In this document: in pieces, positions 1 to 64,000 of the stretch
How positions within the stretch are numbered: the stretch's first letter is position 1
How the letters are laid out: each line of letters begins with the position of its first letter
Source of the DNA: a virus
Lineage: Duplodnaviria > Heunggongvirae > Uroviricota > Caudoviricetes
DNA length: 64,000 nucleotides
IMG/VR virus record: IMGVR_UViG_3300047558_000092
Strand: one strand, 5' to 3'
Position numbers and translations under genes: made by a program
Notes under the pieces: model-generated
Databases searched by the model: none
The model's input: the letters and a program-made list of their open reading frames with translations, nothing else
What the model was told of the DNA's origin: nothing

Positions 1-64
1 GCGTTTATCTTTAGTAATTACATTAGTTATTAAAGCTAAACACAACACATAATTAGGAAATATT

Positions 65-3000
65 ATGGATTTACAAACATTGACGTTCAAAGTTGAAACT
101 GGCGAATTAACTAAAGCAGTTACAGCAATAAAAGAGTTAGGTGCAGAAGTTTCTAAGCTTAATAAGCCTGTAAAAGAATCTACTGTAAGCACAGAAAAAG
201 CTACTAAAGCTACAAAAGAAAATACGACTGTACTACAGCGTCAGCAAGATATCCTGAAATACATGACAGAAGGCTACTCTAAGGGTCAAGCTTCAGTTAT
301 GGCTTATGCTAAGGCTTCTGGTGCTTTAAACGGTGATATTGAACTCTTAGGTAAGACTTTAAAGACACAGAGAACTTTAATGGGTACAGACCCATTTGAT
401 AAAAGTATTGGTGCTTTACAAACCCTAAGAAACGAATATAAAATGGTTAATGAGGTGCAGAACCTTTACAACCAAAACTTAGGTTTAACTAAGTCTCAGA
501 TGGAAACATTGGCGCGTGAAAAACAACGCCTAATTGCCTTATATGAGATTGAAGGTAAAGATGTTAAAAATCTTGAGCTAGAATACAAGTTACTAGTTGA
601 TGAAGCCACTAGAATTGCACAAGCTGAGAACGCTATTGCAACTAGTATGCGTAATAAAGAAAAAGCTTTAACTGAAACAGCTAAGGCAAACGCTTATCTT
701 GAAAAAGAAACTCGTAGATTAGATAGTGCCTTAAAGGAAACAAATAAGGATTTATCTTCAGGGTCTAACAACGCTCTATTACGTTTTGAAGAAGCTTTAC
801 GTAAATCTGGCAAAACTGCTGCTGAACAATCAGTCGCTCTTGAAGCTTATCGCCAAAAATTAACTGCTGTAAATAAAGCCAGTGGAAACAGACAAGTAGA
901 TTATTTATCTCGTGCTTTAGGTCCACAAATTACCGACATTGGTGTTGGTTTACTTACAGGTCAAAGCCCATTAATGGTTCTACTCCAACAAGGTGGTCAA
1001 TTACGTGACCAATTTGCATTAGCTGGTGTAGCGGGTAAGGACATGGGTAAAATGCTCGTAGACGCTTCTAAAGCGATGGTAACAAGTATTAAAGATGTGG
1101 CATTAGCTGTCGGAGGTTTACTCTTCAATGCATTAAAATCTGTAGCTACAACAATTAGTGGTGGAATGTTCACCTTATTCGTAGATGGTTTTAAGGCTCT
1201 AGTATTAGGTGGTGAGGCTGCTGCAGTTTCATTAGAACGAGTTAAACTTGCCGCTATTGGCTTAGGCAAGGTAGGTTTAGTAGCCTTAGTTGCAACATTA
1301 GCCGCACTAGGAAAAGGTTTCTATGATAGCGTAGTTCAAAGTGATGCACTTGTAAAACAACTTACATTAACTGGTGGTTCATTAGGTTTAACAAAAGACC
1401 AAGCTATCCGTTATGCAGAAGCATTAAATACGGTTGGTATTAGCACAACAAAAACTCTAAGTGTTATTTCAGCTATGGCTAAAGAAGGTGGTTTTCTGGC
1501 CTCTCAAATTGCCTTAGTAACTAAAGCTGCTGTTGACATGCAAACATACGCTGGTGTTCCAATTGAAGACACAGTTAAGTCTTTTGCTAAAATGCGCGAT
1601 GAACCAGTAAAAGCTATGTTTGAATTAGCTAAAGCTACTGGAATGGTTCCTGCTGAAACTATTCGTGCAGTTGTAGAATTAGAAAAGCATGGTAAAGCTG
1701 CAGAAGCTACAGCTCTTGCAATTAAGACATTGGCAGAAACTAATCGTACACAAATTTCTAAGATGAAAGAAGACTATAGCAGTTTTGCTATCTTCATGAA
1801 AGAAACTGGTGCAGCAATTGCAGACTTCTTCGATAAAGTTTTCACTGATTTATGGTATAAAGCTGACCCTAAGACTGCAATTAAAGAACAGATTGCAGCT
1901 ATCGATGATTTATTAAGTAATAATGCTGGTTTAGCTGGTATTGTTGTAGGAAAATTCGGTATTGGTGAAGAAGGCTTCAAAGCGCAGAAAGCAGCTCTAC
2001 AAGAGAACTTACGTTTAATTGAAAAAGCTGCTGCAGCTGAACAAGACAGAAAAGCTCATGCTTCAGAAATAGCTAAAGCTTATGAAGGTTATAACAAAGA
2101 CCAAGAACAGTTTGCAACTAACCGTCAAAAACGTGAAAAGGAAATTGCAGAGGCAACCATCCGAAATCAGAAATTGATTGCAGACGGTATTATTACACAA
2201 GCTCAACATGAAGAGCAAATTGCTAATATCCGTAAGAAGTATAAAGATGAGCAACGTTCATTAACATTCTTTGAATCTGAAATGCAGAATGCCCAAAAGA
2301 TGGTAGCTGTATATGAAGATGCTCAGATTAACATGAATGAGGCTCAAAAGCGCATGTTATCTTTAGCTGTAGACCCACGCTTCTTAGAAGAAGGTCAAAA
2401 GAGACAGCAAGAGATTATGGTTGCACTTGTCAAAGCTTCAAATGAAATTAATGCTAAGACTAGATTTCAATACGGTACTAAGAACAATGCAGCACTTCTA
2501 GAAGAAAACGAAGCACTGAGAGTCCAAACAGAAATGATTGGTGCTACTGATATAGCTAAAATTAAATACACTAGGACATTAGAAGCCGAGAAGAAATATC
2601 GTGCAGAACTATTAGATATTGATAAACAAGCTTGGAGTTCTAGCGATAAAGAACTTGAGCGTATGGCTGCATTAGAGCGTTATAATCAACGTGTAAAAAA
2701 CGCAGACACAGAGATTGCCAATGTACTAAAAGCTGAACGTGTTAACGCATACGGTGCAGCATTCGAAAATGCATTTAACGGTATGGCTGATGCCCTCACT
2801 ACATTTGCTTTAACAGGTAAATTAAGTTTCAAGGGTTTAATTGACTCAATGATTACGGACCTTATCCGTTTTGAAATGAGAGCACAAATGACTGCGGTTT
2901 ATCGTAGCATTGGTGGCGCACAAGGTATTATGAGTGCATTTACAGGTGGTTGGCAATCAGGTACACAGGCTTCAGGTGCAACTGTTGGTGGCCCTATGTC

Positions 3001-3445
3001 TGGTGGTGGTCAATCTATGGTAGCTACTCCAATTGGTCCATTGCAAGCCGATGGTGGTGCATGGGCTAACGGATTACAGATGTTTGCTAAAGGCGGCTCA
3101 TTTACGAATTCAATTGTAGATAGTCCTACATTATTCAAGTTTGCTAAAGGCACTGGAATGATGGGTGAAGCTGGTCCAGAGGCTATTATGCCTTTACGCC
3201 GTGGAGCTGATGGTTCCTTAGGGGTACAAGCACAAGGTGGTGGAGGTAGTAATGTATCTGTTAATATTATTAATAACTCCAATGCCCAAGCAACAACGCA
3301 AGAGTCTACAGATTCCAGAGGAAATAGAAAAATTGAAGTTGTAATCGGAGATATGACAGCTAGTGAAGTGCAACGTAGTGGTAGTTCTTCACAAAAAGCT
3401 ATGAAAAATACATTCGGTGTACAACCGCAACTAATTAGGAGATAA
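65..3445 (+). CDS. tail tape measure protein
   Basis: 1126 aa, long coiled-coil/Ala-Lys-Glu-rich helical body, hydrophobic central segments, Gly-rich C-terminus; sits directly upstream of tail-tip genes. Confidence 0.9.
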   Translation: MDLQTLTFKVETGELTKAVTAIKELGAEVSKLNKPVKESTVSTEKATKATKENTTVLQRQQDILKYMTEGYSKGQASVMAYAKASGALNGDIELLGKTLKTQRTLMGTDPFDKSIGALQTLRNEYKMVNEVQNLYNQNLGLTKSQMETLAREKQRLIALYEIEGKDVKNLELEYKLLVDEATRIAQAENAIATSMRNKEKALTETAKANAYLEKETRRLDSALKETNKDLSSGSNNALLRFEEALRKSGKTAAEQSVALEAYRQKLTAVNKASGNRQVDYLSRALGPQITDIGVGLLTGQSPLMVLLQQGGQLRDQFALAGVAGKDMGKMLVDASKAMVTSIKDVALAVGGLLFNALKSVATTISGGMFTLFVDGFKALVLGGEAAAVSLERVKLAAIGLGKVGLVALVATLAALGKGFYDSVVQSDALVKQLTLTGGSLGLTKDQAIRYAEALNTVGISTTKTLSVISAMAKEGGFLASQIALVTKAAVDMQTYAGVPIEDTVKSFAKMRDEPVKAMFELAKATGMVPAETIRAVVELEKHGKAAEATALAIKTLAETNRTQISKMKEDYSSFAIFMKETGAAIADFFDKVFTDLWYKADPKTAIKEQIAAIDDLLSNNAGLAGIVVGKFGIGEEGFKAQKAALQENLRLIEKAAAAEQDRKAHASEIAKAYEGYNKDQEQFATNRQKREKEIAEATIRNQKLIADGIITQAQHEEQIANIRKKYKDEQRSLTFFESEMQNAQKMVAVYEDAQINMNEAQKRMLSLAVDPRFLEEGQKRQQEIMVALVKASNEINAKTRFQYGTKNNAALLEENEALRVQTEMIGATDIAKIKYTRTLEAEKKYRAELLDIDKQAWSSSDKELERMAALERYNQRVKNADTEIANVLKAERVNAYGAAFENAFNGMADALTTFALTGKLSFKGLIDSMITDLIRFEMRAQMTAVYRSIGGAQGIMSAFTGGWQSGTQASGATVGGPMSGGGQSMVATPIGPLQADGGAWANGLQMFAKGGSFTNSIVDSPTLFKFAKGTGMMGEAGPEAIMPLRRGADGSLGVQAQGGGGSNVSVNIINNSNAQATTQESTDSRGNRKIEVVIGDMTASEVQRSGSSSQKAMKNTFGVQPQLIRR

Positions 3446-3447
3446 GT

Positions 3448-3813
3448 ATGGCATATGCATATATCTGGCCTGTAACCTTACCACAGAAGCCTAACGTAAA
3501 TTATTCTGAAACCAGTGGAACGTTGATTATTCGAACATCCACGGATGCTGGTCCAGCTAAGATGCGTAGGCGTGGAGCTAGAACAAATACGCTGCAAGTT
3601 TCGTTTGAAATGTCTACAGCTCAGGTAGAGATACTTCGAGAATTCACTGAAGATACTTTAAAAGGCGTTACACGTTTTGGTTTTACACATCCACGAACTA
3701 ATGAAATTGTAGAGGTCAGGATTGTCCCACAACAGGACGGTGAACTATACTCAATTAACTATATTCTACCAGAATATTGGAGAGTTAATATGCAATTGGA
3801 AGTATTACCATGA
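3448..3813 (+). CDS. minor tail protein (distal tail / gpM-like position)
   Basis: 121 aa ORF tightly coupled (3 nt) after the tape measure gene; position and size fit a lambda/T1-style minor tail protein. Confidence 0.5.
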   Translation: MAYAYIWPVTLPQKPNVNYSETSGTLIIRTSTDAGPAKMRRRGARTNTLQVSFEMSTAQVEILREFTEDTLKGVTRFGFTHPRTNEIVEVRIVPQQDGELYSINYILPEYWRVNMQLEVLP

Positions 3814-4331
3814 GTCGATTAACCAGTATGTCGCCAGAAGCGATTAAGGCAGTATTCTCTCCAGATTCAGACGCAGACTTAATCTTTTTATTAACTGTCT
3901 ATGACCCTCTTCATCCATCACAAGTAGTTGCAAGATTGTCAGACGGTTTTACACAAAGATTAAGCGAAACAGAAAATGAAGTAATCTATGGGGTAAGAAG
4001 TAATGGCAGTGATTTTATCTTCTTACCTATGGAGGTTGGTTTACCTACTGAAGAGGAAGCTCAGGCTCCGCGCTGTTCAATTACTTTGCACGATGTTACC
4101 AGATATATTATACCAATTATTAGAAATATTACAGCTCCACCACCTATTAAGATGGAGCTAGTATTATCGAAAACACCTGACATTGTGGAGGTATCTTTTG
4201 ATGGTTTTTATATTAACAGTTTTACGTACAATGCAGATTCTGTAACTGCTAACCTCTCTATGATTGATTTGGAGAGAGAACCATTTCCAGCTCACTCTTT
4301 TACACCGAGATATTTCCCGGGTATGTTCTAA
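3810..4331 (+). CDS. minor tail protein (gpL-like position)
   Basis: 173 aa, start overlaps upstream stop (ATGA); lies between tape measure and tail-tip genes. Confidence 0.45.
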   Translation: MSRLTSMSPEAIKAVFSPDSDADLIFLLTVYDPLHPSQVVARLSDGFTQRLSETENEVIYGVRSNGSDFIFLPMEVGLPTEEEAQAPRCSITLHDVTRYIIPIIRNITAPPPIKMELVLSKTPDIVEVSFDGFYINSFTYNADSVTANLSMIDLEREPFPAHSFTPRYFPGMF

Positions 4332-4353
4332 TTACATTTTTATGAGGTATTAA

Positions 4354-7300
4354 ATGTGGTCAAATAATTATATCGGCATTCCTTTTAAGTATAAAGGGAG
4401 AAACGAAGATGGCTTAGATTGTTGGGGTCTAGCTCGGCTCATTTATAAGAATGAGTATAATATTACCCTTCCATCCTTTAGTACTGAATATGAAGACAGT
4501 GATGCCGAACGTATCGCTGAACTTATTGCTCAGTACAAGGAGGGTTGGGATTCTATAGATACCCCTTCCGAAGGCACAGCTGTCGTATTCAGAATTCTAG
4601 GCCACGAATCTCATATCGGTGTTGCAGTTTCAAATACACATTTTATTCATGCAAGAGAAGGTTATGATTCAGCTATTGAATCTTTTGATTCACCTTACTG
4701 GAGAAAACGCATTGTCGGGCATTTTAAGTATAACTCTAATAAGGGTGTGATACTAAATACAGTACCGCATCCATTACGAACAGAGCGATACACCATGCCA
4801 GTTCCAGCAGGAACTAAATTGGACATATTAGCGGATTGGATTTTAAAAGAATATAATGTTGCCGAAGAAATTAAAAGTAAGGTTAATATTCTAGTTAATG
4901 GTAGAGTTATTGCAAAATCTGACTGGTCTTCTATTACTTTAAATGATAGTGATGTAGTTGAGTATCGAGCAGTACCTAATGGTGGTAACACAACGCGATT
5001 AATACTTACGCTTGCCGTTATGTATATTGCTTTTCAATTTGGTGGCGCTGTGGGCGGTCAAATGGGTTTTACAGGCGCTACGGCTCAAGCTGTTGGCTCT
5101 ATGACAATCTCAATGATTGGTACTGTAGCAATTAATTATATTGCGCCTATCAGACCTCCAGACATGGGGCCAGACCCTAAAGACGCAGGTAGCGCTGAAC
5201 GAGCTTTAATGGTTACTGGTGCTCAGAACCGTGGAACGCCTTATCAAGCTATTCCAGTGGTTTTAGGTAAAGTGCGTGTAACACCGCCATTAGGAGCTAA
5301 CAACTATTTAACTTATGAAACCGAGCGCGATAATTACTTATCTATGTTATTAGTATGGGGCTATGGCCCATTAACTATTTATGAAGATACTTTCAGAATT
5401 GGTGAGCAAACTATTTCAAATTATACGGACTATACATTAGTTAATTTAGATAGAAAAACTACTGAGACATTTGACGATCTTACCAAATTCAATGCAATAT
5501 ATGGTTCAGATATCACACAAACAAATCCGCGATTAGAATTAGTTTGTGAAGGAAATCCAGAAACCACTGTAACTGCTGGACCTTGGGCTGAAGCTGTGTC
5601 AACTGAGACTGTGCATTCATTAACCGTTGCAATTCATTTTCCACAAGGTTTACGTAAAGTTAAAACTAAAGGTAATGGTGCAGGTGATAGCTTAAAAGCT
5701 CCAGTATCTTTTGATATGGAGTACTACTTTAACAATACTTGGATTAATCTAGGCTCTGTTACAATAGGTGCAGATTCACCTAAAAAGGACGCTTTTACAT
5801 ATACAAAAACTTTCTCAGTATATGCAGACGATTTACAACTTCCCCTATATAATGAAGGTTTAACCTTCAGAATTCGAAGAACTACTGGAGATAATGTTGA
5901 AGATAATCCAGATTACCGATATTATTTTCAAGCATATCTGCAAACTGTGACTTTTTCTCAGAATGCAGCCCCTGCTTCAGACCCAAACAACTGTAAGCTG
6001 GCAAAATCAGCTTTTAAAATTAAAGCTACAGATCAGTTAAATGGCTCTATTGAAGGTATTAATGCAATTGTTCAAACCTACGCTAAAGATTGGAATGGCT
6101 CGTCTTGGGTTTTAAATAGCACGAATAATCCAGCTTCACTATTTAGATATGTATTAGAACATCCTGCCAATGCTCAGAAGATTACAAGCACTTCTAAACT
6201 AGATTTAGTACAACTTCAACACTGGCATACATATTGTGCAAATAAAGGTTTTACCTTTAACTCTGTATTAGGAAGTCAGAAAAGTATTTTAGAAGTTCTA
6301 AGAGATATCTGCGCAGCTGGTCGTGCAAGTCCTGCATTAATAGATGGTAAATGGACAGTGACTATTGATGAAGAGAAACCTAATGTCATACAACATTTTA
6401 CACCGCATAACAGTTGGGATTTTGAATCAACAAAAACTTTACCACGAATTCCAGACGGTCTACGAGTAACTTATTTTGATGAAGATCAGAATTATCAAGA
6501 GAGTGAAATTATTGTATACTCTGCAGGTAAGAATAGTGGTAACTCATCAATGTTTGAGTCTATTCAGTTACCTGGTGTAACTAAAAAATCTGCCGTAATC
6601 GATCATGCAAGATGGCACATTGCTCAAGCTAAACTCCGCCCTGAACTTTATACATTAAATACTGACATTGAGTATCTTGTATGTAATAGAGGTGATCGAG
6701 TTAAAGTAGCTCATGATGTGCCTATGTGGGGTGTCGGTAGTGGTCGAATTAAAAATAGAGTATCTAATGTCGTTTTTGATTTAGATGAACCTCAAACTTA
6801 CGATTCCACTAAGGAATATTTAATAAGAGTTAGAGGCTCAAATGGAGCAAGCACTGTTAGAAATTTAGTGACTACTGCAACTGTTACTAGCTATTCTACA
6901 TCGAATAATTATAGTACAGTTGTATTTGATGGTACAGGGCACCCATTCAGTATAGGTGCATATGTTAAAGTAACATTAGATACTGCTTCCGAGCATTATT
7001 TAGATATGCTAGTACAAATTACTGATATAACTGAAAACAGTGTAACCTACTATAATATCGAGGGTGATGATGAAGTAACAGCAGCCACTGGAACACTTAC
7101 TCTTGCTGACGGATATATTACAAGGGTAAAATTAGATGATACAACTACTCAAGCCGAGGTAAATAGTTCAGACTTATTTATATTTGGTGAAATAGAGTCT
7201 GACTCTCAGGACTTGATTGTATTAAGTATTGAGCCTACAACTAACAAGTCTGCAAGGATTACGTTAATTGATTATGGAGTAACTTCAGACTATAATATTT

Positions 7301-9492
7301 TTACTGATTATTTAAACCTAACTGAAAATACTGTATTTGAATCACAAATAACATTACCAGCTAAATTACAATTAGGTAGTTTTAAGGAGAATCAAATCCC
7401 TGTTATTACTACACTTACCAGTAATGAAGCAGTAATGGAGAAAATTGCAGCAGGAGTATTTAAGTATAATCTTAAAGTCTCTTATTCCAATGTTTCAAAT
7501 TTACCTAAAGCTACAGACTTAGTACAAGTTCAATATGACTTAGCTAGTTCTACAGACAATCTAAATAATAGATTAGTATCCGCAGATTTTATGCAAGGTT
7601 CTATAACTGTGCCAGATGTGACAGAAGGTGAAAATTATAAGTTGCGTATCAGATATGTCTCCGCTGAAAGTAAGGTTGGCCCTTGGTCAGATTGGGTTAC
7701 AACAACTATTGTTGGTAAAACAACTCAACCTAGTGCAGTAACTAACTTTAATACTGAGGCAGATTCTACAACAGGCAGACTTTTGTTAAGTTGGGATAAT
7801 AACTCTGAAGTTGATATTAAAGGTTATGAAGTACGGACAGAAGATGCCGAATGGGGTTCAAATACTAATAGGCCCTTCTACGGTTCGGCAAATAGTTGCA
7901 CTGTGCCTCCAGAAGATGCTGAACATACTAGAACATTCTACATTAGAGCTTTTGACTATGGTGATAACTACAGTGTAAGTTCTACCAGTGTAACCTTTAC
8001 TGCACCATTACCAAATCAAGTTACTAACTTAAGTTATGTATATGGCACTACTAGTAACACTAATTCAACTGTAACTTTCAGTTGGGATTCACCTGTTGGT
8101 TCTTTATTTACAGTTAAACATTATATTGTGAAAGTATCAAAACCAAACGTAGCTGATGAAATATTAGTTACTGCAAGCACTAAATTTACAACTAGTGCGG
8201 ATTGGTTAGGTAATGCGAAACTTTCAATTATTACTGTAGATATGGCTAACAGTCAAAGTGCTGCGGCAGAGTTAACTGTACCTAAGTATGCACCAAATCC
8301 TCTTGTTACATTAGACACAGAAGTTGTAGATAATAACGTTCTACTTCGTTGGGAGTTTCCAGCTGTAACTAGTTTACCAATAGCTCAAGTTATGATTAAA
8401 CGTGGCGAGACATGGGAGACTGCAGATAAAATTATCGGAACTAAAACTGGTACATTCACATCGGTATTTGAATTGTCAGGTGGTCGCTACACTTATTGGG
8501 TTGCTACTGTTGATACAGACAATAGAGAATCTACACCACTAGCAGTTTCTGTAACAGTTTCACAACCCCCTGATTTCGTTTTTAATGCAGAATACAGAAG
8601 TACTTTTGATAGTACAAGAGTTAATGCAGCTAAAATTGTTAACAGTTCAAGTCTACTTATGCTTGTAGATACTTCTGAAACATGGGCAGAGCATTTTAGT
8701 TCTAATTCTTGGGCTAATCCTCAAGCACAGATAAATGCAGGTTATGGTTATTATGCGTTGCCAGCCTTAAGTTCAGCTTCTTATCAAGAAGTGTTCGACT
8801 ATGGGCAAGTTCTTGCAAGTAGTAGTATTACAGTCAGTCAACTTGGTATAGCAATCTCTGGAACACCTAACGTATATGTACAAATTGAAACCAGTTTAGA
8901 TAACATAACGTGGACTACTCCACAAAATGTTACTTCAATTTTTGCATTTAATTTTAGGTATATTAGAGTTACCGTTGTGGCTACATCCAGTGCAGATCAA
9001 AACTTATACATGTTAACACATTTGGTAGTACGTTTAGATAATAAACAAATTACAGATGCTGGCAATATGTCTGCAGTTAGTTCAGATACAAGCGGGACAA
9101 TTGTAAACTTTAACAAAGAGTTTATCGATATTCAGAGTATTAACCTGACAGCAGCTGGAACAACACCTATTACAGCTATGTACGATCATAAGGATTCAGT
9201 TTTAAACGGAACTTATAATCTTACAAATAATATATGTACAGTCGATATAAATTCGCATGGCTTAATTACTGGACAAAATGTACGATTAGCATTCTTAACT
9301 GGTGAGGCAACTAATGGTGTCTACACTATCACCAGAATTAATGACAATCAGTACACTGTAATATTAGACGGTGTAGCAGACACTTCAGGTACTCTTTCAA
9401 CATATGCTCAATCAATGCGAGTATATACATTCAATTCAACATCTGGCACTAGAACATCTGCTCAAGTTAGCTGGCAAATTAGAGGATATTAA
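4354..9492 (+). CDS. tail tip / host specificity protein fused to N-terminal NlpC/P60 domain (K-I-J-like fusion)
   Basis: 1712 aa; N-terminus has an NlpC/P60 Cys-His signature (DCWGLARLIY ... HIGVAV ... HFIHA); then a hydrophobic gpI-like segment; then a lambda J-like region (GPDPKDAGSAER...NRGTPYQAIPVVLGKVRVTPPL) and Ser/Thr-rich FN3-like repeats. Confidence 0.8.
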   Translation: MWSNNYIGIPFKYKGRNEDGLDCWGLARLIYKNEYNITLPSFSTEYEDSDAERIAELIAQYKEGWDSIDTPSEGTAVVFRILGHESHIGVAVSNTHFIHAREGYDSAIESFDSPYWRKRIVGHFKYNSNKGVILNTVPHPLRTERYTMPVPAGTKLDILADWILKEYNVAEEIKSKVNILVNGRVIAKSDWSSITLNDSDVVEYRAVPNGGNTTRLILTLAVMYIAFQFGGAVGGQMGFTGATAQAVGSMTISMIGTVAINYIAPIRPPDMGPDPKDAGSAERALMVTGAQNRGTPYQAIPVVLGKVRVTPPLGANNYLTYETERDNYLSMLLVWGYGPLTIYEDTFRIGEQTISNYTDYTLVNLDRKTTETFDDLTKFNAIYGSDITQTNPRLELVCEGNPETTVTAGPWAEAVSTETVHSLTVAIHFPQGLRKVKTKGNGAGDSLKAPVSFDMEYYFNNTWINLGSVTIGADSPKKDAFTYTKTFSVYADDLQLPLYNEGLTFRIRRTTGDNVEDNPDYRYYFQAYLQTVTFSQNAAPASDPNNCKLAKSAFKIKATDQLNGSIEGINAIVQTYAKDWNGSSWVLNSTNNPASLFRYVLEHPANAQKITSTSKLDLVQLQHWHTYCANKGFTFNSVLGSQKSILEVLRDICAAGRASPALIDGKWTVTIDEEKPNVIQHFTPHNSWDFESTKTLPRIPDGLRVTYFDEDQNYQESEIIVYSAGKNSGNSSMFESIQLPGVTKKSAVIDHARWHIAQAKLRPELYTLNTDIEYLVCNRGDRVKVAHDVPMWGVGSGRIKNRVSNVVFDLDEPQTYDSTKEYLIRVRGSNGASTVRNLVTTATVTSYSTSNNYSTVVFDGTGHPFSIGAYVKVTLDTASEHYLDMLVQITDITENSVTYYNIEGDDEVTAATGTLTLADGYITRVKLDDTTTQAEVNSSDLFIFGEIESDSQDLIVLSIEPTTNKSARITLIDYGVTSDYNIFTDYLNLTENTVFESQITLPAKLQLGSFKENQIPVITTLTSNEAVMEKIAAGVFKYNLKVSYSNVSNLPKATDLVQVQYDLASSTDNLNNRLVSADFMQGSITVPDVTEGENYKLRIRYVSAESKVGPWSDWVTTTIVGKTTQPSAVTNFNTEADSTTGRLLLSWDNNSEVDIKGYEVRTEDAEWGSNTNRPFYGSANSCTVPPEDAEHTRTFYIRAFDYGDNYSVSSTSVTFTAPLPNQVTNLSYVYGTTSNTNSTVTFSWDSPVGSLFTVKHYIVKVSKPNVADEILVTASTKFTTSADWLGNAKLSIITVDMANSQSAAAELTVPKYAPNPLVTLDTEVVDNNVLLRWEFPAVTSLPIAQVMIKRGETWETADKIIGTKTGTFTSVFELSGGRYTYWVATVDTDNRESTPLAVSVTVSQPPDFVFNAEYRSTFDSTRVNAAKIVNSSSLLMLVDTSETWAEHFSSNSWANPQAQINAGYGYYALPALSSASYQEVFDYGQVLASSSITVSQLGIAISGTPNVYVQIETSLDNITWTTPQNVTSIFAFNFRYIRVTVVATSSADQNLYMLTHLVVRLDNKQITDAGNMSAVSSDTSGTIVNFNKEFIDIQSINLTAAGTTPITAMYDHKDSVLNGTYNLTNNICTVDINSHGLITGQNVRLAFLTGEATNGVYTITRINDNQYTVILDGVADTSGTLSTYAQSMRVYTFNSTSGTRTSAQVSWQIRGY

Positions 9493-9494
9493 AT

Positions 9495-10256
9495 ATGGCT
9501 AATCATAATTTACCTACGCAAACTAGTGGGTACTTAGATTTCGTTACACAGTTGGATTCACGATTTGATGATTTAGCAAGGGGTCTTGACCCCTCTAAGT
9601 CGCCAGTAGGTGACCCAACTATCAGTAATTTACCAGTTGATTCAATTGGCTGGAGTAGTGAAAATAATAAATGGCGTAAGTGGAATGGTAGTGCATGGGT
9701 TTCCCTTGTAGTAAACGACCTTTACGCTATTAATATTTCAGGTAATGCTGCCACTGTTACTAATGGTGTTTACACAACTGGCACTCAAACTATTGGAGGC
9801 TCTAAAACCTTCTCTAGTGTTATTAGTGGCTCTATTGACGGTAATGCTGCTACTGTTACAGGCGGTGTTTATACTTCAGGTAATCAGACAATTGCTGGTA
9901 TAAAAACATTTAGCAGCACCATCGTTGGCTCGATCAATGGTAATGCTGCTACCGTTACAGGTGGTGTTTATACTTCTGGTGACCAAACTATTGCAGGTAT
10001 AAAAACATTTTCTAGTAAGATTACTGGGTCTATTAGCGGTAACTGCGATGGTAATGCTGCTACAGCTACAAGTGCTGCTACTGCTACTACTGCTACTACT
10101 GCTACTAAAGCAACTTCGTTGCAGACTACTGGTTGGGTTGTGGAAGAAGTCGGAACGGTACTGCAATTTAAATATGGCGGCATTGTTAAGATGACATTGG
10201 ATATAGATGGTAATATTAAGGCACTAGGTGATATCGAAGCCTACAGCACAATTTAA
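9495..10256 (+). CDS. tail fibre protein with tandem ~32 aa repeats
   Basis: 253 aa; four repeats of GNAATVTGGVYTSGxQTIAGIKTFSS followed by an Ala/Thr trinucleotide-repeat tract; immediately downstream of the tail tip gene. Confidence 0.7.
   Translation: MANHNLPTQTSGYLDFVTQLDSRFDDLARGLDPSKSPVGDPTISNLPVDSIGWSSENNKWRKWNGSAWVSLVVNDLYAINISGNAATVTNGVYTTGTQTIGGSKTFSSVISGSIDGNAATVTGGVYTSGNQTIAGIKTFSSTIVGSINGNAATVTGGVYTSGDQTIAGIKTFSSKITGSISGNCDGNAATATSAATATTATTATKATSLQTTGWVVEEVGTVLQFKYGGIVKMTLDIDGNIKALGDIEAYSTI
9735..10115 (+). repeat. ~96 bp tandem repeats (x4) plus GCT/ACT trinucleotide tract inside the fibre gene
   Basis: repeated ggtaatgctgctactgttacaggcggtgtttatacttcaggt... units and gctgctactgctactactgctactactgctact. 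Confidence 0.6.
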
Positions 10257-10270
10257 GTAAAGGGTGAGTA

Positions 10271-10498
10271 ATGCAGGAGCAAATTGAACATAGAGTTATT
10301 AAATTAGAATTGAAAGTAGAAGACCATGCGACTGAACTGAAGAAACTTCAGGATATTTCAATTGACCTTCGCAGTTCATTATCTGGTATAGAGAAAACTC
10401 TTAATCAAATTAAATATTTAGCTATTGGTGCAGTACTTGTAATTGTTTCACAATCTGCAGGTATCACTACAGTACTTAAATTAGTAGTTGGTTTATAA
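10271..10498 (+). CDS. small membrane protein (holin/antiholin or fibre-associated candidate)
   Basis: 75 aa, N-terminal coiled coil, single C-terminal TM helix; followed by a strong terminator. Confidence 0.35.
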   Translation: MQEQIEHRVIKLELKVEDHATELKKLQDISIDLRSSLSGIEKTLNQIKYLAIGAVLVIVSQSAGITTVLKLVVGL

Positions 10499-10503
10499 AT
10501 AAC

Positions 10504-10526
10504 ATCCCGCTTCGGCGGGATTTCTT
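10504..10526 (+). terminator. rho-independent terminator
   Basis: atcccgc-ttcg-gcgggat hairpin followed by a T-rich tract. Confidence 0.65.
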
Positions 10527-10537
10527 AGGGGGGTATT

Positions 10538-11026
10538 ATGCTACCATTATTAGCGGGAATTGTAAGTTCCCTAGTCTCAAACGGTTTAGGTAAAGTTGCA
10601 GAAGCTGTTACCTCAAAAGGTTTAGACTATGTGGAGGAAAAATTAGGTGTTAAATTGGAACCTAATATGTCTCCTGAAAAATTAGCAGCTGTGCAAGAAG
10701 CTGCAATGAAACATGACGAGTTTATGTTTGAGCAAGAAGTAAAAGATAGATCAAGCGCTAGAGAGATGCAACAAGCCGCATTAGCTCAAGGTGATTCTGA
10801 AAGTAAAAATTTCGTATATCGCTTTGCATGGTTCTGGTCTGTAGTCTCAGCACTATATTTCTTCTGTGTAACTTTTCTAACTATGCCAGAAGGTTCAAGA
10901 GACTTCGCTAACATCATTTTAGGTTTCCTATTAGGTACAGCGATTGCTTCAATCTTTAACTTCTTCTATGGCTCTTCTAAGTCAAGTGCAGATAAAACTC
11001 AAGCAATGATTAAAGGTATTAAATAA
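10538..11026 (+). CDS. holin candidate
   Basis: 162 aa, hydrophilic N-terminal half, two TM helices in the C-terminal half; start codon of the downstream endolysin overlaps its stop. Confidence 0.5.
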   Translation: MLPLLAGIVSSLVSNGLGKVAEAVTSKGLDYVEEKLGVKLEPNMSPEKLAAVQEAAMKHDEFMFEQEVKDRSSAREMQQAALAQGDSESKNFVYRFAWFWSVVSALYFFCVTFLTMPEGSRDFANIILGFLLGTAIASIFNFFYGSSKSSADKTQAMIKGIK

Positions 11027-11517
11027 TGGAAAATCTTTCAGAACATTTTACGTACAAAGAAGGTACGTACTCAGCTAAAGCAGTTGAACTAGGCGTAGAT
11101 AATACACCTTCAACTATTCAGCTTGCAAACATGCAGGTTGCAGCACAAGGTATGGAACAAGTTCGTGCATTACTTGGCAAGGCTATTAGCATCCAATCTT
11201 GGCTCCGTTTACCAAAAGTTAACGTAGCTGTTGGTGGCTCAGAAAAGTCAGCACATATGGATGGTTTTGCTATCGACTTTCGTTGTAATGGCTTCGGCTC
11301 ACCATACGAAATCTGTAAGGCAATTGCAGCCTCTGGTATTAAGTATGACCAGTTGATTCATGAATATAGTATGACACCTGATAAAGGTTGGGTACATATT
11401 TCATTTGACCCTGCTCTACGCAGACAAAACTTAACGATTATGCGTCCAGCTAATCCACATAAGATGTATGTATCTGGTATCCTAACTGCTGCCGAATACG
11501 CAGCTTGGAAACCATAA
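11026..11517 (+). CDS. endolysin, peptidase M15 family (L-alanyl-D-glutamate peptidase)
   Basis: 163 aa; SAHMDGFAIDF zinc-peptidase motif (VanY/M15 type) plus C-terminal His; T5-type endolysin architecture. Confidence 0.8.
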   Translation: MENLSEHFTYKEGTYSAKAVELGVDNTPSTIQLANMQVAAQGMEQVRALLGKAISIQSWLRLPKVNVAVGGSEKSAHMDGFAIDFRCNGFGSPYEICKAIAASGIKYDQLIHEYSMTPDKGWVHISFDPALRRQNLTIMRPANPHKMYVSGILTAAEYAAWKP

Positions 11518-11523
11518 AAGAAA

Positions 11524-11563
11524 AACCCCGTAATACCAACTAAGGTACTACGGGGTATTTTTA
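11524..11563. terminator. bidirectional terminator between convergent late and early transcription units
   Basis: ccccgta...tacgggg hairpin with A-run upstream and T-run downstream; lies between the + endolysin gene and the first - gene. Confidence 0.6.
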
Positions 11564-11566
11564 CGT

Positions 11567-11827
11567 CTATTGTAAATGCATGACTTCAGCTTTGCCAGAA
11601 CCATCATCAGGTTTATAATGCAGACTTGCTAGTGCATCACGATAACCCTCCTTGTAGCCAGCTTCATAAGAACCGTGTAGCCAATCACTAAGAAATTTAC
11701 TCAAGGTATTATTCTCAGCTGCAACTTTGGCCCATTGAAAACAACGTTCAGCTTTGAACTGAAAACCATCTTCATTTTGCCAAAACCATTCTTCGAACTT
11801 CTCGGCAATCATTTCATTAAGTTTCAT
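11567..11827 (-). CDS. hypothetical protein
   Basis: 86 aa ORF, Trp-rich, translationally coupled to the thioredoxin gene. Confidence 0.45.
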   Translation of the reverse strand: MKLNEMIAEKFEEWFWQNEDGFQFKAERCFQWAKVAAENNTLSKFLSDWLHGSYEAGYKEGYRDALASLHYKPDDGSGKAEVMHLQ

Positions 11828-12069
11828 GAACAGAACTCTTGCAGTTGAGAAGCGGTCATAGCGCCACTAGAACGCTTGATAACTTGATTATCTTCCATGA
11901 GTAATACCGTGGGGACACCTCGCACTGCAAACTCTCTAGCGGCCTCCATATCTTCATCGATATCGATAGTCTTAATCTGAGCAACGGGCAAGGGTAAATC
12001 TTGCATTGTCATTGCTAGTGCTTTGCATGGACCGCACCATGATGCTTTAAATACAACTAAATGTTTCAT
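11824..12069 (-). CDS. thioredoxin
   Basis: 81 aa with WCGPCK active site. Confidence 0.75.
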   Translation of the reverse strand: MKHLVVFKASWCGPCKALAMTMQDLPLPVAQIKTIDIDEDMEAAREFAVRGVPTVLLMEDNQVIKRSSGAMTASQLQEFCS

Positions 12070-12078
12070 ATAAACTCC

Positions 12079-13782
12079 TTATTGACAAGCTTCACATTCA
12101 CCTTTAGCAGCTTGTACGCCAGCTTGAGTATAAATGTAGTATAAAGCTAAAATGTTTTCATCTAAGAATGCTTCTTTGTGAACTTCAGCAATCCACGCAG
12201 GGTCTTCATCAGCAGCAAAGAACAGATTCAATGATTGCCATTGGTCGATGTACTTGCTACGTGCAGAAGCTAATCTTAACACAGCTTTCTGGTTAATCTC
12301 AAAGGCAGTCTTAAAAACTTCCTTTTCTTCTGGTGTTAGCCAATCGACATGCTGTACAGAACCTTGTTTATCGGTAATCTCCTGCAAGTGCTTCTTAGTA
12401 TAAACACCTTTCTTTTTCATAAGTTCTAAGAGGATAGGGTTAGTTCTATCAACTTCACCAGCTGCAGTCATTTGGTTGAAACTCATAGCAGGGTCTGGAT
12501 TGATACCTTCAGAGATACCACCCATTAACAGTGCAGTAGATTTGGTAGGAGCAATAGCAATACGATGAGTATTACGTACACCATAACCTTTGCACCACTC
12601 TGGTTCACCTAAGATTAAAGCTAAGTCTTCACTTGCACGTAATGATTCTTTATCAATGTGTGCTTGAATCTCTTGGCTTAACATGTGAGCATCGAACGAT
12701 TCGAATGGCAGCATCATACTCATGAACAAAGTATGAATGCCACATAAGCCTAGACCTAACGCATGACTCTTTTCTGTGAATCGTACAGCTTTTTCTAGAC
12801 CGCTAATACCTTTAGCTCGTTCAATGAATTCACTGGCAACACAATCTAAGAATACTGTAGCCCAATAAACTGCTTCTGTATCCTTCCACTCAGGGTACTT
12901 AGCACCATTCATAGAAGATAGAACACAAGTGTATGTATGCTCGTGGTCGTTGAATAACATAATCTCAGAACAAAGCTGAGAGTTATTAATCAACATGCCT
13001 AACTCTCTGTACATTACTGGACGTTTAGCATTAGCCTTATCAATGAAGAAGAAGTAGCCCTTGCCAGTTACCATTTTAACTTTCATTGCAGCTTGGAAAC
13101 GTTCGACAGCTTCTCGGTCATTTGCATTCAAACGGTCAATAAAAGTTTGGCGAATTGTCCAACCGATATTTAAGTCATCTGGCTCAGAAGAGATTAAGTT
13201 AACTACTTCGTGAAAATCGCCATGTTCAATATCTAAGTAACAAGCCCATGCACCTCTACGCGCAGTACCTTGTGCAATATTACGCATAGCATTAACGTGT
13301 TCTTTAATGATAGGTATAACACCAGAAGCTTTACCGCCTACGCTGATAGAAGTACCACGAGGACGAATATGAGAGAAGTCACTAGCAGTACCAAAACCGT
13401 ATTTAGTTAACATAGCAACTTCATGCAAGTTACTGTAGAAACCGTCTACTGAATCATCGACTACTGTACCAGAGCAAGATACAGGCATTCCACGAGTAGT
13501 ACCCATATTTGCTAATACTGGTGTAGATGGACTTAACCAACCTTTCCAGAATAGATTAAAGAACTCAGCTTCAGCTGTAGCTTGGAAATAAGCAGGTAAG
13601 TGTTTAGCTGCAGTCTTAGCAATGCGCTCAAACTGTCCACGAACAGATTTCCCGTTTGTTTCATACTCATATTTATCCTTAAACATTTGGTAGCCAGCGG
13701 TAGTGTACCATTCAGGGACTAAGCCCTGAGCTTGTAACTCTTTACGTTCTTCGCTTAACTTCTTGTAAATATTATCTGTCAT
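12079..13782 (-). CDS. nrdA: ribonucleotide reductase large subunit
   Basis: 567 aa; class I RNR alpha hallmarks (catalytic Cys/Asn/Glu region CSEIML..., C-terminal Cys pair CEAC); followed by nrdB. Confidence 0.85.
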   Translation of the reverse strand: MTDNIYKKLSEERKELQAQGLVPEWYTTAGYQMFKDKYEYETNGKSVRGQFERIAKTAAKHLPAYFQATAEAEFFNLFWKGWLSPSTPVLANMGTTRGMPVSCSGTVVDDSVDGFYSNLHEVAMLTKYGFGTASDFSHIRPRGTSISVGGKASGVIPIIKEHVNAMRNIAQGTARRGAWACYLDIEHGDFHEVVNLISSEPDDLNIGWTIRQTFIDRLNANDREAVERFQAAMKVKMVTGKGYFFFIDKANAKRPVMYRELGMLINNSQLCSEIMLFNDHEHTYTCVLSSMNGAKYPEWKDTEAVYWATVFLDCVASEFIERAKGISGLEKAVRFTEKSHALGLGLCGIHTLFMSMMLPFESFDAHMLSQEIQAHIDKESLRASEDLALILGEPEWCKGYGVRNTHRIAIAPTKSTALLMGGISEGINPDPAMSFNQMTAAGEVDRTNPILLELMKKKGVYTKKHLQEITDKQGSVQHVDWLTPEEKEVFKTAFEINQKAVLRLASARSKYIDQWQSLNLFFAADEDPAWIAEVHKEAFLDENILALYYIYTQAGVQAAKGECEACQ

Positions 13783-13783
13783 T

Positions 13784-14755
13784 TTATTCCTTATTCCATA
13801 CGAACGCTGAACTGTCCCAATTACGATGATATTGATTACCCATACCGCTAAAGAAGTCGTTGAAAGTATAATCGTTAATTCCTTTGTAGAACCACTCAGA
13901 AATTGGATTATATTTTACATCGTACTCTTTAGCAAAGCCTAGATTCTTCAAGCATTCGTTTACACGAGATTGCACAAAGTTTTCTAACTGGTGAGCCGTA
14001 ATACCTTTGATATCACCCTTCTCAAATAACATGGCAATAATTTGGCACTCATGCTCGTAAATCTTCTTCGCCACTTCACGAACCTTAGCTTCAATCTCTG
14101 CTACGTACTCTGGTGTAGCATCCTTACCCATTTGAGCTAGTTTATATTTGAATGCCCATGCGCCACCTTGTGAATGCATATTCTCGTCACGTACTGAGAA
14201 GTTGATACCACGTACAATATTCATTAACTTATTCTTACCCTGAGATTGGTAATGCTTCAAGAAAGCAAATGAACTGTACAGAATAACACCTTCTACCATT
14301 GAGAAAGCAGCTAACGAAACTAAGTCGTCCTTATGCTCAATAATTTCACCAATATGTGCTACACGATTCTTCAATACTTCGTTATCCAAATAAGACATAT
14401 AGAACTCTGGAGTATCAATATGTAATAGTTGATTAATCTTATTATAGAACGGAGCATGTACGGCTAGTTCAAACATGGAGAATACAGAAGCCATACGGTG
14501 AAACTCTGCACTATCGAACATGTCTTTAAAACGACCACCCCAATATTCAGAACCTGCGTGGGTTTCGTAGATGCTGAATAATTTAAGGGTGGTAATTACT
14601 GCATGCTTTTCAGCTTCAGTAAAGTTTACTAATACGTCCTGCACATCCTTCTCGACTTTAATTTCATCAGGTAACCAGAATACTTTTAATTGTTGGTCTG
14701 CAAACTCAACAGGTTCTGGTCGTTCATTAATCGGTAGCAGGTGTTTTTCTAGCAT
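13784..14755 (-). CDS. nrdB: ribonucleotide reductase small subunit
   Basis: 323 aa ferritin-like di-iron protein (EGVILYSSFAFL, RDENMH motifs). Confidence 0.85.
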   Translation of the reverse strand: MLEKHLLPINERPEPVEFADQQLKVFWLPDEIKVEKDVQDVLVNFTEAEKHAVITTLKLFSIYETHAGSEYWGGRFKDMFDSAEFHRMASVFSMFELAVHAPFYNKINQLLHIDTPEFYMSYLDNEVLKNRVAHIGEIIEHKDDLVSLAAFSMVEGVILYSSFAFLKHYQSQGKNKLMNIVRGINFSVRDENMHSQGGAWAFKYKLAQMGKDATPEYVAEIEAKVREVAKKIYEHECQIIAMLFEKGDIKGITAHQLENFVQSRVNECLKNLGFAKEYDVKYNPISEWFYKGINDYTFNDFFSGMGNQYHRNWDSSAFVWNKE

Positions 14756-14756
14756 T

Positions 14757-15176
14757 TTATTCCTCTTCTTTTACTACATTGTAGCGGTCACGAGCCTCTA
14801 GTGAATCTTGAGCGTCTTGCGTTAGATAACGACTACGGTACAAGTCTTCTAAAATCTTCGAGCCACTGGCTTTATCGATAGCTTCTCTACTAGCGTAACC
14901 GCTATATAGCCAAGCTTCATCTAGTCTCTCTTCTCCAACCCACCGACTGCATACTACTACTTCATTTAAGCGATTACGATGCTGTAAACCGTCTTGGCGT
15001 AGCACAGGTTTGTCGATATCCATACCCAACGAATGCAAGAACTTATTAAAAGCTACTGTATCATTCTCAAAGTCAGATGAGTAATTTGGCATTACTTTTA
15101 CAATCTCTGATTCAGACACAATACATAAGGCTACAATGGCTGAAGGACGGGGTGGAAATGTTAATTTTTTATTCAT
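14757..15176 (-). CDS. hypothetical protein
   Basis: 139 aa ORF tightly coupled upstream of nrdB. Confidence 0.4.
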   Translation of the reverse strand: MNKKLTFPPRPSAIVALCIVSESEIVKVMPNYSSDFENDTVAFNKFLHSLGMDIDKPVLRQDGLQHRNRLNEVVVCSRWVGEERLDEAWLYSGYASREAIDKASGSKILEDLYRSRYLTQDAQDSLEARDRYNVVKEEE

Positions 15177-15209
15177 GGTTTACCCTTTATTGAGAGAGAA
15201 ATGATTATA

Positions 15210-15347
15210 TCATGTAGATTTGGTTAAATCAAGGGCTGTTTCACCCTGATTCTTAATGTCAGCTAAGTGCAGTTTGAGTGCAGCTATCCCCATGAGAATG
15301 TACGGAGCAGTCAATATACCTAACGCTAAATAAACTAATACTTCCAT
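15210..15347 (-). CDS. small hydrophobic protein (below the 60 aa track cutoff)
   Basis: about 45 aa ORF, MEVLVYLALGILTAPYILMGIAALKLH..., start adjacent to upstream stop. Confidence 0.25.
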   Translation of the reverse strand: MEVLVYLALGILTAPYILMGIAALKLHLADIKNQGETALDLTKST

Positions 15348-15348
15348 A

Positions 15349-15912
15349 TTAACCTTTCTTTAAACTAGGGTTCAGCATAAATTCCAACAGGAACATTGCA
15401 TTAACGGCTACAGCAGCCATGTGAGGCATGTTTGGTGTCGTACTATCAGTGTCATAGATTTCACCCCTTCTATGGGCCTCTAAGTGCCTGTAAAGTGCAT
15501 CTAGGTATCTCTGTTCTGCGTTAGGGACTAACTGCCAGTTATTACGCTGTTTATACTTCTCTAAACCAGCTGTAAGATTACGAGCTACTTCCGCTAATGC
15601 ATGAGGTGGTACTAAACTATACTGAAGCTTGCCACTGTCATATTTAGTTCCTGCTACTTGTTCGGTAGACTCTGGCATACCTGCCGCTACCCATTCATCT
15701 ACATCTTTTTTAATTGACACTGGTTCCTCCACTTCTACCCATATAATCCCATCCTCGAAACAATTGGTTGCATCCCTAAATTCGTCACACAGTTGCATGT
15801 AGCTTTGACCTGCACAACCGTGGCATCCGTTATCACAATCAGGTACAGCCTTATAGTTAACGTCACCAATTGTGACAAAATCAAGAGACATTTGGAAATC
15901 CTTCAAAACCAT
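15349..15912 (-). CDS. hypothetical protein, possible nucleotide-hydrolase partner of the MazG-like gene
   Basis: 187 aa, Cys-rich N-terminus (CDNGCHGCAG); overlaps the MazG-like ORF by 32 nt. Confidence 0.35.
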   Translation of the reverse strand: MVLKDFQMSLDFVTIGDVNYKAVPDCDNGCHGCAGQSYMQLCDEFRDATNCFEDGIIWVEVEEPVSIKKDVDEWVAAGMPESTEQVAGTKYDSGKLQYSLVPPHALAEVARNLTAGLEKYKQRNNWQLVPNAEQRYLDALYRHLEAHRRGEIYDTDSTTPNMPHMAAVAVNAMFLLEFMLNPSLKKG

Positions 15913-16405
15913 TACTTAGAACATACATTGGAATGCAGCTAGATAAATCATTTGAAACAAAGTTAATAGGCTTACGAACCTTATCTTGGTCATCTTTAAT
16001 TACAAACAAGTCGTAAGCTGAATTATATGTAACTGAAACATTTACATTATCAGCTTCAAATTTTTGAGCAGTGAGTACAGCAATTGATTCCTGAATAGGG
16101 TACTTGCTTAAGTTATTGGCGGCAGTATCATATAAAGCTTTCTGAGAATTGAAACCTAAAGCTTCCAGTTTCTGTAGTAAACCTAAACCTGTGACTAACA
16201 CATCTACCACACCATCCAGTACTTCAACTGGATTATTCTCTCTAAGACCATCGGCAAGCTCTTTTAGTTCTTCAGTAATTAATGAAAACTGTTTGCACAA
16301 GTCTAAATGAGTAGCAGCCTTATCTTTACCTGCAATTTCATTGAACGCATATACGTCAATCTTAAAGTCGTCAAATGTATAATCGTTATGTGGCATCTTA
16401 TTCAC
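15881..16405 (-). CDS. MazG-like nucleoside triphosphate pyrophosphohydrolase domain protein
   Basis: 174 aa; EELKEL...E..D..DVLV pattern typical of MazG/all-alpha NTP-PPase. Confidence 0.45.
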   Translation of the reverse strand: MNKMPHNDYTFDDFKIDVYAFNEIAGKDKAATHLDLCKQFSLITEELKELADGLRENNPVEVLDGVVDVLVTGLGLLQKLEALGFNSQKALYDTAANNLSKYPIQESIAVLTAQKFEADNVNVSVTYNSAYDLFVIKDDQDKVRKPINFVSNDLSSCIPMYVLSNGFEGFPNVS

Positions 16406-16408
16406 CTT

Positions 16409-16561
16409 TCATTTTGTTAATATCTTTTAAATCGTAAATTGCATCTTTTGCAGCATCAGGTAGATAAACCAACCAATAGATAGGCAAAACAATCAGCCAT
16501 ACGATATACACAAGAAACTTTGCTCGGTGATTAACACACCATTTAACCCAACTGCGCATAT
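16409..16561 (-). CDS. small membrane protein (below track cutoff)
   Basis: 51 aa MRSWVKWCVNHRAKFLVYIVWLIVLPIYWLVYL... with GGAG Shine-Dalgarno upstream. Confidence 0.3.
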
Positions 16562-16579
16562 AGACTCCTTTCAAGAGAC

Positions 16580-16604
16580 AAAAATCCCCGCTGTTAGGCG
16601 GGGT
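16580..16604 (-). terminator. rho-independent terminator (minus strand)
   Basis: ccccgc-ctaaca-gcgggg hairpin followed by a T-run when read on the minus strand. Confidence 0.55.
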
Positions 16605-16645
16605 GTGATTTCAAATTGTTAACGTATTATATCACAAAGCAAGCA

Positions 16646-17575
16646 TTATGCCAATAGTGATTTACGTTTTTCTTTTGTTGTTTTAGGTACGCGATGACGA
16701 TGTATAGCACCACAAGAGTTACAGCGAATTTCATCAAACTTATTTAATGAAGTTTCGGTTGTACGCCCTGTCTCTTCTACATCAGCACTACCGCAAACTC
16801 GGCAACGAACTAAATCATCATCGAAGTATAGTGCAGCATTAAAGTCTGAACCAGCACGACCTAATTGACGAGTACGTAAGTAAACTTCAACGAGTAAATC
16901 TACGTCTTGCTCACAGTACTTTACCATGTCAGCCATCGCTTTAGTGTCACCTGATTGTACAGCTTTCCACAGTGAAATACCACCAGTAGAAATCTTACGA
17001 CCTAAGTTAAAGAACTCACCGATAGCGTCTAAGCGATTGCTTGGCAATTTGAGATACTTCTTGACTAGTTGTAACGTATCTAACACCTTGACTTGTGGTA
17101 ATGGAGGAAAGCCATTATAGATCGCACGAGTTTGCACAACCTTGTGGTCAAAGCCTTGAGAGTTATGTGCAAGTACAGCGTCAGCTTCTTCGTACAAGTC
17201 GAATAACTTAGCAACAATACGACTATCATCATAGTTACGAACTTCGGCTGGAGTTAGGTAAATACTTTGTGTCTTAGCTTCACCCAACCAGCGCCAGCAA
17301 GCACACATAATCCAACCACCATTCTCTAAAATATTGTCTTGAGATAGGTTAACCTTGAATCGACCAAAGGTAAGCGCAGTAGCTGCAGCTGTCTCTGTAT
17401 CGTAAACTAGGATTCGTGGACCATCACCATTCTTTACTGGTGTTTGACCATTACGTTGAATTGCATAGTTGATACCGCTTTTACTGATACCTAATAGTTC
17501 TGCAATTTGTCGTGAAGATAAACCATCACGGTTCATTTCTAAAATAGCTTCGATAGTTTGGTCTGTATATTTCAT
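16646..17575 (-). CDS. DnaQ-like 3'-5' exonuclease with N-terminal HTH and C-terminal zinc ribbon
   Basis: 309 aa; HTH (LSSRQIAELLGISKSGINYAI); exonuclease motif I (LVYDTETAA); C-terminal CxxC...CxxC. Confidence 0.6.
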   Translation of the reverse strand: MKYTDQTIEAILEMNRDGLSSRQIAELLGISKSGINYAIQRNGQTPVKNGDGPRILVYDTETAAATALTFGRFKVNLSQDNILENGGWIMCACWRWLGEAKTQSIYLTPAEVRNYDDSRIVAKLFDLYEEADAVLAHNSQGFDHKVVQTRAIYNGFPPLPQVKVLDTLQLVKKYLKLPSNRLDAIGEFFNLGRKISTGGISLWKAVQSGDTKAMADMVKYCEQDVDLLVEVYLRTRQLGRAGSDFNAALYFDDDLVRCRVCGSADVEETGRTTETSLNKFDEIRCNSCGAIHRHRVPKTTKEKRKSLLA

Positions 17576-17793
17576 TTATTTCCTTTTGCTAGTAGTGCCA
17601 CGTTTGAATTTGTATTAACCCATTGGTTATTACCCCATTGTCTCACACCGCTCGGATATGATAATTGAAAGTTAGTTTGCTTATTTAATGCGACACCTAA
17701 CTGCTCATAGAGTTTGTTAGCGTCTTCCATTGTAATTTCATAATCTGTACTACCAATTGTTAGAGTCATCTTTTGATTTAACTCAATTTTCAT
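17572..17793 (-). CDS. hypothetical protein
   Basis: 73 aa ORF with overlapping start/stop. Confidence 0.4.
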   Translation of the reverse strand: MKIELNQKMTLTIGSTDYEITMEDANKLYEQLGVALNKQTNFQLSYPSGVRQWGNNQWVNTNSNVALLAKGNK

Positions 17794-18320
17794 CGTACCT
17801 CCTGTTGTTCTCTAAACCTTTTCTTAACCTCTTCGAAGTTAATTGGCTTATAGTCTGTATGTTCTACACTAACACACAAGTAACGAGGGTCGATTCTACC
17901 ATCCTTCATTACTCTGTTATTGTGCAAGTGACCATGAATGTTACCTTCGTAACGGCCTAACGATTCTTCATGAATTGGCATATGCGTTAGCATATATTTA
18001 TCAAGATAGTGATAAGCTCGAATGTCACGATAGTATGGTAAGTATTCATCTAATCGAAAGATATCGTGATTACCTTTGATTAGTATTTGGTCACCATTTA
18101 AACGTGATAGTAATGAAAGAAATCTGCGGTTAATAACTACGTCACCTAAATGATAAACTTTATCCTTAGGTCCGACAGTTTTGTTCCACATATCAATCAT
18201 ATCTTCATTCATCTTTTCAGGGTCATCCCAAGGTCTGCATTTAGTTCCATCTGCCATAACGAACTTACAAACCCCAACATGACCCCAATGAGTGTCGCTA
18301 GTTAGAAACACTTCAGCCAT
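17790..18320 (-). CDS. calcineurin-like metallophosphoesterase (Ser/Thr phosphatase family)
   Basis: 176 aa; DTHWGH, GDVV, GNHD, GHLH metallophosphatase motifs. Confidence 0.75.
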   Translation of the reverse strand: MAEVFLTSDTHWGHVGVCKFVMADGTKCRPWDDPEKMNEDMIDMWNKTVGPKDKVYHLGDVVINRRFLSLLSRLNGDQILIKGNHDIFRLDEYLPYYRDIRAYHYLDKYMLTHMPIHEESLGRYEGNIHGHLHNNRVMKDGRIDPRYLCVSVEHTDYKPINFEEVKKRFREQQEVR

Positions 18321-18528
18321 CTACTACCTCACAATCCAATTTACGAATCCAGTTTAGACAGTTCCATGAATTGCGCTCCCTAGTCCAATAGACAGCTTCC
18401 TCTTCACGCAGAACTTCGAATACTTCACCGACATGTTTAGCATACCATAACATTGAATCATGGCATTTTAATACCTTAATTTTCATATTATTCCTTTGCT
18501 TGTTCGATAAAGTCACAAAGTATATCAT
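18313..18528 (-). CDS. hypothetical protein
   Basis: 71 aa ORF. Confidence 0.35.
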   Translation of the reverse strand: MIYFVTLSNKQRNNMKIKVLKCHDSMLWYAKHVGEVFEVLREEEAVYWTRERNSWNCLNWIRKLDCEVVDG

Positions 18529-18985
18529 AACTGAACTGCTTTGTCAAGATTGCAGCTTGAAATGCTTTCTTACGTTCAGCACCATTCTTGCACTTATTGC
18601 AACCTAAAGCATTCAATACTTTGTCCTTATTGGATTCGTTTAACTTATTAAAAGCTGTATTAACTTTCTTTATCCAATGGGGATGGTTGTAACGGTCATC
18701 ATCTGGTCTACGTAAGTATTCAGCAGATTGCTCTAAAAACGTAGGTAAGTCATGAGGATACCAGTAACTTAAGTATCTAGTCCAGATATTCTCAATCTTA
18801 CCTAACGCTGCATTAGATTGTCTAGCCAGTACAGCTCGTACTCTCATGGTATCATGGTTGTGGTCTAGGCAGTGTTGCTTAGGTTCAATCGGCAGTTTAG
18901 TTAGAGCATCGATATTATCTTGCTCCTTCGTTAGTGCTTCTCGAACCTTCTTTACGTCAGCTGCATTGTATAAGTCAATTGTCAT
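18488..18985 (-). CDS. Endo VII / HNH-like nuclease-fold protein, degenerate
   Basis: start moved to MTIDLY... (ATG at 18985); LDHNHDTMRVRAVLARQSNAALG resembles the Endo VII motif (compare 26719..27198) but the zinc Cys residues are replaced. Confidence 0.4.
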   Translation of the reverse strand: MTIDLYNAADVKKVREALTKEQDNIDALTKLPIEPKQHCLDHNHDTMRVRAVLARQSNAALGKIENIWTRYLSYWYPHDLPTFLEQSAEYLRRPDDDRYNHPHWIKKVNTAFNKLNESNKDKVLNALGCNKCKNGAERKKAFQAAILTKQFSYDILCDFIEQAKE

Positions 18986-19463
18986 AGATACACCGCACCC
19001 ATTTTGCAAATAATTTTAACTCTGAAACGCTTGCATCTGACTTCATTCTGTTGGCCTTATGACTAATTACCTGAATATTGTTTTTTAGATAACCTAAAGA
19101 TGTATCTATTCTATCAATTGTTGGAGAACAGTCATGTAGTTTACCATCACCTACTTCAAGATTTAAACCTAAGATAGGGCATTTATTTGGAACAGTTATA
19201 TCTTCAAGTGTTAAATCGAAAGTTAAACCATTCTTTTTTGCTCTTTGTTTTGCTTTTTTAAGAAGCTCATTGGAAGGATTAATTCTTCTCTTAGCCTTAC
19301 CTTTTTCACTAATAATACCCTTATTTTCTAGATATTTTTTAGCAGCTTTTTCCTTAATGATAGCTTTATACTTTTCTCTATATCTCGCTTTAGATACTGC
19401 ACGTTTTGCTTTATCCCGCATAAACACCTCTTTCTCCTGCAAATTGTACGAAACTACTTTCAT
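18975..19463 (-). CDS. HNH endonuclease with Lys-rich N-terminus
   Basis: 162 aa; CPILG...HDCSPTIDRID...YLKNNIQVISHKANRMK HNH_3-type motif. Confidence 0.6.
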   Translation of the reverse strand: MKVVSYNLQEKEVFMRDKAKRAVSKARYREKYKAIIKEKAAKKYLENKGIISEKGKAKRRINPSNELLKKAKQRAKKNGLTFDLTLEDITVPNKCPILGLNLEVGDGKLHDCSPTIDRIDTSLGYLKNNIQVISHKANRMKSDASVSELKLFAKWVRCIYDN

Positions 19464-20394
19464 CGTCCCAACTGCGCTTCATATAGGCACAGGTCCAATA
19501 TAACTGAAGCATGTCAAACCAAGTAACATCAGTATGTTCTATACCATGACAATCAGTATAGTTAAATGGTTCAGGGTATAGAAATTTAAAACCACTAATC
19601 AATGCTTCTAAAATTTCTTGCTCAGTTTTACAATCTTTTAAAAGATTCATAGCCTTTGTAGGGCCATACTTAACTTGAGACAAATCGTAACCGCAGTAAG
19701 CGTCAGCTGTATCACCAGCTAAAGTCTGTAAAGCTAAGAACATAAGTCCATCACCTTTAACTACAGCTTTTTCTTTGTATAATGAACCAACAGTGGGGAT
19801 TAACTTGATTTCCCAAGGGTCTTTCTGCCAGTTTAAAACCTGAACACCAGAGCTTTGTTGTGCATCCTTATCATTACTGACAAGAATAGGGTCATTACCT
19901 TTAGCTAACTCTTCGTATGAACGAATTGTAGTTACATCGTCAACTTCTAGTGTACCAGCAGGTACAACTTTTGCACCGTATTTAACTTTTAGATAGTGCC
20001 TAGTATCATCAAGTAGTAATGGTCGTAAGTTTTCTGTACGATTACTTTTGTAACCAGTTGGCAATGGTAATCTATGTCTGAAAGTGTCACCAGAACCGAT
20101 GTATATTTCTACACGATCAGCCCATGTTTCCTCTTTCATTCTATCTAAGAATTTTTTGATTGTACCTAAAGTAAAATCTTTACTGCCTACAGTCTGTATA
20201 TCTTCCATTGCATAATCTTCTGGAATATACTCGTAATTCTTTTCAGCTAAGAATTCTTTAAAGGTAGTACGGTTCTTAAATATTTGCTCTTTATTAGATT
20301 TAATGTGCTTAACTAATACGCTACGTTGTTCACCAGCTGCAGCAAAGCGATAGGCAATTAAGTCACCATCAATGATTAGTACTCTTTCCGACAT
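19411..20394 (-). CDS. 5'-3' exonuclease / flap endonuclease (FEN, T5 D15 / T4 RNase H-like)
   Basis: 327 aa; N-terminal LIIDGDLIAYRFAAA PIN-domain acidic cluster and downstream Asp clusters. Confidence 0.8.
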   Translation of the reverse strand: MSERVLIIDGDLIAYRFAAAGEQRSVLVKHIKSNKEQIFKNRTTFKEFLAEKNYEYIPEDYAMEDIQTVGSKDFTLGTIKKFLDRMKEETWADRVEIYIGSGDTFRHRLPLPTGYKSNRTENLRPLLLDDTRHYLKVKYGAKVVPAGTLEVDDVTTIRSYEELAKGNDPILVSNDKDAQQSSGVQVLNWQKDPWEIKLIPTVGSLYKEKAVVKGDGLMFLALQTLAGDTADAYCGYDLSQVKYGPTKAMNLLKDCKTEQEILEALISGFKFLYPEPFNYTDCHGIEHTDVTWFDMLQLYWTCAYMKRSWDDESSFVQFAGERGVYAG

Positions 20395-20743
20395 TGGTAT
20401 CCTTTACTAAATATATAAACACATTCAACTGCTTATTACGAGCTTGTTGAATCATATTAGCAGTACCTTTACTCTCACCATCCCAAATAGCAATAAGCGC
20501 GTCAGCATACTCAGCCATTTGTTTGTTTCGAATAGGTCCAGCTGCCCTACCATGTTGGCTCCAATCCGCAGGAAAAGCCTCTACAGGGACGTTATTTGCT
20601 AAGGCCCATACCTCACCTAGGGTATCAACACCTTTAGCCTTACCAGACACAATCTGGCTAATCTCAAATCCAGAGATTTTTATGGCCTCTTCGACCAAAG
20701 CATAATTGGTGAAATCTCGTCCACCTGCAACGATTACTTTCAT
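20369..20743 (-). CDS. SLOG/DUF2493-type Rossmann-fold protein
   Basis: 124 aa; MKVIVAGGRDF...SGKAKGVDTLGE...PIRNKQM pattern typical of LOG/DprA-like SLOG domains. Confidence 0.5.
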   Translation of the reverse strand: MKVIVAGGRDFTNYALVEEAIKISGFEISQIVSGKAKGVDTLGEVWALANNVPVEAFPADWSQHGRAAGPIRNKQMAEYADALIAIWDGESKGTANMIQQARNKQLNVFIYLVKDTNVGKSTNH

Positions 20744-20756
20744 AAGTCTCCTTAAC

Positions 20757-20790
20757 GAAAAACCCGAAGGTTTTATCCCTCGGGTCTTAT
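20757..20790 (-). terminator. rho-independent terminator (minus strand)
   Basis: acccgaggg...ccttcgggt hairpin followed by TTTTTCG on the minus strand. Confidence 0.5.
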
Positions 20791-20794
20791 TAAA

Positions 20795-21013
20795 TTAGCT
20801 ACGTGAAATATCGATAGCTTTGAGAACTTCGTTAGACTTTGCAATTAAGTCGTCTACTTTATTCTTTACAATAGCCTTAGCTACTGCGCTTAGAATAGCA
20901 GGGTCTAAGCCTGATTCTTTTGCTTCATCCTTAACGGCTTTAACGTCTTCGGCAAGCGATTGTTCTTCTGTGTATAAGCGTACTAGCTTTGCGATTGCTT
21001 CTTTACTTTGCAT
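20795..21013 (-). CDS. hypothetical protein
   Basis: 72 aa helical Ala/Lys-rich ORF. Confidence 0.4.
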   Translation of the reverse strand: MQSKEAIAKLVRLYTEEQSLAEDVKAVKDEAKESGLDPAILSAVAKAIVKNKVDDLIAKSNEVLKAIDISRS

Positions 21014-21014
21014 A

Positions 21015-21221
21015 TTAATCCTTTTTAAATGACACGCTTGAACGTAATGTTAAATTCAACACTACAACTGCTAACCAACTATAAAAGTTGTATGGAATAG
21101 CCAATAGAGGGAACAATGTATTCACTGCCCACAATGTAACCAACGGGCCAAAAATTAAAGCTAAGATTGCAAATGCAAGAATTGCAATAAGGCTTAAAAT
21201 ATCTTTATTTGTTTTTGTCAT
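21015..21221 (-). CDS. small membrane protein
   Basis: 68 aa, two TM helices. Confidence 0.4.
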   Translation of the reverse strand: MTKTNKDILSLIAILAFAILALIFGPLVTLWAVNTLFPLLAIPYNFYSWLAVVVLNLTLRSSVSFKKD

Positions 21222-21242
21222 AAATTCCTTTCAGTAATCTAT

Positions 21243-21262
21243 GGAAAAGGGCCGAAGCCCTT
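21243..21262 (-). terminator. rho-independent terminator (minus strand)
   Basis: aagggc-ttcg-gccctt followed by TTTTCC on the minus strand, just downstream of the SSB stop. Confidence 0.5.
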
Positions 21263-21266
21263 AACC

Positions 21267-21920
21267 TTAGAATGGTGTATCTTCATCCTCAGCTGCTTCT
21301 TTAGCGACTTTAGCCTTAGCAGGTTTAGCAGCCTTAGCTGGCTTCTCTGCAGGGGTATCGTCACCATCGCCAGCGTCATCATCGAATTCAGAACCAGCTT
21401 GGTAATTACTCTCAGATTGAGTGTACTCAACTAAGTCTGTTACTAAAACGTTCTTTAAGAACAATGATGCACCACCAGTTTGACGTTCAAACTTATCTAC
21501 GCTAATAGAACCGTATGAACCGTTACCGATTAACTTGGAATGTGTAATATCGACTAGTGTTTTACCGACTTTTTCGAAGGCTTTTGGTTGGTAGAGTTCA
21601 GGTACTGGTTTGCCAGTTTTGCCAAGCTCGACACTCTTGCGTAATGTAAAGACCCATACATTCTTTCCATCACCTTCAGGAGGTGCTACCTTGTAGATAT
21701 TTTCGAATTCTGTACGCTTAACTTTCTTGAGGGAAATCATCGTATCTAATTCTTTTGCATATGCTTCTAGATCATCTGCATAATCTTCATCGGTAATAAC
21801 TACGCTTGCTTTCCATTCATCAGGCTTCTTAGGTGCGCCAGCTTTTTGTAGCGCCTTCTTTGCCTCGTGAACGGAAACGTAAACTAACATACCAGAAATT
21901 TTTTCTCTGTTAAAACTCAT
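21267..21920 (-). CDS. single-stranded DNA-binding protein, T7 gp2.5-like, with acidic C-terminal tail ending in Phe
   Basis: 217 aa; OB-fold-sized N-terminal region; C-terminus ...DDDAGDGDDTPAEKPAKAAKPAKAKVAKEAAEDEDTPF (acidic tail plus terminal F as in T7 gp2.5). Confidence 0.65.
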   Translation of the reverse strand: MSFNREKISGMLVYVSVHEAKKALQKAGAPKKPDEWKASVVITDEDYADDLEAYAKELDTMISLKKVKRTEFENIYKVAPPEGDGKNVWVFTLRKSVELGKTGKPVPELYQPKAFEKVGKTLVDITHSKLIGNGSYGSISVDKFERQTGGASLFLKNVLVTDLVEYTQSESNYQAGSEFDDDAGDGDDTPAEKPAKAAKPAKAKVAKEAAEDEDTPF

Positions 21921-21998
21921 ATAAACTCCTTACTTTAGGGTTGACTTTAGGATTGACTATTTTTGGTAGTTTTGATAGGTCTACCAACCTATAAACGC

Positions 21999-22027
21999 AT
22001 TATAACAGAATCGTTATAAATTGTCAA
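21999..22027 (-). promoter_or_regulatory. consensus sigma70-type promoter for the SSB operon
   Basis: on the minus strand: TTGACA, 17 nt spacer, TATAAT, about 70 nt upstream of the SSB start. Confidence 0.6.
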
Positions 22028-22028
22028 C

Positions 22029-22104
22029 TGGTGCGACAGGATGGAATTGAACCACCGACCAAGGTATTATGAGTACCCTGCTCTAACCACTGAGCTACTG
22101 TCGC
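22029..22104 (-). tRNA. tRNA-Met (anticodon CAT)
   Basis: reverse complement folds as GCGACAG-TA-GCTC-AGTGGTTA-GAGC-A-GGGTA-CTCATAA-TACCT-TGGTC-GGTGG-TTCAATT-CCATC-CTGTCGC-A-CCA. Confidence 0.8.
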
Positions 22105-22109
22105 TTATC

Positions 22110-22559
22110 TTATACTTTATCGAAGACTGTGACTTGTTTTACTGTAGGCTTTACAATAAAGAAGCTTCGCATTTCCGAACCATCATATGAAGAGTAGTAA
22201 CCGTCAAACTTAACGAAGCAGTCTTCTACACCGTCACTGAACGAATAAACTTTCCAGTAAACATTACCGTCTTCCTCTTCGTCACCGCCTAGTGATTCAG
22301 CAAGATGGAATGTAATATTATGCGGTACAAAACGTGCCTTGATTTTATTGACAGCTGTAGCATTACAGTATCCACGGAACATGCATTCCTCTACATCAGA
22401 ACGAGGTGTATCTTCTAAGAAGTAGATAACCTTATCCGCTAACGAAGCTTTCTTGAGTAATTCAGCTTCTTTCTCAGCTACCAAGGCAGCAATCTGGTCT
22501 TTCAAGGTTTTTGTTTCCTCTTTTAACTGAGCGCGTAATGTCTTCTTAACCATATACAA
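22110..22559 (-). CDS. hypothetical protein, paralog A of a duplicated ~65 aa C-terminal domain
   Basis: 149 aa; N-terminal coiled coil; C-terminal VYWKVYSFSDGVEDCFVKFDGYYSSYDGSEM homologous to the next ORF. Confidence 0.5.
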   Translation of the reverse strand: MYMVKKTLRAQLKEETKTLKDQIAALVAEKEAELLKKASLADKVIYFLEDTPRSDVEECMFRGYCNATAVNKIKARFVPHNITFHLAESLGGDEEEDGNVYWKVYSFSDGVEDCFVKFDGYYSSYDGSEMRSFFIVKPTVKQVTVFDKV

Positions 22560-22911
22560 TTACCTCCACTTTCTTAGGTTTTACGAACGAGTACTCAGTC
22601 ATTTCAGAGCCATTGTAGGATTGATACCAGCCGTTAAACTTAACAAACTGTTCTTCACTATCTTTAGTAAATTTGTAGACTGTCCAGTACTGGTCACCTT
22701 CGCCTTCACCACCATGCTGCTCTACACACTCAAACTTGATGTTAGCTTCATTCAATGCTTTACTTAAAGCACCCACAGACTCTTCATCACCCTCTTCATC
22801 AAAGTCGTAGTACTCATCGGTAATACCTTCGTGAAAGAATCCCTGTTCTAAGATACTGTCACTTGTTTCACCAAATAAACTACCTAATGTTGCTTTCAAA
22901 CTCATACTCAC
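22546..22911 (-). CDS. hypothetical protein, paralog B (acidic N-terminus)
   Basis: 121 aa; QYWTVYKFTKDSEEQFVKFNGWYQSYNGSEM region is about 50% identical to paralog A. Confidence 0.5.
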   Translation of the reverse strand: MSMSLKATLGSLFGETSDSILEQGFFHEGITDEYYDFDEEGDEESVGALSKALNEANIKFECVEQHGGEGEGDQYWTVYKFTKDSEEQFVKFNGWYQSYNGSEMTEYSFVKPKKVEVIVYG

Positions 22912-23711
22912 TCCTTTTCTAAGATTGCTTTTACAGCGTTAATTTTGTCTGCATTAAACAGACCGAGAATACTAGGGTAGTTATCGATAGCAAAATCTCT
23001 AAACCAACCTGAGCATAATGTCGTACATACTTTATCTAGCGACTTAGTATACGCTAAACGATAAGGGTAATTCCATTCTTTAGGTACAAGAAATCTTTCG
23101 ATACTGATTACATATGTTTCTTCAGCTACACACCGAATCTTTTCATCAAACGTTAGCTTATGCCACAAATCTCTGTCGCACCACGCAGAAGTTGAATTAT
23201 GCTGAAGTTGAGTATACAACGGACGAGAATAAAATGCAACTAGTTCGTGTAAATAATCGTGATTATATTTCTTAGTAACAGCGTCATCAAAGAAATCGTC
23301 AACTGATTGATTTAAGTTTGGGTTGCCTTGTGGAAACTCTAAGTGTGTCATTCTTGTACGTAAACCCAACAGCATTTCATCTAAATCATTGAACATGGGT
23401 CGCACATCTGCTAGACCAAATTTATGATAGTGAGTAATATGTTTTTGAAACGACAAATTACGCCACAGGTGACTTCGCTTGACTATAGCTAATCCGATTG
23501 GGTCTACTACGTGCAAGGTCTTGCCATTAAACTGTACAGTCTTCTGTGTTGCATATTGCTCAAGTTCATGATTCAATAGGAACTCAGGGTTATGCCATTC
23601 TGTATCTTCAATAGGTTCTTTACTGATTACGTCCCAATCAGTATCAACCTTAATTTTAAGGGATGGCTCCCAAACGCTTAAAGCTCGTGAACCAATCAAA
23701 AGATTTTTCAT
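22908..23711 (-). CDS. hypothetical protein, possible Pol-beta-type nucleotidyltransferase fold
   Basis: 267 aa; N-terminal GS-x14-DTDWDV resembles the GS...[DE]h[DE]h nucleotidyltransferase motif; otherwise no recognisable features. Confidence 0.3.
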   Translation of the reverse strand: MKNLLIGSRALSVWEPSLKIKVDTDWDVISKEPIEDTEWHNPEFLLNHELEQYATQKTVQFNGKTLHVVDPIGLAIVKRSHLWRNLSFQKHITHYHKFGLADVRPMFNDLDEMLLGLRTRMTHLEFPQGNPNLNQSVDDFFDDAVTKKYNHDYLHELVAFYSRPLYTQLQHNSTSAWCDRDLWHKLTFDEKIRCVAEETYVISIERFLVPKEWNYPYRLAYTKSLDKVCTTLCSGWFRDFAIDNYPSILGLFNADKINAVKAILEKE

Positions 23712-24021
23712 ATTACTCCTTCAAAGTATACTAAGGTTTATTCGTCAAACTCCTTAGATGGTTAATCTAAGTCCTAACGCTTTTCGAACCGTGGACCAAT
23801 ACGGCAGGAATAAACCTTAGTATACCCTCAGTCCCTAAACTGAAAATATACTCTCTTTTGTGTATCGGACGAGAATCCTCAAGTCTAGAAGGCCCGTACA
23901 GTTACTCGACTAATTGTAACATGTATTTTACCCATATGCGGCAAGATTTATGCTCACATGGCGCTGAAGTGTGCTGCTAACTCTAGGGATACGAGCAACA
24001 AGCATAGCGGGACTTATTATA

Positions 24022-24098
24022 TGGTGTGTCTGGAGGGATTCGAACCCCCGACATGCGATGTAGAAGATCGCTGTTCTGTCCAACTGAACTACAGACAC
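24022..24098 (-). tRNA. tRNA-Arg (anticodon TCT)
   Basis: reverse complement GTGTCTG-TA-GTTC-AGTTGGACA-GAAC-A-GCGAT-CTTCTAC-ATCGC-ATGTC-GGGGG-TTCGAAT-CCCTC-CAGACAC-A-CCA. Confidence 0.8.
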
Positions 24099-24177
24099 TT
24101 GTTTGTACGGGCTTTGCACCCGATGGTAGCTCAATCTCAGCTATGAGTTATTAGGGCGCGACCCTAACATGCCTAGA

Positions 24178-25914
24178 TTATAACATAATATTAACGATGT
24201 TACGAATCTCTTCGATAGAAGTTTCTTTTACAAGCTTACCATCTTTAAAGACAGTTTGCAAGCAACCTTGCGCTTCTTGTTCTTTGGTTTGTTGGTCATA
24301 CAAAACAAACTTACCATCTTCAAACTCTACTCGCAATAAACCTTTGGCAGATTTCTTAGTACCGTTATCAGTAATAGGGTCTTTGAATAACTCAGAACCT
24401 TCACCGTTAACTTCAGCATAAGTAGCTTTCATAGCAAAACCAAATGAATCACGAGTGACATATTGGTAAGTATAAGAGCCGATACCGAAGACTACGTTAC
24501 TAGAAGCAAAACCTTTGGCTTTCAAACGTTTAAGAATCTGGTCAGCACGTTCTAAGGTAATTGAATCACCGTAGATTAAACCAACGTGTTCATCAAGCAT
24601 CTTGAAACCTTCAGCATTGATTGTACCACCGAATGTATCCCACAAGCATTGTACTGCACCTTTTTGTGCTGGAGTTAACTCAACAGGTTCAAAACTTTGT
24701 AGGTTACTTCCATCGACATAGTAGTATTGCTTGTCGTAACGGTTCCATTCAATCTCAACAACAGCCTTATAAACTTGACCTTGAAACTTGAAGTAATCGG
24801 TTACAACATATTCACCACACTCACCGTGGTCAGTTGTAGCTGCTACATTATTTTCAATCATATCTTGAGCATAGTCTTTTGCTTGTTCAATATCTGAAAA
24901 AGCAAAGGGCCACTTACTTAAATCTGTCACTTCGATACCACAAATGATTTCAACAGGGTCACCAGAATCGGGACGGAATACGACTTTGTTCAAACCAATA
25001 GCGTTAGGAGTACGAGCCATAATCTCAGGCTTTAACTCTGCAGCCATGTCGGTAATAACATGCCAGAAATCCCATGTGTCGCTAACAATACTGACAACAC
25101 CAGAAGGACAGACTTCAGTAATCAAACGGCGAAAGGTTTCAATCTCTGATTCTTTACCACCAGCACACATAACTGAGTGTTCAGTAGCAGGTACAGAACC
25201 ACCGATAAACGTGTTTAAACCACCGTAGAAGGCTTCCAAATAGTCAATGGCAGGGATAGTATCAGTACCCAAGAAAGAGACTAAGTGACCGCTGGCGCTG
25301 GCAGCATCGTTCAGACCGCTTAAACCACGGTAACTGAAGTCATGACCTTGCCACAATACGAAGTCTAATGGCGCACCAGTTTCCTTAGCATACTGAGTGA
25401 GAAGCTTGCGATATTCAAACGCAGTAGTTGCTGTAGTGATTGGCTTCCAAAGCTCAGTACTAATTGCAGTCTCAAGATAGTTAGTCAACCAGAAGAATTC
25501 TGGCAATGTATTCTTGATAGTCAATACTGGTACTTTGATATCGACCAATGAACCTTCTGGCAAAGCTTTGATTTCGATTGGCAAGTAACCTAAATCCCAC
25601 AAGGCAGCAATGTGTTCAGTACCGACAACACCTTCACCTAGGGACATATCCACACGGCGCTTGTACTCAGCAACTACTTGAGAACGAGACTTACAGAAAA
25701 AACCATAGTTGAAAGTGTCAATCAAGAAGGATTTGATAAAACCTTGCAAACCATACCAAAGAATTTTCTCTGGTTTCTTAGCGCCAGCACTAGGTGCAAG
25801 ACGATTAGAGCGAGGTGTGAAGTTGCTGTAAATCATAGTAGTACCTTTAGGGTACATATCTTTGTGGCCTACTTTGTAAAAATCACAAGCTGTCATTGGA
25901 TTAATAAAACTCAT
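24178..25914 (-). CDS. nicotinamide phosphoribosyltransferase family protein (NAMPT/NadV or NARP1 Namat-type)
   Basis: 578 aa; N-terminal MSFINPMTACDFYKVGHKDMYP matches the NAMPT family start; full-length PRTase type II size. Confidence 0.85.
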   Translation of the reverse strand: MSFINPMTACDFYKVGHKDMYPKGTTMIYSNFTPRSNRLAPSAGAKKPEKILWYGLQGFIKSFLIDTFNYGFFCKSRSQVVAEYKRRVDMSLGEGVVGTEHIAALWDLGYLPIEIKALPEGSLVDIKVPVLTIKNTLPEFFWLTNYLETAISTELWKPITTATTAFEYRKLLTQYAKETGAPLDFVLWQGHDFSYRGLSGLNDAASASGHLVSFLGTDTIPAIDYLEAFYGGLNTFIGGSVPATEHSVMCAGGKESEIETFRRLITEVCPSGVVSIVSDTWDFWHVITDMAAELKPEIMARTPNAIGLNKVVFRPDSGDPVEIICGIEVTDLSKWPFAFSDIEQAKDYAQDMIENNVAATTDHGECGEYVVTDYFKFQGQVYKAVVEIEWNRYDKQYYYVDGSNLQSFEPVELTPAQKGAVQCLWDTFGGTINAEGFKMLDEHVGLIYGDSITLERADQILKRLKAKGFASSNVVFGIGSYTYQYVTRDSFGFAMKATYAEVNGEGSELFKDPITDNGTKKSAKGLLRVEFEDGKFVLYDQQTKEQEAQGCLQTVFKDGKLVKETSIEEIRNIVNIML

Positions 25915-25925
25915 TTTAAACTCCT

Positions 25926-26726
25926 TTAAATGACTGTCACAGAATCTGCAACAGATTGGTTCATGTTGTTGTGTACGTAGATTGTATCATAGAGTTTCAA
26001 CAATTCGTCCGTACCTTTAGAAAAAATTCCATGCGTTACATAAAGATTCAACGATGTGATATTTGGTTGTGTCCGTTTTAGCATTTCAGCTAAAGACAAG
26101 AAAGTAGCACCACCATCACAGATATCGTCTACCACGCATACATCACCACTAATTGTATCATATGCTTCACCAAAATAAGTTACTTGACCGTCTTTACGGG
26201 TCTTTAGTAATGTGTGACAAAGTGTACCTAAGCCAACCTGATAGTGTGTCATGACCTTCTCAGCTGCACCTTTATCTGGTGCAATTAGTACGCTAAACTT
26301 AGGCAAGTACTTAGCGCACGATGCCTGTGACATATGTTGAACTTGTACGCCATAACCCATCAAAGCTTGATGTGTAACTTCACTGTGCATATCCTTGATG
26401 TAGATGTTATTGTAGTGAGGGAAAGCCTTCAACATATGTGCAAATACACGCAATGCAAAGCTTTCACCTTCATGGCACACACGGTCTTGACGACCATAAG
26501 GAAAGTATGGAATAAACAAATCAATGTTGTCACGTTGAACACCTTGTACAGCTAATGCATCTAACATGTTCAGTGCAATAAAGATTTCATCTGACGTAGG
26601 CATAGTCAGTACAATTCCTACCTTTTCGTGCTTTTCAATTTGTGGGATTTTTACACCCACTTCACCAGCTGGAAATTTCCAACTCTTAAACTCAACCTCA
26701 TGACCGTTTACTTTTAAATTAATCAT
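25926..26726 (-). CDS. ribose-phosphate pyrophosphokinase-like protein (Prs, or ADPR-PP synthetase of NARP1 type)
   Basis: 266 aa; PRPP-binding loop CVVDDICDGGATF; shorter than canonical Prs (~315 aa); adjacent to the NAMPT-like gene. Confidence 0.75.
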   Translation of the reverse strand: MINLKVNGHEVEFKSWKFPAGEVGVKIPQIEKHEKVGIVLTMPTSDEIFIALNMLDALAVQGVQRDNIDLFIPYFPYGRQDRVCHEGESFALRVFAHMLKAFPHYNNIYIKDMHSEVTHQALMGYGVQVQHMSQASCAKYLPKFSVLIAPDKGAAEKVMTHYQVGLGTLCHTLLKTRKDGQVTYFGEAYDTISGDVCVVDDICDGGATFLSLAEMLKRTQPNITSLNLYVTHGIFSKGTDELLKLYDTIYVHNNMNQSVADSVTVI

Positions 26727-27198
26727 CTGTAACTCCTTTGTGACGTTTCAAATACCTTGTTGCAGATTCTAACACAGAAACCTTATCCTGTAAGAACCCT
26801 AACGCTCTGTTGCATAAATTACACAATAGACCTCTGACCTTACCTGTCTCATGGTCGTGGTCTACAGCGAATGAAACTAATCGGTCATTCGCTACGCCTT
26901 CACCAGCAGGATTGATAGTACCACAAATTGCACAAGAGTTGCCTTGGCTTTCTAAAATATTTTCATATTCCATATATGCCATATTGTATTTAAACATTAG
27001 CCACCGTCTTTTGTAACCCAACCAAGTTGGATTTTCTTTCTTAGGTATGTTACGGTTTCTAGAGGTCTTTCTTGCAAGATTATCACAAGATTTGCATCTA
27101 TAACCGTACCCATCTTTCTCCCTATTGGATTTATAGAACGATTGTAACGATTTTTCTTCTTTACATACAGTACAAGTTTTCAATGGCACTGCCCCCAT
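26719..27198 (-). CDS. endonuclease VII-family (T4 gp49-like) resolvase/HNH nuclease
   Basis: 159 aa; CAICGT...LSFAVDHDHETGKVRGLLCNLCNRALG Endo VII zinc motif; N-terminal CxxC...CxxC. Confidence 0.75.
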   Translation of the reverse strand: MGAVPLKTCTVCKEEKSLQSFYKSNREKDGYGYRCKSCDNLARKTSRNRNIPKKENPTWLGYKRRWLMFKYNMAYMEYENILESQGNSCAICGTINPAGEGVANDRLVSFAVDHDHETGKVRGLLCNLCNRALGFLQDKVSVLESATRYLKRHKGVTDD

Positions 27199-29477
27199 GA
27201 GGAACCGGGTATATACTCGAATCCTAATTCCACTCTTAAGTTTAACTCTTTCACAGCGGTTTTAATCCCTTCTTCAATACATTGAACTGGCAAGGTTTTT
27301 AGACCTACATATGGCCCTTTAGAACCGTGACCAATTGCACTACAACCTTCATTAGCTTCTACAAACTCTTTAGCTTCGTCTTCTGTAGTAAAGCCTTTGA
27401 CTTGCATCAATGAAGGATGACAAGCCATTTGTTGTTCGTCATGCATGTGAATTAGCCACCACACCTTAGAATCTGCTTTGGTATCGCTAAACGGGTCACC
27501 TAAGATACCGCGCTCTTCCATAGCTTGAGCTAATCGTACAGCAGACCACTTAGCAGCAATAGCGCCGCCAGATTGGAATAGAACGTTAATAAGGCTGTGT
27601 TTACTGCGTGTTGATAGCAGACGACCATCTAGACCTTTAATGTGCTTCTTATCGCGTGATACCCATGCCTTTTCCAAGTCTTCTTTTAGCTCCTTCAATG
27701 CAGGTACAGCGTCCCAATAGTTGTTGAATAGTACCTTGGCCTCTTCCAAACTAATGCCTAGCATCTTAGCAAGCTTCTTAGGTTGAGCGCCATAAATAGC
27801 AGCATAACTAAATGACTTCGCTGAGTTACGGTCAATACCTAATTTACGTGCGTTGATACTGTGAATATCATTTGGCTTCTCTGCAATCAGTGAAATAGCT
27901 AATGCTTCACCGTCAGTGTACGGCAGTACATAGTGACCCATTACACGCGCTTCCAATGATGCGAAGTCGTAGCCTAGTTGCCACAGACCTTTACCAGCAC
28001 CAAATAGGTTACGCATTTGCTCACCGTATAACGAAGTTACACGAGGAACGTTACATACAATCTTGTGACGGTATCGACCAGTGTTAGCACCTAACGTATC
28101 AGCAGGTGTAGGAATACGACCATCTTCACGGACGTTAGCCAAGAAGCCTGTTACGGGGTCACCATCCTCGTCTAGTACACCACCAGCAATTGAATTACGG
28201 CGGTGACGGTACGTGTAGTAATGCACAACGTCTTTTACGAACTCTGCTTTTTCACCTAACTGAATAAGTGCAGGACAGATTTCTTTTTCAACACCTACTG
28301 TTAGCTTTGGTGTAGTTGGCAAATAGATTGGTTTACTACCGTCAATCTTACCTTCTAAGAACCGCTGTAGGTTATTCATACTGCAGCCGAGCATATCTAA
28401 ACGTAACTCACGGAATACGGATGTTTCGGTTTGTTGTACGTAGCGTTCAATGGCGACTAAGATTTCAGCATATGTGCGGATTGATTTATCAGTCTTCTTG
28501 ACAATATCACGTTCTTTAACTTCTGTTGGCTCCCAACCTAATGAAATCAAGTAACCCTTTACTACATCAATATCTTCAATGTCAGCATCTACGTGTGTCT
28601 TCAATGGCTCATCAGTAGTAATCGGAAATGTTTTCCCTTCGAAAACAATCGTTTCCTTATCTTCAGATAATACAGCACCAGTTTTCTCACAGAACTTTAG
28701 AAGGTGTGACGATACATCACCATTCTTTTTAAAGCGAATCTTCGGTAGCTCATAGAAACTGGCAGCTACCTTAGTCATGCGCTTCTTAGGTAACAATGGG
28801 TCTACCGTCTTAGCGATATCTGCCATCATCTTATTAAGCTCTACAAGGTTTTGCTCTGCTAATTGCACGTTAAAGTCAAAGCCGAACAACTCTTGACGTA
28901 GTGTTAAATCCGTAAGCTTAATCTCAACAGAGTATGCGCGGTCCCAAGGATAGTCACCCTTCTCTTCAAGCAACTCGTAATGTACAGTCTCGTTGACACT
29001 TGTATCTTGAATACAGTAATCCAACATTTCCTGTGAGAAACGGTCCCACTCTTCGAAGTGAGTTTTGTGGTTACCTAAACGCTTACCCCATGCGTCAAGA
29101 CTATGACCACCGAAACGGTCAGGACTGAGCAACTTAGACCACAGCAATGTATCTGTAATCTTGCAAGGTACACCAAAGACTGTAGATGGTTGGTCAGGAT
29201 AACCTACACGGTAATCCATTACACCGTACAGCTTCAATACTGGCAAGTCGAATGCAACAATGTTATGACCGATAATCTCGGTGCAGTCTCGCAGGATATG
29301 CTGCAAACGTTCTTTGGTAATCTCTTCTTTAACCAATGAAATAACGGCTTTAGTGTCCAAGTTACGGATAACTACACACCATACCTTGTAATCAGGTTTG
29401 AGTGCATATGGCATCACAGAGTAATCCAAACCGTTCTGTAAAAGGTTGGTACTCTCAATGTCTATAATAAAACGCAT
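27180..29477 (-). CDS. DNA polymerase, family A, with 3'-5' exonuclease domain
   Basis: 765 aa; N-terminal exonuclease region; motif A GYDFASLEARV, motif B RNSAKSFSYAAIYG, motif C HMHDEQQ. Confidence 0.9.
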   Translation of the reverse strand: MRFIIDIESTNLLQNGLDYSVMPYALKPDYKVWCVVIRNLDTKAVISLVKEEITKERLQHILRDCTEIIGHNIVAFDLPVLKLYGVMDYRVGYPDQPSTVFGVPCKITDTLLWSKLLSPDRFGGHSLDAWGKRLGNHKTHFEEWDRFSQEMLDYCIQDTSVNETVHYELLEEKGDYPWDRAYSVEIKLTDLTLRQELFGFDFNVQLAEQNLVELNKMMADIAKTVDPLLPKKRMTKVAASFYELPKIRFKKNGDVSSHLLKFCEKTGAVLSEDKETIVFEGKTFPITTDEPLKTHVDADIEDIDVVKGYLISLGWEPTEVKERDIVKKTDKSIRTYAEILVAIERYVQQTETSVFRELRLDMLGCSMNNLQRFLEGKIDGSKPIYLPTTPKLTVGVEKEICPALIQLGEKAEFVKDVVHYYTYRHRRNSIAGGVLDEDGDPVTGFLANVREDGRIPTPADTLGANTGRYRHKIVCNVPRVTSLYGEQMRNLFGAGKGLWQLGYDFASLEARVMGHYVLPYTDGEALAISLIAEKPNDIHSINARKLGIDRNSAKSFSYAAIYGAQPKKLAKMLGISLEEAKVLFNNYWDAVPALKELKEDLEKAWVSRDKKHIKGLDGRLLSTRSKHSLINVLFQSGGAIAAKWSAVRLAQAMEERGILGDPFSDTKADSKVWWLIHMHDEQQMACHPSLMQVKGFTTEDEAKEFVEANEGCSAIGHGSKGPYVGLKTLPVQCIEEGIKTAVKELNLRVELGFEYIPGSSWGQCH

Positions 29478-29538
29478 AACTTCCTTTCAAAATGCAATAA
29501 GCCCCAAGTCTATCACAACTTAGGGCTTACGTCAACTG

Positions 29539-31269
29539 TTACTTGATATCGCTAACATTATCTTTCATCCACTGCTTAAGATTGTGCAATGTATGTGTAG
29601 TGTTATCGTAGTAGATAGAACCAGCTGGACCTGTCAAACCGCATACGCGATTCTTAGTTACACTGATTTCTGTGCTATTACGTGTTAGCTCGTCTTCAGC
29701 CATTTTATCTCGTTTCAACAAGATGTTGGCAGATGCAGATTTAATAATGGTACTTGAACCCATAATGTTTTGTTCGCTATCGGCTCCATTTTGACCCGCA
29801 GGTGTTTTACGCATGTGGTTAATGAATACGAACGTAACGCTATGACTTTTCATAAAGCCCTTAGCCCACTTCATGAACTCGGCTTGCTCTTCATTACCTA
29901 AACCATCTAAGATATCTTGTAATGGGTCTAAGACAATTACCTTAGCACCACAACCTACAACTAATTCTTCGATAGTGTCTTTAATGTCATCCACTGAACC
30001 ATCACGGTTATCTAGCAGATAGAAACGCGAGTTACCACTAGAGTCTAGCATCAAATCTTGAGCTTGTGCTTTAACCTTATCAGAGCGTAAGAATGCTAAC
30101 TTCTCTTCCTGTGACGGAATAAGAGCTAACTTCTTTTCGATATGACGAGATAAGAGTGCTTCACCATATTGACCTGCATCAAGTTCCATAGAAACAATGC
30201 CAATCATGTGAGGTGAATTGAAAATCCAGTAGTAAATCATTTCATTCACTAATGTGGTTTTACCGATACCAGTATCTGCAGCAATATTAATGATATGACC
30301 TAATGGCATACCACCAATAAATAAATCATTCAATTCACCCATAAAAGGTGGGAATGGAATTTTTGCTACTGACGACTGATTCAAGATACGGTCATACAAA
30401 CCACTAGAGGGTAACACACCAACTGGTACATAAGCCTTGGCATTGTAGAAGTCACTAATGAATGCTTTCTCTTCGCCCTTCTGCAAGTACTCATTGGCAT
30501 CCTTATAACGCATACTCATAATCTTGACCTTACCCTTAGGTAAAACCTTGACAATAGTTTCTACTGCATCTTGACCAGCTTTATCACTGTCATACGCTAC
30601 AATAATCTGTTCAAATGAATCAAAGAACTTATATTGTGCTGCAATTTGCTTGTGTGAATTAGCTCCCGTAGTCGGACTAACTACAGCAGTTTCATAGTCA
30701 CCCTTAGTCTTGTTGTAATCTGCGAACATTTGATATGCAGATAATGCATCAAGTTCACCTTCGGTAATGATTACGTAGCGACCACCACGATTGAACTTAA
30801 ATTGCATGAACAATTCGCAGTCAGCGCCAGTACGACCCTTAGAATAAAAATTCTTAGGGACTTCACGAATCTTATAGCCAACTAGCTCACCAGCTTGAGT
30901 ACATGTATATGCTTGCTCAATAACTTCACCAGTTTCCTCTGAGTATGAGTAACGCACATTAAACATCGTGTTAAATTCGTCACGAATACCTCTAAAGCCT
31001 TTACCCTTAGTAGAAGTCTCAGACTTAAATTCTTGTTGCTCTTCTTTTGTCAGAGCAGGTTTAGTGCTAGGTTTAACTTCCATATCTTCAACTTCCTTTA
31101 CTTTTTTAACTTTACCTTTGCGCTTCTTGGAGTCCAGATGGTCCTTGTAGTCTTCACTTAAAGATTTATCTTTACAGACCCAACAGTAATGGCTACCATC
31201 ATTGTAGATAGCCTTTCCATCCGAACTACCGCATTTATCGCAATTGACATGCTTAACGAATAATGCCAA
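29539..31269 (-). CDS. bifunctional primase-helicase (T7 gp4-like)
   Basis: 576 aa; N-terminal zinc ribbon CDKCGSSDG...CWVCKD, TOPRIM region, DnaB-family helicase Walker A (IAADTGIGKTT). Confidence 0.85.
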   Translation of the reverse strand: MALFVKHVNCDKCGSSDGKAIYNDGSHYCWVCKDKSLSEDYKDHLDSKKRKGKVKKVKEVEDMEVKPSTKPALTKEEQQEFKSETSTKGKGFRGIRDEFNTMFNVRYSYSEETGEVIEQAYTCTQAGELVGYKIREVPKNFYSKGRTGADCELFMQFKFNRGGRYVIITEGELDALSAYQMFADYNKTKGDYETAVVSPTTGANSHKQIAAQYKFFDSFEQIIVAYDSDKAGQDAVETIVKVLPKGKVKIMSMRYKDANEYLQKGEEKAFISDFYNAKAYVPVGVLPSSGLYDRILNQSSVAKIPFPPFMGELNDLFIGGMPLGHIINIAADTGIGKTTLVNEMIYYWIFNSPHMIGIVSMELDAGQYGEALLSRHIEKKLALIPSQEEKLAFLRSDKVKAQAQDLMLDSSGNSRFYLLDNRDGSVDDIKDTIEELVVGCGAKVIVLDPLQDILDGLGNEEQAEFMKWAKGFMKSHSVTFVFINHMRKTPAGQNGADSEQNIMGSSTIIKSASANILLKRDKMAEDELTRNSTEISVTKNRVCGLTGPAGSIYYDNTTHTLHNLKQWMKDNVSDIK

Positions 31270-32325
31270 TCATTCACCACCTTTCAATAACCATTTGTTA
31301 CTAATAGCTTTGAAACTTAAGTCATGTACGGTATTTGATTTGAACACAACACCTTCACGTTCTGAACCATTGAGCTGCGACTTACCCTCAGCAAAATCAA
31401 TAATGCTTTGGATAGTTTGTTGCTTAATATCGGTGTTAGATACGATGATAGGTACGTGCTTTAAACCTAAACGCTTACATGCAGATTCAAGCTGAATTGG
31501 CAAGATATACTCGCCAGTACTTGTATTGTACATGTCGTAAACGTAAAAGTCAAGCCTTGTCTTGTACTGATTGCCTTGAATACCTTCACCAATCATTTCA
31601 CCTTGAATTGCCATACCAGACAAACTATGGCGGCGCATAATACCTTCGATATCTAACTGCAAGGCTAACTGCCAGAAAGTGTTACCTTCAGTTTGCTTTA
31701 GGTCTAGGTTACGACTGCATACGTGGAATTCACCAAACAAGTCAAGATAAAACGTGCAAGAGGAACCGTCAAGCTTTTCAGTGATTGACCATGTATCTTC
31801 TTGCAGCTTCTCGAAGTTACGAGTAAGGTTTTGAATACGGGCTTGGTCAGTCTTAGGTACTAACGCAGGGAAATTGCCTCGTGCCATACCTGCAAGTTGA
31901 GCATTCATAGGGCGCTCCCACTTTTTAATGCCCAAGGCTTCTGTTACATCATCACCTTCACGAACTGTTAGTGAATATTCACCAACCTCATCGTTGTATA
32001 GCATCAAGTATGTGCCAGTGATATCGTTATGTACTGGTAACAGTAAACCCTGTGAAATTTGACCACGTAATTTTACAGTACGTAGGCGCTCACCTTTAAC
32101 ACCTTCATACTCACGAGGCTCTTTACCTTTAGATAAGAATGGTGCTAATTCTGTTGGAACCCACGAATCCAATTCGAAGTATACGGCTAATTGGTCTATA
32201 GCGAACTCACCCTTCTTAACTACTACTTTCCAACCATCGATAACAGCTACTTCGATTGCATCTGCACCTTCAATAGGCTCTAATGCTGCGATTTTACGGA
32301 TGGTTGCTAATTGACGTTCTGACAT
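31270..32325 (-). CDS. ATP-dependent RNA ligase with N-terminal OB (tRNA-binding-like) domain (Rnl5/DraRnl-like)
   Basis: start set at MSERQLATIRK (AAGGAG 7 nt upstream); N-terminal EMAP/Trbp111-like OB motif (VKLRGQISQGLLL); nucleotidyltransferase motif I EKLDGSS. Confidence 0.55.
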   Translation of the reverse strand: MSERQLATIRKIAALEPIEGADAIEVAVIDGWKVVVKKGEFAIDQLAVYFELDSWVPTELAPFLSKGKEPREYEGVKGERLRTVKLRGQISQGLLLPVHNDITGTYLMLYNDEVGEYSLTVREGDDVTEALGIKKWERPMNAQLAGMARGNFPALVPKTDQARIQNLTRNFEKLQEDTWSITEKLDGSSCTFYLDLFGEFHVCSRNLDLKQTEGNTFWQLALQLDIEGIMRRHSLSGMAIQGEMIGEGIQGNQYKTRLDFYVYDMYNTSTGEYILPIQLESACKRLGLKHVPIIVSNTDIKQQTIQSIIDFAEGKSQLNGSEREGVVFKSNTVHDLSFKAISNKWLLKGGE

Positions 32326-32335
32326 ATTTACTCCT

Positions 32336-32791
32336 TTACGATTTTCTTTTCCATCTTCCATTTTCATCACGCACTACATCTTTCATTACGTATGCACGAT
32401 GTTCAGCATTGGACATTCTTTTGCTATTAGCTATATCCATCTTTTGACGATGCTCTGGTGTGATTATACCTTGTCTATTTTTCTTTACCATATCGAGTGC
32501 ATTCTCCTGTACAGTACCCCAAAATAAATGTTCTGGCTCAACACAGTTTGGATTATCGCACGTATGGCATGCCAAATGTTTATCACTAGGTCTAGGTCTG
32601 CCAGATTTCTCCAACATGACTCTAGACACACGCTTTTGTTTAGAGTTTTCATCTCTAATAACTGGATATCTACCTCTACCAGCTTTAGCCCCTTGCCATT
32701 CTAAACAACCATCCGAAGTTCTAATACAACTTTTTAACGCAGTCTCAAGTCTTTGTTCAAAAGTAATATCTGAGTATTGATTTCTAATCAT
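32336..32791 (-). CDS. HNH homing endonuclease
   Basis: 151 aa; CLEWQG...H-x-CDNPNCVEPEHLFWGT...N HNH signature; inserted between the RNA ligase and DNA ligase genes. Confidence 0.7.
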   Translation of the reverse strand: MIRNQYSDITFEQRLETALKSCIRTSDGCLEWQGAKAGRGRYPVIRDENSKQKRVSRVMLEKSGRPRPSDKHLACHTCDNPNCVEPEHLFWGTVQENALDMVKKNRQGIITPEHRQKMDIANSKRMSNAEHRAYVMKDVVRDENGRWKRKS

Positions 32792-33690
32792 AAGTCGTCT
32801 GGGTGTCTAATAGCAATAAAAATAGGAAATCTCGGAACTGAATAACCAGTACCTACATCAAAATACTTGACCTTTGCAAGCTGACCTGCTAATGTATCAC
32901 GAATCGCCCATAGCTCTGCACGTAGAGCGTCAGTGAATCCACTGCCACAACCGAATTCTAAGCCCTCAGAGGTACGTAGAAGGAGTGTTCCCATAGTGTC
33001 TAGAGCTACCATACCATCCTTAGCTGTAGAGCGTTCTGTGCGTCCTAGTTCATTAGTCTTTGCTTCATTGGTATTGTGGTACTTCGGTTCCCAACCAATG
33101 ATTTCAAATTCCTTGTCTACGAAACGCTTAACCTTCTGTAGTTCTGGATTCTTTGTACCAGAGCGACCACATTTATATTTAGCTTGTGCATCACGTAACA
33201 TAACACCTTCAGCACCTAAATCTAAGAAATAGGCTTCAGCTGCATCAATATCTTCATCACTAGCCATGAATGAGTGCTTAAGCAATTGGGCACGTTGTGG
33301 AAAACGTCCACGGTCATGCATATCTTGCAACTGATTGTAACGGTCCAACCATACCTTATCTGGATGGTAGTAGTCGAACACCCACAATGTGAAGTCAGGT
33401 TCACCTTCAATACGCATAACACCAGAAGTTGATTGTGTGAATACATCTGGTGCATTCTTGTCACCGACAATAATTTCACAATCCATACCTTCGAGTACTG
33501 TAGCATGGTGCGCTACATAGGCTTGAATTGATAGGTTAGGAATCTTTTTAAGACTGCGGCTGTACGCAACACCACCGAAGATTACACAACGGATACCGTC
33601 AAGCTTTTCGCTTAAGTAACGCAATGTAGGTTGTGTCTTAACCTTAGTTTGCTCAATTGCCAATGATGGCTTAAAACCTGCTGGAATCAT
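32788..33690 (-). CDS. ATP-dependent DNA ligase (minimal type)
   Basis: 300 aa; motif I EKLDGIRCV (KxDGxR), further nucleotidyltransferase motifs, small OB domain. Confidence 0.75.
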   Translation of the reverse strand: MIPAGFKPSLAIEQTKVKTQPTLRYLSEKLDGIRCVIFGGVAYSRSLKKIPNLSIQAYVAHHATVLEGMDCEIIVGDKNAPDVFTQSTSGVMRIEGEPDFTLWVFDYYHPDKVWLDRYNQLQDMHDRGRFPQRAQLLKHSFMASDEDIDAAEAYFLDLGAEGVMLRDAQAKYKCGRSGTKNPELQKVKRFVDKEFEIIGWEPKYHNTNEAKTNELGRTERSTAKDGMVALDTMGTLLLRTSEGLEFGCGSGFTDALRAELWAIRDTLAGQLAKVKYFDVGTGYSVPRFPIFIAIRHPDDL

Positions 33691-33872
33691 CGTGGACCTA
33701 CTTTCAATATGCGGTAACGTTTGTTACCAAGTTTCAAATACAAACCTGCGTAATAGAAAATCTTTGGGCTATGCCAAATTAGTTTAGGTAATGTCATCGC
33801 ATCACCACCGAGAGAATCATGTTGATACCCATGATAACTTGTTGTTGCTCTTGTGGATGCAACTGATGCCAT
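33687..33872 (-). CDS. hypothetical protein
   Basis: 61 aa ORF with start overlapping upstream stop. Confidence 0.3.
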   Translation of the reverse strand: MASVASTRATTSYHGYQHDSLGGDAMTLPKLIWHSPKIFYYAGLYLKLGNKRYRILKVGPR

Positions 33873-33927
33873 TGGCGGTTATCACCAAACTTAGCAGACA
33901 TTGCAATCCAAAACTTTTCTACGTCAC

Positions 33928-34536
33928 TCATTTTGATTCTCCTACTTTTACACCTGCGTTAAAACATTGTTCGAGTATATCACACAATTTGGCAAATTTT
34001 TCATCATCGTTTTGAGCATATACAAAAAGAAGTTCAGAGGCTAAAGGAAAACCTTCACGCATTGTAGACTTCGCAGTAAAGAACCACTTGTTGAAGTCCG
34101 ATTCTGTTACCACCTCTTGAAAAGCTTTATCAACATCGCTGAATTCTAGCATTCTGTAGTCCAATTCGTCAGAGAAAAGTTGTTCCATATATGTGCCGTG
34201 GATATGATGTTGAGTATCCAGTATAGCACGAATATGGTCAGTATCCATGTTGCACAAACGAATAATTTTACCGTCTGGAAATTCACCATCTTTACCATAG
34301 GTTTTCCATGTAACTACTTGGCGTTTTTGGTAATGTGGGTCTTTCATAGTTAATGTCAACTCTTCAGCTGGCACTTTGTTTACACTACGGCGCATGTAAT
34401 CATTACCACCATCATTGACGTACCATTCACCAGAGACTGTATCGAAGTGCTCTAAGTAATCATGACGGTGGCGACTGTGCAAGATAGTACCATCTGGTGT
34501 ACGAATGGCGTTAAAAACGATTTTATTTTCATCCAT
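33928..34536 (-). CDS. hypothetical protein
   Basis: 202 aa ORF, His-rich N-terminal region. Confidence 0.45.
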   Translation of the reverse strand: MDENKIVFNAIRTPDGTILHSRHRHDYLEHFDTVSGEWYVNDGGNDYMRRSVNKVPAEELTLTMKDPHYQKRQVVTWKTYGKDGEFPDGKIIRLCNMDTDHIRAILDTQHHIHGTYMEQLFSDELDYRMLEFSDVDKAFQEVVTESDFNKWFFTAKSTMREGFPLASELLFVYAQNDDEKFAKLCDILEQCFNAGVKVGESK

Positions 34537-34544
34537 GTCAGTCC

Positions 34545-35342
34545 TTACTTTACGTTGACCATACCTTTGAAATCCATAGGGACAACAATGGTGTTTACTT
34601 TACCTTCACGAATACCTTCTGCGATTTTCATTTGTGCTTGAGCATTCATGTAAGCGATGGATTGACCAGAGTTAGAAGACAATGCAGCCATACGTTCTGA
34701 TTCTTTCTTAGCGATTTCAACTTCAGTTTGTTTAATCTTCAGCTCGTTTTGAGCGCGAACATAATCCGTAGCTGACTTCAAGATTTCAGCATTAGGTAAG
34801 ATATTACGGATTTGTACTACTGTGACATTCACTGATGTATCCAATTTCTCAGCCTTCAGTGTCTCAGAGACTACTGCCAAGATTTCATCTTCCATTTTCT
34901 TACGGTTATCCGCAGCTTCAAGTGATTTGTATCCTCGCACAACCTTATACGCTGCATTATTAACCACTGTCGTCATGTAGTTCTGCATCAAATAGATATC
35001 ACCTTTGTATTCAATGTGAAAACTTTTAGACTTAGTGCTATACAATTCAGCTGCAGCCGAAGGGTTAATAGCATAAACTACCGTGATATCAAAATCTTGT
35101 AATGGGCTATTATCAGAAGTCATTGGTGTTTTGTTATCGATAGCTACTACGATATCTTTAACTGGAAAGGTCAAGATTGAACCAACCATAGTTTGATAGA
35201 AACCACCAGCAGGTAGTTCATTGCCTTCGATTTGCTTAGATGCGTTAATACGCACACCAACCTCGCCAGTTTCAATACGAGTACAACCCGTAGTTAGAAA
35301 AACAAGTGCAAGTGAAAGGATGATTGCCTTCAAAAATTTCAT
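34545..35342 (-). CDS. SPFH/band-7 (prohibitin/HflC-like) domain lipoprotein
   Basis: start moved to MKFLKAIILSLALVFLTTGC (AAGGAG 7 nt upstream); lipobox LTTGC; SPFH core and C-terminal coiled coil. Confidence 0.65.
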   Translation of the reverse strand: MKFLKAIILSLALVFLTTGCTRIETGEVGVRINASKQIEGNELPAGGFYQTMVGSILTFPVKDIVVAIDNKTPMTSDNSPLQDFDITVVYAINPSAAAELYSTKSKSFHIEYKGDIYLMQNYMTTVVNNAAYKVVRGYKSLEAADNRKKMEDEILAVVSETLKAEKLDTSVNVTVVQIRNILPNAEILKSATDYVRAQNELKIKQTEVEIAKKESERMAALSSNSGQSIAYMNAQAQMKIAEGIREGKVNTIVVPMDFKGMVNVK

Positions 35343-35353
35343 AATAAACTCCT

Positions 35354-35530
35354 TTAGAAAATGTTCACAATTAAGAACAATGAAAATGCGGCAAGTGCTG
35401 CACAAGTGATAATGTAGCATGAAAATCGGATGAGTTTCAATACCTGACTAAACTCTGTGGCTTTTACCCATTGGATGATGCCCACAATAGCAATAGTAAA
35501 CAGTAACCAGATTGCGATAATTTTAATCAT
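35354..35530 (-). CDS. small membrane protein
   Basis: start moved to MIKIIAIWLLF...; two TM helices; the longer track ORF overlaps the upstream gene. Confidence 0.3.
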   Translation of the reverse strand: MIKIIAIWLLFTIAIVGIIQWVKATEFSQVLKLIRFSCYIITCAALAAFSLFLIVNIF

Positions 35531-35822
35531 GGCGGTCAAACGTAGGTGCAAAAGTTGCACGAATTTCTGGTGTAATTTGTTTATAAATAGTATTACGAGT
35601 TTCAAAACCACCATCAAACTTACGTAGTACTGTACTTGTCCGTACATCTCTGCACAAGCCTAGGTTTGGGTGATTTAGTACAAAATCTAAACTTGCAACT
35701 TCGTCTTTACCATTGAACCAAATCCAAAAATGCGGTTCACCTTCGTAGTAAACTTCTGGCTTATTTTTACTACCGTCTGTAACTCCAGTAGCTACAGCTT
35801 GTTGTCCGTATGGGTCGTTCAT
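35523..35822 (-). CDS. hypothetical protein (first gene of the minus-strand block)
   Basis: 99 aa ORF downstream of the divergent promoter region. Confidence 0.4.
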   Translation of the reverse strand: MNDPYGQQAVATGVTDGSKNKPEVYYEGEPHFWIWFNGKDEVASLDFVLNHPNLGLCRDVRTSTVLRKFDGGFETRNTIYKQITPEIRATFAPTFDRHD

Positions 35823-35912
35823 AGTGTTCTCCTTGTAACATTGAAAACTGCACTATAACATAGTTCATGTTAGAACGCAAGCACAATGTTAGAAATATTT
35901 TCATAAAAGGTG

Positions 35913-35941
35913 TTGCAAATGGATAAAAGATGTGATACTAT
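35913..35941 (+). promoter_or_regulatory. sigma70-type promoter for the plus-strand early block
   Basis: TTGCAA, 17 nt, TACTAT about 30 nt upstream of the AAGGAG / ATG of the first early gene, in a divergent intergenic region. Confidence 0.5.
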
Positions 35942-35972
35942 AGAGCCTTCAATAACTTAAAGGAGTCTTTAA

Positions 35973-36422
35973 ATGCAAATGAAATCTGAATTCGATAGCT
36001 TGGTTGAACGTATGGGTCTTGATGAAGATGAACGTAATTTAGCTGAAATCTTCTGGAAACGTGCTGAAAAAGCTGTGCAAGGTAAACCTATTCAAGAAGC
36101 TTTCCTTTTAGGCGGTGAGCCAGTAAATTTCGAAGTACGTAACACCGTTATCCTGCACAATATCGAAACCTTAAGCAACGAAGAAATTGATTTTATGGTT
36201 CAAATGAATCGTGGTGCGCTAACCGCATTGGAAGAGATTAAGAAGCTTATCAATCAATCAATTCAAAGTGAATGGGTACAGTGTGACCCTGAAAATCCTG
36301 CTACACTTGATTCCTTCCAAGCACTGAACGAGTACAAAAAACTGAAGCGCAAGATTAAGCGTCAATCTAATACACTCGCAGGTATTCAACGTAAACTCAA
36401 GAAAGCTAAGGGCACTCTCTAA
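35973..36422 (+). CDS. hypothetical protein
   Basis: 149 aa, strong RBS, helical, basic C-terminus. Confidence 0.5.
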   Translation: MQMKSEFDSLVERMGLDEDERNLAEIFWKRAEKAVQGKPIQEAFLLGGEPVNFEVRNTVILHNIETLSNEEIDFMVQMNRGALTALEEIKKLINQSIQSEWVQCDPENPATLDSFQALNEYKKLKRKIKRQSNTLAGIQRKLKKAKGTL

Positions 36423-36769
36423 TGTCGAGTAGAAAACGCTACACTATCGTAGCTACATGTTTTGACCGCAAAGGTAAGGTACTAGGAACTGGTACTAACA
36501 ACTATAATAAGTCTCACCCGCTTATGCAGCACTTCGCAGTCAAAGCTGGAGAATCAGACGAAAAGATTTACCAACATGCAGAGTTATCCGCTGTGCTACA
36601 ATCTGGACGTAAAGATATCCACAGCATTCTAGTGCAGCGTTTTCATGATAATGGTGATATGGCTATTGCCAAGCCTTGTCCAACTTGTCAAGCAATGCTG
36701 AAAGGTTTTGGTGTTCGCTTTGTTCGTTATACTTCAGAGAATGGTGTACAAGAATATGAAAATACTTAA
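36422..36769 (+). CDS. small cytidine/deoxycytidylate deaminase-fold protein
   Basis: 115 aa; zinc motifs HAE (YQHAELSAV) and PCxxC (KPCPTCQAM). Confidence 0.5.
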   Translation: MSSRKRYTIVATCFDRKGKVLGTGTNNYNKSHPLMQHFAVKAGESDEKIYQHAELSAVLQSGRKDIHSILVQRFHDNGDMAIAKPCPTCQAMLKGFGVRFVRYTSENGVQEYENT

Positions 36770-37304
36770 TATTTCTGACATTTTTTATTATGATGAAACT
36801 AGTCCTAGCTGTTTGCGTTGGAATATTTCTCCCTCTAAATTAATACAAATTGGCTCAGTCGCGGGTACAATTAATATCAGTGGAGATATCGAAAGATATC
36901 GAGTTATGTATAAAGGCAGCTTTTATCAAGTGGCTAGAGTTATATTCAAAATATTTAACCCTAGTATGGATGAAGAACTTTATGTGGACCACTACGATGG
37001 TAATACCTTAAACAACAGAATAGGGAATTTACGACTAACTGATGTTAAAGGTAATGGTCAGAACCGTAAGAAAAACTACAATAATTTGTCAGGAGTCACT
37101 GGTGTATATTTTCATACTAAAAGTAACTCTTGGAGGGCAGCTTGGAAAGAAGATTCGAAAACAATTCAAAAGTCTTTTTCGTGCAACAAATATCTTAATG
37201 CTTTCGAGATGGCTTGTGCATATCGAAAAAATATACTAGAATTGTTAAATAATAATGGTTGTAATTATACAGAAAGGCATGGTAAAGAATATGAAGTTTT
37301 ATAA
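36756..37304 (+). CDS. HNH homing endonuclease with AP2-like DNA-binding domain
   Basis: start set at MKILNISDIFYYDETS...; VDHYDGNTLNNRIGNLR HNH core; C-terminal AP2-like SGVTGVYFHTKSNSWRAAW; paralog of 39911..40492. Confidence 0.7.
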   Translation: MKILNISDIFYYDETSPSCLRWNISPSKLIQIGSVAGTINISGDIERYRVMYKGSFYQVARVIFKIFNPSMDEELYVDHYDGNTLNNRIGNLRLTDVKGNGQNRKKNYNNLSGVTGVYFHTKSNSWRAAWKEDSKTIQKSFSCNKYLNAFEMACAYRKNILELLNNNGCNYTERHGKEYEVL

Positions 37305-37560
37305 TCCGTTTAAAGCTCACATTGTAGAGTTTGCTGATGGTACTTTCGCTGTACGTAAGCGAGGTTGGTGTGGTTTACTGTGGGTATATAAGGACCGCAA
37401 TGCGTGGTTGGGTGGATTCTTTGAAGATATCATGTGGTGGACTATTGACTATATTGACCATTCTAAAGTTAGCACTTTTGAAAGAGCTGTAGAAGTTATG
37501 GAGAAACAACCTCCAGATAAATTAACACCTAAGACTATTGTAAAGGTGTATCATGGCTAG
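37255..37560 (+). CDS. hypothetical protein
   Basis: 101 aa ORF, Trp-rich. Confidence 0.4.
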   Translation: MVVIIQKGMVKNMKFYNPFKAHIVEFADGTFAVRKRGWCGLLWVYKDRNAWLGGFFEDIMWWTIDYIDHSKVSTFERAVEVMEKQPPDKLTPKTIVKVYHG

Positions 37561-38005
37561 TCAAAAAGAACTTGATAGTGTTTACATGCAGACAGCTCTA
37601 ACTCATGCAATGCTCTCAAAAGCTATTAGAGCGCAGGTAGGAGCTGTTTTAGTTACTAGTCATGGGGTAACCCTCACTGGTTACAATGGTACTGCTAAAG
37701 GGCGTGATAATTGCTGTGAAGTTCTGAAACCACAACCATTTCCACACGAACCTGCTTTGGAGACTAAATCAGAAGTTATCCATGCAGAATTGAACTGTAT
37801 CTTGAAAGCTGCCAGAGAAGGTGTGAGTTGTATTGATTCAACGGTATACGTAACGCTTGCACCTTGTGTACAGTGCGCTGCTATGATGGTTCAAGCTGGC
37901 GTAAGACGTTTAGTTTATAAGACACCTTACCGCGATACCTCTGGCTTAAACTTGCTAGAAGGTTCTGGTGTAAGAATCCAACAGTACAGTGAGACACAAC
38001 TATGA
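37553..38005 (+). CDS. dCMP deaminase
   Basis: 150 aa; HAELNCIL and PCVQCAAMM zinc motifs with typical dCMP deaminase spacing. Confidence 0.75.
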   Translation: MASQKELDSVYMQTALTHAMLSKAIRAQVGAVLVTSHGVTLTGYNGTAKGRDNCCEVLKPQPFPHEPALETKSEVIHAELNCILKAAREGVSCIDSTVYVTLAPCVQCAAMMVQAGVRRLVYKTPYRDTSGLNLLEGSGVRIQQYSETQL

Positions 38006-38211
38006 TTAAATGGCTAGGCACAATAACCTATCTAATTGGTATGGTATTAACTGCATTCAATATTTTTCCATTAAACTTAATCTTCAGTGCAATAGGTGGT
38101 ACACTTTGGTGTATCGCTGGCTTTATTGCTAAAGACAAACCCCTAATCTTGGTTGAAATGGCTTCTGCTATGATATACTTGATTGGACTAATCCATTGGA
38201 GTATTAAATGA
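38002..38211 (+). CDS. small membrane protein
   Basis: 69 aa, two TM helices. Confidence 0.4.
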   Translation: MIKWLGTITYLIGMVLTAFNIFPLNLIFSAIGGTLWCIAGFIAKDKPLILVEMASAMIYLIGLIHWSIK

Positions 38212-38390
38212 CTGATAAATTTAGTGAAGTTTTGGAACTCTACTTGCAAGAACGTGACCGACAAAATAGTGACTACTATGAGGGTCGATTTTTAGGTGAT
38301 AGTGTAGCGGGTAGGTACTATATGGAAGATTTAGCTAAACAACTAGATGATATGGTTCAAAAGGTAACTGAACATGAACAAACGAATTAA
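38208..38390 (+). CDS. hypothetical protein
   Basis: 60 aa ORF in a coupled series. Confidence 0.35.
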   Translation: MTDKFSEVLELYLQERDRQNSDYYEGRFLGDSVAGRYYMEDLAKQLDDMVQKVTEHEQTN

Positions 38391-38604
38391 AGAACTAATG
38401 GCAGAAGCTGACCGTAGATGTAGTGAAACGCGCGGTATTTATGATGAAATCCTCGCCGAGTTAATTGTGAAGGACTCTATATGTCAAATTGAAAAACAAG
38501 CATATGGTCTAACATCTACTGAGTGGGACCAAGGTTTTCTTGCTGGACTGAGAACAGCTCAAGCAGTATTGAAGAATTTTGGAGTTGAATATGCAGGGTC
38601 ATAA
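38374..38604 (+). CDS. hypothetical protein
   Basis: 76 aa ORF. Confidence 0.35.
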   Translation: MNKRIKELMAEADRRCSETRGIYDEILAELIVKDSICQIEKQAYGLTSTEWDQGFLAGLRTAQAVLKNFGVEYAGS

Positions 38605-38767
38605 CTTCAACCGTACATTAAATGCTAAGGGCATGTTCGTTTACTGTGGAAAGTGCGGTCTAATACGCTTAGGTAATCGAGCAACCGAAAAAGCTATCAA
38701 TAAGCCTTGTACTGGTGTACGAGACTTGGATGATGAACAATACTTAAAACTGAAAGGTAAGAAATGA
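38579..38767 (+). CDS. hypothetical protein (Cys-x2-Cys containing)
   Basis: 62 aa ORF. Confidence 0.35.
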   Translation: MELNMQGHNFNRTLNAKGMFVYCGKCGLIRLGNRATEKAINKPCTGVRDLDDEQYLKLKGKK

Positions 38768-39282
38768 TAGAAACAATTCACCCTGAGCTGGAAGAGCGTT
38801 TGTACCAGATGCACAAGAAATTTGAAAAAGTTACAAGCTTTGCTAAACTTCTTCCATTGTACTCTAATGAAATTATTTCCAGAGAATATACTGGTGAGAC
38901 ATATTGCGCTTTATCAAATCGATATAAGGATATGTACTTTGCTTGGGATATTGCTTGGCAGGTTAGTAAACCTACGAATTTTCCAGATGACCGTACATAT
39001 GAAGAAGGTACAATCTGCATTTATGTTAATTGTATGAGTATATTCAATGAAGATTTATATCATATGGCAAAGGATAAACTCAATGAACATATGCAAGATA
39101 CACCTGTATACTTCTACGATGGTTGGAATAGTACGTACTATTTTAAACCTAATGAACTGGAAGTTGGTCTAGAGGCTTTAAACAATTGGTATTTAGATAC
39201 TAAATCAAATGTTGAGACATACCTCAAAGAAAAGCGCCGTAAAGAATTGCAAGCTGAACTTGAGAAATTGGAGAAGGCATGA
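38764..39282 (+). CDS. hypothetical protein
   Basis: 172 aa ORF. Confidence 0.45.
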   Translation: MIETIHPELEERLYQMHKKFEKVTSFAKLLPLYSNEIISREYTGETYCALSNRYKDMYFAWDIAWQVSKPTNFPDDRTYEEGTICIYVNCMSIFNEDLYHMAKDKLNEHMQDTPVYFYDGWNSTYYFKPNELEVGLEALNNWYLDTKSNVETYLKEKRRKELQAELEKLEKA

Positions 39283-39497
39283 CTAACGCTGAAATACTTG
39301 AGATTCACCGACTTGGTAAATCTTTCGATTCTACTCCCTTGGGTAATTTATTTAACAGGTTTGTTAGATTGCATGCTCGTGCTTGGCAACTGGATAGTAC
39401 TGATTACCATAAATCGCAAGATAAAGCATGGAAGGAATTAGAACCAGTTGAAAACGAATTGCGAAATAAACTAATGGAAATTGCAGGAGTAAAATAA
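39279..39497 (+). CDS. hypothetical protein
   Basis: 72 aa ORF. Confidence 0.4.
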   Translation: MTNAEILEIHRLGKSFDSTPLGNLFNRFVRLHARAWQLDSTDYHKSQDKAWKELEPVENELRNKLMEIAGVK

Positions 39498-39896
39498 ATG
39501 AAACCTACCTTATATTTAATCCGTGGTGTATCTGGCGCAGGTAAGTCTACCTTTGCTATGACATTATGGGCTGCTGGTATAGTTGAACGTATGTTTGAAG
39601 CAGATGATTTTTTCTACCATAATGGTGTATACCAATTCAACCCTGCTAGATTATCTGAAGCACATCGTTATTGTCAATTGAACACTAAGTATGTGCTTGA
39701 GCAAGGTAAGTCTGTCTCTGTATCGAACACAAGTACTACTGAATTTGAAGTTCTGGTGTATGAAACTATTGCTAAAGAATGCAATGCAAATTTTGTCAGT
39801 ATTATCGTTGAAAATCGCCATAATGGTGTTAACATCCACAACGTACCAGAAGAGAAACTTGAGCAAATGAAAAGGAGATTCAGTGTTAAGCTATAA
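39498..39896 (+). CDS. P-loop kinase (polynucleotide kinase-like, AAA_33 type)
   Basis: 132 aa; Walker A LIRGVSGAGKSTFA near the N-terminus, minimal kinase size; lies upstream of the RNA ligase. Confidence 0.55.
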   Translation: MKPTLYLIRGVSGAGKSTFAMTLWAAGIVERMFEADDFFYHNGVYQFNPARLSEAHRYCQLNTKYVLEQGKSVSVSNTSTTEFEVLVYETIAKECNANFVSIIVENRHNGVNIHNVPEEKLEQMKRRFSVKL

Positions 39897-39910
39897 AAGG
39901 AGGGTAAAGA

Positions 39911-40492
39911 ATGTCAGATTACAATTCAATCAATTGGCATGATATTTTCTACTATGATGCAACAAGTGCATCAGGTCTAAGATGGAAGACAGATGTTCGA
40001 AACTTGCATCACAGGAAAAGAATTCTGGTCGCAAAAGATGCAGAAGCTGGCACACGAATGTATCGCCCAAATAAAAAACCAAAAGCATGGGTTGTAGTTT
40101 ACGATGGTAAACAATATGCAGTGCATCGAATCATCGTAGTACTTTTAAAAGGCTCTATTGAAAATGATAAAGTCGTAGACCATTTAGATAGAAATCCTTT
40201 CAACAATGTTGAGAGTAATCTCAAAATTAAGACTAGAGCTGAGAATAATAGAAATGCTAATAAATTTAGCACTAATAAAACTGGAGTAACAGGTGTATGT
40301 CTAATTTACAATAAAAATGTTCCTGCATATGCTGCCACTTGGTCTATAAATGGTAGATCATATAAGAAAAACTTTTCATGTGCAAAATATGGTCAAGAAG
40401 AGGCATTTAGACTTGCTTGTGAGTATCGAAAAAGTATGATAGAATTGTTACATTCTAATGGACACTATTATGAGGAAAATCATGGAAGATAA
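39911..40492 (+). CDS. HNH homing endonuclease with AP2-like domain
   Basis: 193 aa; VDHLDRNPFNNVESNL HNH core and TGVTGVCLIYNKNVPAYAATW AP2-like region; inserted between the kinase and ligase genes. Confidence 0.7.
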   Translation: MSDYNSINWHDIFYYDATSASGLRWKTDVRNLHHRKRILVAKDAEAGTRMYRPNKKPKAWVVVYDGKQYAVHRIIVVLLKGSIENDKVVDHLDRNPFNNVESNLKIKTRAENNRNANKFSTNKTGVTGVCLIYNKNVPAYAATWSINGRSYKKNFSCAKYGQEEAFRLACEYRKSMIELLHSNGHYYEENHGR

Positions 40493-41363
40493 ACTGTTAA
40501 CTTATGAACAGGCTTTTGACTTAGTTCAACGTGGACTTGCTGTTATGAAAAATGATGGTAAATTTACAACCTTTAAATATCATAGACGAGCTATGTATGA
40601 TTACTTATGGCATTCTGTACCTCAGCTTATGGAATGTCGAGGCGTAGTATTTTGTAGTAATACAAAAGAACTTGTGCAAGCTGCTCCACGTAAATCGTTT
40701 AACTATCTTGAGAATGATTACTGGTGGAAAGATGTACCATTACACGAGCCAGTCTATATTGATAAGAAGCTCAATGGTTACATGGCTTGTGCTACTGCAT
40801 ATAAAGGTGAGTTAGTTGTTTCTACAACAGGGTCTACTACCTCTGAATATGCAAAATGGGCTAAAGAACTGTTGATTAAGCAGCCATTGACGTTAGACTT
40901 TGTTATTTGCGAGGAAGCAAGTGCGCTTTTTGAGGTAATTGTTCCACAAGACCCTCATATCGTTAAAGAAAAGATGGGTGTCCATCTTCTAGGCTCTCGT
41001 TACAAATCTGACGGAAGATATAGGCCTCTTTGTGATGAAGATGATGTAATTACATTAGCAGAAGCAATAGCTAAAGCTGAAATTGACAGAGGCGAAGGTT
41101 TCATGGTTTACCGTGTAAGTGATAAAAATTGCTTATCACCGTGTAAACTGAAAACACCTTACTATGTTGGTAAGAAAAAGCTCATGCGTATGTCAGCTAA
41201 GAACATTGAAATCATGTACAAAGACTCATTTCTAATTGGAGCACAATTACCAGCAATGTGGTACACCGCACCAGAGTATATTGTACAAACATATACAAAA
41301 GAAGAATGGCTAAGTTTTGATGACCAACAACGCCGAGTTTTTCTTGAACAATTGAAAGGTTAA
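40458..41363 (+). CDS. RNA ligase 1-like (T4 RnlA family)
   Basis: 301 aa; LMECRGVVF matches the T4 Rnl1 ALECRGIMF block; candidate motif I lysine in KKLNGYMA at the expected distance. Confidence 0.6.
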   Translation: MDTIMRKIMEDKLLTYEQAFDLVQRGLAVMKNDGKFTTFKYHRRAMYDYLWHSVPQLMECRGVVFCSNTKELVQAAPRKSFNYLENDYWWKDVPLHEPVYIDKKLNGYMACATAYKGELVVSTTGSTTSEYAKWAKELLIKQPLTLDFVICEEASALFEVIVPQDPHIVKEKMGVHLLGSRYKSDGRYRPLCDEDDVITLAEAIAKAEIDRGEGFMVYRVSDKNCLSPCKLKTPYYVGKKKLMRMSAKNIEIMYKDSFLIGAQLPAMWYTAPEYIVQTYTKEEWLSFDDQQRRVFLEQLKG

Positions 41364-41364
41364 T

Positions 41365-41859
41365 ATGAAATATATGGAAGGTGATTTAATTGAATTAGCT
41401 CGTCAAGGGCATTTCAACTACATTGTGCATGGCTGTAATTGCTTCTGCACTATGGGTAAGGGTATCGCTAGACAGATTAAGGCAGAGTTTCCTGCAGCTT
41501 ATGCAGCAGATTGCTTGACTTACTATGGCGAACGTAGTAAACTCGGTACGTACAGCATCATGTATGGCCCGATTACTATTGTCAATGCATACACTCAATA
41601 TGATTTTGCCAAAGGTTACGATGGTAAAGACGATTATTTTGAGTACGAAGCATTCCAGAAAATCTTAGACCGTTTGGTTAAAGAGCATGGTCACCGTGAC
41701 TTCGGTTTTCCGTACATTGGTATGGGACTAGCAGGAGGCGATAAGGACCGCATTCTAGGTATGCTACAAGGCTTTGCAGATGCTGTTAAAGCTAAAGGTG
41801 GGTCCGTAACATTAGTGAAGTACCCAATGAGTCGAATTTTACGAAAGGAATCAGTTTGA
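41365..41859 (+). CDS. macro domain protein (ADP-ribose / Appr-1''-p processing)
   Basis: 164 aa; NYIVHGCNCFCTMGKGIARQI and GIGLAGGD-like macro-domain glycine loops. Confidence 0.65.
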   Translation: MKYMEGDLIELARQGHFNYIVHGCNCFCTMGKGIARQIKAEFPAAYAADCLTYYGERSKLGTYSIMYGPITIVNAYTQYDFAKGYDGKDDYFEYEAFQKILDRLVKEHGHRDFGFPYIGMGLAGGDKDRILGMLQGFADAVKAKGGSVTLVKYPMSRILRKESV

Positions 41860-42044
41860 CAGATGTAAGATTTAACGAACCTATTTGCACTACTGATGGT
41901 ACGCCATATGTATCTGTAGGTCAAAATGAAATGCAAGTTTATATTAGACTTGAACGATATAAAGATTTAGCAGTTGTTTTAGATAAACGCTGCTTACCTC
42001 AACTAATCCCACAATTAAAGGAAATATTGGATGATTTCAGCTAA
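41856..42044 (+). CDS. hypothetical protein
   Basis: 62 aa ORF. Confidence 0.35.
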   Translation: MTDVRFNEPICTTDGTPYVSVGQNEMQVYIRLERYKDLAVVLDKRCLPQLIPQLKEILDDFS

Positions 42045-42933
42045 AATTATTGCAGACAGTTATAACGAAATCCACGGAACTCGCCTAACTACATTTGAAT
42101 TAGTTTATCCACGATTTATTCATGGCGAACTAATGACGCATCGCAAGTTTAGCCGTAATGCTGCCAGCTCTCGTGCTATCCCAATTGATAAGGTAATTGA
42201 ACTGGTTGAGACAACACCAGCTATGCCTGTACATTGGGGTGCTAACCAAGCAGGTATGCAAGCTAAGGCAGAAGTATCTGATAAAGAACGTGCAATTAAA
42301 TTGTGGTTATCCTCTCGTGATAGCGCAGTAAAGTATGCTAAGGCTATGAAAGATGCAGGGTTACATAAACAAATTGTAAACCGTATTCTTGAGCCATATC
42401 AGCTTATGAAGACAATCGTAACTGCTACCGATTATAATAATTGGTTCTGGTTACGTGACCATGAAGATGCACAACCTGAGATTGCAGAACTTGCAGCGGT
42501 AATGTGTGTAGAATATGCTGCACATATTCCAGAAGAGTTAACTGTCGGTGAGTGGCATGTACCTTATGTAAAAACATACCGTGATTCACATACTGGTGAG
42601 CGATTCTATCTAGATGAAAACGACAAGTACATCACTATGGAAGAGGCCCGTATGATTAGCGCCAGCTGTTGCGCTCAAGTTAGCTATCGTAAGAACGATG
42701 GTAGCTTAGAGAAGGCTTCTATGGTGTTTGACCGATTGATTAACTCAGTACCAGTGCATGCATCACCAGTTGAGCATATCGCTACACCGATTGACGATGT
42801 ACCGTTTGTTGAAGAATACCTTAAGATTGAAGGTGTAACTCACATCGACAAATACTATCAACCTCACAGTGGTAACTTATGTGGTTGGATTCAATTCCGT
42901 CAGCTAATCCCTAACAATGTAAAGGAAGGTTAA
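42031..42933 (+). CDS. thyX: flavin-dependent thymidylate synthase
   Basis: 300 aa; ThyX signature ELMTHRKFSRNAASSRAIP (RHRxxSxxxxSxR). Confidence 0.7.
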   Translation: MISAKIIADSYNEIHGTRLTTFELVYPRFIHGELMTHRKFSRNAASSRAIPIDKVIELVETTPAMPVHWGANQAGMQAKAEVSDKERAIKLWLSSRDSAVKYAKAMKDAGLHKQIVNRILEPYQLMKTIVTATDYNNWFWLRDHEDAQPEIAELAAVMCVEYAAHIPEELTVGEWHVPYVKTYRDSHTGERFYLDENDKYITMEEARMISASCCAQVSYRKNDGSLEKASMVFDRLINSVPVHASPVEHIATPIDDVPFVEEYLKIEGVTHIDKYYQPHSGNLCGWIQFRQLIPNNVKEG

Positions 42934-42934
42934 T

Positions 42935-43165
42935 ATGATTTCAGATATTGATTTACAAGATTGGAAACCTGAAGATTTTACACAACCTGTAGGTGAATTA
43001 AATACCTATGATGTATTTACATTTGCCAGCTCTCCAACTAGGTTTAGATTTATCTCTAAGAATTGCTTCGGTGACTCTGTTGTGCAAACTATGTCCGATA
43101 ATGTTCAGGATGTAAAGAACTACGTGCTACCTTCGTTTATGGAGATTATCAAATGGTCAAAGTAA
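42935..43165 (+). CDS. hypothetical protein
   Basis: 76 aa ORF. Confidence 0.35.
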   Translation: MISDIDLQDWKPEDFTQPVGELNTYDVFTFASSPTRFRFISKNCFGDSVVQTMSDNVQDVKNYVLPSFMEIIKWSK

Positions 43166-43464
43166 ATACACTGACTATGCTTAAGAAAACAGCAAAGTCT
43201 AGTAACTATAAATTATACGAGGTTCAAGATGTATTTGAGCATTTGATTGCACATATTCAAAATGAACTAATCGCAGGTAATGAAGTTAAGCTTAATGGTT
43301 TAGGTACTATCGCATCTAAAAAATATAAGCCAAGAACTATTGCTTTGGGTGGCAGACCTGCAATAACTGTGTATAATGCAACTGGTCTAGCCCTCAGGAT
43401 GGACGAATCATTACGCAGACAAATGAAGGAGAGTACGAATGAAGAAAGCAGCACAGAACAATGA
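43153..43464 (+). CDS. HU/IHF-like DNA-binding protein
   Basis: 103 aa; EVKLNGLGTIASKKYKPRTIALGGRPAITVYNA resembles the HU beta-arm (R-x-G-R-N-P). Confidence 0.55.
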   Translation: MVKVNTLTMLKKTAKSSNYKLYEVQDVFEHLIAHIQNELIAGNEVKLNGLGTIASKKYKPRTIALGGRPAITVYNATGLALRMDESLRRQMKESTNEESSTEQ

Positions 43465-43590
43465 CAACCGCATGGTATGGCCCTTTCCAACTGATAATGG
43501 TGTACGTACTCCAGAAAGTCAAGCACTGTTAGACAAGAAGCGTCATCCACCAACTAAGCCAGATTTATCTGACGTAGAAGACGCACCACT

Positions 43591-44052
43591 ATGAGCGTAG
43601 ATATGCAACAAGGTTATATGGTCTACCTCGACAAAATCGTGGAAGATGACAGTGACCTACCAACATACTTAGTACGCGCTGGTAAGGAACTGCAGCAATG
43701 TGGTTACCTTACTGCTGGTGACTTCTTTGAGCGATTAGAGGACGTAGAAGTTCTGCATTTGACTGCATTGATGAATTCAGTACATACAGCTGACTTTAGG
43801 TTATATACTGTCGATAGCGAAGAGGCTGGTAAAAGCTTGTATCATCTATCGTTAGTATGTTTCGTATTGGCGCTAGGTGAAGGTGAAGTACAAATTACAC
43901 CAGAGTTTCTGCACGAATCAATGAAGGCTTTATTTATCTTAATTGCTGTTGAGAATTTATACAGAGAAGGTAAAGTTCTAGTGTTTAGAGAAAACTTCAC
44001 TATCCTAGAATCAAATCGACCGATAGCACAAGTTATTAAAGGACAGATGTAA
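43591..44052 (+). CDS. hypothetical protein
   Basis: 153 aa ORF. Confidence 0.45.
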   Translation: MSVDMQQGYMVYLDKIVEDDSDLPTYLVRAGKELQQCGYLTAGDFFERLEDVEVLHLTALMNSVHTADFRLYTVDSEEAGKSLYHLSLVCFVLALGEGEVQITPEFLHESMKALFILIAVENLYREGKVLVFRENFTILESNRPIAQVIKGQM

Positions 44053-44315
44053 TGCAATCCCTAAAAGAATTAGAGCGTACAGCTTATCTATCTGGTGCTG
44101 TTGTAACTGTAGATATCATGTCTAAGTTTGAAGCATTACTAGAGGAACGTGAAGCAGAAATTAAGTTATTGGAAGAGCGAATCGATAAACTCGAAGAAGA
44201 GCAAAATGACTTATTTGCCGAAATTTCAGACTTATCTCAAGAGTTGCATGAAAAGCAAGGTATCATTGAAGACCTGGAATTTAAAGCGTGGAGGCTGGAA
44301 GAACTTGAAAAATAA
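44052..44315 (+). CDS. hypothetical coiled-coil protein
   Basis: 87 aa, heptad-rich. Confidence 0.4.
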   Translation: MQSLKELERTAYLSGAVVTVDIMSKFEALLEEREAEIKLLEERIDKLEEEQNDLFAEISDLSQELHEKQGIIEDLEFKAWRLEELEK

Positions 44316-44470
44316 AGTTAAAAAGACTAGACAAGTCAATGAAGTTGATGTATACTCACGATTCTCTGAAAGTAATCTAGAGTTTGTAAGCGTACATGAT
44401 GAACGAGAAGTAATTGCAGCTATGCGATACTCTCAAGAGAAAGAATTTTTTAACCATGAAAGGGAATATT

Positions 44471-44761
44471 ATGACCAAAATCACTGAGCAAGAGTTTAAA
44501 CAAGCATTAGACCAGTTGGTAACTGCAGGTTTGAATTCATTGGATGTGTCCGTAGTATACGGTCAACTATCTATCACTAAGCAATTCGTTGAAGTGGTGT
44601 ACGATACTAACGTAGTACAATATTTAGACAAGATGCGTCAACAACAAGCTATTGCGGCTGAAGCTGCTCGTCAACTAGAAGCTCAACAAGCTGCTAACGA
44701 TTCAGCTAAGGCTAAATTAGCTTTAGTACCGTCAGGTGATGAAGCTCCAAAGGCTGAGTAA
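44471..44761 (+). CDS. hypothetical protein
   Basis: start set at MTKITEQEF (AAGGGA RBS); Ala/Gln-rich C-terminus. Confidence 0.4.
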   Translation: MTKITEQEFKQALDQLVTAGLNSLDVSVVYGQLSITKQFVEVVYDTNVVQYLDKMRQQQAIAAEAARQLEAQQAANDSAKAKLALVPSGDEAPKAE

Positions 44762-45399
44762 TGAATATAGATAACTTCGAGTACCAACTGCAAAAGCTGA
44801 TTCATGAAGCCAATGCAGCTGGTATTGATATCGGGGACTTATACTCTAGGTTGCATACTCAAGACGTTTTGCTTGAGACATTGCTTAGATTAGAAGTCGA
44901 AAATGCTTATAAAGAAAGGTTCAAATAATGCGTTATACTGTCAAGTGGAACAATGGTTACTGGAAAACTTTTGATACGGTTCAATTCACGGATGTAGCAC
45001 TACACCGTCTAAAGACTGAAGCAGAAGCTAACGTAGCTCGTTTAAACGGTAAGTAAATCAAGGAGTATCACATGAAAAAAGAATTTGTAATTGTTCGTAA
45101 TGCAGAAGTTAAATCATTGTATGATGTAGTTTGTGTCGATTACGCAACAGAAAACGTAGATTTTATGGCAAAAGCTGTAGATTTCGAAGAAGCACAGAAA
45201 ATTCTCGATTTGTGTGATACACTACAGACTGCTTAACTAACTAAGGAAACTAAAATGCAAAGCTCTTACCTTCAGAACAACAAAGGCAAGAAAAAACAAT
45301 TCGATGATGCAGGTTACGAAGACTATCAGAATCGTGCTAAGAAGCGCAAGAAGAAAGACTTCTCACAACAGCGTCAGTCTAAGCGTGGAGAAAATCTCT

Positions 45400-45945
45400 A
45401 TGCTTAAAATATCTGAAGCTAAACTCATCGTTATTTTGCTTTGCATTTTAACCTTAATCACTGTGTTAGGTTATCGTGTAACTACACTGGTAATCGAACA
45501 ACAAGAGCAAAACCGTATTCTGGAAGAGTACAAAGCTAATGAGCGTAATTGTCTGATTACTGCCTTATATCATGAAGCTCGTGGTGAAGGCGTAAAGGGT
45601 TTGAATGCTGTAGCTTCTGTAATCTACAACCGTAAGAATCACCCATATTACCCTTCGAGTTACTGTGGGATTGTTAATCAGTACAAACAATTCAGTTATA
45701 CTCTGCTCAATAAACCGTTTGGAGAAGCCTTAGAAGCCTCTGTACCAGTTTATGAAGTGAAGGTATATGCTGAGATACTTGCACTGTCTGAACTAATGGT
45801 TAATAACCGTTTTAAGCCTACCTTAAAGCCTGATGTGCTATGGTATGCTGAACGTAAAGTAGTTAACCGATGGACAAAGAAAAAGCAAGTAGTTGCTGAG
45901 ATTGGTAAACATAAATTCTATGCTGACATGAAAGGTAAAATCTGA
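45400..45945 (+). CDS. SleB-like cell wall hydrolase with N-terminal membrane anchor
   Basis: start set at MLKISEAKLIVILLCILTLITVL (TM); CLITALYHEARGE...GLNAVASVIYNR...CGIVNQYKQFS matches the SleB/Hydrolase_2 signature. Confidence 0.65.
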   Translation: MLKISEAKLIVILLCILTLITVLGYRVTTLVIEQQEQNRILEEYKANERNCLITALYHEARGEGVKGLNAVASVIYNRKNHPYYPSSYCGIVNQYKQFSYTLLNKPFGEALEASVPVYEVKVYAEILALSELMVNNRFKPTLKPDVLWYAERKVVNRWTKKKQVVAEIGKHKFYADMKGKI

Positions 45946-46259
45946 TGATTAAACGTAAAGTCCGAGTCACTATCGAAAAAGATATTGAAATCATTATGCA
46001 TCCAGCATATGAAAATCCAGCGTTTGTGGCTGCTGAGATTCAAGAGTTTAGTGAATGCTTTCACAAGGTCCACTCTTTAGATGATATCATTCTGTACGCT
46101 GCAGAAAATCTTGCACGTTTTGGTGAAGATATGTTCATTGAAGGTTTTGGTCGTGCAGTAGATGTGTACGATAAAGCTAAATTACAATTGCCACATGATT
46201 ACAGTAATACAGCAATTGTTCGCATGGAAGACACAGATGTTCAATCGGAGTTTATCTAA
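45945..46259 (+). CDS. hypothetical protein
   Basis: 104 aa ORF. Confidence 0.4.
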   Translation: MIKRKVRVTIEKDIEIIMHPAYENPAFVAAEIQEFSECFHKVHSLDDIILYAAENLARFGEDMFIEGFGRAVDVYDKAKLQLPHDYSNTAIVRMEDTDVQSEFI

Positions 46260-46459
46260 TGAAAAAATTACTATCAGCTTTCGTTTTAGCTTTTAGCTTA
46301 TCAGGTTGTGTGTATCAAAGCGTAAACTTCAGTGATATTGATGCAGCTGCTAAAGCTTGTGGAGGTATTGACCAGATTTCCGAACTATCCTCCAATTGGA
46401 TTGGATTTGAATCAGTTATCTGTCATAACCGAAATAAATTTGTTTTAACAAATAAGTAA
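46259..46459 (+). CDS. small lipoprotein
   Basis: 66 aa; signal peptide with lipobox LSGC. Confidence 0.45.
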   Translation: MKKLLSAFVLAFSLSGCVYQSVNFSDIDAAAKACGGIDQISELSSNWIGFESVICHNRNKFVLTNK

Positions 46460-46467
46460 GGAACATA

Positions 46468-46947
46468 ATGAAATATTATTTTGATACACCATTAACCTAT
46501 GATGAACGTCTAGAGTTAATCCCCGCTTTATCTGATGTTGCACGTATGTACTACGATGAACCAGATACAAAGATTAATATGTTTGCTGGTATCTGTTATC
46601 AACTAGTTCATTTTGCTAATGTCAAAAGTGCATACAGTAAAATGGCTCGTCTAATGGTAGAGATTGGCTACTCAGGTGAAGACAGTTACTTCGAAGGTCC
46701 ATCACCAACAACTTTCACAAGCTATGATGATTGGGAACAACGCGCATTTATGTGCTTGTTGTTATCCGACTATCTTTTCAGTACTTTAGATGAATATGCT
46801 GAAGAGATTGAAATCGATGAAACTGAGCAAAAATCTTTATTCCAAAAAGTAAAAGACAAGTTCAATAGTTTTGTTGAGCATATCGCTGCTTTCCACAAAG
46901 CTAAGGCTGCTCTCAATCAGAAGGTACTAGAAACTAACCATGCATAA
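46468..46947 (+). CDS. hypothetical protein
   Basis: 159 aa ORF. Confidence 0.45.
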   Translation: MKYYFDTPLTYDERLELIPALSDVARMYYDEPDTKINMFAGICYQLVHFANVKSAYSKMARLMVEIGYSGEDSYFEGPSPTTFTSYDDWEQRAFMCLLLSDYLFSTLDEYAEEIEIDETEQKSLFQKVKDKFNSFVEHIAAFHKAKAALNQKVLETNHA

Positions 46948-47233
46948 TTCACGTATTATCTGTGCTGCTAACAAGTTACAATTAGAGGATGGGTCAATCG
47001 TTGTTGTAGCTGGCGCTCGTCATTGGGATATGGGTATGCATAAAATTGTGGGCTGCATGCACTGTGAACTAGAGCGAGAGTTAGAGCAAGGTTTCATTGA
47101 CCAGTTCAACAACTTCTATACCCGTGAAGAAGCATGGGTTATCGCTGAAACTAATGGTCAAATCATTCGCCGTGTAGGTGGTGATATGTCACTAGATGGT
47201 AAGGGTAGACTGTTCTCTGAGAATCTGTACTAA
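46940..47233 (+). CDS. hypothetical protein
   Basis: 97 aa ORF. Confidence 0.4.
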   Translation: MHNSRIICAANKLQLEDGSIVVVAGARHWDMGMHKIVGCMHCELERELEQGFIDQFNNFYTREEAWVIAETNGQIIRRVGGDMSLDGKGRLFSENLY

Positions 47234-47239
47234 GTTGTA

Positions 47240-47265
47240 GGGTTATTAGCATAGACTAAAAATCT
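47240..47265 (+). promoter_or_regulatory. phage promoter, extended -10 type (AGACTAAAAATCTGTGCTATACT)
   Basis: TGTGCTATACT extended -10 (TATACT at 47260..47265); the 25 nt motif recurs at 52996..53017 and related TGTGTTATACT at 48570 and 53232. Confidence 0.5.
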
Positions 47266-47331
47266 GTGCTATACTTCTCTTCATCGGATACGAAGCAAGC
47301 TTCTATCCTTACATCTTAACAAGGAGTTGAT

Positions 47332-47769
47332 ATGAAGACAGTTCTTTCCGTTGACCGTGGTGTTACATCCTCTGCTGAAACTAACGACTGTACGGTCAGA
47401 AGTTTAGCAAATGCAGCTGATATCGCGTATGAGACAGCTCACGCTGTACTGAAAAAGCACGGTCGTAAGGACCGCAGTGGTGCTACATTCAAAACATTGC
47501 ATGCGGCTTATGAAGAGTGTGGTTTTCGTTTGGTTAAGGTATGTGGTGATGGTAAGCGTTCTCGCTTTGCTGCTCAACATACAGCTGCTCGATGGGTGGA
47601 CGGTATTACCTTTGGTAAGTTGGTCCCACAACTGCCATATGGCGAGTACATTATCAACGTAACAGGTCATGCTGTTGCAGTCGTTAACGGTAAGGTTATC
47701 GATACTTTTAATAACAATGCTCGTAAGCGCGTTGTTGCAGTCTATAAACGTATTAACTTTGGAGAGTAA
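47332..47769 (+). CDS. hypothetical protein
   Basis: 145 aa ORF with AAGGAG RBS. Confidence 0.45.
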   Translation: MKTVLSVDRGVTSSAETNDCTVRSLANAADIAYETAHAVLKKHGRKDRSGATFKTLHAAYEECGFRLVKVCGDGKRSRFAAQHTAARWVDGITFGKLVPQLPYGEYIINVTGHAVAVVNGKVIDTFNNNARKRVVAVYKRINFGE

Positions 47770-47770
47770 A

Positions 47771-47968
47771 ATGAAAGAGAAGATGAAAAGTTTGTTTGAT
47801 GCTGTATTAAAGCCAGCATTGATTGGTTTTGTAGCTCTTGTTGTCATTATGACAGTTCTATCTATTCCTACGCTGGCTGGTACTGTAGCTGGTATTGCAG
47901 CTGCATGGGCATTCGGTAAACTTATTATGTTCGGTTATGCACTGTACAAGGAGGACTTCAATGACTAA
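47771..47968 (+). CDS. small membrane protein
   Basis: start set at MKEKMKSLFDAV; two TM helices. Confidence 0.35.
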   Translation: MKEKMKSLFDAVLKPALIGFVALVVIMTVLSIPTLAGTVAGIAAAWAFGKLIMFGYALYKEDFND

Positions 47969-48305
47969 TTTACTGAAACCAAGCCAAGCTCTCATGCGTG
48001 TCAAAAGCATGTTGCCTATGACATATGAAACTGAGTCAGATAACTCACCATATATCTGCGATAATATCCGTGAGTTGCATCTACGAGGTAAGATTACAGA
48101 AGAAACCCGAAATCAGCTCACTGGGCATATTCGTGTACTTCTAGACGATGCATTTTGTCTAAAGTCGTGGCTACTTGGTAACAAACACATCACATATGAC
48201 GAACTTAAAAATGACCTTGAAGAGAATGATGGTTTGATGTTGCAATATACGCGACAAAACTGGTTGAATGATATGGTATTCTATTTTAAATCGAAAGGTA
48301 TGTAA
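47961..48305 (+). CDS. hypothetical protein
   Basis: start set at MTNLLKPSQ after a GGAGG RBS. Confidence 0.4.
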   Translation: MTNLLKPSQALMRVKSMLPMTYETESDNSPYICDNIRELHLRGKITEETRNQLTGHIRVLLDDAFCLKSWLLGNKHITYDELKNDLEENDGLMLQYTRQNWLNDMVFYFKSKGM

Positions 48306-48526
48306 TGGCTCATGATGCAGGTAAAGGCGGTAAACCTCGTCCATTTAGTGTTTCTCAGGATGATTATACTAAGAACTTAGAGGCTATCATTAATAAACCA
48401 GAGATAGATGATGACGATTGGACTTGTGATTCTTGCGGAGGCCCGATGTACAGTCAACCGCACTGGCTGTGGTGTTACTGTGACGATTGTGGTAATCGTG
48501 TAAAGAAAGAACCAATGGAACCTTAA
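48305..48526 (+). CDS. zinc-ribbon protein
   Basis: 73 aa; CDSCGG...CYCDDCGN. Confidence 0.4.
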   Translation: MAHDAGKGGKPRPFSVSQDDYTKNLEAIINKPEIDDDDWTCDSCGGPMYSQPHWLWCYCDDCGNRVKKEPMEP

Positions 48527-48569
48527 TATCCGAGTCCCTTGTGTGGTTATTCCATGCAAGGGATTTTTT

Positions 48570-48579
48570 GTGTTATACT
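48570..48579 (+). promoter_or_regulatory. extended -10 promoter element TGTGTTATACT
   Basis: about 30 nt upstream of the ATG at 48610. Confidence 0.4.
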
Positions 48580-48609
48580 TCATCATCGATTCAACAACAG
48601 GAGTTAAAC

Positions 48610-48900
48610 ATGTCAAACAAAACTTACAAATTCTACGCAGATGCTGGTCACGGTTGGTTGGCTGTAAAAACCTCAGAATTGCACGAGTTAGGTATCTTCA
48701 GTGATATCACCTTGTACAGTTATATCAAAGGTCAAACTACGTATCTTGAAGAAGACTACGACATGTACTTGTTCTCAAAAGCCTACGAAGCAAAGTACGG
48801 TAAGAAGCCTGACTATGTTTACAAGAATGTAGGTGATGTAAGCCCTATCCGAAGCTATCAACGCTTTCCCTCTCAAGTCCGTAACTATAAAGGAATGTAA
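48610..48900 (+). CDS. hypothetical protein
   Basis: start set at MSNKTYKFYADAGHGWLAV (GGAG RBS). Confidence 0.45.
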   Translation: MSNKTYKFYADAGHGWLAVKTSELHELGIFSDITLYSYIKGQTTYLEEDYDMYLFSKAYEAKYGKKPDYVYKNVGDVSPIRSYQRFPSQVRNYKGM

Positions 48901-48901
48901 T

Positions 48902-49285
48902 ATGTCAGTTAAAATCAAGTATAAAATCTCAGATATCTTGCATGATGCAGCGGATAAAGAGTTGGCACATAATCAAGAAACATATTGGTGTTCTGATAGT
49001 GCAATACGTAAGGCAAGTCTTGAGCGCTTCTCATGCTGTGCTATTGATAATGCTGTGAGTAAATTTTTGGATAAAAAATATCCACAGTGGAATTGGATTC
49101 ATAGGGATAATATTCGAGAGAATATCTTTGAAGATATTAAGAAGGGTTTAGAAACTATGGGTTTAGATGTTAACTCTACTCGTGCATTTGGTAAGGAACC
49201 TGATAATGTATGTCCAGATATTCAAGGGCAGCGTTACTTCTGGTTGAAGTGGGCAGCTTTGATGGCAGAAGAACAAGGGGTGTAA
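48902..49285 (+). CDS. hypothetical protein
   Basis: 127 aa ORF. Confidence 0.4.
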   Translation: MSVKIKYKISDILHDAADKELAHNQETYWCSDSAIRKASLERFSCCAIDNAVSKFLDKKYPQWNWIHRDNIRENIFEDIKKGLETMGLDVNSTRAFGKEPDNVCPDIQGQRYFWLKWAALMAEEQGV

Positions 49286-49286
49286 T

Positions 49287-49547
49287 ATGCAACCGCATAA
49301 ACGAGAAACATGGACTGTTGAATATGGTGAACTTACTGAAGATGTACGTATGTCTTATTATCGTGGCTATTGGGATGATACTGGACCTGCAATGGACGAA
49401 TATGATGTACCTGCTGGTACAACTGTACGCATCGTCATGGTGAGCCGTTTTGGTGATGTAGGTATCACTGAAAAACTGGATAGAGAAGCTGGCTATGGTA
49501 AACGTTTGGATATTAGCAAACTTGCTAATTTACGAAAGGTGCTATAA
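49287..49547 (+). CDS. hypothetical protein
   Basis: 86 aa ORF. Confidence 0.4.
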   Translation: MQPHKRETWTVEYGELTEDVRMSYYRGYWDDTGPAMDEYDVPAGTTVRIVMVSRFGDVGITEKLDREAGYGKRLDISKLANLRKVL

Positions 49548-49735
49548 TGAAACTCTCGGACCAGTATTTTCTATATATGATTACAGGTAATGATGATGCT
49601 GCTTACCATATGGAATGCCAATACGGGTTAGATGGATATTCGCCAGCTTTGGTTTCTGTAATTTTCAATGCAATAGATAAAGGAGAAGATGTAGATGACG
49701 CAATCGAGCGATACACAACTGAATGCAATTCGTGA
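49547..49735 (+). CDS. hypothetical protein
   Basis: 62 aa ORF. Confidence 0.35.
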   Translation: MKLSDQYFLYMITGNDDAAYHMECQYGLDGYSPALVSVIFNAIDKGEDVDDAIERYTTECNS

Positions 49736-49988
49736 GTTACGCGACAAGCTCGACCCTAGCAGTATTGAGCGTATTGCTTTGACTAAAGCTATTACTAAGT
49801 ACGAGCATCAAGAAAATAAAATACTTGTGCATGATACGTTAGTGTACACTGCACCTAAGAATTTCTATTCTATGTTTTTGGATGCTCTGCAAGCAGAAGA
49901 GGACCATATTAAATACATTAACCGTATTAAATATCTAATTTTTGGTGCATATGCATTGTTTGTTCTTTACATGTTAATGGGGTACTGA
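49695..49988 (+). CDS. hypothetical protein with C-terminal TM helix
   Basis: 97 aa ORF. Confidence 0.35.
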   Translation: MTQSSDTQLNAIRELRDKLDPSSIERIALTKAITKYEHQENKILVHDTLVYTAPKNFYSMFLDALQAEEDHIKYINRIKYLIFGAYALFVLYMLMGY

Positions 49989-50185
49989 TGACATTCCGAA
50001 TCATTCGCAAGACAATTGAAGGCTACGAACCAGCATACTACTTTCAAGAACGCTATTTCGGTTTTTGGTGGTGTACACTAGCATGGGGCGTAGATTATGA
50101 GCATATCAAACAAGTAGCTGAAAAGCATTTGTATAATTTGCGTAATCATACCGAAGATAAGGTACTATGGGAGGCTAAATTATGA
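49988..50185 (+). CDS. hypothetical protein
   Basis: 65 aa ORF. Confidence 0.35.
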   Translation: MTFRIIRKTIEGYEPAYYFQERYFGFWWCTLAWGVDYEHIKQVAEKHLYNLRNHTEDKVLWEAKL

Positions 50186-50427
50186 GTCATGAACTAGCAG
50201 AGACTGAATGGAAAGGTATGCCTGAATTCGTACAGGAAAAGCAGGAACCATTTGCTAAAATTAATGTACGATTTCGTAATCAAGCTGACCTAGACGAGTT
50301 TGCAGCATTGATTGGTCAAAAGCTTACGCCTAAGACTAAGAGTATCTGGCATCCATTCTTAGAGCGAGGTATCAACGCGAATAAAAGGTATGTAGATGAC
50401 ACGGAGGGACACGCAAGTGAATCCTAA
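50182..50427 (+). CDS. hypothetical protein
   Basis: 81 aa ORF. Confidence 0.35.
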   Translation: MSHELAETEWKGMPEFVQEKQEPFAKINVRFRNQADLDEFAALIGQKLTPKTKSIWHPFLERGINANKRYVDDTEGHASES

Positions 50428-51283
50428 ATATCCTATTTACATTGTATCTAAGGGTAGAGCGCATACACGACTAACTAGTAAGGCTCTAGAACGCACGAGA
50501 GTACCCTACAGCATCGTTGTTGAAGAGCAGGAATACCTAGAGTACTCCAAGGTGATTGACCCCTCTAAAATCCTTGTTTTACCACAGAGCTGGTTAGATG
50601 AGTATGATACTTGTGATAGTTTAGGCTCAACACTCAGTAAGGGACCCGGTGCGGCTCGTAACTTCTGCTGGTGGCATGCCAAACACCGAGGGTTCAAACG
50701 TCATTGGGTTATGGACGATAACCTAGACGCTTTCCATCGACTGAACCATAACATGAAAGTTGTGGTAGAAACTGGGGCTTGCTTTGCTGCAGCCGAGGAT
50801 TTTGTTGACCGTTATACCAATGTGCCATTAGCTGGTTTTAACTACTATTCGTTTGCAAAGGCAACAGATAGAGTAGCACCTTTTATTACAAACACACGAA
50901 TCTATTCATGTCTCTTAATTGAGAATTCTGCACCTTATCAGTGGCGTGGTAGATACAATGAAGATACGGACTTATCCCTACGTATGTTGAAAGATGGATG
51001 GTGTACAATTCAATTCAATGCATTCTTGCAGGGTAAGGTAACTACTCAACGTATGAGGGGTGGTAATACTGAAGAGTTCTATCGTCACGAAGGCACTAAG
51101 AACAAATCACAAATGCTGGTAGACTTACATCCTGATGTAACTAAGCTTGTATGGAAATTTAATCGGTGGCATCATCAAGTTGATTATCGTCCGTTTAAAA
51201 ATAATCTGTTGATTAGACGCGAAGGACTAGAAATTCCTGATACAATCAACAACTATGGAATGAAACTAATCGAAAGGTCTTAA
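50396..51283 (+). CDS. hypothetical protein, possible GT-A-fold glycosyltransferase
   Basis: 295 aa; N-terminal YPIYIVSKGR beta-strand/Rossmann start and a VMDDNL DxD-like motif; weak. Confidence 0.35.
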   Translation: MTRRDTQVNPKYPIYIVSKGRAHTRLTSKALERTRVPYSIVVEEQEYLEYSKVIDPSKILVLPQSWLDEYDTCDSLGSTLSKGPGAARNFCWWHAKHRGFKRHWVMDDNLDAFHRLNHNMKVVVETGACFAAAEDFVDRYTNVPLAGFNYYSFAKATDRVAPFITNTRIYSCLLIENSAPYQWRGRYNEDTDLSLRMLKDGWCTIQFNAFLQGKVTTQRMRGGNTEEFYRHEGTKNKSQMLVDLHPDVTKLVWKFNRWHHQVDYRPFKNNLLIRREGLEIPDTINNYGMKLIERS

Positions 51284-51284
51284 C

Positions 51285-51503
51285 ATGAAACAAACTACAT
51301 TCGAAGTTACGATGGAAACTCGTGCATATAATGCTATTGGTATCTTTGAGAAGAAACGAATCAAGGTGTGTGCAGAAACTTCACAAGAAGCTACGTGCAA
51401 AGCTTTACAATATGCTAAAATGCTGGAGTTAGAAACCCGATTTGTTTTGTCGGTTATTGAAACACCAGATGAAGTATGCTATACTCACCACTACAACAAC
51501 TGA
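51285..51503 (+). CDS. hypothetical protein
   Basis: 72 aa ORF. Confidence 0.35.
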   Translation: MKQTTFEVTMETRAYNAIGIFEKKRIKVCAETSQEATCKALQYAKMLELETRFVLSVIETPDEVCYTHHYNN

Positions 51504-51512
51504 AAGGAAACT

Positions 51513-51734
51513 ATGACTTTAACTAACGAACAAAAACTCGCCTTTACCGTATTCGGTATGATGATTGCATCTGAGCCTGAGCTTCTTCTGGAACATATGT
51601 CTAATAAGAAATTAGTTGCTTTATGTGGCGATGTATCTGACTACATTAGCCCTCTTGTAAATGATGATATTGATTTGGTTACACCAGCTATTTCTGTGTT
51701 ACAATCTCTTATCGAACAACTTAAGAAAGACTAA
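51513..51734 (+). CDS. hypothetical protein
   Basis: 73 aa ORF. Confidence 0.35.
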   Translation: MTLTNEQKLAFTVFGMMIASEPELLLEHMSNKKLVALCGDVSDYISPLVNDDIDLVTPAISVLQSLIEQLKKD

Positions 51735-51735
51735 C

Positions 51736-52020
51736 ATGCTCGTCAAAGCTCCGAAGTGCGAAGTAAATGCTGGCTCAAACTATGACCGTACTGGTCAATG
51801 GGTTATTGCTAAATATCTTAATTGTGCTTGGGTAACAGGCATTGTACAAGATAGCCGTGTGAAATATGGTGGCAAAGTACAGCACAGCATTATCTCTGAT
51901 TCTCCTACGTTTATTGGAGGTGGAGATAGCAAAGGTAATCGTACTGAAGAGTTGCGTGAAATTGGCTCAACTTTTCTAGTTGAAGAACAGCATCTAATGA
52001 TTGCACAAAAGGAGTTTTGA
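51736..52020 (+). CDS. hypothetical protein
   Basis: start set at MLVKAPKCEV. Confidence 0.35.
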   Translation: MLVKAPKCEVNAGSNYDRTGQWVIAKYLNCAWVTGIVQDSRVKYGGKVQHSIISDSPTFIGGGDSKGNRTEELREIGSTFLVEEQHLMIAQKEF

Positions 52021-52021
52021 T

Positions 52022-52210
52022 ATGAAACGTAATGAAGTGGCTATTATGATTTGGAGTGTAATACTAGGTGCTATACTCATGTCAGGTATGCTTAATTTAT
52101 CAGAACCGAAGTGGATTGACAATGCTCGTAAAGCTAAGGCTGAATGCGAGGAAAATATTCCACGTAAAGAGGTATGTGTAGCAGTGTTCTTGCCACGTTC
52201 GAAGGATTGA
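52022..52210 (+). CDS. small membrane protein
   Basis: start set at MKRNEVAIMIWSV. Confidence 0.3.
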   Translation: MKRNEVAIMIWSVILGAILMSGMLNLSEPKWIDNARKAKAECEENIPRKEVCVAVFLPRSKD

Positions 52211-52375
52211 TATGCAAATGAAAATCGGTGGTTTGTATAAATGGAAGCATGACGTTCAACAGCTAATCTACTTAGGTAGATACGGCAGTTGGCATCAGTT
52301 TGCACTTGCAGCTGTACCAGAGCATGTTTGGTGTGAAGTACTTACTCAAGATTTACACATGTTGGAGGCTATCTA

Positions 52376-52840
52376 ATGCACGAACTAATTCAAGAACTTA
52401 AAGAAAAATCCGTTGTGGAATACCCAATGGGTTTTGATGGTGTTAAGTATGTATTTTCACCAGAGCTATTTGCTGAGTTAATAGTTAGGGAATGTGCTAA
52501 ATTTATGGACGAAAATTCTGGCTATAGTGCTACCAATGGTTGTTGGTTTCCAGAACCAGAAGATATGTTAAAACATTTTGGAGTTGAAGTACCAGAACCA
52601 AAGACTCAAGGAATCGATTTAAACGACCCTAGCTGGCGTAAACTTTTAGGTTTGAATAGACGAGTACTAACTCCATCAGAATCAGCTGCATTCATATCTA
52701 AAATCACTGGAGAAGATTTGGCTCCGTTGTACTCAACTAACAATCAACGTAGTATCACAGAAGTGTATGATATTGACGGTGTAAAATTTCATGTAAACTA
52801 CCTTGATGAAGGTGAAATGATTGTGGAGGAAATGCTATGA
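52376..52840 (+). CDS. hypothetical protein
   Basis: 154 aa ORF. Confidence 0.45.
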   Translation: MHELIQELKEKSVVEYPMGFDGVKYVFSPELFAELIVRECAKFMDENSGYSATNGCWFPEPEDMLKHFGVEVPEPKTQGIDLNDPSWRKLLGLNRRVLTPSESAAFISKITGEDLAPLYSTNNQRSITEVYDIDGVKFHVNYLDEGEMIVEEML

Positions 52841-52995
52841 ATGATACGTTTTATGCAGGTGTAATCATCTTTGCTATTGCTTTTGGTAGTGCTGGAGCTG
52901 CAGCTGGATGGGGCTTCTTTGGTTTGATGCTCATGTTTGGTGGGCTAGTTCGCTACTTTGATAATAACCACAAGGTTTACTCGGATAAGAACGCA

Positions 52996-53017
52996 GACTA
53001 AAAATCCGTGTTATACT
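52996..53017 (+). promoter_or_regulatory. phage promoter (AGACTAAAAATCCGTGTTATACT), duplicate of the 47240 element including the RBS cassette
   Basis: near-identical 25 nt motif; downstream cttaacaaggagttgatATG is identical to that at 47318..47334. Confidence 0.5.
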
Positions 53018-53042
53018 TCATGCAACTTAACAAGGAGTTGAT

Positions 53043-53231
53043 ATGCAAGTTTTTATCGTAAGTATTGAATCAGAGCGTGAAGGTGTATTTTGTTGGGATG
53101 TTGACCGAGTATTCTCTACAATGGATTCAGCTAAAGCTTATATTGCTGAACGTCAATTGCAGTATCGCTCTGGTCGCTTTCCACAACTTTGCCCAGAATT
53201 TGACATTGAAGTAGAAGAAGTTTACGCTTAA
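53043..53231 (+). CDS. hypothetical protein
   Basis: 62 aa ORF. Confidence 0.4.
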   Translation: MQVFIVSIESEREGVFCWDVDRVFSTMDSAKAYIAERQLQYRSGRFPQLCPEFDIEVEEVYA

Positions 53232-53243
53232 TTGTGTTATACT
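53232..53243 (+). promoter_or_regulatory. extended -10 promoter element TGTGTTATACT
   Basis: 30 nt upstream of the ATG at 53274. Confidence 0.4.
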
Positions 53244-53273
53244 TTCAACATCGACAAACACTAGGAGTTACAA

Positions 53274-53705
53274 ATGGCTTGGGTTCAAAAATCTACAATT
53301 GACAAAGTTCGCTCTGGTCTGAAAATTCTCAATAAAGAGTACGGCATGAAGACTACCGTATCTGGTACGAATAGCAGCAGCTTGAAGGTTCGTATTCTTT
53401 CAGGTAAGATTGATTTTATTCAGAACCGTATCGATATGCTAACTAATGACCCTCGTTATACAGAAGCAGAAAAAGCTCATAACATTCAGTACATGACTGA
53501 ATTCAATTCAGGTATTCAGGTCAATCACTACTGGCTTGATACGGCATTCTCTGGCATTGCATTGGAGTATCTGGAGAAGGTCAAAGCTATCATGTCAGTA
53601 GACCATTGGGATAAGTCAGACATTCAATCTGATTATTTTCATTGTGCTTACTACATGAATATTGACATTGGTAAGTGGGATAAGCCCTACGAATTGACTA
53701 ACTAA
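53274..53705 (+). CDS. hypothetical protein
   Basis: 143 aa ORF. Confidence 0.45.
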   Translation: MAWVQKSTIDKVRSGLKILNKEYGMKTTVSGTNSSSLKVRILSGKIDFIQNRIDMLTNDPRYTEAEKAHNIQYMTEFNSGIQVNHYWLDTAFSGIALEYLEKVKAIMSVDHWDKSDIQSDYFHCAYYMNIDIGKWDKPYELTN

Positions 53706-54336
53706 GGAGTATTTATGTATTTGATTAATTTGTTCTTCTGTTTCTTAGCTGTGTTTTTCATGGTAGAATGTAAAGATAATCGTGCATTGTTCTGGTTGAA
53801 TGCTTTATCTTTGGTATTGAACTTTGCAGCTTTTGCTATGGGAGTGCTTGTATAATGAAGAACTGTCAAAACTGTAAGTTTCATTCACAAGGTATCGGTG
53901 CAGTAACTGCTAATGGTACTAAGTGGATGTGGCAAGAGTGCAGTAAGAATTGGGGTAAGCCTACACCTATTGGAGTTCTCAAAAACTTATGTGGGTTATG
54001 GCAAACAAAAGGAGATAAGTAATATGGGTTCAGGTTCTAAGTTTCGGTCCGATAGTGACTATACCTTCATTGCATTCGGCTTGGCGATTATACCTAAGGG
54101 TGAGCATGCGTTGAGTATTCATATTAATCTAGTCTTCTGGCATTTCTATTTTGGATTTGGTAAGGGCTATGACGAATAACTTAGTAAGGTAAACTGACTA
54201 TAAATACCTTGATTATCCGATAGTTAAATGCTATAATAGTTAAGCAATAGTTAAAGAAGTCATGAACTTTAATGATAAGAGCAGCTTTCCGTGGCTGCTT
54301 TTTGCTTTTCTATTACGGGTATTTATCGGAGAATAT

Positions 54337-54816
54337 ATGAAGAAATGTAGTTGCTGTAGAATTGAAAAACCTTTTACTGAGTTTCATAAGAATAAATCAG
54401 CTAAATCTGGTTATTCTAATTACTGTATCGAGTGCAGGAAGCTTACTAGAAATAACCCTAGAGGTACAAGACAAGCACTTGATGTGTTTGACCAAACTAG
54501 AGGGAATCATGTAGTATACCAATTCTATGATGTAAATGATGAATGTATTTATGTAGGTCAAACTGTAAATTTTATCAGGCGGTTGAACGATCATAAAGTT
54601 AGTAAGGTATTTTATAATCAAATTACAAAAATAGTGTGTAATATTGTAGAATCTTATCCAGACATGATATTCTTAGAGGCGCAATTAATTATAGAGATTA
54701 AACCAAAATATAATAAACAAGTTATTGGAGCTATTGCATCAAAATCAAAAATCTATGTAGCTAAAATAGTTGAGTACGATATTGAAGGTGTCGAACTAAA
54801 ACGTAAAACAATTTAA
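54337..54816 (+). CDS. GIY-YIG homing endonuclease
   Basis: start set at MKKCSCC; N-terminal Cys cluster, then VYQFYDVNDECIYVGQTVNFIRRLNDHK GIY-YIG core. Confidence 0.6.
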   Translation: MKKCSCCRIEKPFTEFHKNKSAKSGYSNYCIECRKLTRNNPRGTRQALDVFDQTRGNHVVYQFYDVNDECIYVGQTVNFIRRLNDHKVSKVFYNQITKIVCNIVESYPDMIFLEAQLIIEIKPKYNKQVIGAIASKSKIYVAKIVEYDIEGVELKRKTI

Positions 54817-54953
54817 AAATCCACGCACCCCTTTCGGAATTAAAAAGCCGTGAGGGGTTTTGTTTTGCCTAAAAATTCTATTCTACCAAAAAGCCGCGAT
54901 TAAACCAAAAACCCACGTGCCATTTGGTGAAATAAAATCAGTCTAATGCTCAA

Positions 54954-55031
54954 ATTTTGCGCCGAAATTTTGCATCGTGAAACGCGATTTTGCATTGTGA
55001 AATTAACCGTTTTACATCGTGAAAAATAGCC
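54954..55031. repeat. AT-rich iteron set: about 3.5 copies of a ~22 bp unit ATTTTGCATCGTGAAA
   Basis: attttgcgccga / aattttgcatcgtgaaacgcg / attttgcattgtgaaattaacc / gttttacatcgtgaaaaatagcc. Confidence 0.6.
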
Positions 55032-55066
55032 GTAACTTGTTGATTTTAAACGATTTTATGGCCACA

Positions 55067-55416
55067 GGTGACCAGCGCCTGAACCAGCAGCGAAGCGGTA
55101 AAGGTAACCAGCAGAGGAAACCAGCGAAGGTGACCAGCGCCTGAACCAGCAGCGAAGCGGTAAAGGTAACCAGCAGAGGAAACCAGCGAAGGTGACCAGC
55201 GCCTGAACCAGTACAGGTAACCAGCAGAGGAAATCAGCGAAGGTGACCAGCAGAGGAAACCAGCGAAGGTGACCAGCGCCTGAACCAGTACAGGTAACCA
55301 GCAGAGGAAATCAGCGAAGGTGACCAGCAGAGGAAACCAGCGAAGGTGACCAGCGAAGGTGACCAGCGCCTGAACCAGTACAGGTAACCAGCGAAGGTGA
55401 CCAGCAGAGGAAACCA
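55067..55416. repeat. complex tandem repeat array built from GGTGACCAGC / GGTAACCAGC modules (two perfect 62 bp units, then 51/26/13 bp variants)
   Basis: 55067..55128 and 55129..55190 are identical; GGTGACCAGC occurs 9 times; the minus-strand ORF 55046..55426 is a translation artefact of the repeats. Confidence 0.7.
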
Positions 55417-55890
55417 AAGAACACAAACAAACTAAAATCTAGTACTTTTATTTGCAGAATACCGATAGATTTTATTTATTGCACCGATAGAAAATATTTA
55501 TGATGAAAGTGGTTTTATCTGGTTTTATTTGCCATAATAGAGGCACTCAAACAAATCAACCACAGGAAAAATAAACCATGTTTATGCTCAAAGTATCAGC
55601 CGCAATGATTATCGGGGCAGGTGTAATGCTCACAGGGGCAGCGCAGGGGAGCGCCTTAATTATGGCCGCACCATTTATCATTTTAATGACAATCATTTGC
55701 GTGAAAGGTTAAGCATGAAAACCAAGATTTTAAACGCCGTTATTTTCGCCGCATCATTCGCCGTGATTCTCGCATGTATGCTAGAATACTTTGATTGTCT
55801 CACACGTTAAATTGTCAGTTATAGCCCCTGATTCAAGCGGGAGCTATAGCGGGTAATTTCACCCGATATTGTCTCACAGGAATAAACACC

Positions 55891-56223
55891 ATGACAAACG
55901 AAACCAGCACCACAGCAGCAGCCGCCACCGTTACAGCACCAGCACCAGCGAAGCAGCCGCAGCGATACACAAAAACGGTTTTTATCACAGGCACAAAACA
56001 GGCCGAACAATTCGCCGCGCTCCGTGTCGGTCAGTGGGTCCACGGGTTAAGCCTTAACGGACAATCAGGGCTTTACAGGGGCCAGTTTTTGGGCTTTGAT
56101 AACGTGGGTTTACCCGTGGTAAATTTCCGCATGGATAACACCCCGAACCGCCTACAATGGCGCGAACAGTTCGCAAGTAATAAGCCCCTGCGAACCTTCG
56201 CCAAGATTAAGAGCACAATCTAA
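55891..56223 (+). CDS. hypothetical protein in the high-GC island
   Basis: 110 aa, Ala/Thr-rich N-terminus; GC-rich codon usage unlike the rest of the window. Confidence 0.4.
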   Translation: MTNETSTTAAAATVTAPAPAKQPQRYTKTVFITGTKQAEQFAALRVGQWVHGLSLNGQSGLYRGQFLGFDNVGLPVVNFRMDNTPNRLQWREQFASNKPLRTFAKIKSTI

Positions 56224-56237
56224 ACTAGGGGCATAAC

Positions 56238-56426
56238 ATGAAGCGAATCATTCTCACAATTCATGCAGACGGAACAGCCACCGCGAAGGGCTTATTTATT
56301 GACGCGCGGGAAAGTGTAAACAGCTTAAACCGTACATATAAAACCGAAGCCCAAGCACTGCAAGATTTTGCAGACATGCGCGACCGTGACTGTGAATTCT
56401 CTTTTACAGTTAGCCGCAAGGTTTAA
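56238..56426 (+). CDS. hypothetical protein (high-GC island)
   Basis: 62 aa ORF. Confidence 0.35.
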   Translation: MKRIILTIHADGTATAKGLFIDARESVNSLNRTYKTEAQALQDFADMRDRDCEFSFTVSRKV

Positions 56427-56505
56427 CAGCCTTACAACGCCCCGAAGCTTGACCACCTAGGGGTTAGCCTACCAACTCGACCAATAAACAACCAGAGCCG
56501 ACAAA

Positions 56506-57180
56506 ATGACAACATATAAAACCTTTGAAATTGTAGACCTCAGCAAGAAACAAGCGCAGAGCGTATGCGGTAGCCTTACCACAACCAGTAAGATGCCTTG
56601 TAAGTCGTACAGTTTACCGACTGAAGCGTGCAAAACGGGTTACAAAATGGCTCAAATTAGCGGCAGTATTTGCGCTTCATGTTATGCGGATAAAGGGAAT
56701 TATGCGCGATATGCTAACGGCATAAAACCCGCGCAATTCGCCCGACTTGATGCAATTATGCACCCTTACTGGATTAGCGGTATTATCGCCCTCATTGGCT
56801 CAGACGCTTATTTTAGGTGGCATGATAGCGGAGATTTACAGAGCTTAGAGCATCTAGAGCAAATCGCAGAGGTTGCCAAGTTGACCCCTAATTGTCAGCA
56901 TTGGCTACCGACTAGGGAATACGGCATTGTAAAAGCGTATATTGAGAAACACGGCAAACCGCCCTTTAATCTGACAATTCGACTATCGGCAATGTATGCA
57001 GATAAACCCGTTATTATCCCTAAATCTTTGCAGAATATCCAAGGGGTAACAGCTTCAAACGTACACACCAAGGGCAAGACCGTAAGCGGTACACAGTGCA
57101 AAAGTACAGAGCAACAAGGAGAGTGTAGAGAATGCCGCCTATGCTGGACGGGTGAAATTGTCAGTTATCAGATGCACTAA
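56506..57180 (+). CDS. Cys-rich hypothetical protein (high-GC island)
   Basis: 224 aa with several Cys clusters (CGS...C, CASCYADKGNY, CRECRLC). Confidence 0.4.
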   Translation: MTTYKTFEIVDLSKKQAQSVCGSLTTTSKMPCKSYSLPTEACKTGYKMAQISGSICASCYADKGNYARYANGIKPAQFARLDAIMHPYWISGIIALIGSDAYFRWHDSGDLQSLEHLEQIAEVAKLTPNCQHWLPTREYGIVKAYIEKHGKPPFNLTIRLSAMYADKPVIIPKSLQNIQGVTASNVHTKGKTVSGTQCKSTEQQGECRECRLCWTGEIVSYQMH

Positions 57181-57339
57181 AGGGCTCAATTATGCGTTAT
57201 ATACTGATTCTGGTTTCATTCTGGTTTATATTGTGGTGCATTGTGCTAGGTGTATGCTTATTGGCATATAGCCGCGCCTATACCGCGCAACAGTTACGCC
57301 TATTTAACCCGCCTTAATAGCCGCGCCTTATACGCGCAT

Positions 57340-57372
57340 AAAACCCGCCCCTAATAAGGCGGGTATTTTTTC
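57340..57372 (+). terminator. rho-independent terminator
   Basis: cccgcc-cctaataa-ggcggg hairpin followed by tatttttt. Confidence 0.55.
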
Positions 57373-57920
57373 GCCCCTATAATTTGCAATAATCGGACAT
57401 AATAGCGGGTATTTAATAGGGGGCTAGATAGCTTGGGGGTTTAATGATTCGCATGGAGTGCTATACAAAGCCCCGCGCATAAGTACCAAACGATAACCCA
57501 ACGATATAACGCGCATATAATCGGACGCATAATAGGGCGTAAAAAAATTGCTCTTCTCCGATTAGGTTATTGTTTATAGTTACGTCAGAACTACCCTTAT
57601 TGAACGGATATTTTAGAATCGTATAATCAGTGGTAAATCCACCATAGCGGCCTATCAAGCACCCATGACTACCTGCAATAATATTCCATTTACCTGTCAT
57701 TCATGCAATAAAATTTCACCGTATAGAATCAAAGTATTAACAGCTCAAATAACAACCCTAAAGCTGCTTAAACGTACATAAAAGGTCATTAAACACCCAT
57801 TGTAACGCACCAGAACGCTCTGTAGCAGCTTATAATCCAACGGACGACTCAATGTACAGGAAACACATATAACTCGTTGTAGGCCGTTTAAATCGGCCCG
57901 ATATATTTAGACGTAAAAAT

Positions 57921-57953
57921 AGCCCTAGGGACGTTAATCCGAAGGGCTAAAAT
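57921..57953 (-). terminator. terminator at the end of the minus-strand ClpP/PhoH unit (hairpin usable in both directions)
   Basis: agccct-agggacgttaatccga-agggct hairpin flanked by A/T runs. Confidence 0.45.
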
Positions 57954-58730
57954 TTATTTTTTATTTTTAGTAGATTTTGGAGCTTTGACTTTAGCTGCAT
58001 CATCTAGTTGTTCGAGAACTTTCTCAACCTCTTCAGGTTCCATAGCTTCGATTTGTTTAACCAGAGCTTTTTCTACCTTTTTAAGTTCAGCTTTCTCTTT
58101 CTTGACTCTTTGCATAACTAGTTGCTCTCTGCGTTGTAGTCTTTCTACAATCTCTTCAGAGTTGAACCACATTTCCTTACCCATGATAACATCGGCTAGT
58201 TCTTTGTCAGTTAGGAAATCTTTATACACATCATGCATTAGACCCTTAACCTGCTTATCTACGAATGAAGCATGGGAAATTACATCCGATTGCTTACCGT
58301 AGGCTCCGAACGTAGCAGCATGAATCATCATACTGGCATAAGGACTTACGCTTACCGAAGGACTAGCTAACGCAATGAGCGAACCTGCACTAGCAGCGAT
58401 ACCATCGATATGACAATGTACATTAGCACTGGTATTTTGAATTGCATTGATAATTGCGATAGCGCCATCTAAATGACCTCCGTAGGTATTAATACTTAAC
58501 CATACAATATCATCATCACCTAAACTGTCGATAGTGTGAATGAGATTACGGTAATATTTAGCTTCTTTTACACCTTCGTCAATGAACGCTTTGATGCACC
58601 GATTAACTTGAGTACTTTGGAAATAAGGCAAATGCTGATTAGCAAGCATAGGGTTAGTAGAATCGTCATCTTCATCGTCCAATTTATTTAAGGGTGTAAA
58701 ATTTTTAAACTTTTTTAGTTTGTCTAACAT
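57954..58730 (-). CDS. ClpP-like serine protease (S14 family) with Lys-rich coiled-coil C-terminus
   Basis: 258 aa; LSINTYGGHLDGAIAIINAIQ...HIDGIAASAGSLIA (Ser and His of the ClpP fold); C-terminal ELKKVEKALVKQIEAMEPEEVEK. Confidence 0.6.
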   Translation of the reverse strand: MLDKLKKFKNFTPLNKLDDEDDDSTNPMLANQHLPYFQSTQVNRCIKAFIDEGVKEAKYYRNLIHTIDSLGDDDIVWLSINTYGGHLDGAIAIINAIQNTSANVHCHIDGIAASAGSLIALASPSVSVSPYASMMIHAATFGAYGKQSDVISHASFVDKQVKGLMHDVYKDFLTDKELADVIMGKEMWFNSEEIVERLQRREQLVMQRVKKEKAELKKVEKALVKQIEAMEPEEVEKVLEQLDDAAKVKAPKSTKNKK

Positions 58731-59490
58731 TAGCTTTCTCCTTTGTTGTGCTTTGAGTTACGGCAGTACCATCAATCTCAGCAATGAGTTCATCCTCGAA
58801 AGCAATTACGAATTCTTTGGTTAATCCGCTGCGTACTACGTCTGCTCTACCGAATGTAGTAAAGCTGCAGTCATCGATATTATATTTGACGCAAATCTTT
58901 TCCAAGTATGTCAGTCCATCCATACCCTTCTTTACATCGGTTTGAGGTCCAGTGTTATCACCGCAGAACACAATCTGAGAATTAGTGCCTACACGGGTGG
59001 TAAGGGCTTGAATCTCTGGAACGTATAAGTTCTGGCTTTCATCTACGATAATAATGCTGTCATTCCAGCTACGACCACGGATGGTTTCTAAGCTACAGAT
59101 TTCAATAGTCTTATTTTTGAGATGAATTTCGGTGGTAGCCTTACCGAGATAGTCTTCAAAGTAATCAATCATCTGTTGGTAGAAGGGTAATAACTTCTCT
59201 TCCGCTGTACCGGGGAGGAATCCAATGCTCCGACCAGCCAACGGTTGATAAGCACGAATTAATACTACCTTCTTAATATCAGCATAATGCAATTTCTTCG
59301 CTGCATGCCAAACCGCCAATAACGTCTTACCTGTACCAGCACTACCTCTAGCTACAACTAAGGTATTATACTTTAGAGCTTCTAGTAACTCTGTCTGCTT
59401 TGCATTCATTGGTAACAGCACAGGAAACTGCTGGCGCTGGAACTTTTCTTTTTGAATACGTTGTGCTGCAACTTTTTGATTTCTTTTCAT
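58705..59490 (-). CDS. PhoH-like ATPase
   Basis: 261 aa; Walker A VVARGSAGTGKT; Walker B IIIVDESQN. Confidence 0.8.
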   Translation of the reverse strand: MKRNQKVAAQRIQKEKFQRQQFPVLLPMNAKQTELLEALKYNTLVVARGSAGTGKTLLAVWHAAKKLHYADIKKVVLIRAYQPLAGRSIGFLPGTAEEKLLPFYQQMIDYFEDYLGKATTEIHLKNKTIEICSLETIRGRSWNDSIIIVDESQNLYVPEIQALTTRVGTNSQIVFCGDNTGPQTDVKKGMDGLTYLEKICVKYNIDDCSFTTFGRADVVRSGLTKEFVIAFEDELIAEIDGTAVTQSTTKEKANVRQTKKV

Positions 59491-59537
59491 AGACCTCCTA
59501 AAATAATTAAGCCCTCCGTAGAGGGCCGTATGAACAA

Positions 59538-59921
59538 TTACTTATTCTTTGGTTTAGGACCGCGCTTTGCAGGTTCCTTAACTTCTGGAGTTTCGTGAGT
59601 CTCAACTTCGGTAGTCTCTTCTGTAACTACTTCAGTTGTCTCTTCAGTGTTTTGTTCCGTATTCTGTACAACTTCTTCGGTTTGTTCAGTTTCAGTAACA
59701 CTTTCACCAACCTGCTCAGTTTCAGTTTCAGTAGTCTCTTCCGCTACTTCTTCTACTGTCTCACTAGCCTTAACAAGACCGCAAGTAAGCATAGTGCCAT
59801 AAGCCGTAGGAAAGTTTTCATTGGTATCAAAATCGAAGACATAACCTTCTTTGAAAGCTGCTTCAATGTCTTGGCAGAAGTCGTAGAGGCCGTAAGATTC
59901 GATTCGTTTAACATTTGTCAT
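59538..59921 (-). CDS. highly acidic Thr/Glu-rich protein (DNA-mimic candidate)
   Basis: 127 aa; ~50 aa folded N-terminus, then a long ETTETETEQ... low-complexity acidic tract and a basic KRGPKPKNK end. Confidence 0.45.
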   Translation of the reverse strand: MTNVKRIESYGLYDFCQDIEAAFKEGYVFDFDTNENFPTAYGTMLTCGLVKASETVEEVAEETTETETEQVGESVTETEQTEEVVQNTEQNTEETTEVVTEETTEVETHETPEVKEPAKRGPKPKNK

Positions 59922-60037
59922 GTGTACTCCTTTTAGGGTTAATAAAAGTTAATTATAACATAACCTCAGTTCAGAGTCAAGGCTTAGGAAATATTTTGAG
60001 CAAAGTATTGACAAATCGTAAAACGTGTGATAACCTT

Positions 60038-60466
60038 ATGGAGTCTTATAAAGGAGTTCGTGTGCAATCAACTAACATTGTAAAATTAGAAAAGAAAACT
60101 AGTCCAAAGAACACATGGATTAGGTCTTCGCACGAGCTACTGAAACGTAAGGACTTAACATCTAATGCTAAATTAGTATATTCACATATGTTGGATAAAT
60201 ATGTATTCTTTAGTAGTCAAAATAAAGAGTACTATGAAAATCTAGTGGATATTGGTGAAGCCTTAGGTGGAATGGCTAAACAAACTGTTAGCGACTGCAT
60301 CAAGAAATTAAAAGAAGCTAACCTAATTATTGTACGTACAAAAAATGTCTACTCAAGCACTAAATCAATTGTGTCGAATAACTACATTGTGAAAGATGTG
60401 TACGGTATTTATGAACCACAGAAGCCTAAGCGAAAGCACTATGACGAAGATGATACGCCATTCTGA
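60038..60466 (+). CDS. winged-helix DNA-binding protein with SSB-like acidic C-terminal tail (candidate origin-binding/initiator protein)
   Basis: start set at MESYKGVRV (track ORF starts at 59915); HTH GGMAKQTVSDCIKKLKEANLIIV; C-terminus KPKRKHYDEDDTPF parallels the SSB tail EDEDTPF; iterons immediately downstream. Confidence 0.45.
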   Translation: MESYKGVRVQSTNIVKLEKKTSPKNTWIRSSHELLKRKDLTSNAKLVYSHMLDKYVFFSSQNKEYYENLVDIGEALGGMAKQTVSDCIKKLKEANLIIVRTKNVYSSTKSIVSNNYIVKDVYGIYEPQKPKRKHYDEDDTPF

Positions 60467-60473
60467 TAGTCCG

Positions 60474-60540
60474 AAAATCTTACCTATGATAGTCCGAAAA
60501 TCTTACCTATGATAGTCCGAAAATTAGCCCCTAATAAGAC
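60474..60540. repeat. three tandem 22 bp iterons (GATAGTCCGAAAATCTTACCTAT)
   Basis: tgatagtccgaaaatcttacctatgatagtccgaaaatcttacctatgatagtccgaaaattagcccc, directly after the stop of 60038..60466. Confidence 0.7.
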
Positions 60541-60756
60541 TGACCAACAATACTGATATAACTATACTGATATTACTATGTATAGTATAACGTACATTAG
60601 GCTTTCAGCCTGTTTGCTGGTGAGCTTTTAGGTTTGTTGTATAAAAACAACAGTACAACCCTACATACCTAACTTACACCTATCTAGCACATAGAACTAA
60701 TAGATTGTGCTAAACGATTAAGTTATGCTTACTAAATTAATAACTATAAGGATATT

Positions 60757-61236
60757 ATGTTAAAAGAACTATTGCTATATTGTGCATTAGAGGGTGAGTT
60801 CTACATACTCAAGGCTGACAAACCTTACCGTAGGCTTTTCCCTGATGCTGACGGATACCTAATATTCTACAAAAAAGGTAAGAAGTACAAGTTGAAAGCT
60901 AATAGGGTAGCAATAGAGTTAGGTAATGACTTGATTGTGCCAAAAGATAAAGTAGTGCTGCATCGTAATCTGGACTACAATGATTACAGACTGCAAAACT
61001 TACGTTTAGTCACTAGAAAAACTTTTAATACTATCAAAGAGGCTCAACGTAATTTAGGTGGTGCTTTACGTATCGTACCACATCATCAAGATATGTTCAG
61101 TTATACCCTATGCTGGAGAGAAGATGGTAAGGATAGAGTGTTAGTCGTACAAGATATCGTAGTGGTACGTAGGTTATATAATAAACTACAATTAAAGTAC
61201 GCTAAAACACTCAGTAAGTACTGCGTGTTTGATTGA
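60757..61236 (+). CDS. hypothetical protein
   Basis: 159 aa ORF. Confidence 0.4.
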   Translation: MLKELLLYCALEGEFYILKADKPYRRLFPDADGYLIFYKKGKKYKLKANRVAIELGNDLIVPKDKVVLHRNLDYNDYRLQNLRLVTRKTFNTIKEAQRNLGGALRIVPHHQDMFSYTLCWREDGKDRVLVVQDIVVVRRLYNKLQLKYAKTLSKYCVFD

Positions 61237-61541
61237 ACGTTAAGCGTAAGGCGAAGGCTACGGTAGTAGACTGAGCTACTTTCTGCAAATTTTATTGATT
61301 TGCTCTTGATATTTGACTAAACTTGTGATATAATTACTTTATCGTAGCAAATTTCAATAATACTTTTTAATAAATACGCGCATTAAAAGTTCGTAACCTG
61401 TTAAATAATACTTGTCATTGAACGACTGCTATGATATAATCTTTTCAGTTTCGTAGTTGCTTTCAAACTCCTTTCACAATTACCTAGCTGAAAGCTGGAT
61501 AAGTAACCAGCACTAATACTAACATAACGAAATGAGATAAC

Positions 61542-61736
61542 ATGAAGTGCATTGTATGCAATCAATATTTTAAGCAAAGCGTATTTAACCAAGGGTATGA
61601 ATGCGATGATTGCTCGAATGTATTATTGAATGAAGTAGATTCAGAGTCCGAAGTAGATTTCGAGATTCTAAAGAACCCTAGTGGAAAGACTGCAGCGCAG
61701 ATTCACTATGATTGGGACGATTCCCACGGGTTTTAA
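61542..61736 (+). CDS. small zinc-finger protein
   Basis: 64 aa; CIVCNQ...CDDCSN. Confidence 0.35.
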   Translation: MKCIVCNQYFKQSVFNQGYECDDCSNVLLNEVDSESEVDFEILKNPSGKTAAQIHYDWDDSHGF

Positions 61737-61842
61737 TTAATAGCGGAGTGGAGAAGTGGTCATCTCGTTACCCTCATAAGGTAAAGAACGCTTGTTCGAA
61801 TCAAGCCTCACGCTTCCATTACAAAGTCATCGAAGGATAGAC

Positions 61843-62247
61843 ATGAAAGATAAGAAAACAGAGCAGCTAGGTATGAATCCTAGCACAGCAAGTCACAGGT
61901 TAGTAAAAGATATCCTTTGGGCTTTAATTTTACAAACTGGTCAAGATAAATGTTGTAAATGTGGTCATCAAATGACTAGAGAAACATTTTCAATTGAACA
62001 TAAGATACCTTGGTTAGACAGTGACAATCCTAAAGAATTATATTTTGATTTAAATAATATAAGTTTTAGTCATTTATCATGTAACGTAGCTGATTCAAGG
62101 AAACCAGCTTCAAAATGTGGTACAATAAACAAATATGACAAACATGGTTGCAGGTGCGAAGCTTGTAAAAATGTTAAAAGAGAAGTTCAAGCTAGATACT
62201 ACACACCAGAACGTAGAAAATCTATATACGCTAGAACAGGTCATTAG
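61843..62247 (+). CDS. HNH endonuclease
   Basis: start set at MKDKKTEQ; CCKCGHQM...FSIEHKIPW...H-LSCN HNH motif and C-terminal CGT...CRCEAC zinc cluster; sits just before the tRNA cluster. Confidence 0.55.
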   Translation: MKDKKTEQLGMNPSTASHRLVKDILWALILQTGQDKCCKCGHQMTRETFSIEHKIPWLDSDNPKELYFDLNNISFSHLSCNVADSRKPASKCGTINKYDKHGCRCEACKNVKREVQARYYTPERRKSIYARTGH

Positions 62248-62404
62248 ATATTCGCTATTCGGAAATACCGAAGGCACAAAAGGCAATAGCAGAAGCTACG
62301 TAACTTAATCTAACGTTACTGAGGTTGTAGACACCGAAAGTCAGAAGTCTACTAGTTCTACATGGAGCCTAGTCCTCTGTAGATACGAATATACTCTAGG
62401 ATTA

Positions 62405-62478
62405 GCTGAATTAGTTCAACGGTAGAACACTGGTTTTGTAGTCCAGTGATGAGTGTTCGATTCATTCATTCAGCACCA
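62405..62478 (+). tRNA. tRNA-Thr (anticodon TGT), tentative
   Basis: GCTGAAT-TA-GTTC-AACGGTA-GAAC-A-CTGGT-TTTGTAG-TCCAG-TGAT-GAGTG-TTCGATT-CATTC-ATTCAGC-A-CCA; U-U at 31-39. Confidence 0.55.
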
Positions 62479-62479
62479 T

Positions 62480-62555
62480 GCGGAGATAGCTCAGTTGGTA
62501 GAGCGTTGTCTTGATAAGGCAAATGTCACTGGTTCAAACCCAGTTCTCCGTACCA
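62480..62555 (+). tRNA. tRNA-Ile (anticodon GAT)
   Basis: GCGGAGA-TA-GCTC-AGTTGGTA-GAGC-G-TTGTC-TTGATAA-GGCAA-ATGTC-ACTGG-TTCAAAC-CCAGT-TCTCCGT-A-CCA. Confidence 0.75.
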
Positions 62556-62608
62556 GTTTCGAGAAGATTACAAGTATTTGTTCATAGCCTATTGTATCCG
62601 TTAGGATT

Positions 62609-62622
62609 TGTGCTATAATCTT
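62609..62622 (+). promoter_or_regulatory. extended -10 promoter element (TGTGCTATAAT) inside the tRNA cluster
   Basis: tttgtgctataatc about 13 nt upstream of tRNA-Glu. Confidence 0.45.
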
Positions 62623-62634
62623 CTCACTTATTAA

Positions 62635-62709
62635 GCAGCATTCGTCTATCGGTTAGGACACACGGTTTTCATCCGTGCAAGGGGAGTTCGATTCTCCCAT
62701 GCTGTACCA
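62635..62709 (+). tRNA. tRNA-Glu (anticodon TTC)
   Basis: GCAGCAT-TC-GTCT-ATCGGTTA-GGAC-A-CACGG-TTTTCAT-CCGTG-CAAG-GGGAG-TTCGATT-CTCCC-ATGCTGT-A-CCA. Confidence 0.7.
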
Positions 62710-62714
62710 AATTT

Positions 62715-62801
62715 GGATTGTTGGCTGAACGGTTAAGGCAGCGGATTGTAAATCCGTCATCCCAAGGGATATTAGTGGTTCGAATCCATTGCAATCCACC
62801 A
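62715..62801 (+). tRNA. tRNA-Tyr (anticodon GTA), long variable arm
   Basis: GGATTGT...GCGGA-TTGTAAA-TCCGT-var(CATCCCAAGGGATATT)-AGTGG-TTCGAAT-CCATT-GCAATCC-A-CCA. Confidence 0.7.
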
Positions 62802-62805
62802 AATT

Positions 62806-62906
62806 TTGTAGTCTTAGTCTGGAACTAGGGTAAAGGGTGTTGCGGAAGCTTAAATGCCGTTAAATATCGAAGCGCAACTTTAATGAATGTGTGCAGCCTA
62901 CTACAA
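62806..62906 (+). ncRNA. ~100 nt structured RNA candidate (not a canonical tRNA)
   Basis: outer helix TTTGTAGT (62805..62812) / ACTACAAA (62900..62907) and inner helix GTTGCG (62839..62844) / CGCAAC (62873..62878); no T-loop consensus. Confidence 0.3.
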
Positions 62907-62915
62907 ATCAAATAT

Positions 62916-62992
62916 TGACCTATAGCTCAGTTGGTAGAAGCGTCTAACTGTTAATTAGAATGTCCGTGGTTCGAGCCCACGTAGGTCAGCCA
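62916..62992 (+). tRNA. tRNA-Asn (anticodon GTT)
   Basis: TGACCTA-TA-GCTC-AGTTGGTAG-AAGC-G-TCTAA-CTGTTAA-TTAGA-ATGTC-CGTGG-TTCGAGC-CCACG-TAGGTCA-G-CCA. Confidence 0.7.
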
Positions 62993-62998
62993 AATTAT

Positions 62999-63072
62999 TG
63001 GGGATTAGTTAAATGGTATAACCACGGATTTTGATTCCGTTGTCGTAAGTTCGATTCTTGCATCCTCTGCCA
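62999..63072 (+). tRNA. tRNA-Gln (anticodon TTG)
   Basis: TGGGGAT-TA-GTTA-AATGGTA-TAAC-C-ACGGA-TTTTGAT-TCCGT-TGTC-GTAAG-TTCGATT-CTTGC-ATCCTCT-G-CCA; 1-72 mismatch. Confidence 0.6.
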
Positions 63073-63076
63073 ATAT

Positions 63077-63152
63077 GTTCCGATAGCTCAACTGGCAGAG
63101 CAGTGGATTCCAAATCCGAAGGTTGGAGGTTCGATTCCTTCTCGGTTCGCCA
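63077..63152 (+). tRNA. tRNA-Trp (anticodon CCA) with two U-U mismatches in the acceptor stem
   Basis: GTTCCGA-TA-GCTC-AACTGGCA-GAGC-A-GTGGA-TTCCAAA-TCCGA-AGGTT-GGAGG-TTCGATT-CCTTC-TCGGTTC-G-CCA. Confidence 0.55.
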
Positions 63153-63155
63153 AAT

Positions 63156-63247
63156 AGAAGATTGGTCGAGTGGTTTATGGCATCTGTTTGCTAAACAGAC
63201 GGTGGCTTTACAGCCGCCCATAGGTTCGAATCCTATATCTTCTGCCA
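63156..63247 (+). tRNA. tRNA-Ser (anticodon GCT)
   Basis: AGAAGAT...TCTGT-TTGCTAA-ACAGA-long variable arm (CGGTGGCTTTACAGCCGCCC)-ATAGG-TTCGAAT-CCTAT-ATCTTCT-G-CCA. Confidence 0.7.
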
Positions 63248-63258
63248 ATAAAAATTTA

Positions 63259-63346
63259 GGATGGGTGGCAGAGTGGTCGATTGCGACAGGCTTGAACCCT
63301 GTTGGTCCGAAAGGGTCCGTGAGTTCGAATCTCACCTCATCCTCCA
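63259..63346 (+). tRNA. tRNA-Ser (anticodon TGA)
   Basis: GGATGGG...ACAGG-CTTGAAC-CCTGT-long variable arm (TGGTCCGAAAGGGTCC)-GTGAG-TTCGAAT-CTCAC-CTCATCC-T-CCA. Confidence 0.7.
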
Positions 63347-63355
63347 AATACAATT

Positions 63356-63442
63356 CCGTTTTTAGGCTAGTCAGGTCAAGTCACTCGGTTTGGGGCCGAG
63401 AGCAGCAATGCATCGTAGGTTCGAATCCTACAGAACGGACCA
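63356..63442 (+). tRNA. tRNA with anticodon TGG (Pro) and atypically long, structured variable region
   Basis: CCGTTTT-TA-GGCT-AGTCAGGTCA-AGTC-A-CTCGG-TTTGGGG-CCGAG-var(AGCAGCAATGCATC, GCA/TGC stem with GCAA loop)-GTAGG-TTCGAAT-CCTAC-AGAACGG-A-CCA; 87 nt. Confidence 0.5.
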
Positions 63443-63470
63443 ATTTTAACAAAGGTGAATTATGACATTA

Positions 63471-64000
63471 CCCGCTTCTGGTGCTATAGCTATGTCTCAG
63501 GTAAATACTGAGCTAGGTTTAGGTTCCACAAATACTATCAGTTTAAATGATTCAGCTGTACGTGCTTTAGCTGGTGTTGCTAGTGGTGCTATTAGTTTAA
63601 GTAACTTATACGGTAAGGCTAACCAATTTGCATTCTCATTTAATGGTGGGACTAATATAGACCTTAGATCACTAGCTATATCTTTTGGTTGGAATGGTAC
63701 GTCTAAGGTTGTAGCTACTAATACAGGTGCAATTTACTCAAATTCTACAGGTACTCCAGCTTTAACAGTCAGTGGCTCGTTTCCGGGAGGCGTACAACTA
63801 ATCAACAACAGTACGATTCTTGGTCGTGGTGGTGATGGAGGCTTGGGTGGCGGCGCTATACCTACTAACCAAATCCCCCCAACAGGTGGCGGCGCTGGTG
63901 GAACAGGTTTGTACGCAGTAGTTGCTATGTCTGTAACTAACAACGGCACTATTAGCGGCGGCGGTGGCGGTGGCGGCGGCGGTGGCGGTGCCTATCAGAG
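63471..64000 (+). CDS. Gly-rich structural (fibre/spike-like) protein, partial (runs off the window)
   Basis: ORF from ATG at 63471 (AAAGGTG RBS) open to the window end: MTLPASGAIAMSQVNTELGLGS...GGGGGGGGGGGAYQ; not in the ORF track because it has no stop in the window. Confidence 0.45.

Follow-up and report, generated by a model that had tools for sequence, protein, structure and literature searches.

Gene content of the locus

The window analyzed here, a 64,000-nucleotide stretch of DNA assigned to Caudoviricetes, carries at positions 39498-41859 a cassette of four co-directional open reading frames (ORFs): a P-loop kinase, an HNH-AP2 homing endonuclease, a ligase related to T4 Rnl1, and a macro-domain protein (Table 1). 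All four were found in the order and at the coordinates first noted from the sequence; a single adjustment concerned the ligase, which likely starts at the ATG at 40482 rather than at 40458. The domain matches of all four ORFs were far above chance level. ARAGORN counted exactly 12 tRNA genes in the window, in line with the original prediction of at least 12 in the genome.

Table 1. Genes of the cassette and other genes of the window considered in this study
Feature	Coordinates	Strand	Length	Basis and remarks
P-loop kinase, putative polynucleotide 5'-kinase type, stand-alone	39498..39896	+	132 aa	AAA_33, PHROG 2071/505
HNH-AP2 homing endonuclease, free-standing	39911..40492	+	193 aa	HNH_3 + AP2
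Short Rnl1/Trl1-like ATP-dependent RNA ligase (putative)	40458..41363	+	ORF 301 aa; 293 aa from the probable start	PHROG 562
Macro-domain protein, putative Adpp homologue	41365..41859	+	164 aa	Pfam Macro, PHROG 335
Namat (nicotinamide ADP-ribose transferase) of NARP1	24178..25914	-		NAPRTase + NAMPT_N
Adps-like PRPS-family enzyme (ADP-ribose pyrophosphokinase) of NARP1	25926..26726	-		Pribosyltran_N
Small metallophosphoesterase, candidate 2',3'-cyclic/3'-phosphate end-healing enzyme	17790..18320	-		Metallophos_2; away from the cassette
Second RNA ligase, Rnl2/Rnl5 type (putative)	31270..32370	-		Pfam; OB + PF09414 nucleotidyltransferase

Both domains of the HNH-AP2 protein were recognized by Pfam (HNH_3, 2e-10; AP2, 9e-11). 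The gene is complete, has its own AAGGAGG ribosome-binding site, overlaps the ligase start with its stop codon, and lies exactly at the kinase/ligase junction, as defined by comparison with the relative L009. Because the kinase and ligase ORFs of L009, which has no HNH gene, overlap directly where the window has a complete HNH-AP2 gene, the latter is a true insertion, as had been proposed; translational coupling of kinase and ligase was also seen in the relatives lacking HNH. The gene is missing from the relative DC31 and from most others. In L007, an HNH protein 54% identical to that of the window is encoded at the same position.

Kinase and RNA ligase

The single kinase sequence matched Pfam AAA_33 (1.5e-6), PHROG 2071 "ATPase" (6e-37), and PHROG 505 "polynucleotide kinase" (4e-7). 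The family profile A4 (25 sequences) aligned over the full length with T4 Pnk (1ly1) at 1.2e-6 and also matched Pnkp1 (4xrp), C. thermocellum Pnk (CthPnk, 4jst), and PSTK, with nicotinamide riboside kinase among the weaker matches (4.5e-4). As judged by this profile, the closest relatives of solved structure over the full length are the polynucleotide kinases T4 Pnk, Pnkp1, and CthPnk and not dNMP kinases, which agrees with the polynucleotide-kinase-like character suggested originally. The Walker A P-loop GxxGxGK[ST] is present (R9-G10-V-S-G13-A-G15-K16-S17) and invariant in 25 homologues, the family-invariant residues including R9, G10, G13, G15, K16, and D36. The last of these lies about 20 residues past the P-loop and, in the profile alignment to 1ly1/1ltq, corresponds to T4 Asp35 of "NRDDY." No equivalent of T4 Arg38 was found in the family, which has F, Y, W, or H there ("EADDFF" versus "NRDDYR"). 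This arginine, three residues after the catalytic Asp, is presumably a functional position of T4 Pnk, and its loss argues against a polynucleotide-kinase role.

The single ligase sequence matched PHROG 562 "RNA ligase" (2.6e-35) and T4 Rnl1 structures (1e-5), and a diverse profile of the family reached T4 Rnl1 at 3.4e-15. The ECRG block, on which the assignment as a T4 Rnl1-like ligase had been based, was recovered as MECRGVVF (LECRGIMF in T4), and the assignment held. Pfam gave no hit for the window ligase, including PF09511 (RNA_lig_T4_1); this domain is carried by many homologues of 58-75% identity and by the homologue of phage alia. The family comprises 616 phage records, and a literature search found no biochemical study on any member.

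The nucleotidyltransferase motif residues of the ligase are all conserved except for the motif I Asp and the motif Ia lysine. E159, E213-G214, and K230/K232 aligned with motifs III, IV, and V of T4 Rnl1, and R61, K79, and F81 with Arg54, Lys75, and Phe of its N-terminal subdomain. Motif I retains K104 and G107; however, it reads KxNG, with an invariant Asn for the Asp of KxDG, as in Trl1-LIG (PMC6379707). The motif Ia lysine (K119 in T4, K135 in Trl1) is absent from the family, which has an invariant Thr124 ("STTG" versus "KSKG"). The C-terminal module is helical and only about 65 residues long, whereas the all-helical tRNA-specificity domain of T4 Rnl1 has about 120 aa. The family-invariant His167 aligned with Trl1 His193 at 94% hhalign probability, as an alignment and not a superposition; the Trl1 sequence used was validated at 28/28 positions. 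His193 of Trl1 (Cth His227) coordinates a sulfate that is regarded as a mimic of the RNA 2'-PO4. The alignment, in which K135 was matched with Thr124, ended at motif IV, short of Arg298/Arg334-337 of the Trl1 C-domain.

Comparison of related loci showed the kinase adjoining the ligase in approximately 78 of 83, and at least seven (L048, L055, L059, L060, L063, L064, and L067) encode both in one protein. Because of this adjacency, the coupling in the absence of HNH, and the fusions, the two are a genuine pair, probably of the healing-and-sealing type anticipated for them. A metallophosphoesterase (MPE) flanks the pair in most related loci. No 3'-end healing enzyme was found inside the cassette itself, and most relatives, including the deeper-branching ones, hold an MPE in the slot of the macro gene. 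This change of slot represents one or two evolutionary events, and in L041 the macro and MPE genes stand side by side.

The MPE encoded elsewhere in the window (Metallophos_2, 7e-5) is missing at the syntenic position of DC31; both this protein and the ligase-linked MPE of DC31 matched only Aquifex aq_1665 (1XM7). It is 40% identical to the phosphoesterase of the cassette of Vibrio phage Gary and has counterparts of 86-97% identity in each of the three long contigs with the kinase-ligase-macro arrangement. The second RNA ligase (Pfam PHA02142 OB, 1.6e-28; RNA_ligase, 2.7e-26) is conserved at 65-87% in most DC31-like relatives. Domain search and tblastn found no Tpt1/KptA, 2H, sirtuin (Sir2), or cREC in the window. 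The original prediction had drawn a parallel with the eukaryotic-type pathway, in which the 2'-phosphate at the splice junction is removed as ADP-ribose-1''-phosphate. This parallel could not be upheld for the window, because neither the 2'-phosphotransferase (Tpt1/KptA or sirtuin) nor a cyclic phosphodiesterase was found in it, and the pathway would thus be without its key enzyme.

Macro-domain protein

The macro ORF matched Pfam Macro (1.9e-6) and PHROG 335 "phosphatase" (1.6e-43). With its AF2 model (pLDDT 86.7), Foldseek returned DarG, TARG1, and Poa1p at TM 0.67-0.73, Poa1p itself at 0.70-0.73. The best sequence-profile relatives were SCO6735, BT1257, and Poa1p (E = 4.7e-7), none of which has the catalytic lysine. 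The placement of the protein in the Poa1p/TARG1/DarG class is in keeping with its initial description as an enzyme processing ADP-ribose or Appr-1''-p, and ADP-ribose-1''-phosphatase activity is a good guess. In the macro family, the position of the catalytic lysine of DarG2, AdfM, and TARG1 is occupied by invariant Gln78/Tyr79; Asn25 corresponds to DarG N22, and a weak NCBIfam match to the DarG N-terminal domain was obtained. The protein was also considered as a DarG2/AdfM DNA ADP-ribosyl glycohydrolase: the Asn (N25) was present, and the lysine at the Lys80 position was not.

Adpp was described as a Poa1p-like phosphatase that extends NARP1 against RES-type defense. It dephosphorylates the ADP-ribose-1''-phosphate (ADPR-1''-P) arising from aRES defense, after which NARP1 rebuilds NAD+; mutation of H24/N27 abolishes its function, and NARP1-AP is defined by a macro gene no more than two genes from NARP1 (bioRxiv 10.64898/2026.01.28.702374). 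The window protein aligned over the full length with the tested Gary Adpp (33% identity, E = 2e-26) and was 42% identical (E = 3e-37) to the NARP1-associated macro protein of Acinetobacter phage phiAbaA1 from Table S1 of the preprint. Its H22 and N25 correspond to H24 and N27, both residues whose mutation inactivated Adpp. Queries with the Gary Adpp and the window protein retrieved near-identical sets of phage records (2,705 and 2,641, respectively). Because of its membership in the Table S1 family, the full-length alignment with the Gary Adpp, the retention of both residues, and the presence of Poa1p among the closest folds, the macro protein is best interpreted as an Adpp homologue and a putative ADPR-1''-P phosphatase. 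The gene lies 14.6-15.9 kb from Adps and Namat on the opposite strand, which is outside the two-gene rule but in the same genome. Within the clade, the ligases are 60-66% and the macro proteins 87-96% identical; as these values indicate, ligase alleles have been swapped independently of the macro gene.

NARP1 genes and their position relative to the cassette

The product of the gene that we assigned to Namat combines Pfam NAPRTase and NAMPT_N and matched the structures 9W5X/9W5W, confirmed as phage Namat (PMC12774641), at 1e-155, versus 1e-76 for canonical NAMPT. The directly adjacent Adps-like gene encodes a Pribosyltran_N protein with weak matches to PRPP synthetases (2e-12) and 30% identity to the Gary Adps. 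The window encodes NARP1 (Adps and Namat), and Namat is the likely functional partner of the macro protein. In Gary, the gene order is ligase - kinase - phosphoesterase - two genes - Adps - Adpp - Namat, and six genes of this array have homologues in the window. A contiguous array, Adps-Namat-x-x-kinase-ligase-x-macro, was found in L029. DC31 and its clade keep kinase-ligase-MPE without NARP1 and without the macro gene.

A side observation concerned the distribution of NARP1, which lies within 10.5 kb of the cassette in 12 of 31 ligase lineages, versus a background of about 4% (binomial P ~2e-9). Every part of the cassette is of a known kind; this co-localization was previously unreported. It points either to a common anti-defense island or to a real metabolic coupling of tRNA repair and NAD+ recycling.

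Proposed function and alternative explanations

When predicted activities and substrates are added to the homologies, catalytic residues, gene order, fusions, and insertion junction observed, the cassette most likely comprises two putative tRNA re-sealing enzymes and a macro-domain enzyme for NAD+ rebuilding after bacterial defense. We consider it reasonably probable that these represent two separable counter-defense modules lying side by side, since the DC31 clade keeps kinase-ligase-MPE without NARP1 or macro. In the first module, the kinase would phosphorylate 5'-OH RNA ends, and the ligase would adenylylate itself on Lys104, activate the 5'-phosphate, and seal it to a 3'-OH; its substrate would likely be a tRNA cleaved in the anticodon loop by a host nuclease. 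Its genes, originally coupled in translation, would have been parted by the selfish homing endonuclease. The 2',3'-cyclic phosphate may be healed by the small MPE, which flanks the ligase in most relatives and is represented here by the distant copy of a different lineage. In the second module, the macro protein would strip the 1''-phosphate from ADPR-1''-P, which RES-type (aRES) phosphorolysis of NAD+ generates, and Adps and Namat would convert the resulting ADP-ribose to NAD+. This interpretation retains the healing and sealing pair, the macro class, the HNH insertion, and the tRNA genes of the original prediction, and drops the eukaryotic-type route and the reversal of DarT modification. 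Several points speak against it. The macro gene lies far from NARP1, which is encoded on the opposite strand, contrary to the definition of NARP1-AP; its product shares only 33% identity with Adpp, and its family of about 2,700 records is far commoner than NARP1-AP, so that other substrates may occur. An RNA-repair role of the ligase is weakened by the altered motifs I and Ia and the short C-terminal module. In addition, the modules may not be functionally independent, because the cassette and NARP1 co-localize far above background.

An extension of the earlier eukaryotic-type model by NARP1 would join all of these genes in one integrated NAD+-dependent RNA repair cycle, which we regard as unlikely. 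A Trl1-like ligase would need or leave a junction 2'-phosphate; an NAD+-dependent transferase (host KptA, or Sir2 beside the cassette in rV5-type phages) would remove it as ADP-ribose-1'',2''-cyclic phosphate or ADP-ribose-1''-phosphate, the macro protein would dephosphorylate the product, and NARP1 would rebuild NAD+. The KxNG motif, the alignment of His167 with Trl1 His193, the co-localization with NARP1, and the position of the macro gene in the MPE slot are consistent with this, as are the rV5/phi92-type loci, where MPE-ligase-cREC-kinase-Sir2 adjoin Adps/Namat, as predicted by Iyer et al. (2022; PMC9503650). However, Tpt1/KptA, Sir2, cREC, and 2H were not found in the window, the cassette of the DC31-like clade is accompanied by neither NARP1 nor macro, and the demonstrated role of Adpp requires only NARP1 and aRES. 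The ligase lacks the motif Ia lysine, its alleles are exchanged independently of the macro gene, and the histidine match comes from a profile alignment that stops before the arginines of the Trl1 2'-PO4 site. That the cassette, macro, and NARP1 form a fully closed cycle of this kind, with the ligase acting on 2'-phosphate ends, is slightly less probable again; if true, it would extend Trl1-type 2'-PO4-dependent ligation beyond eukaryotes for the first time and account for the joint occurrence of RNA repair genes and NARP1 in many unrelated phages.

It is improbable that the macro protein acts apart from NARP1 and reverses ADP-ribosylation of nucleic acids, either DarT2-modified thymidine, as AdfM would, or RNA/tRNA ends. 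Foldseek ranked the DarG macrodomain and TARG1 highest, the DarG match in NCBIfam and the shared Asn point the same way, and AdfM is a phage macrodomain countering DarTG2 (PMC13309987). DarT-type reversal, put forward originally as the other option, is nevertheless disfavored by the replacement of the catalytic lysine by Gln78/Tyr79, by the lysine-less best profile relatives, and by the clustering of the protein with experimentally defined Adpp relatives. The exact coincidence of the macro gene with the MPE slot of deeper-branching relatives, together with its homology to phosphomonoesterases acting on ribose phosphate, would fit a replacement of the ligase-linked MPE as RNA 3'-end healer, acting on a terminal 2'- or 3'-phosphate. 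We think this very improbable: all long contigs of the clade keep the aq_1665-like MPE elsewhere, the slot changed in only one or two events, and L041 has both genes. To our knowledge, no macro domain dephosphorylates RNA ends. Least probable of all, the kinase and the "ligase" might form a small-molecule route to NAD+, for example by transfer of AMP from Lys-AMP to NMN. The strong co-localization with NARP1, the absence of the motif Ia lysine and, apparently, of a tRNA-binding domain like that of T4, and the weaker match to nicotinamide riboside kinase would suit such a route, but the closest homology is to polynucleotide kinases and tRNA ligases, phages without NARP1 retain the cassette, and its cREC, Sir2, and MPE neighbors suit RNA-end processing. 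Moreover, no such pathway has been reported, NARP3 consists of PnuC/NadR, and Metis has no known counter.

Comparison with known systems

The first of the two modules resembles the T4 Pnkp-Rnl1 system, which counters the PrrC anticodon nuclease. Common to both would be a P-loop 5'-kinase with a catalytic Asp and a ligase forming a covalent Lys-AMP, which shares the R, K, and F of the N-terminal subdomain, the Lys and Gly of motif I, and motifs III, IV, and V; in both cases the enzymes are encoded by phages that also carry tRNA genes. Unlike T4 Pnkp, the window kinase stands alone, without a HAD 3'-phosphatase domain and Arg38, and 3' healing in its family would fall to a separate calcineurin-like MPE. 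The ligase differs from T4 Rnl1 in KxNG for KxDG and Thr for Lys119, is about 80 residues shorter, and appears to lack a T4-type C-terminal tRNA-specificity domain. Bacterial Pnkp/Hen1 and Pnkp1-Rnl-Hen1 systems combine the same kinase, calcineurin-like phosphoesterase, and ligase chemistries, and Pnkp1 and CthPnk rank among the top matches of the kinase; in the window, however, the genes are separate, no Hen1 methyltransferase is present, and the ligase belongs to the Rnl1 and not the Rnl4 clade. With DarG2/AdfM, the macro protein shares the TARG1-like fold class and the conserved Asn, but it has Gln/Tyr for the catalytic lysine and no DarT-binding domain.

Points of likeness to yeast Trl1/Tpt1/Poa1p are KxNG, the His aligned to His193, a Poa1p-like macro protein, and association with a kinase, which some phages, like Trl1, have in fused form. 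Tpt1, the 2H cyclic phosphodiesterase, and the motif Ia lysine are lacking, and the C-terminal domain differs. The analysis documents a widespread family of short ligases with Trl1-like active-site traits and a dedicated, sometimes fused, kinase partner. The ligase and kinase families are shared with the predicted sirtuin-centered RNA repair neighborhoods of the rV5/Mydo type, for which the macro gene was explicitly stated to be unlinked (Iyer et al., 2022; PMC9503650). The order MPE-ligase-cREC-kinase-Sir2 was confirmed in L042; the window has a macro gene instead of the sirtuin and cREC.

The NARP1-AP (Adps-Adpp-Namat) of Gary has in common with the window the macro family with H24/N27, Adps and Namat homologues in the same genome, and a ligase-kinase-phosphoesterase cassette, which lies two genes upstream of the Gary operon. 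In the window, by contrast, the macro gene stands apart from Adps/Namat and directly follows the RNA ligase. Thus, a gene next to an RNA ligase and annotated only as "phosphatase" or "macro" most probably supplies a split NARP1-AP with its third enzyme. Detection by adjacency under the "within two genes" rule would miss the macro gene of the window, so that this form of counter-defense would be undercounted.

Organization of the Cassette and Its Relatives

The region 39498-41859 comprises four close-packed ORFs on the plus strand, and the ORFs and the domain and family matches agreed with the four-gene cassette described in the original prediction. A second HNH-AP2 gene and a dCMP deaminase gene precede the cassette, and ThyX follows it. 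Megablast against 50,697 phage records revealed no nucleotide-level relative of the region. The nearest cultured phage is Limnohabitans phage DC31, which is collinear with the window and has a ligase of 58% identity. Eighty related loci (L-numbers) from viral contigs, together with annotated phage records, were compared, with homologues placed by tblastn. A promoter and terminator scan gave no signals above the shuffle expectation.

Coordinates and assignments of features in the window
Feature	Position	Strand	Assignment or remark
dATP/dGTP diphosphohydrolase-type ORF	15349-15912	-	N-terminal domain PF18909
Metallophosphoesterase (MPE)	17790-18320	-	
YspA/SLOG-family protein	20369-20743	-	9e-16
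tRNA-Met	22029-22104		outside the cluster
tRNA-Arg(TCT)	24022-24098		outside the cluster; directly beside Namat
Namat	24178-25914	-	phage Namat structures 9W5X/9W5W, 1e-155, vs canonical NAMPT, 1e-76
Namat + Adps-like pair	24178-26726	-	
Endonuclease VII	26719-27198	-	
Second RNA ligase	31270-32370	-	PHA02142 OB domain + PF09414; Rnl2/Rnl5 type
HNH_3 ORF	32336-32791	-	weaker
ATP-dependent DNA ligase	32788-33690		
SPFH/Band 7 protein	34545-35420	-	
Second deaminase-like ORF	36422-36769		weak
Second HNH-AP2	36708-37304		35% identical to cassette HNH-AP2
dCMP deaminase	37553-38005		
Kinase	39498-39896	+	132 aa; AAA_33; PHROG "ATPase" and "polynucleotide kinase"
HNH-AP2	39911-40492	+	HNH_3 + AP2 domains
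Ligase	40458-41363	+	PHROG "RNA ligase"; T4 RNA ligase 1 structures matched
Macro protein	41365-41859	+	macro domain; PHROGs label "phosphatase"
ThyX	42031-42933		
TET-associated glycosyltransferase (TAGT)	50396-51283		2e-50
GIY-YIG ORF	54262-54816		
Repetitive ORF	55046-55426	-	overlaps the repeat array
Tandem repeat array	55066-55416		in a gap between ORFs
ClpP-like protease	57954-58730	-	
PhoH	58705-59490	-	
HNH_3 ORF	61792-62247		weaker
tRNA cluster	62405-63442		ten genes

The Kinase-Ligase Pair and the HNH-AP2 Insertion

The kinase and the ligase form a true pair. In tblastn mapping, they were neighbours at about 78 of the 83 loci. Their ORFs overlap in locus L009, and single-protein fusions of about 425 aa occur in at least seven loci. 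The fusions (L048, L055, L059, L060, L063, L064, and L067; 421-432 aa) have the kinase at the N-terminus and the ligase at the C-terminus, a domain combination similar to that of eukaryotic Trl1 but in the opposite order. The HNH-AP2 gene of the window is complete, has its own ribosome-binding site, and is placed exactly at the kinase/ligase junction of L009; its stop and the ligase start, probably at 40482, overlap, and an HNH gene 54% identical to it occupies the same site in L007. Thus, the cassette is indeed split, as had been claimed, by a free-standing homing endonuclease, which interrupts a translationally coupled kinase-ligase pair. In the closest clade (L004-L010), identity to the window was 87-96% for the macro protein, 76-97% for the deaminase, 64-86% for the kinase, and only 60-66% for the ligase. 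The low ligase identity relative to that of the macro protein suggests that the ligase allele was exchanged around the HNH insertion, perhaps via homing-associated co-conversion. Kinase homologues of DC31-like relatives (L001, at 5461-5991; L007, L011-L013, L018, L019, L022, L024, L033, and L037) begin with about 35 extra aa, a conserved extension (NIKAGADIHAGDGGYSEGT.EGYE.F..AR) that the window kinase lacks.

The best full-length solved relatives of a kinase profile built from 25 sequences were T4 Pnk, Pnkp1, the C. thermocellum Pnkp kinase domain, PSTK, and mammalian PNKP, with no dNMP kinase among the matches listed. The P-loop and the equivalent of T4 Asp35 are invariant in the family, and an equivalent of T4 Arg38 is absent from it. 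The ligase family differs constantly from T4 Rnl1 in having KxNG rather than KxDG as motif I and threonine in place of the motif Ia lysine; a literature search on T4 Rnl1 Asp101/Lys119 returned nothing usable. KxNG is the normal Trl1 motif, in which Asn reaches the catalytic metal via water, and Trl1 His193 has been proposed to bind the RNA 2'-phosphate (PMC6379707). Since the phage profile did not reach Trl1 structures by sequence search, hhalign was run against a Trl1 sequence that agrees with 28 of 28 published essential positions; it aligned His193 with the family-invariant ligase His167 (94% probability). The KxNG motif and this alignment are leads towards a possible 2'-phosphate dependence rather than proof of it.

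A second RNA ligase lies between the primase-helicase and the ATP-dependent DNA ligase and is kept at 65-87% in most DC31-like relatives. Two RNA ligases are likewise found in T4.

The Slot After the Ligase and the Identity of the Macro Protein

In most loci the ligase is flanked by a small calcineurin-like MPE, and kinase, MPE, and ligase together correspond to the trio known from bacterial Pnkp systems. The macro gene takes this slot in the window, its nearest relatives L004-L006 and L008-L010, and the basal loci L026/L029, directly 3' of the ligase or one small ORF further on; in these loci no MPE of the ligase-linked type was found within 10 kb of the ligase. The ligase tree shows that the arrangement with the MPE came first and was replaced on one or two occasions. 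The window encodes an MPE of the same aq_1665-like subfamily at another site; it is missing from the syntenic DC31 site, and each of the clade's three long contigs has a copy of 86-97% identity. Judging from these homologues, the clade has kept a phosphoesterase activity. Functional replacement of the MPE by the macro protein was downgraded, given the same-subfamily MPE elsewhere in the clade and a slot change of one or two events; because the clade keeps that MPE, positional displacement argues weakly for the macro protein healing RNA ends.

The macro model (pLDDT 86.7) was equally close to the macro domains of DarG, TARG1, and Poa1p, and the best profile matches (SCO6735, Poa1p, and BT1257) are all lysine-less. 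An invariant Gln/Tyr occupies the position of the DarG2/AdfM catalytic lysine; on the missing lysine, DarG-type activity was rejected, and the suggested reversal of DarT-type defence is disfavoured. A different function is known for a related protein. In NARP1, a phage NAD+ reconstitution pathway (Adps and Namat), about 15% of operons carry the Poa1p-like macro protein Adpp; the RES-type defence aRES cleaves NAD+ to nicotinamide and ADP-ribose-1''-phosphate, the latter being unusable by NARP1, and phosphate removal by Adpp of Vibrio phage Gary was demonstrated in vitro and in vivo (bioRxiv 10.64898/2026.01.28.702374, January 2026). Acinetobacter phage proteins among the best matches of the window macro protein appear in Table S1 of that preprint, and its Pakpunavirus proteins are identical to the L066-L071 proteins over the printed N-terminal 40 residues. 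Gary Adpp and the window protein aligned over their full length (33% identity, E = 2e-26), and the window protein conserves both H24 and N27, which were mutated to inactivate Adpp. This evidence places it as a predicted member of the Adpp family.

Association With NARP1 and Alternative Readings

A divergent PRPS-like (Adps-like) gene adjoins Namat in the window. This complete NARP1 pair is missing from collinear DC31. In many unrelated loci, a pair of this kind lies a few kb or less from the ligase-kinase cassette, and the macro gene, where present, lies beside or between the two modules. In Gary, ligase, kinase, and phosphoesterase are located two genes upstream of Adps-Adpp-Namat, and six of those genes have homologues in the window; L029 has one array, Adps-Namat-x-x-kinase-ligase-x-macro. 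With lineages counted as ligase clusters at 70% identity, a complete pair occurred within 10.5 kb of the ligase in 12 of 31. Against the NARP1 prevalence of 4.3% of phage genomes (bioRxiv 10.64898/2026.01.28.702374), the binomial P is about 2e-9, or 0.013 with an assumed background of 20%. The NARP1 papers and the survey of Iyer et al. (PMC9503650) do not mention this juxtaposition, which could stem either from a common early anti-defence island or from true coupling.

Each component of the cassette belongs to an already known kind, and the most likely reading is that of two adjacent modules, namely the homing-endonuclease-interrupted RNA repair pair and an Adpp-type phosphatase that would serve the NARP1 pathway encoded 14.6 kb away. 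The main rival, and the most interesting reading, is an integrated NAD+-dependent RNA repair cycle. In rV5/phi92-type relatives the cassette sits with cREC and Sir2, neighbourhoods for which an NAD+-dependent repair route has been predicted with no macro gene linked to it (Iyer et al., PMC9503650). The other ORFs of the window (at least 95 aa, searched as concatenated pseudo-proteins) yielded no Tpt1/KptA, 2H, sirtuin, cREC, Nudix, or ART, and tblastn with the cREC and Sir2 of L042 found neither in the window; the eukaryotic-type removal of a 2'-phosphate proposed earlier therefore found no support there. That the repair pair can work alone is shown by the DC31 clade, in which the cassette persists with NARP1 and the macro gene both missing. 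We regard the integrated cycle as unlikely. The predicted ADP-ribose-1''-phosphatase activity of the macro protein is probably right, its biological setting probably being different from the one first suggested.

The rV5/phi92-type locus L042 (4521-14007) is ordered Namat-like, Adps-like ... MPE - 118 aa - ligase - cREC - kinase - 74 aa - Sir2 - DNA ligase, so that the same ligase family is ringed by NARP1-like genes and by cyclic-phosphate and sirtuin enzymes. The YspA/SLOG class, also found in the window, has been reported alongside macro and NADAR domains in phage NAD+/ADP-ribose systems (Iyer et al., PMC9503650). NARP3, considered as a rival NAD+ pathway, consists of PnuC/NadR and is irrelevant here. 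The literature contains no report of a ligase-involving phage counter to Metis defence.

Other Features of the Window

The window carries 12 tRNA genes, in line with the predicted minimum of 12; the DC31 set is smaller, with six annotated genes. Many genes of the selfish-nuclease type are present. TAGT, the deaminases, and ThyX together give a hint that the phage DNA may contain chemically modified thymidine or cytosine. In the tandem repeat array, the 13-nt sub-unit AGGTAACCAGCAG recurs some 25 times, and there is a higher-order period of 77 nt (3.3 copies, 91% match). The array could be regulatory, serve as an origin, or consist of iterons.

What the first reader, a model, noticed from the sequence alone, without database searches (positions are those of the whole stretch)
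54840..55440. Six-hundred bp repeat-dense noncoding region: AT-rich 22 bp iterons plus a 350 bp nested GGTGACCAGC repeat array at the edge of a high-GC island
Set 1 (54954..55031) is an AT-rich set of about 3.5 copies of ATTTTGCATCGTGAAA-type iterons. Set 2 (55067..55416) is a GC-rich array containing two perfect 62 bp units followed by 51, 26 and 13 bp derivatives, with the 10-mer GGTGACCAGC nine times and GGTAACCAGC five times. This looks like an origin of replication, a genome-terminus or terminal-repeat boundary, or a protein-binding centromere-like array. It is not a CRISPR array because there are no unique spacers. It marks the junction between the AT-rich phage backbone and a GC-rich insert.
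Basis: seen in the sequence. Interest (0 to 1): 0.7.

Follow-up and report, generated by a model that had tools for sequence, protein, structure and literature searches.

The report
Phage control locus: tandem array replaces DnaA boxes
A 760-bp non-coding hub conserved in a family of freshwater phages, probably their replication origin or early control region, carries clustered host DnaA-binding sites in most relatives, but in this phage those sites are replaced by about 27 head-to-tail copies of a 13-bp motif.

Summary
There are three and a half 15-16-bp direct repeats at 54952-55024. A 355-bp array at 55066-55420 is built from about 27 units of 12-13 bp (consensus RAGGTRACCAGCR). GGTGACCAGC occurs 9 times and GGTAACCAGC 5 times, against 0.09 expected. 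The array is non-coding, matches no Rfam family and is not a CRISPR array.

The window is a new relative of Limnohabitans phage DC31. Twenty-one related loci share one architecture: terminator, AAAA(A/G)CCG boxes, lineage-specific iterons, a variable core, an AT-rich repeat stretch, then an early promoter. In 16 loci the core holds 2-10 consensus DnaA boxes converging on an AT palindrome, often tandemly amplified at 11-bp period. In 4 loci, the window included, there are no DnaA boxes. These have a T-depleted (0-8% T), purine-rich tandem array instead. One locus has neither. Two phages 97% identical in the flanks carry the alternative cores, so the cores are swapped by recombination.

Best reading (confidence about 0.4): the array is an amplified protein-binding platform in the origin or early control locus, standing in for the DnaA-box cluster. 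No evidence places a genome end here. The "GC-rich insert" is conserved backbone. This is a new variant of a known kind, and its function is unproven.

The parts
54827..54868 (+). Terminator-like hairpin (CCCCUUUCGG...CCGUGAGGGG) followed by UUUUGUUUUG. It closes the long rightward gene block.
   Evidence: Fold: -15.4 kcal/mol, z = -1.45, so weak on its own. The sequence is conserved in L015, L032 and L129.
54842..54917 (+). Left-hand boxes: AAAAAGCCGTGA (54842-54853), AAAAAGCCGCGA (54888-54899) and CCAAAAACCCACG (54905-54917).
   Evidence: AAAAGCCGYG occurs only here in the window (2 found, 0.14 expected). Every relative has 2-3 such boxes at the same place.
54952..55024 (+). Iterons. Three copies of (A/G)TTTT(G/A)CAT(C/T)GTGAAA with start-to-start spacing of 20 and 22 bp, plus a half copy at 54952-54960.
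   Evidence: The same motif, as the dyad form TTTCACATCGTGAAA, occurs 4 times in L014 and L030 and 3-4 times in L032. Other lineages have different iterons at this position (L015 T(T/G)TCAGAAT; DC31 clade 20-mers).
55044..55068 (+). Conserved junction TTTTAAACGATTTTATGGCCACAGG at the left edge of the array.
   Evidence: Equivalent sequences are AAAACGATATGG(T/C)AC(A/G)GAC in L014, L016, L018 and L030, and ATATCGGCCACGAC at the left edge of L015's unrelated array.
55066..55420 (+). Tandem array of about 27 units of 12-13 bp (RAGGTRACCAGCR), organised in 62-bp and 77-bp higher-order units. Composition on the + strand is A 36%, G 31.5%, C 25%, T 7%. This is the variable core of the locus.
   Evidence: The same kind of array lies at the same place in L031 and L029, and a compositionally identical but unrelated 25-mer array in L015. 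DnaA boxes are absent.
55421..55532 (+). AT-rich segment (72-75% AT). It contains TTTTAT(T/C)T(G/A)-type decamers 4 times (55446, 55470, 55513, 55523) and ACCGATAGA twice (55461-55469, 55483-55491). It is a candidate unwinding or regulatory element.
   Evidence: It is conserved in L029, L030 and L031, both with and without DnaA boxes to its left.
55530..55545 (+). Promoter-like extended -10 element TGcCATAAT followed by AGAGGCA. It is the presumed start of the downstream small-gene transcript.
   Evidence: The module TTTGCCATAATAGAG is conserved in L030 and L031 directly upstream of the first ORF's leader. Related modules occur in L124, L129 and L131. This is read from sequence. It was not found by the simple two-hexamer scan.
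55578..55712 (+). First downstream ORF (44 aa, hydrophobic). It marks the right border of the non-coding locus.
   Evidence: Homologous ORFs lie in L030, L031 and L032.
54262..54816 (+). Context: a GIY-YIG homing-endonuclease-like gene with an N-terminal zinc finger, inserted just left of the locus.
   Evidence: Pfam GIY-YIG 1.2e-7 and PHROG endonuclease hits. The gene is absent from L014, L015, L016 and L030. L121 has the same type, and L032 and L129 have a different nuclease with a homologous N-terminus.

Best explanation
The finding is the hypervariable core of a conserved cis-acting locus of DC31-like freshwater phages. This locus is most likely their replication origin or early control region.

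The locus is a string of protein-binding sites in a fixed order:
- a terminator;
- 2-3 AAAA(A/G)CCG boxes;
- 3-6 lineage-specific iterons;
- a variable core;
- an AT-rich repeat stretch;
- an early promoter.

In most relatives the core is a cluster of host DnaA boxes. These are often amplified head-to-tail at 11-bp period and converge on an AT-rich palindrome. In the window's lineage that cluster is gone. In its place a short locus-specific element (core ACCAGCGAAGG / GGTRACC) has been amplified to about 27 copies at 13-bp period.

I infer that the array works as a high-avidity binding platform for a DNA-binding factor, phage or host. That factor would do what DnaA does in the relatives: nucleate a complex next to the AT-rich stretch and the early promoter.

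Shown: the anatomy, the conservation of order, the either/or relation between boxes and array, and the swap by recombination.

Inferred: that the locus is an origin, that the array is protein-bound, and that it substitutes functionally for DnaA boxes.
For: 1. The array is real and unique to this locus.
2. The locus order is conserved in 21 related loci from independent metagenomes and in the cultured phage DC31.
3. Perfect DnaA boxes number 17 in 5.2 kb of locus DNA against 1 in 87.6 kb of flanking phage DNA. The layout is direct boxes, then the AT palindrome CTTATATAAG, then inverted boxes.
4. Sixteen loci have boxes and no T-poor array, 4 have T-poor arrays and no boxes, and 1 has neither.
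5. L030 (boxes) and L031 (array) are 97.2% identical over 5.6 kb and diverge only on approaching the locus.
6. Tandem amplification of sites is the norm at this locus: DnaA boxes x7.9 at 11 bp (L123), ATATAAGC x9.5, and 16-mers x8-9.5.
7. The array joint ACCAGCGAAGG also lies directly 5' of the first DnaA box in L018 and L030. RCCARC motifs are 100% on the + strand in all loci. Their number tends to rise as DnaA boxes fall (Spearman -0.68, p = 0.07, n = 8, loci not independent).
8. The non-coding right flank is at least as conserved between the window and L029/L031 (84% and 76%) as the adjacent coding DNA (73-74%).
9. The phage has a T7-gp4-like primase-helicase and a Pol I-type polymerase but no recognisable initiator. 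It is the only large repeat-dense non-coding stretch in 64 kb.
Against: - The window itself has no DnaA box.
- No initiator or DNA-binding gene is recognisable nearby or in the early block.
- GC skew follows gene orientation only and says nothing about an origin.
- In T5, a similar untranslated region with DnaA boxes is argued not to be an origin (10.1101/866236).
- Unit sequences differ greatly between array-type loci while composition is conserved. That fits a property of the strand, such as a transcript or R-loop, at least as well as a sequence-specific binder.
- The neighbouring small genes do not co-vary with core type. The window's 110-aa gene is closer to the box-type L014 (81%) than to the array-type L031 (74%).
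Confidence: 0.4

Rival explanations
1. Transcribed element. The array is part of a rightward transcript with U-poor, purine-rich RNA. It could act as an R-loop that opens or primes the origin without DnaA, as in ColE1, T4 or T7-type initiation. Alternatively it could act as a long leader or RNA sponge carrying about 20 Shine-Dalgarno-like AGG motifs.
For: - Composition, not sequence, is what the four array-type loci share: purines 64-68% and T 0-8% on the strand co-directional with all flanking genes.
- Units resemble this phage group's own leaders. L030's leader AGGAAACCAGCATTATG matches the unit AGGAAACCAGC, and L129's leader contains ATCAGCGAAG.
- In L015 a promoter-like module (TTTGCCAATAGCA...CATGCCAAC) lies about 20 bp upstream of the T-free array.
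- The replisome is T7-like.
Against: - No sigma-70-like promoter was found upstream of the window's array (and reading of 54870-55066).
- A terminator-like hairpin lies upstream, and there is no terminator downstream.
- There is no Rfam match.
- The fold z-scores (-4.2 and -3.1) are explained by the self-complementary GGTNACC core.
- The extra promoter-like modules lack the conserved -7 T.
Confidence: 0.17
2. Non-functional minisatellite. The core of this locus is a recombination- and slippage-prone spacer, and the array is a neutral expansion tolerated between functional flanks.
For: - The core is hypervariable. It is swapped between near-identical phages, and homing endonucleases insert beside it.
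- One relative (L129) has neither boxes nor array.
- Bacterial rpmH-dnaA spacers show comparable lineage-specific short tandem repeats.
Against: - The higher-order unit structure (A-B-C-D) and exact units (CGAAGGTGACCAGC) are shared by the window, L031 and L029, although their coding flanks are only 73-85% identical.
- Strand polarity and composition are conserved across unrelated units.
- The array is present only where DnaA boxes are absent.
Confidence: 0.15
3. Decoy that titrates a host factor. Relatives use amplified DnaA boxes to soak up host DnaA, in the manner of datA, and so shut off host initiation. On this reading the array soaks up another host DNA-binding protein.
For: - Relatives have up to 10 DnaA boxes, tandemly amplified at 11 bp (L123). 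That is more than an origin would seem to need.
- A virulent phage with its own replisome does not obviously need DnaA.
- A Burkholderiales MAG has AGGTGACCAGCCC x5 in its rpmH-dnaA spacer (L063).
Against: - Relatives of L063 carry different repeats at that spot, so the match may be coincidence.
- I estimate that about 10 chance 13-bp arrays would satisfy my search pattern in 596 Gb (my estimate, not a tool result).
- Unit sequences differ among close phage relatives, which is unexpected if one host protein is the target.
Confidence: 0.1
4. Terminus-proximal, injection or packaging signal. The locus would mark a physical genome end or terminal-repeat boundary, comparable to T5 Repeat Region 3 (the proposed injection stop signal) or the short-repeat arrays beside T7's terminal repeat.
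For: - T5 RR3 is a 1.2-kb untranslated region with 8 DnaA boxes in inverted pairs, 9 tandem DRD repeats and palindromes, with an HNH endonuclease inserted nearby.
- Many relatives' contigs end in or near the locus. Two end 13 bp and 4 bp past the DnaA-box/palindrome core, where no long repeat explains the break (L127, L130).
- GP88 homologues lie within 0.05-5 kb of the record start in several unrelated phages.
Against: - Most contig ends are inside tandem arrays (L015, L027, L029, L031, L124) or in ordinary coding DNA (L017, L033).
- L126, identical to L127, reads through.
- L014, L016, L030, L032, L118, L120, L123 and others span the locus.
- DC31 assembled as a circle with the locus internal, and its TerL is ORF12 while the locus lies between ORF29 and ORF30.
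- There is no long direct repeat in the window, and no A1/A2-like genes were seen in the scans made.
Confidence: 0.12
5. Partition centromere. The array would be bound by a ParR, ParB or RHH-type adaptor, as in parC or parS arrays.
For: Many short head-to-tail repeats with a partly palindromic core (GGTNACC) resemble parC-type centromeres. This rests on established knowledge of R1, pSK41 and pB171 parC.
Against: - There are no ParA, ParM, TubZ or adaptor genes near the locus or among the other window ORFs I scanned.
- The phage has a virulent-type gene content.
- The 13-bp period is out of helical phase.
- Relatives have DnaA boxes at this position instead.
Confidence: 0.03

Closest known systems
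Iteron-plus-DnaA-box theta origins of plasmids and phage-plasmids (P1 oriR, RK2 oriV, pSC101 ori, F oriS)
   Same: Relatives have direct-repeat iterons beside a cluster of consensus DnaA boxes and an AT-rich segment, all in one intergenic region. The window keeps the iterons and the AT-rich segment.
   Different: No rep or initiator gene adjoins the iterons. The window has no DnaA box at all. A 355-bp GC-rich, T-poor 13-mer array has no counterpart in those origins. Replication function is untested. The comparison rests on my knowledge of those origins.
Bacteriophage T5 Repeat Region 3 (proposed injection stop signal; Davison, bioRxiv 10.1101/866236)
   Same: It is an untranslated region of about 1 kb in a virulent phage, packed with direct repeats, inverted repeats and palindromes. 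DnaA boxes sit in inverted arrangement around a spacer, next to a run of 9 tandem repeats. It is better conserved than neighbouring ORFs and has a homing endonuclease inserted beside it.
   Different: T5 RR3 lies at the inner edge of a 10-kb terminal repeat and is tied to two-step injection through A1 and A2. Here there is no evidence of a terminal repeat, and no A1/A2 genes were seen. The window lacks DnaA boxes. There is no sequence similarity.
Phage lambda ori (four O-protein iterons plus an AT-rich, strand-asymmetric segment)
   Same: A few dyad-like iterons at about two-turn spacing are followed by a strand-asymmetric stretch and an AT-rich region, with nearby transcription. This is from my own knowledge.
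   Different: Lambda ori lies inside the initiator gene O. Its asymmetric segment is about 40 bp and AT-rich, not a 355-bp GC-rich tandem array.
DnaA-box clusters used for titration (E. coli datA)
   Same: Relatives carry tandemly amplified DnaA boxes, up to 10 in about 600 bp. The window's array could be the analogue for another protein.
   Different: datA has 5 spaced boxes plus an IHF site on a chromosome. Nothing here shows titration. The window's motif has no known binding protein.
parC-type centromeres (R1, pSK41, pB171)
   Same: Ten or more short head-to-tail repeats form one array.
   Different: The period here is 13 bp rather than 10-11 bp. There are no partition genes, the genome is that of a virulent phage, and relatives have DnaA boxes in this place.

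Membership tests
Iteron/DnaA-box replication origin | Three or more direct repeats (iterons) of 15-22 bp | tested here: met
   There are 3.5 copies at 54952-55024. The same motif occurs 4 times in L014 and L030.
Iteron/DnaA-box replication origin | Cluster of consensus DnaA boxes (TTATCCACA, at most 1 mismatch) | tested here: not met
   No box lies in 54817-55577 and no perfect box lies in the whole window. The feature is met in 16 related loci.
Iteron/DnaA-box replication origin | Adjacent AT-rich unwinding element | tested here: inconclusive
   55417-55536 is 72-75% AT and carries a repeated TTTTATTT-type motif 4 times. Unwinding was not tested.
Iteron/DnaA-box replication origin | Cognate initiator (Rep) gene next to the iterons | tested here: not met
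   Neighbouring ORFs give no Rep, HTH or initiator hits in Pfam, PHROGs or PDB sequence searches.
Iteron/DnaA-box replication origin | Supports initiation of replication | not testable with these tools
   This needs marker-frequency analysis, 2D gels or an autonomous-replication assay.
T5-type repeat region / injection stop signal | Untranslated, repeat- and palindrome-dense region conserved above neighbouring ORFs | tested here: met
   
T5-type repeat region / injection stop signal | Paired DnaA boxes in inverted repeats | tested here: not met
   Absent in the window. Present in relatives.
T5-type repeat region / injection stop signal | Position at the inner boundary of a long terminal repeat | tested here: inconclusive
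   There is no long repeat in the window, and many relatives read through the locus. Two contigs end at the core without explanation. No read data are available.
T5-type repeat region / injection stop signal | A1/A2-type pre-early genes | not tested
   None appeared among the 40 ORFs scanned with PHROGs. I made no dedicated search.
CRISPR array / RNA anti-CRISPR repeat | Repeats of 28-37 nt separated by unique spacers, or a solitary CRISPR-like repeat | tested here: not met
   The units are 12-13 nt and head-to-tail with no spacers. There is no Rfam match, CRISPR-DR families included, at E <= 1.
Partition centromere (parC/parS) | Adjacent partition NTPase and adaptor genes | tested here: not met
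   None appear in the family scans of the neighbours or of the larger ORFs of the window.
Known non-coding RNA family | Match to an Rfam covariance model | tested here: not met
   Only tRNAs match at gathering threshold. Nothing matches in 54700-55700 at E <= 1.
pac/cos packaging site | Location in or beside the terminase genes | tested here: not met
   There is no terminase near the locus in the window. In DC31, TerL is ORF12 and the locus lies between ORF29 and ORF30.

The most novel reading that the evidence does not exclude
Nearly identical phages carry interchangeable cores at one initiation or control locus. One core is a DnaA-box cluster that depends on the host initiator. The other is a T-depleted tandem array that works without DnaA. 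The array might act through an R-loop formed by a purine-rich transcript, through a still unknown array-binding initiator, or by copying a host element such as the 13-mer array in a Burkholderiales rpmH-dnaA spacer. That would be a natural case of origin-mechanism swapping in a virulent phage.
Probability: 0.15. Interest if true: 0.75.

Novelty: new variant of a known kind. Interest (0 to 1): 0.5.

Why it matters
DC31-like phages infect abundant freshwater Burkholderiales and are found worldwide (PMC12195039), yet nothing is known about their cis-acting DNA.

This locus is the clearest candidate for their origin or early control region. It offers a ready-made natural experiment: L030 and L031 are 97% identical in their flanks but carry a DnaA-box core and a tandem-array core respectively.

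If the array does replace DnaA boxes functionally, it would show how a virulent phage can gain or lose dependence on the host initiator by a single recombination. It would also point to a new binding protein or an R-loop mechanism.

There is a practical point too. These arrays repeatedly break short-read assemblies (five contigs here), so "incomplete" genomes of this group are often cut exactly at this locus.

Tried and rejected
- **Near-identical DNA in GenBank phages:** none found.
- **The 21-mer from the array in IMG/VR:** none found.
- **Coding repeat:** rejected. There are stops in all + frames and the periods are not multiples of 3.
- **Known RNA:** rejected.
- **GC skew as an origin marker:** uninformative, because it tracks gene orientation.
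- **Genome-wide promoter or operator motif:** rejected. All the small motifs are unique to the locus. CCGATAW is barely enriched.
- **Restriction-site story for GGTNACC:** rejected. There are 12 sites outside the array against about 8.6 expected.
- **Chi-like reading (GCTGGT on the - strand) and T7-primase-site reading (TGGTC, about 9-10 times):** I considered both from memory and dropped them. The motif is not conserved in the relatives' arrays (CATGCCAGC, CGACAGCGACC), which presumably infect similar hosts.
- **parS resemblance of the dyad iteron (TTTCAC-ATC-GTGAAA):** noted, but a 3-bp insertion separates the half sites and the window's copies are not dyads.
- **Bacterial arrays with the same core** (genome scan): most have unrelated contexts and are probably chance 13-bp VNTRs. 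The rpmH-dnaA case (L063) was followed through DnaA homologues and is inconclusive.
- **Physical ends at the locus:** contig ends of L017 and L033 are in coding DNA. The left end of Acinetobacter phage AM24 has no comparable structure.
- **Co-variation of neighbouring genes with core type:** none seen.
- **Relic DnaA box at the array's left edge (TTATGGCCACAGG):** rejected, because box-type relatives have the same conserved element there in addition to their boxes.
- **PDB sequence searches of three neighbouring proteins:** nothing found.
Full report
**1. Observation**

The region is exactly as described. Three copies of (A/G)TTTT(G/A)CAT(C/T)GTGAAA lie at 54967, 54987 and 55009, preceded by a half copy at 54952.

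From 55066 to 55420 runs a tandem array:
- two perfect 62-bp units;
- a 77-bp higher-order unit repeated at 99% identity;
- shorter derivatives.

TRF gives a base period of 13 bp and 24.7 copies. Parsing on the invariant (A/G)A(C/T)CAG(C/T) anchor gives 25 units spaced 12-13 bp apart, plus two degenerate ones.

GGTGACCAGC occurs 9 times and GGTAACCAGC 5 times, all on the + strand and all inside the array, against 0.09 expected.

The + strand of the array is A 36%, G 31.5%, C 25% and T 7%. All + frames carry stops. The 126-aa ORF on the - strand is an artefact of T depletion, and the periods are not multiples of three.

No Rfam family matches, even at E <= 1. RNA folding z-scores of -4.2 and -3.1 are explained by the self-complementary GGTNACC core.

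The array exists in nature. An independent JGI contig is identical apart from 1 mismatch in 8.3 kb. A Logan contig from another run is 100% identical but begins inside the array.

**2. What genome this is**

The window has no close DNA match among GenBank phages. Its gene content includes:
- a Pol I-type polymerase (94% identical to the fragment "Flumine myo-like phage 1", otherwise under 50%);
- a T7-gp4-like primase-helicase, an exonuclease and ligases;
- ribonucleotide reductase, NAMPT and PRPP synthetase;
- thymidylate synthase and dCMP deaminase;
- a glucosyltransferase-like protein, several homing endonucleases and 12 tRNAs.

The closest cultured relative is Limnohabitans phage DC31. It is 76.2 kb, 37.6% GC, assembled as a circle, and infects a Burkholderiales host of 59% GC. 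Its paper does not discuss the non-coding DNA.

**3. The locus in relatives**

I used the flanking ClpP-like and 143-aa proteins as anchors and collected related loci from IMG/VR, metagenomes and DC31. Synteny is clear on both sides. The locus itself has almost no DNA similarity between lineages. Its architecture, however, is constant:
- a terminator-like hairpin;
- two or three AAAA(A/G)CC(G/T) boxes;
- 3-6 direct repeats whose sequence depends on the lineage;
- a variable core;
- an AT-rich stretch with short repeats;
- a promoter-like element and the first of several small rightward genes.

The iterons come in three types: TTTnnCATCGTGAAA in the window, L014, L030 and L032; T(T/G)TCAGAAT in L015; and 20-mers in the DC31 clade.

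All the small motifs of the window's locus are unique to it within 64 kb. It is the only long, repeat-dense non-coding stretch in the window.

**4. The variable core comes in two forms**

*DnaA-box form.* Sixteen loci have 2-10 consensus DnaA boxes: L014, L016, L018, L030, L032, L017, DC31, L118, L119, L120, L123, L124, L126, L127, L128 and L131. Direct boxes are followed by the AT-rich palindrome CTTATATAAG and then by inverted boxes. Perfect boxes number 17 in 5.2 kb of locus DNA against 1 in 87.6 kb of flanking phage DNA. In several loci the boxes themselves are amplified head-to-tail (GTTATCCACAG at 11-bp period, up to 7.9 copies). Other site classes are amplified too: ATATAAGC x9.5, and 16-mers x8-9.5.

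*Array form.* Four loci have no DnaA box in the sequenced part and carry a T-poor tandem array: the window, L031, L029 and L015.
- L031 has the same 13-mers as the window.
- L029 has a 49-bp unit homologous to the window's A-B-C-D units.
- L015 has an unrelated 25-mer, CGACAGCGACCAACAGAGCGACAGG, with no T at all.

All four share one composition, A 32-36%, T 0-8% and purines 64-68%, on the strand co-directional with the flanking genes.

*Neither.* One locus (L129) has neither boxes nor array.

L030 (boxes) and L031 (array) are 97.2% identical over 5.6 kb and diverge abruptly as the locus is approached. The cores are therefore exchanged by recombination.

Box-type members of the window's subclade already carry 4-9 copies of a related element, (C/T)(A/G)TGCCA(G/A)C, on the same strand to the left of the boxes. 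The count of RCCARC motifs tends to rise as DnaA boxes fall (Spearman -0.68, p = 0.07; loci not phylogenetically independent). The joint of the window's units, ACCAGCGAAGG, occurs directly 5' of the first DnaA box in L018 and L030, and as ATCAGCGAAG in L129's leader. This suggests the array grew from an element native to the locus.

**5. Interpretation**

Iterons, clustered DnaA boxes around an AT-rich palindrome and a nearby promoter make up the classical anatomy of a theta-type origin. The origin or early control reading is therefore the best supported for the locus as a whole.

In the window the box cluster has been replaced. I infer that the array is an amplified binding platform serving the same role, next to the 72-75% AT stretch at 55417-55536.

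The inference is weakened on several counts:
- No initiator gene is recognisable.
- GC skew is uninformative.
- Neighbouring genes do not co-vary with core type.
- What the arrays share is composition rather than sequence.

The last point keeps a transcript or R-loop mechanism alive. Array units look like this phage group's A/C/G-rich leaders, and L015 has a promoter-like module just upstream of its array. In the window, though, I find no upstream promoter, and there is a terminator-like hairpin.

**6. The terminus alternative**

T5's Repeat Region 3 is a true precedent for an untranslated, repeat-dense region with inverted DnaA boxes in a virulent phage. Its author argues it is an injection stop signal, not an origin.

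Many contigs of this phage group end in or near the locus.
- Five end inside tandem arrays (L015, L027, L029, L031, L124).
- Others end in homing-endonuclease insertions or in ordinary coding DNA.
- At least ten loci read through.

Two ends remain unexplained. L127 stops 13 bp past the last inverted box although the identical L126 continues, and L130 stops 4 bp past the palindrome. I therefore keep this rival at about 0.12.

**7. A lead that stayed inconclusive**

I scanned bacterial genomes for two units in 13-bp register. The scan found short 13-bp arrays with the same core in several phyla. One is in a Rubrivivax-like Burkholderiales MAG, where AGGTGACCAGCCC x5 lies in the rpmH-dnaA spacer.

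Relatives of that organism have conserved spacer ends and a hypervariable middle carrying other short repeats: 13 bp x2.5, 9 bp x7 and 12 bp x2. The search was also biased towards 13-bp VNTRs. Coincidence cannot be excluded.

**8. Verdict**

"Terminus" is unsupported and "GC-rich insert" is wrong. The feature is a new variant of a known kind: a phage origin or control locus whose DnaA-box cluster has been replaced by a tandem array. Its function is unproven. Interest is moderate (0.5).

Noticed in passing
window 60464-60524: A perfect 23-bp tandem repeat (TGATAGTCCGAAAATCTTACCTA x2.7) lies about 5 kb right of the finding. Every relative has a 22-24-bp x2.7-3 repeat at the syntenic place, but with a different sequence (L014 16087-16150, L018 5171-5235, L032 5266-5330 and others). 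This may be a second lineage-specific binding site.
   Followed up: no
window 54262-54816; L032 11632-12159; L129 about 4069-4555; L121 about 4069 to the contig end: The spot just left of the locus is a homing-endonuclease hotspot. The window and L121 have a GIY-YIG gene. L032 and L129 have a gene with a homologous N-terminal zinc-finger region (about 80% DNA identity over 215 bp) but a different C-terminus carrying an HNH-like HVDH...N motif, which Pfam does not detect. L014, L015, L016 and L030 have no insert.
   Followed up: partly
window 55578-57320: The "GC-rich island" (45-52% GC, with a T-poor coding strand) encodes genes whose orthologues in DC31 and L017 are AT-rich. An example is the 110-aa protein at 55891-56223 and its L017 counterpart at 9774-10030. 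This is a local compositional shift of conserved backbone genes rather than an insertion.
   Followed up: partly
L063 6583-6650 (Burkholderiales MAG JBBQMM010000171.1): AGGTGACCAGCCC x5 lies in the rpmH-dnaA intergenic spacer, near a TTATCCACA box. Close relatives (L107-L113) have other short tandem repeats at the same hypervariable spot.
   Followed up: partly
L123 3680-3765; L126/L127 3784-3861; L124 4060-4101: DnaA boxes are amplified head-to-tail at 11-bp period (GTTATCCACAG, up to 7.9 copies, giving 10 boxes in L123). This is unusually dense for any described phage element.
   Followed up: partly
L012 7442-7901 (IMGVR_UViG_3300025141_008753): A distant phage carries about 16 copies of a 22-bp repeat (GAGCGGAGAATTTTACA(C/T)G...) interleaved with a consensus promoter (TTGACA-17-TATAAT), about 0.9 kb downstream of its GP88-family gene.
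   Followed up: no
L127 end (4347); L130 end (4235): Two contigs end 13 bp and 4 bp past the DnaA-box/palindrome core, with no long repeat to explain an assembly break. The identical L126 reads through.
   Followed up: partly
L124 about 5990-6194: An 80-kb contig ends in a second tandem array (49-bp unit containing GCTTATATAAGC) about 2.2 kb right of the anchor gene. The palindrome motif of the locus recurs there.
   Followed up: no
window 36422-38005: A dCMP-deaminase fragment (36422-36769), an HNH endonuclease (36708-37304) and a full dCMP deaminase (37553-38005) lie in a row. This may be a gene split or duplicated by a homing endonuclease.
   Followed up: no
window 50396-51283, 42031-42933; L032 12264-12854: The window encodes a glucosyl-HMC-glucosyltransferase-like protein and a thymidylate-synthase-family protein, and L032 encodes a Mom-family protein. 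These hint that the phages modify their DNA.
   Followed up: no
window 9728-10107: There are 99-bp in-frame coding repeats (x3) followed by 9-bp repeats, inside the 253-aa ORF at 9495-10256 that follows the large 1712-aa ORF. This is probably a fibre-like structural protein.
   Followed up: no

What the first reader, a model, noticed from the sequence alone, without database searches (positions are those of the whole stretch)
55440..57955. High-GC (~55-60%) island of unknown genes in an otherwise ~40% GC phage, followed by a 770 bp repeat-containing noncoding stretch
Codon usage and base composition change abruptly. Two tiny hydrophobic ORFs lie here (55578..55712, 44 aa; 55715..55810, 31 aa). 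They are followed by 55891..56223, 56238..56426 and a Cys-rich 224 aa protein (56506..57180). Next come a strong terminator at 57340..57372 and a noncoding region holding direct repeats (ATAGCCGCGCCTATACCGCGC near 57269 and 57316; ATAATCGGAC-CATAATAGCGGGTA at 57388 and 57517). The island is flanked by the repeat arrays on one side and a GIY-YIG endonuclease upstream, so it looks like recently acquired cargo, possibly host-derived or a moron or anti-defence insert. Function is unknown.
Basis: seen in the sequence. Interest (0 to 1): 0.65.

Follow-up and report, generated by a model that had tools for sequence, protein, structure and literature searches.

The report
Swappable GP88 enzyme cassette in phage
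This moderately GC-rich stretch is not fresh foreign cargo: it is a fixed gene slot shared by a whole family of freshwater phages, and here one uncharacterised cysteine-rich enzyme (GP88) has recently replaced its distant cousin (DUF7227).

Summary
The compositional anomaly is real but overstated. Region 55440-57955 is 44.2% GC against 38.7±1.5% for same-size windows (z 3.6). Island genes have GC3 0.44-0.58 against 0.32±0.05. Only about 55,900-56,200 reaches 55%.

The unit runs from an AT-rich leader to a terminator at 57343-57372. It encodes three small hydrophobic peptides (44, 31 and a newly recognised 41 aa), two clade-specific small proteins and a Pfam GP88 protein.

The same gene order sits at the same place in all 15 relatives examined, including Limnohabitans phage DC31. 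So the island as a whole is a core slot, not recent cargo. Its GC is 52-57% in close relatives and 26-33% in the DC31 subclade.

What is recent is a gene-sized swap. Four close relatives carry DUF7227 where the window carries GP88, and one GP88 lineage still keeps a 21-aa DUF7227 remnant. GP88 and DUF7227 are remote homologues. They also alternate at one position in T7-like roseophages and lie in the same right-end region of Mycobacterium phages. Both models best match radical-SAM enzymes, but weakly, and function is untested. No close relative was found in 185,579 species genomes.

The "noncoding" stretch holds a conserved bipartite DNA motif of unknown role.

The parts
54827..54858 (+). Terminator-like hairpin after the GIY-YIG gene; it would close the upstream transcription unit (context only)
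   Evidence: Hairpin of -15.4 kcal/mol followed by UUUUGUUUUG, but z is only -1.6 against shuffles. Weak evidence.
54967..55024 (+). Three copies of a 16-nt motif, ATTTTGCATCGTGAAA
   Evidence: the repeat finder family D3. Copies occur only here in the window at 0-1 mismatch. The same motif recurs at the syntenic place in L015.
55066..55416 (.). About 25 tandem copies of a 13-bp unit (RGGTRACCAGCRR). This is the true 56% GC peak and lies outside the finding.
   Evidence: TRF period 13, with higher-order periods 51/62/77; the repeat finder D1/D2. Relatives carry different short-repeat arrays here, plus DnaA boxes. The window has no DnaA boxes in this region.
55421..55577 (+). AT-rich leader (29% GC) with two 19-nt direct repeats (ACCGATAGAnnnTATTTAT at 55461 and 55483). 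Presumed promoter/operator region of the island operon.
   Evidence: GC; repeats from the repeat finder D5. The exact 9-mer occurs twice here and only once elsewhere in the window. The promoter role is inferred; the sigma-70 scan did not flag it.
55578..55712 (+). 44-aa hydrophobic ORF (h44)
   Evidence: ORF list. No sequence homologue was detected in relatives. Reading L015 and L017 shows short hydrophobic ORFs in the equivalent position, so only the position is conserved.
55715..55810 (+). 31-aa hydrophobic ORF (h31) with a conserved C-terminus, MLEYFDCLTR
   Evidence: tblastn 58-64% to L014 and L015. The ORFs there are 43 and 75 aa.
55891..56223 (+). 110-aa clade-specific protein (o110); the most GC-rich gene of the island (52.9%)
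   Evidence: Homologous sequence at the same slot in 15 relatives, 34-91% identity. It is 58.6% identical to the DC31 protein. Family of 216 proteins with no Pfam domain. Only weak PHROG hits of unknown function.
56238..56426 (+). 62-aa protein (o62)
   Evidence: 41-58% identical homologues directly after o110 in L014, L015, L017, L022 and L155. No family match.
56506..57180 (+). 224-aa Cys-rich GP88-family protein, a recent replacement of DUF7227
57192..57317 (+).
   Evidence: 58-67% aa identity in L014, L022 and L023. A similar small hydrophobic ORF follows GP88 in DC31, seen by reading the sequence.
57343..57372 (+). Intrinsic terminator that ends the island operon
   Evidence: 7-bp stem with 6 GC pairs and a T-run; -14 kcal/mol, z -2.3. 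Equivalent hairpins occur in L014, L024, L022 and DC31.
57388..57412 (.). Motif AATAATCGGAC-N5-TAGCGGGTA, first copy
   Evidence: Invariant columns across window, L014, L024, L022 and L016. Similar TTATCGG / GCGGGTTA motifs occur in DC31.
57517..57542 (.). Second copy of the same motif (ATAATCGGACGCATAATAGGGCGTA)
   Evidence: Read in the sequence. TAATCGGAC is found at 57390 and 57518.
57607..57677 (.). Conserved bipartite element: GATATTTTAGAATCGTA, 41 nt, ATGACTACCTGCA (preceded by ATCAAGCACCC)
   Evidence: Both halves occur at identical spacing in 11 loci from both subclades, where the surrounding DNA is otherwise unalignable. No consensus RNA structure was found. The minus-strand ORF across it is broken in L016 and L035 and has no start in L029.
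57882..57898 (.). Small conserved hairpin
   Evidence: RNAalifold pairs with compensatory changes between the two subclades; -9.6 kcal/mol, z -2.2.
57920..57949 (.). Bidirectional terminator hairpin, directly after the stop of the minus-strand ClpP-like gene
   Evidence: -15.7/-16.0 kcal/mol, z -3.5/-4.1 on the two strands. Compensatory pair changes occur in 8 sequences.

Best explanation
SHOWN.

- The segment is a compact gene block, bounded by an AT-rich leader with repeats and by a terminator at 57343-57372. It encodes h44, h31, o110, o62, GP88 and tm41.
- It occupies a fixed slot in a family of roughly 75-85 kb freshwater phages, which includes the Limnohabitans phage DC31 group.
- The slot always lies between a repeat-rich intergenic region and the convergent ClpP-like/PhoH genes. 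In every relative whose held DNA covers it, it ends in a GP88/DUF7227-superfamily protein.
- Its base composition differs from the backbone in every lineage examined, but in different directions: 52-57% GC in the window's subclade and 26-33% in the DC31 subclade.
- In the window's lineage a gene-sized recombination replaced DUF7227 with a GP88 gene. That GP88 subfamily is otherwise found in 41-50% GC phage contigs. The window also lacks the 121-aa ORF found beside DUF7227 in relatives. Both changes lower the window island to about 45-47% GC.

INFERRED.

- The block is transcribed as one operon from the AT-rich leader. No promoter was detected and there are no expression data.
- DUF7227 is the older occupant of this slot in the window's subclade, based on its wider distribution and on the remnant in L022/L023.
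- GP88 and DUF7227 are interchangeable versions of one Cys-rich metalloenzyme with a radical-SAM-like partial barrel. Conserved features are three N-terminal Cys after strand 1, an R..GD motif after strand 2, and a C-terminal C-x8-C-x2-C-x2-C.
- Because the two families often sit within about 2 kb of a genome record's end in other phages, I guess the enzyme acts early on nucleic acid, nucleotides or SAM, in DNA modification or anti-restriction. The early timing and the substrate are guesses.
- The upstream free-standing GIY-YIG endonuclease may drive the local gene conversion that keeps the slot turning over.
For: Composition.

Synteny. tblastn maps of L014-L017, L022-L024, L028 and L151-L162 show the same order in all 15 relatives.

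GC of the island in relatives.

The swap. blastn homology to L014 stops at 56228 and resumes at 57188, exactly at the stop codon. L014, L015, L016 and L017 all carry a 286-299 aa DUF7227 protein. L022 and L023 keep a 21-aa DUF7227 N-terminal remnant (76% identity) between o121 and GP88. The GP88 ORF is 88-100% identical to L022, while the flanks drop to 54-76%. L024 has GP88 beside ClpP/PhoH.

Source pool. Homologues at 60-71% identity lie on phage contigs whose flanking DNA is 41-50% GC, and the homologous genes themselves are 43-55% GC.

Superfamily link. 20 of 76 and 45 of 150 window-type GP88 proteins also hit the DUF7227 Pfam model; 16 of 150 hit DUF5131. Foldseek matches a DUF7227 protein at E 2e-4 and a Gp37/Gp68-like protein at E 0.047. 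DUF5131 is listed among radical-SAM subgroups (PMC9477430).

Conserved Cys/GD columns.

Alternate occupancy elsewhere. CRP-113 carries GP88 and CRP-118 carries DUF7227 at the same position, after maturase B at the record end. In Mycobacterium phages both families lie about 2 kb from the right end: GP88 in 238 records and DUF7227 in 65.

GIY-YIG at the same site in L154 and L155.
Against: - There is no CX3CX2C motif and no Pfam Radical_SAM hit.
- hhalign of GP88 against DUF7227 gave only 5.8% probability, on the C-terminal Cys motif.
- The canonical DC31-type GP88 lacks the C-terminal cysteines, so that cluster is not universal in the superfamily.
- No expression data exist, so 'one operon' and 'early' are both inferred. 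In this phage the operon lies at the end of a long plus-strand block, not at a known genome end.
- That DUF7227 is the older occupant rests on its distribution and on one 21-aa remnant.
- o110 is about as diverged between subclades (58-66% aa) as flanking genes are (44-67%). Vertical descent with a local compositional shift is therefore not excluded as the cause of the GC contrast.
Confidence: 0.6

Rival explanations
1. The whole island is recently acquired cargo (a moron or anti-defence insert, possibly host-derived).
For: GC and GC3 differ clearly from the backbone. The GP88 gene is a recent import. A homing endonuclease and repeat arrays flank the locus.
Against: o110, o62, h31 and tm41 are syntenic in the relatives, and the island there is even more GC-rich. 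The slot exists in the distant isolate DC31. No relative of the GP88 gene was found in 185,579 species genomes. The change is a replacement, not an insertion.
Confidence: 0.1
2. The compositional anomaly is not due to horizontal transfer. Instead a local force acts on vertically inherited genes, such as selection on DNA properties near an origin or regulatory region, or a transcription- or repair-associated mutation bias.
For: o110 divergence between subclades (58-66% aa) is similar to that of the flanking genes o53274 and ClpP (44-67%). The island adjoins a repeat-rich intergenic region that carries DnaA boxes in relatives. The anomaly covers the intergenic DNA as well as the genes in the DC31 subclade.
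Against: The deviation has opposite signs in sister subclades. Intermediates (L153, L155) mix 27-34% GC genes with a 45-46% GC DUF7227 gene. Recombination breakpoints at gene edges are seen directly.
Confidence: 0.15
3. GP88 and DUF7227 are not radical-SAM-like enzymes. They would be zinc-binding proteins on a generic alpha/beta or TIM-like scaffold, for example a metal-dependent hydrolase or nuclease of TatD/amidohydrolase type, or a non-catalytic DNA-binding factor.
Confidence: 0.3
4. The conserved part of the 'noncoding' stretch (about 57600-57950) encodes a small RNA or a small minus-strand protein (the 79-aa ORF 57461-57700).
For: A near-consensus promoter, TTGAAC-16-TATAAT, lies at 57600-57627 on the plus strand, with terminator-like hairpins downstream. 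tblastn of the 79-aa ORF gives 66% identity in L014. Sequence is conserved across subclades.
Against: RNAalifold finds no conserved structure apart from the two 3' hairpins, which also serve as the ClpP terminator. There is no Rfam hit; the best is E 0.13 elsewhere. The -35/-10 pair is not conserved outside the window. The minus-strand frame is interrupted in L016 and L035 and lacks a start in L029, and substitutions are not concentrated at third codon positions when the sequences are read.
Confidence: 0.15

Closest known systems
Pfam GP88 (PF17338, 'Gene product 88'; I believe from memory that it is named after Mycobacterium phage L5 gene 88)
   Same: The 224-aa protein scores 80.9 bits against a cut-off of 24.4 over nearly the whole model. 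The syntenic DC31 protein scores 152.8 bits. Like many family members it lies in a block of small unannotated phage genes. In other phages it usually lies within about 2 kb of a genome record's end.
   Different: The window subfamily adds a C-terminal C-x8-C-x2-C-x2-C motif that is absent from DC31-type GP88 and resembles DUF7227. The family has no known function, so membership explains nothing mechanistically.
Pfam DUF7227 (PF23872)
   Same: It occupies exactly this slot in L014-L017. It shares the [ED]A[CS]K[ST]G, SIC..C, R.G..GD and C-terminal Cys motifs. Cross-hits appear in 20 of 76 and 45 of 150 GP88 members. Foldseek gives E 2e-4.
   Different: The window protein itself does not reach the DUF7227 model. 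DUF7227 is about 70 aa longer, with an N-terminal helix and a beta-rich insertion. Pairwise BLAST and hhalign are not significant.
Radical-SAM superfamily, especially minimal members (QueE, PFL-AE) and the SPL / DUF5131 (phage Gp37/Gp68) group
   Same: These are the best structural matches of both models. Sub-threshold DUF5131 hits occur in 16 of 150 members. Three conserved Cys follow strand 1, and a G-D motif follows strand 2 where radical-SAM enzymes have GGE (motif positions recalled from memory).
First early genes of T7-like phages (T7 gp0.3 Ocr, T3 SAM hydrolase) - a positional analogy recalled from memory
   Same: In T7-like roseophages the GP88 or DUF7227 gene lies at the extreme end of the record, next to the terminase-to-left-end junction. 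That is the place where T7 and T3 carry anti-restriction genes. Those genes too are replaced by non-orthologous alternatives between relatives.
   Different: No sequence or fold similarity to Ocr or the T3 SAMase was tested or seen. In the window phage the gene is not at a known genome end.
Mosaic hypervariable regions of phage genomes, and gene conversion driven by free-standing homing endonucleases (T4 Seg/I-Tev type; from memory)
   Same: Gene-edge recombination breakpoints, alternative cassettes at one locus, and a GIY-YIG endonuclease beside the slot that is present in only some relatives.
   Different: No cleavage site or homing event has been demonstrated. The slot is retained in every relative examined rather than being present or absent.

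Membership tests
Pfam GP88 (PF17338) | Full-length match to the family HMM above the gathering score | tested here: met
   80.9 bits against 24.4, residues 25-215 on model positions 21-229. All 76 and all 150 homologues scanned also match.
Pfam DUF7227 (PF23872) | Match to the family HMM above the gathering score (27 bits) | tested here: not met
   The window protein has no DUF7227 hit at E <= 0.1. Only some of its homologues cross-hit, with best E-values 2.9e-5 and 9.1e-7. It is a related family, not a member.
Radical-SAM superfamily | Partial (beta/alpha)6 TIM-barrel core | tested here: inconclusive
Radical-SAM superfamily | CX3CX2C (or an accepted variant) three-Cys motif in the loop after strand 1 | tested here: not met
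   No CX3CX2C. The conserved cysteines are C42, C56 and C59 (C-x13-C-x2-C) after strand 33-36. The equivalent of C42 is Ser in DUF7227. A long-spacer variant is conceivable but unproven.
Radical-SAM superfamily | SAM-binding GGE-type motif after strand 2 | tested here: inconclusive
   Invariant R104, G109 and D110 (FRWHDSGD) follow strand 102-106. DUF7227 has RLGTYGDP at the aligned position. This is suggestive only.
Radical-SAM superfamily | [4Fe-4S] cluster and reductive cleavage of SAM | not testable with these tools
   Needs anaerobic biochemistry.
Recently acquired accessory island / moron | Present in this genome but absent from close relatives at the same site | tested here: not met
   Where the held DNA covers them, the slot genes are present in every one of the 15 relatives examined. 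Only the last gene differs, and by replacement.
Recently acquired accessory island / moron | Own promoter and terminator, with composition unlike the backbone | tested here: inconclusive
   The terminator and the composition shift are met. The promoter is only inferred from an AT-rich repeat-bearing leader; no sigma-70 match was flagged.
Small regulatory RNA in the intergenic stretch | Conserved secondary structure supported by covariation, or an Rfam match | tested here: not met
   RNAalifold on 8 sequences predicts only the two 3' terminator hairpins. Rfam has no hit better than E 0.13.

The most novel reading that the evidence does not exclude
GP88, DUF7227 and DUF5131 (Gp37/Gp68) would together form a large, phage-borne branch of radical-SAM-like Fe-S enzymes. 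The window subfamily alone has about 3,400 clusters at 50% identity. Unrelated phage groups, namely this freshwater family, T7-like roseophages and Mycobacterium phages, would treat them as interchangeable early genes. That would point to an undescribed early-infection chemistry, for example radical modification or repair of injected DNA, or consumption of SAM to blunt restriction. On this reading, the opposite-sign GC islands mark a cassette that circulates between phages of very different composition.
Probability: 0.25. Interest if true: 0.7.

Novelty: new member of a known kind. Interest (0 to 1): 0.4.

Why it matters
As a finding about this window it is fairly ordinary: a mosaic, compositionally odd cassette at a recombination-prone slot, carrying a member of a known family of unknown function.

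The comparison does yield three useful results:

1. GP88 and DUF7227, two large uncharacterised phage families with no papers found in the searchable library, are remote homologues. They substitute for each other at the same slot in this phage family and in T7-like roseophages, and lie in the same right-end region of Mycobacterium phages.
2. Both give radical-SAM enzymes as their best, though weak, structural matches. This is a concrete biochemical hypothesis to test.
3. Limnohabitans phage DC31 is a cultivated system in which the slot could be deleted or swapped.

If the enzyme inference holds, it would assign a chemistry to thousands of phage ORFs.

Tried and rejected
- **Nearby phage DNA.** Megablast of 54800-58000 against 50,697 phage records found no match. 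Only RNR and polymerase segments of the window match known phages.
- **Sequence search of solved structures.** GP88, its profile and the DUF7227 profile found nothing significant in the PDB.
- **NCBIfam.** Nothing for any island protein.
- **Literature.** Searches for PF17338, DUF7227, 'Gene product 88' and gp88 found no functional information. The gp88 mentions refer to unrelated genes.
- **Direct homology tests.** hhalign of GP88 against DUF7227 gave only 5.8% probability and BLASTP was not significant. The link was instead established through Pfam cross-hits and Foldseek.
- **AFDB.** The afdb50 fold library was unavailable.
- **Small RNA idea.** Rejected for lack of conserved structure.
- **Minus-strand 79-aa ORF (57461-57700).** Rejected as a gene because the frame is broken in relatives.
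- **DnaA boxes.** Found in relatives but not in the window's intergenic region.
- **Domain fusions.** N-terminal extensions of longer GP88 homologues carry no recognisable domain.
- **'SOS response-associated peptidase YedK'.** This source name on one o110 homologue has no Pfam support and was disregarded.
- **First motif scan.** The first DNA pattern for the conserved motif was too strict and found one locus. The second pattern returned mostly chance AT-rich hits and had to be filtered by requiring the second half-site.


Full report
**Observation**

The window averages 39.0% GC. The finding's region (55440-57955) is 44.2% GC. Its coding part (55578-57180) is 46.9%, and the 110-aa ORF is the maximum at 52.9%. 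Non-overlapping windows of equal length average 38.7% (sd 1.5, maximum 42.4%), so the region stands 3.6 sd above background.

The '55-60%' figure holds only for 200-nt windows around 55,900-56,200. The other 56% peak, at 55,100-55,400, is a 13-bp tandem array that lies outside the finding.

Third-codon-position GC is 0.44-0.58 in the six island ORFs against 0.32±0.05 in 21 other ORFs, so the codon-usage shift is real.

The ORFs, the terminator (57343-57364 plus a T-run) and the 57268/57317 direct repeat are as described. The 57388/57517 pair is only partly recovered by the repeat finder and differs by an indel.

The stretch is not fully noncoding. 57192-57317 is a 41-aa hydrophobic ORF conserved in relatives.

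**Anatomy**

- A terminator-like hairpin follows the GIY-YIG gene at 54827-54858, but it is weak (z -1.6).
- A repeat-rich intergenic region comes next. It has three copies of ATTTTGCATCGTGAAA and then about 25 copies of a 13-bp unit.
- A 29% GC leader with two 19-nt repeats follows.
- Six plus-strand ORFs follow: h44, h31, o110, o62, the 224-aa protein and tm41.
- They end at a good intrinsic terminator.
- Downstream, about 580 bp of non-coding DNA separates this block from the convergent ClpP-like and PhoH genes, whose bidirectional terminator is at 57920-57949.

I read the six ORFs as one operon, but no promoter was detected and no expression data exist.

**Comparative evidence**

I used the ClpP-like protein, the 224-aa protein and o110 as probes. 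They recovered IMG/VR and other metagenomic contigs and the isolate Limnohabitans phage DC31.

In all 15 relatives examined the order is the same, as far as the held DNA reaches: an upstream block (the o53274 homologue), a repeat-rich intergenic region, o110, one to three small ORFs, a GP88- or DUF7227-family protein, then convergent ClpP-like, PhoH and o127. The island as a unit is therefore a core slot of a family with roughly 75-85 kb genomes.

The slot's composition is anomalous in every lineage examined, but not in the same direction:

| Group | ClpP identity to window | Island GC | Backbone GC (approx.) |
|---|---|---|---|
| Window's subclade | 83-98% | 52-57% | 36-41% (39-45% in L017/L162) |
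| DC31 subclade | 62-67% | 26-33% | 36-40% |
| Intermediates L153, L155 | 64% | mixed: 27-45% genes plus a 45-46% DUF7227 gene | 34-40% |

Sources. o110 itself ranges from GC3 0.22 (DC31) to 0.67 (L017) at 34-66% amino-acid identity.

**The recent event**

Against the closest relative, L014, nucleotide homology is about 85% over 57188-60600 and 78% over 55806-56228. It stops at 56228 and resumes at 57188, right after the stop codon of the 224-aa gene.

Between those points L014, L015, L016 and L017 carry a 286-299 aa DUF7227 protein. L014, L015 and L017 also carry a diverged o62 and a 121-122 aa ORF, of which L016's contig end preserves only the last 32 residues. The window instead carries o62 and GP88.

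Contigs L022 and L023 carry a GP88 that is 96% identical to the window's. They still have the 121-aa ORF and a 21-aa remnant of the DUF7227 N-terminus just upstream of GP88. This, together with its wider distribution, suggests DUF7227 is the older occupant in this subclade.

The GP88 ORF is 88-100% identical in nucleotides to L022. Identity falls to 54-76% at its stop codon and is low before its start, so the unit of exchange was one gene. L024 shows an 85% identical GP88 beside the same ClpP/PhoH genes.

Outside this phage family the nearest GP88 homologues (60-71%) lie on phage contigs whose flanking DNA is 41-50% GC, and the homologous genes themselves are 43-55% GC. This fits the gene's 45% GC.

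No relative was found in one genome from each of 185,579 bacterial and archaeal species, so close host-derived relatives are not supported. That scan used only two peptide patterns.

**What the 224-aa protein is**

It is a clear member of Pfam GP88. The DC31 slot protein is also GP88. GP88 and DUF7227 are related:

- 20 of 76 close and 45 of 150 diverse homologues of the window protein also hit the DUF7227 model.
- Foldseek matches the model to a DUF7227 protein at E 2e-4.
- A joint alignment shows shared [ED]A[CS]K[ST]G, SIC..C, R.G..GD and C-terminal C..(8-11)..C..C..C motifs.

They also alternate in other phages:

- T7-like roseophages of one host strain carry GP88 (CRP-113) or DUF7227 (CRP-118) at the same position at the record end.
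- In roughly 50-kb Mycobacterium phages the two families sit in the same region, about 2 kb from the right end. GP88 is in 238 records and DUF7227 in 65.

On this basis I infer that the two are functionally equivalent.

**Fold**

Sixteen of 150 homologues give sub-threshold hits to DUF5131 (Gp37/Gp68), a group counted within the radical-SAM superfamily (PMC9477430).

Nearly invariant residues include three Cys after strand 1 (C42, C56, C59), R104/G109/D110 after strand 2, and four C-terminal Cys.

Against this reading:

- There is no CX3CX2C motif.
- There is no Radical_SAM Pfam hit.
- Unrelated barrels score almost as well.
- DC31-type GP88 lacks the C-terminal cysteines.

I therefore rate 'radical-SAM-like Fe-S enzyme' as the best but unproven reading. 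A Zn-binding hydrolase or binding protein is the main rival. No paper in the searchable library mentions either family.

**The noncoding stretch**

After tm41 and its terminator, several sequence blocks are conserved in relatives whose neighbouring genes differ:

- The motif AATAATCGGAC-N5-TAGCGGGTA, in two copies at 57388 and 57517.
- A bipartite element, GATATTTTAGAATCGTA-N41-ATGACTACCTGCA, at 57607-57677. It is found at identical spacing in 11 loci of both subclades, including DC31.

RNAalifold finds no shared structure apart from two 3' hairpins that show compensatory changes. Rfam finds nothing. The near-consensus promoter at 57600-57627 is specific to the window. The minus-strand 79-aa ORF across the element is broken in L016 and L035.

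The most economical reading is a cis-acting DNA site, regulatory or related to packaging or replication. Its function is unknown.

**Mechanism and rivals**

- **Shown:** a conserved slot with lineage-specific aberrant composition, and a gene-sized GP88-for-DUF7227 replacement in the window's lineage.
- **Inferred:** the block is one operon; the two proteins are equivalent Cys-rich metalloenzymes with a radical-SAM-like core; and the adjacent free-standing GIY-YIG endonuclease promotes local gene conversion. That endonuclease is present at the same site in L154 and L155 and absent in L015 and L017.
- **Guess:** the enzyme acts early on DNA, nucleotides or SAM.

Rivals are listed separately: whole-island recent cargo, local compositional selection without transfer, a non-radical-SAM metalloprotein, and an sRNA or small protein in the spacer.

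**Verdict**

This is a real but overstated compositional island. Its interpretation as recent cargo is wrong for the island and right for one gene. It is a new member of a known kind: a mosaic phage cassette carrying a GP88-family protein. It is of moderate interest, mainly for the GP88/DUF7227 equivalence and the testable radical-SAM hypothesis.

Noticed in passing
window 55066-55416: About 25 tandem copies of a 13-bp unit (RGGTRACCAGCRR, with higher-order periods 51/62/77). It is preceded by three copies of ATTTTGCATCGTGAAA (54967-55024) and followed by a 29% GC stretch. Relatives have different short-repeat arrays at this place, followed by DnaA boxes. The layout resembles an origin (iterons plus an AT-rich region), but the window has no DnaA boxes here.
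   Followed up: partly
L015 ~14235-14310; L028 (DC31) ~5960-6090: Clusters of 3-5 perfect DnaA boxes (TTATCCACA) in the intergenic region just upstream of the island in relatives. This suggests a host-DnaA-dependent origin or DnaA titration site. The window lineage lacks it.
   Followed up: partly
window 59915-60524: A 183-aa protein resembling replication initiators (Pfam DUF6945; PHROG replication initiation protein). It is followed at once by 2.7 perfect copies of a 23-bp iteron (60464-60524) and a 14-bp repeat (60546-60579). This is probably an origin. L014 has different iterons next to its diverged initiator.
   Followed up: partly
window 50396-51283 (with 42031-42933, 37553-38005, 15349-15912): A TET-associated glycosyltransferase (Pfam TAGT, E 2e-50), together with a ThyX-like protein, a dCMP deaminase and a protein with the N-terminal domain of dATP/dGTP diphosphohydrolase. 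The phage may hypermodify its DNA. No TET/JBP dioxygenase or C5-methyltransferase was found among the ORFs I scanned.
   Followed up: partly
window 54262-54816; also 36708-37304, 39911-40492, 60757-61236, 61792-62247: One free-standing GIY-YIG and four HNH-type endonuclease genes. The GIY-YIG gene is present at the same site in L154 and L155 but is replaced by a 78-83 aa ORF in L015 and L017, as expected for a mobile homing endonuclease.
   Followed up: partly
L028 (DC31) 6490-8642 and L154, L156-L161: In the DC31 subclade the syntenic island is AT-rich (26-33% GC against 36-40% in the backbone), the opposite sign to the window's subclade. o110 orthologues differ in GC3 from 0.22 to 0.67.
   Followed up: yes
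window 57607-57677: A bipartite motif, GATATTTTARAATCGTA-N41-ATGACTAMCTGCA, conserved at fixed spacing in 11 loci across both subclades. It has no RNA structure and no intact ORF. It is probably a protein-binding DNA site of unknown role.
   Followed up: yes
window 62405-63442, 22029-22104, 24022-24098: Twelve tRNA genes: a cluster of ten downstream of the initiator-like gene and two within the minus-strand replication block.
   Followed up: no
window 41365-41859, 40458-41363, 31270-32370: A Macro-domain protein and two RNA-ligase-like proteins. One resembles the T4 RNA ligase / tail-fibre attachment type and the other has PHA02142 OB plus RNA_ligase domains. This hints at an RNA-repair or ADP-ribose-related counter-defence module.
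   Followed up: no
window 9741-10042 and 63955-63990: Three copies of a 99-bp repeat just downstream of the 1712-aa ORF, within 9495-10256 (probably a repeat in a fibre-like protein). There is also a short GCG/GCGGTG repeat at the window's end.
   Followed up: no
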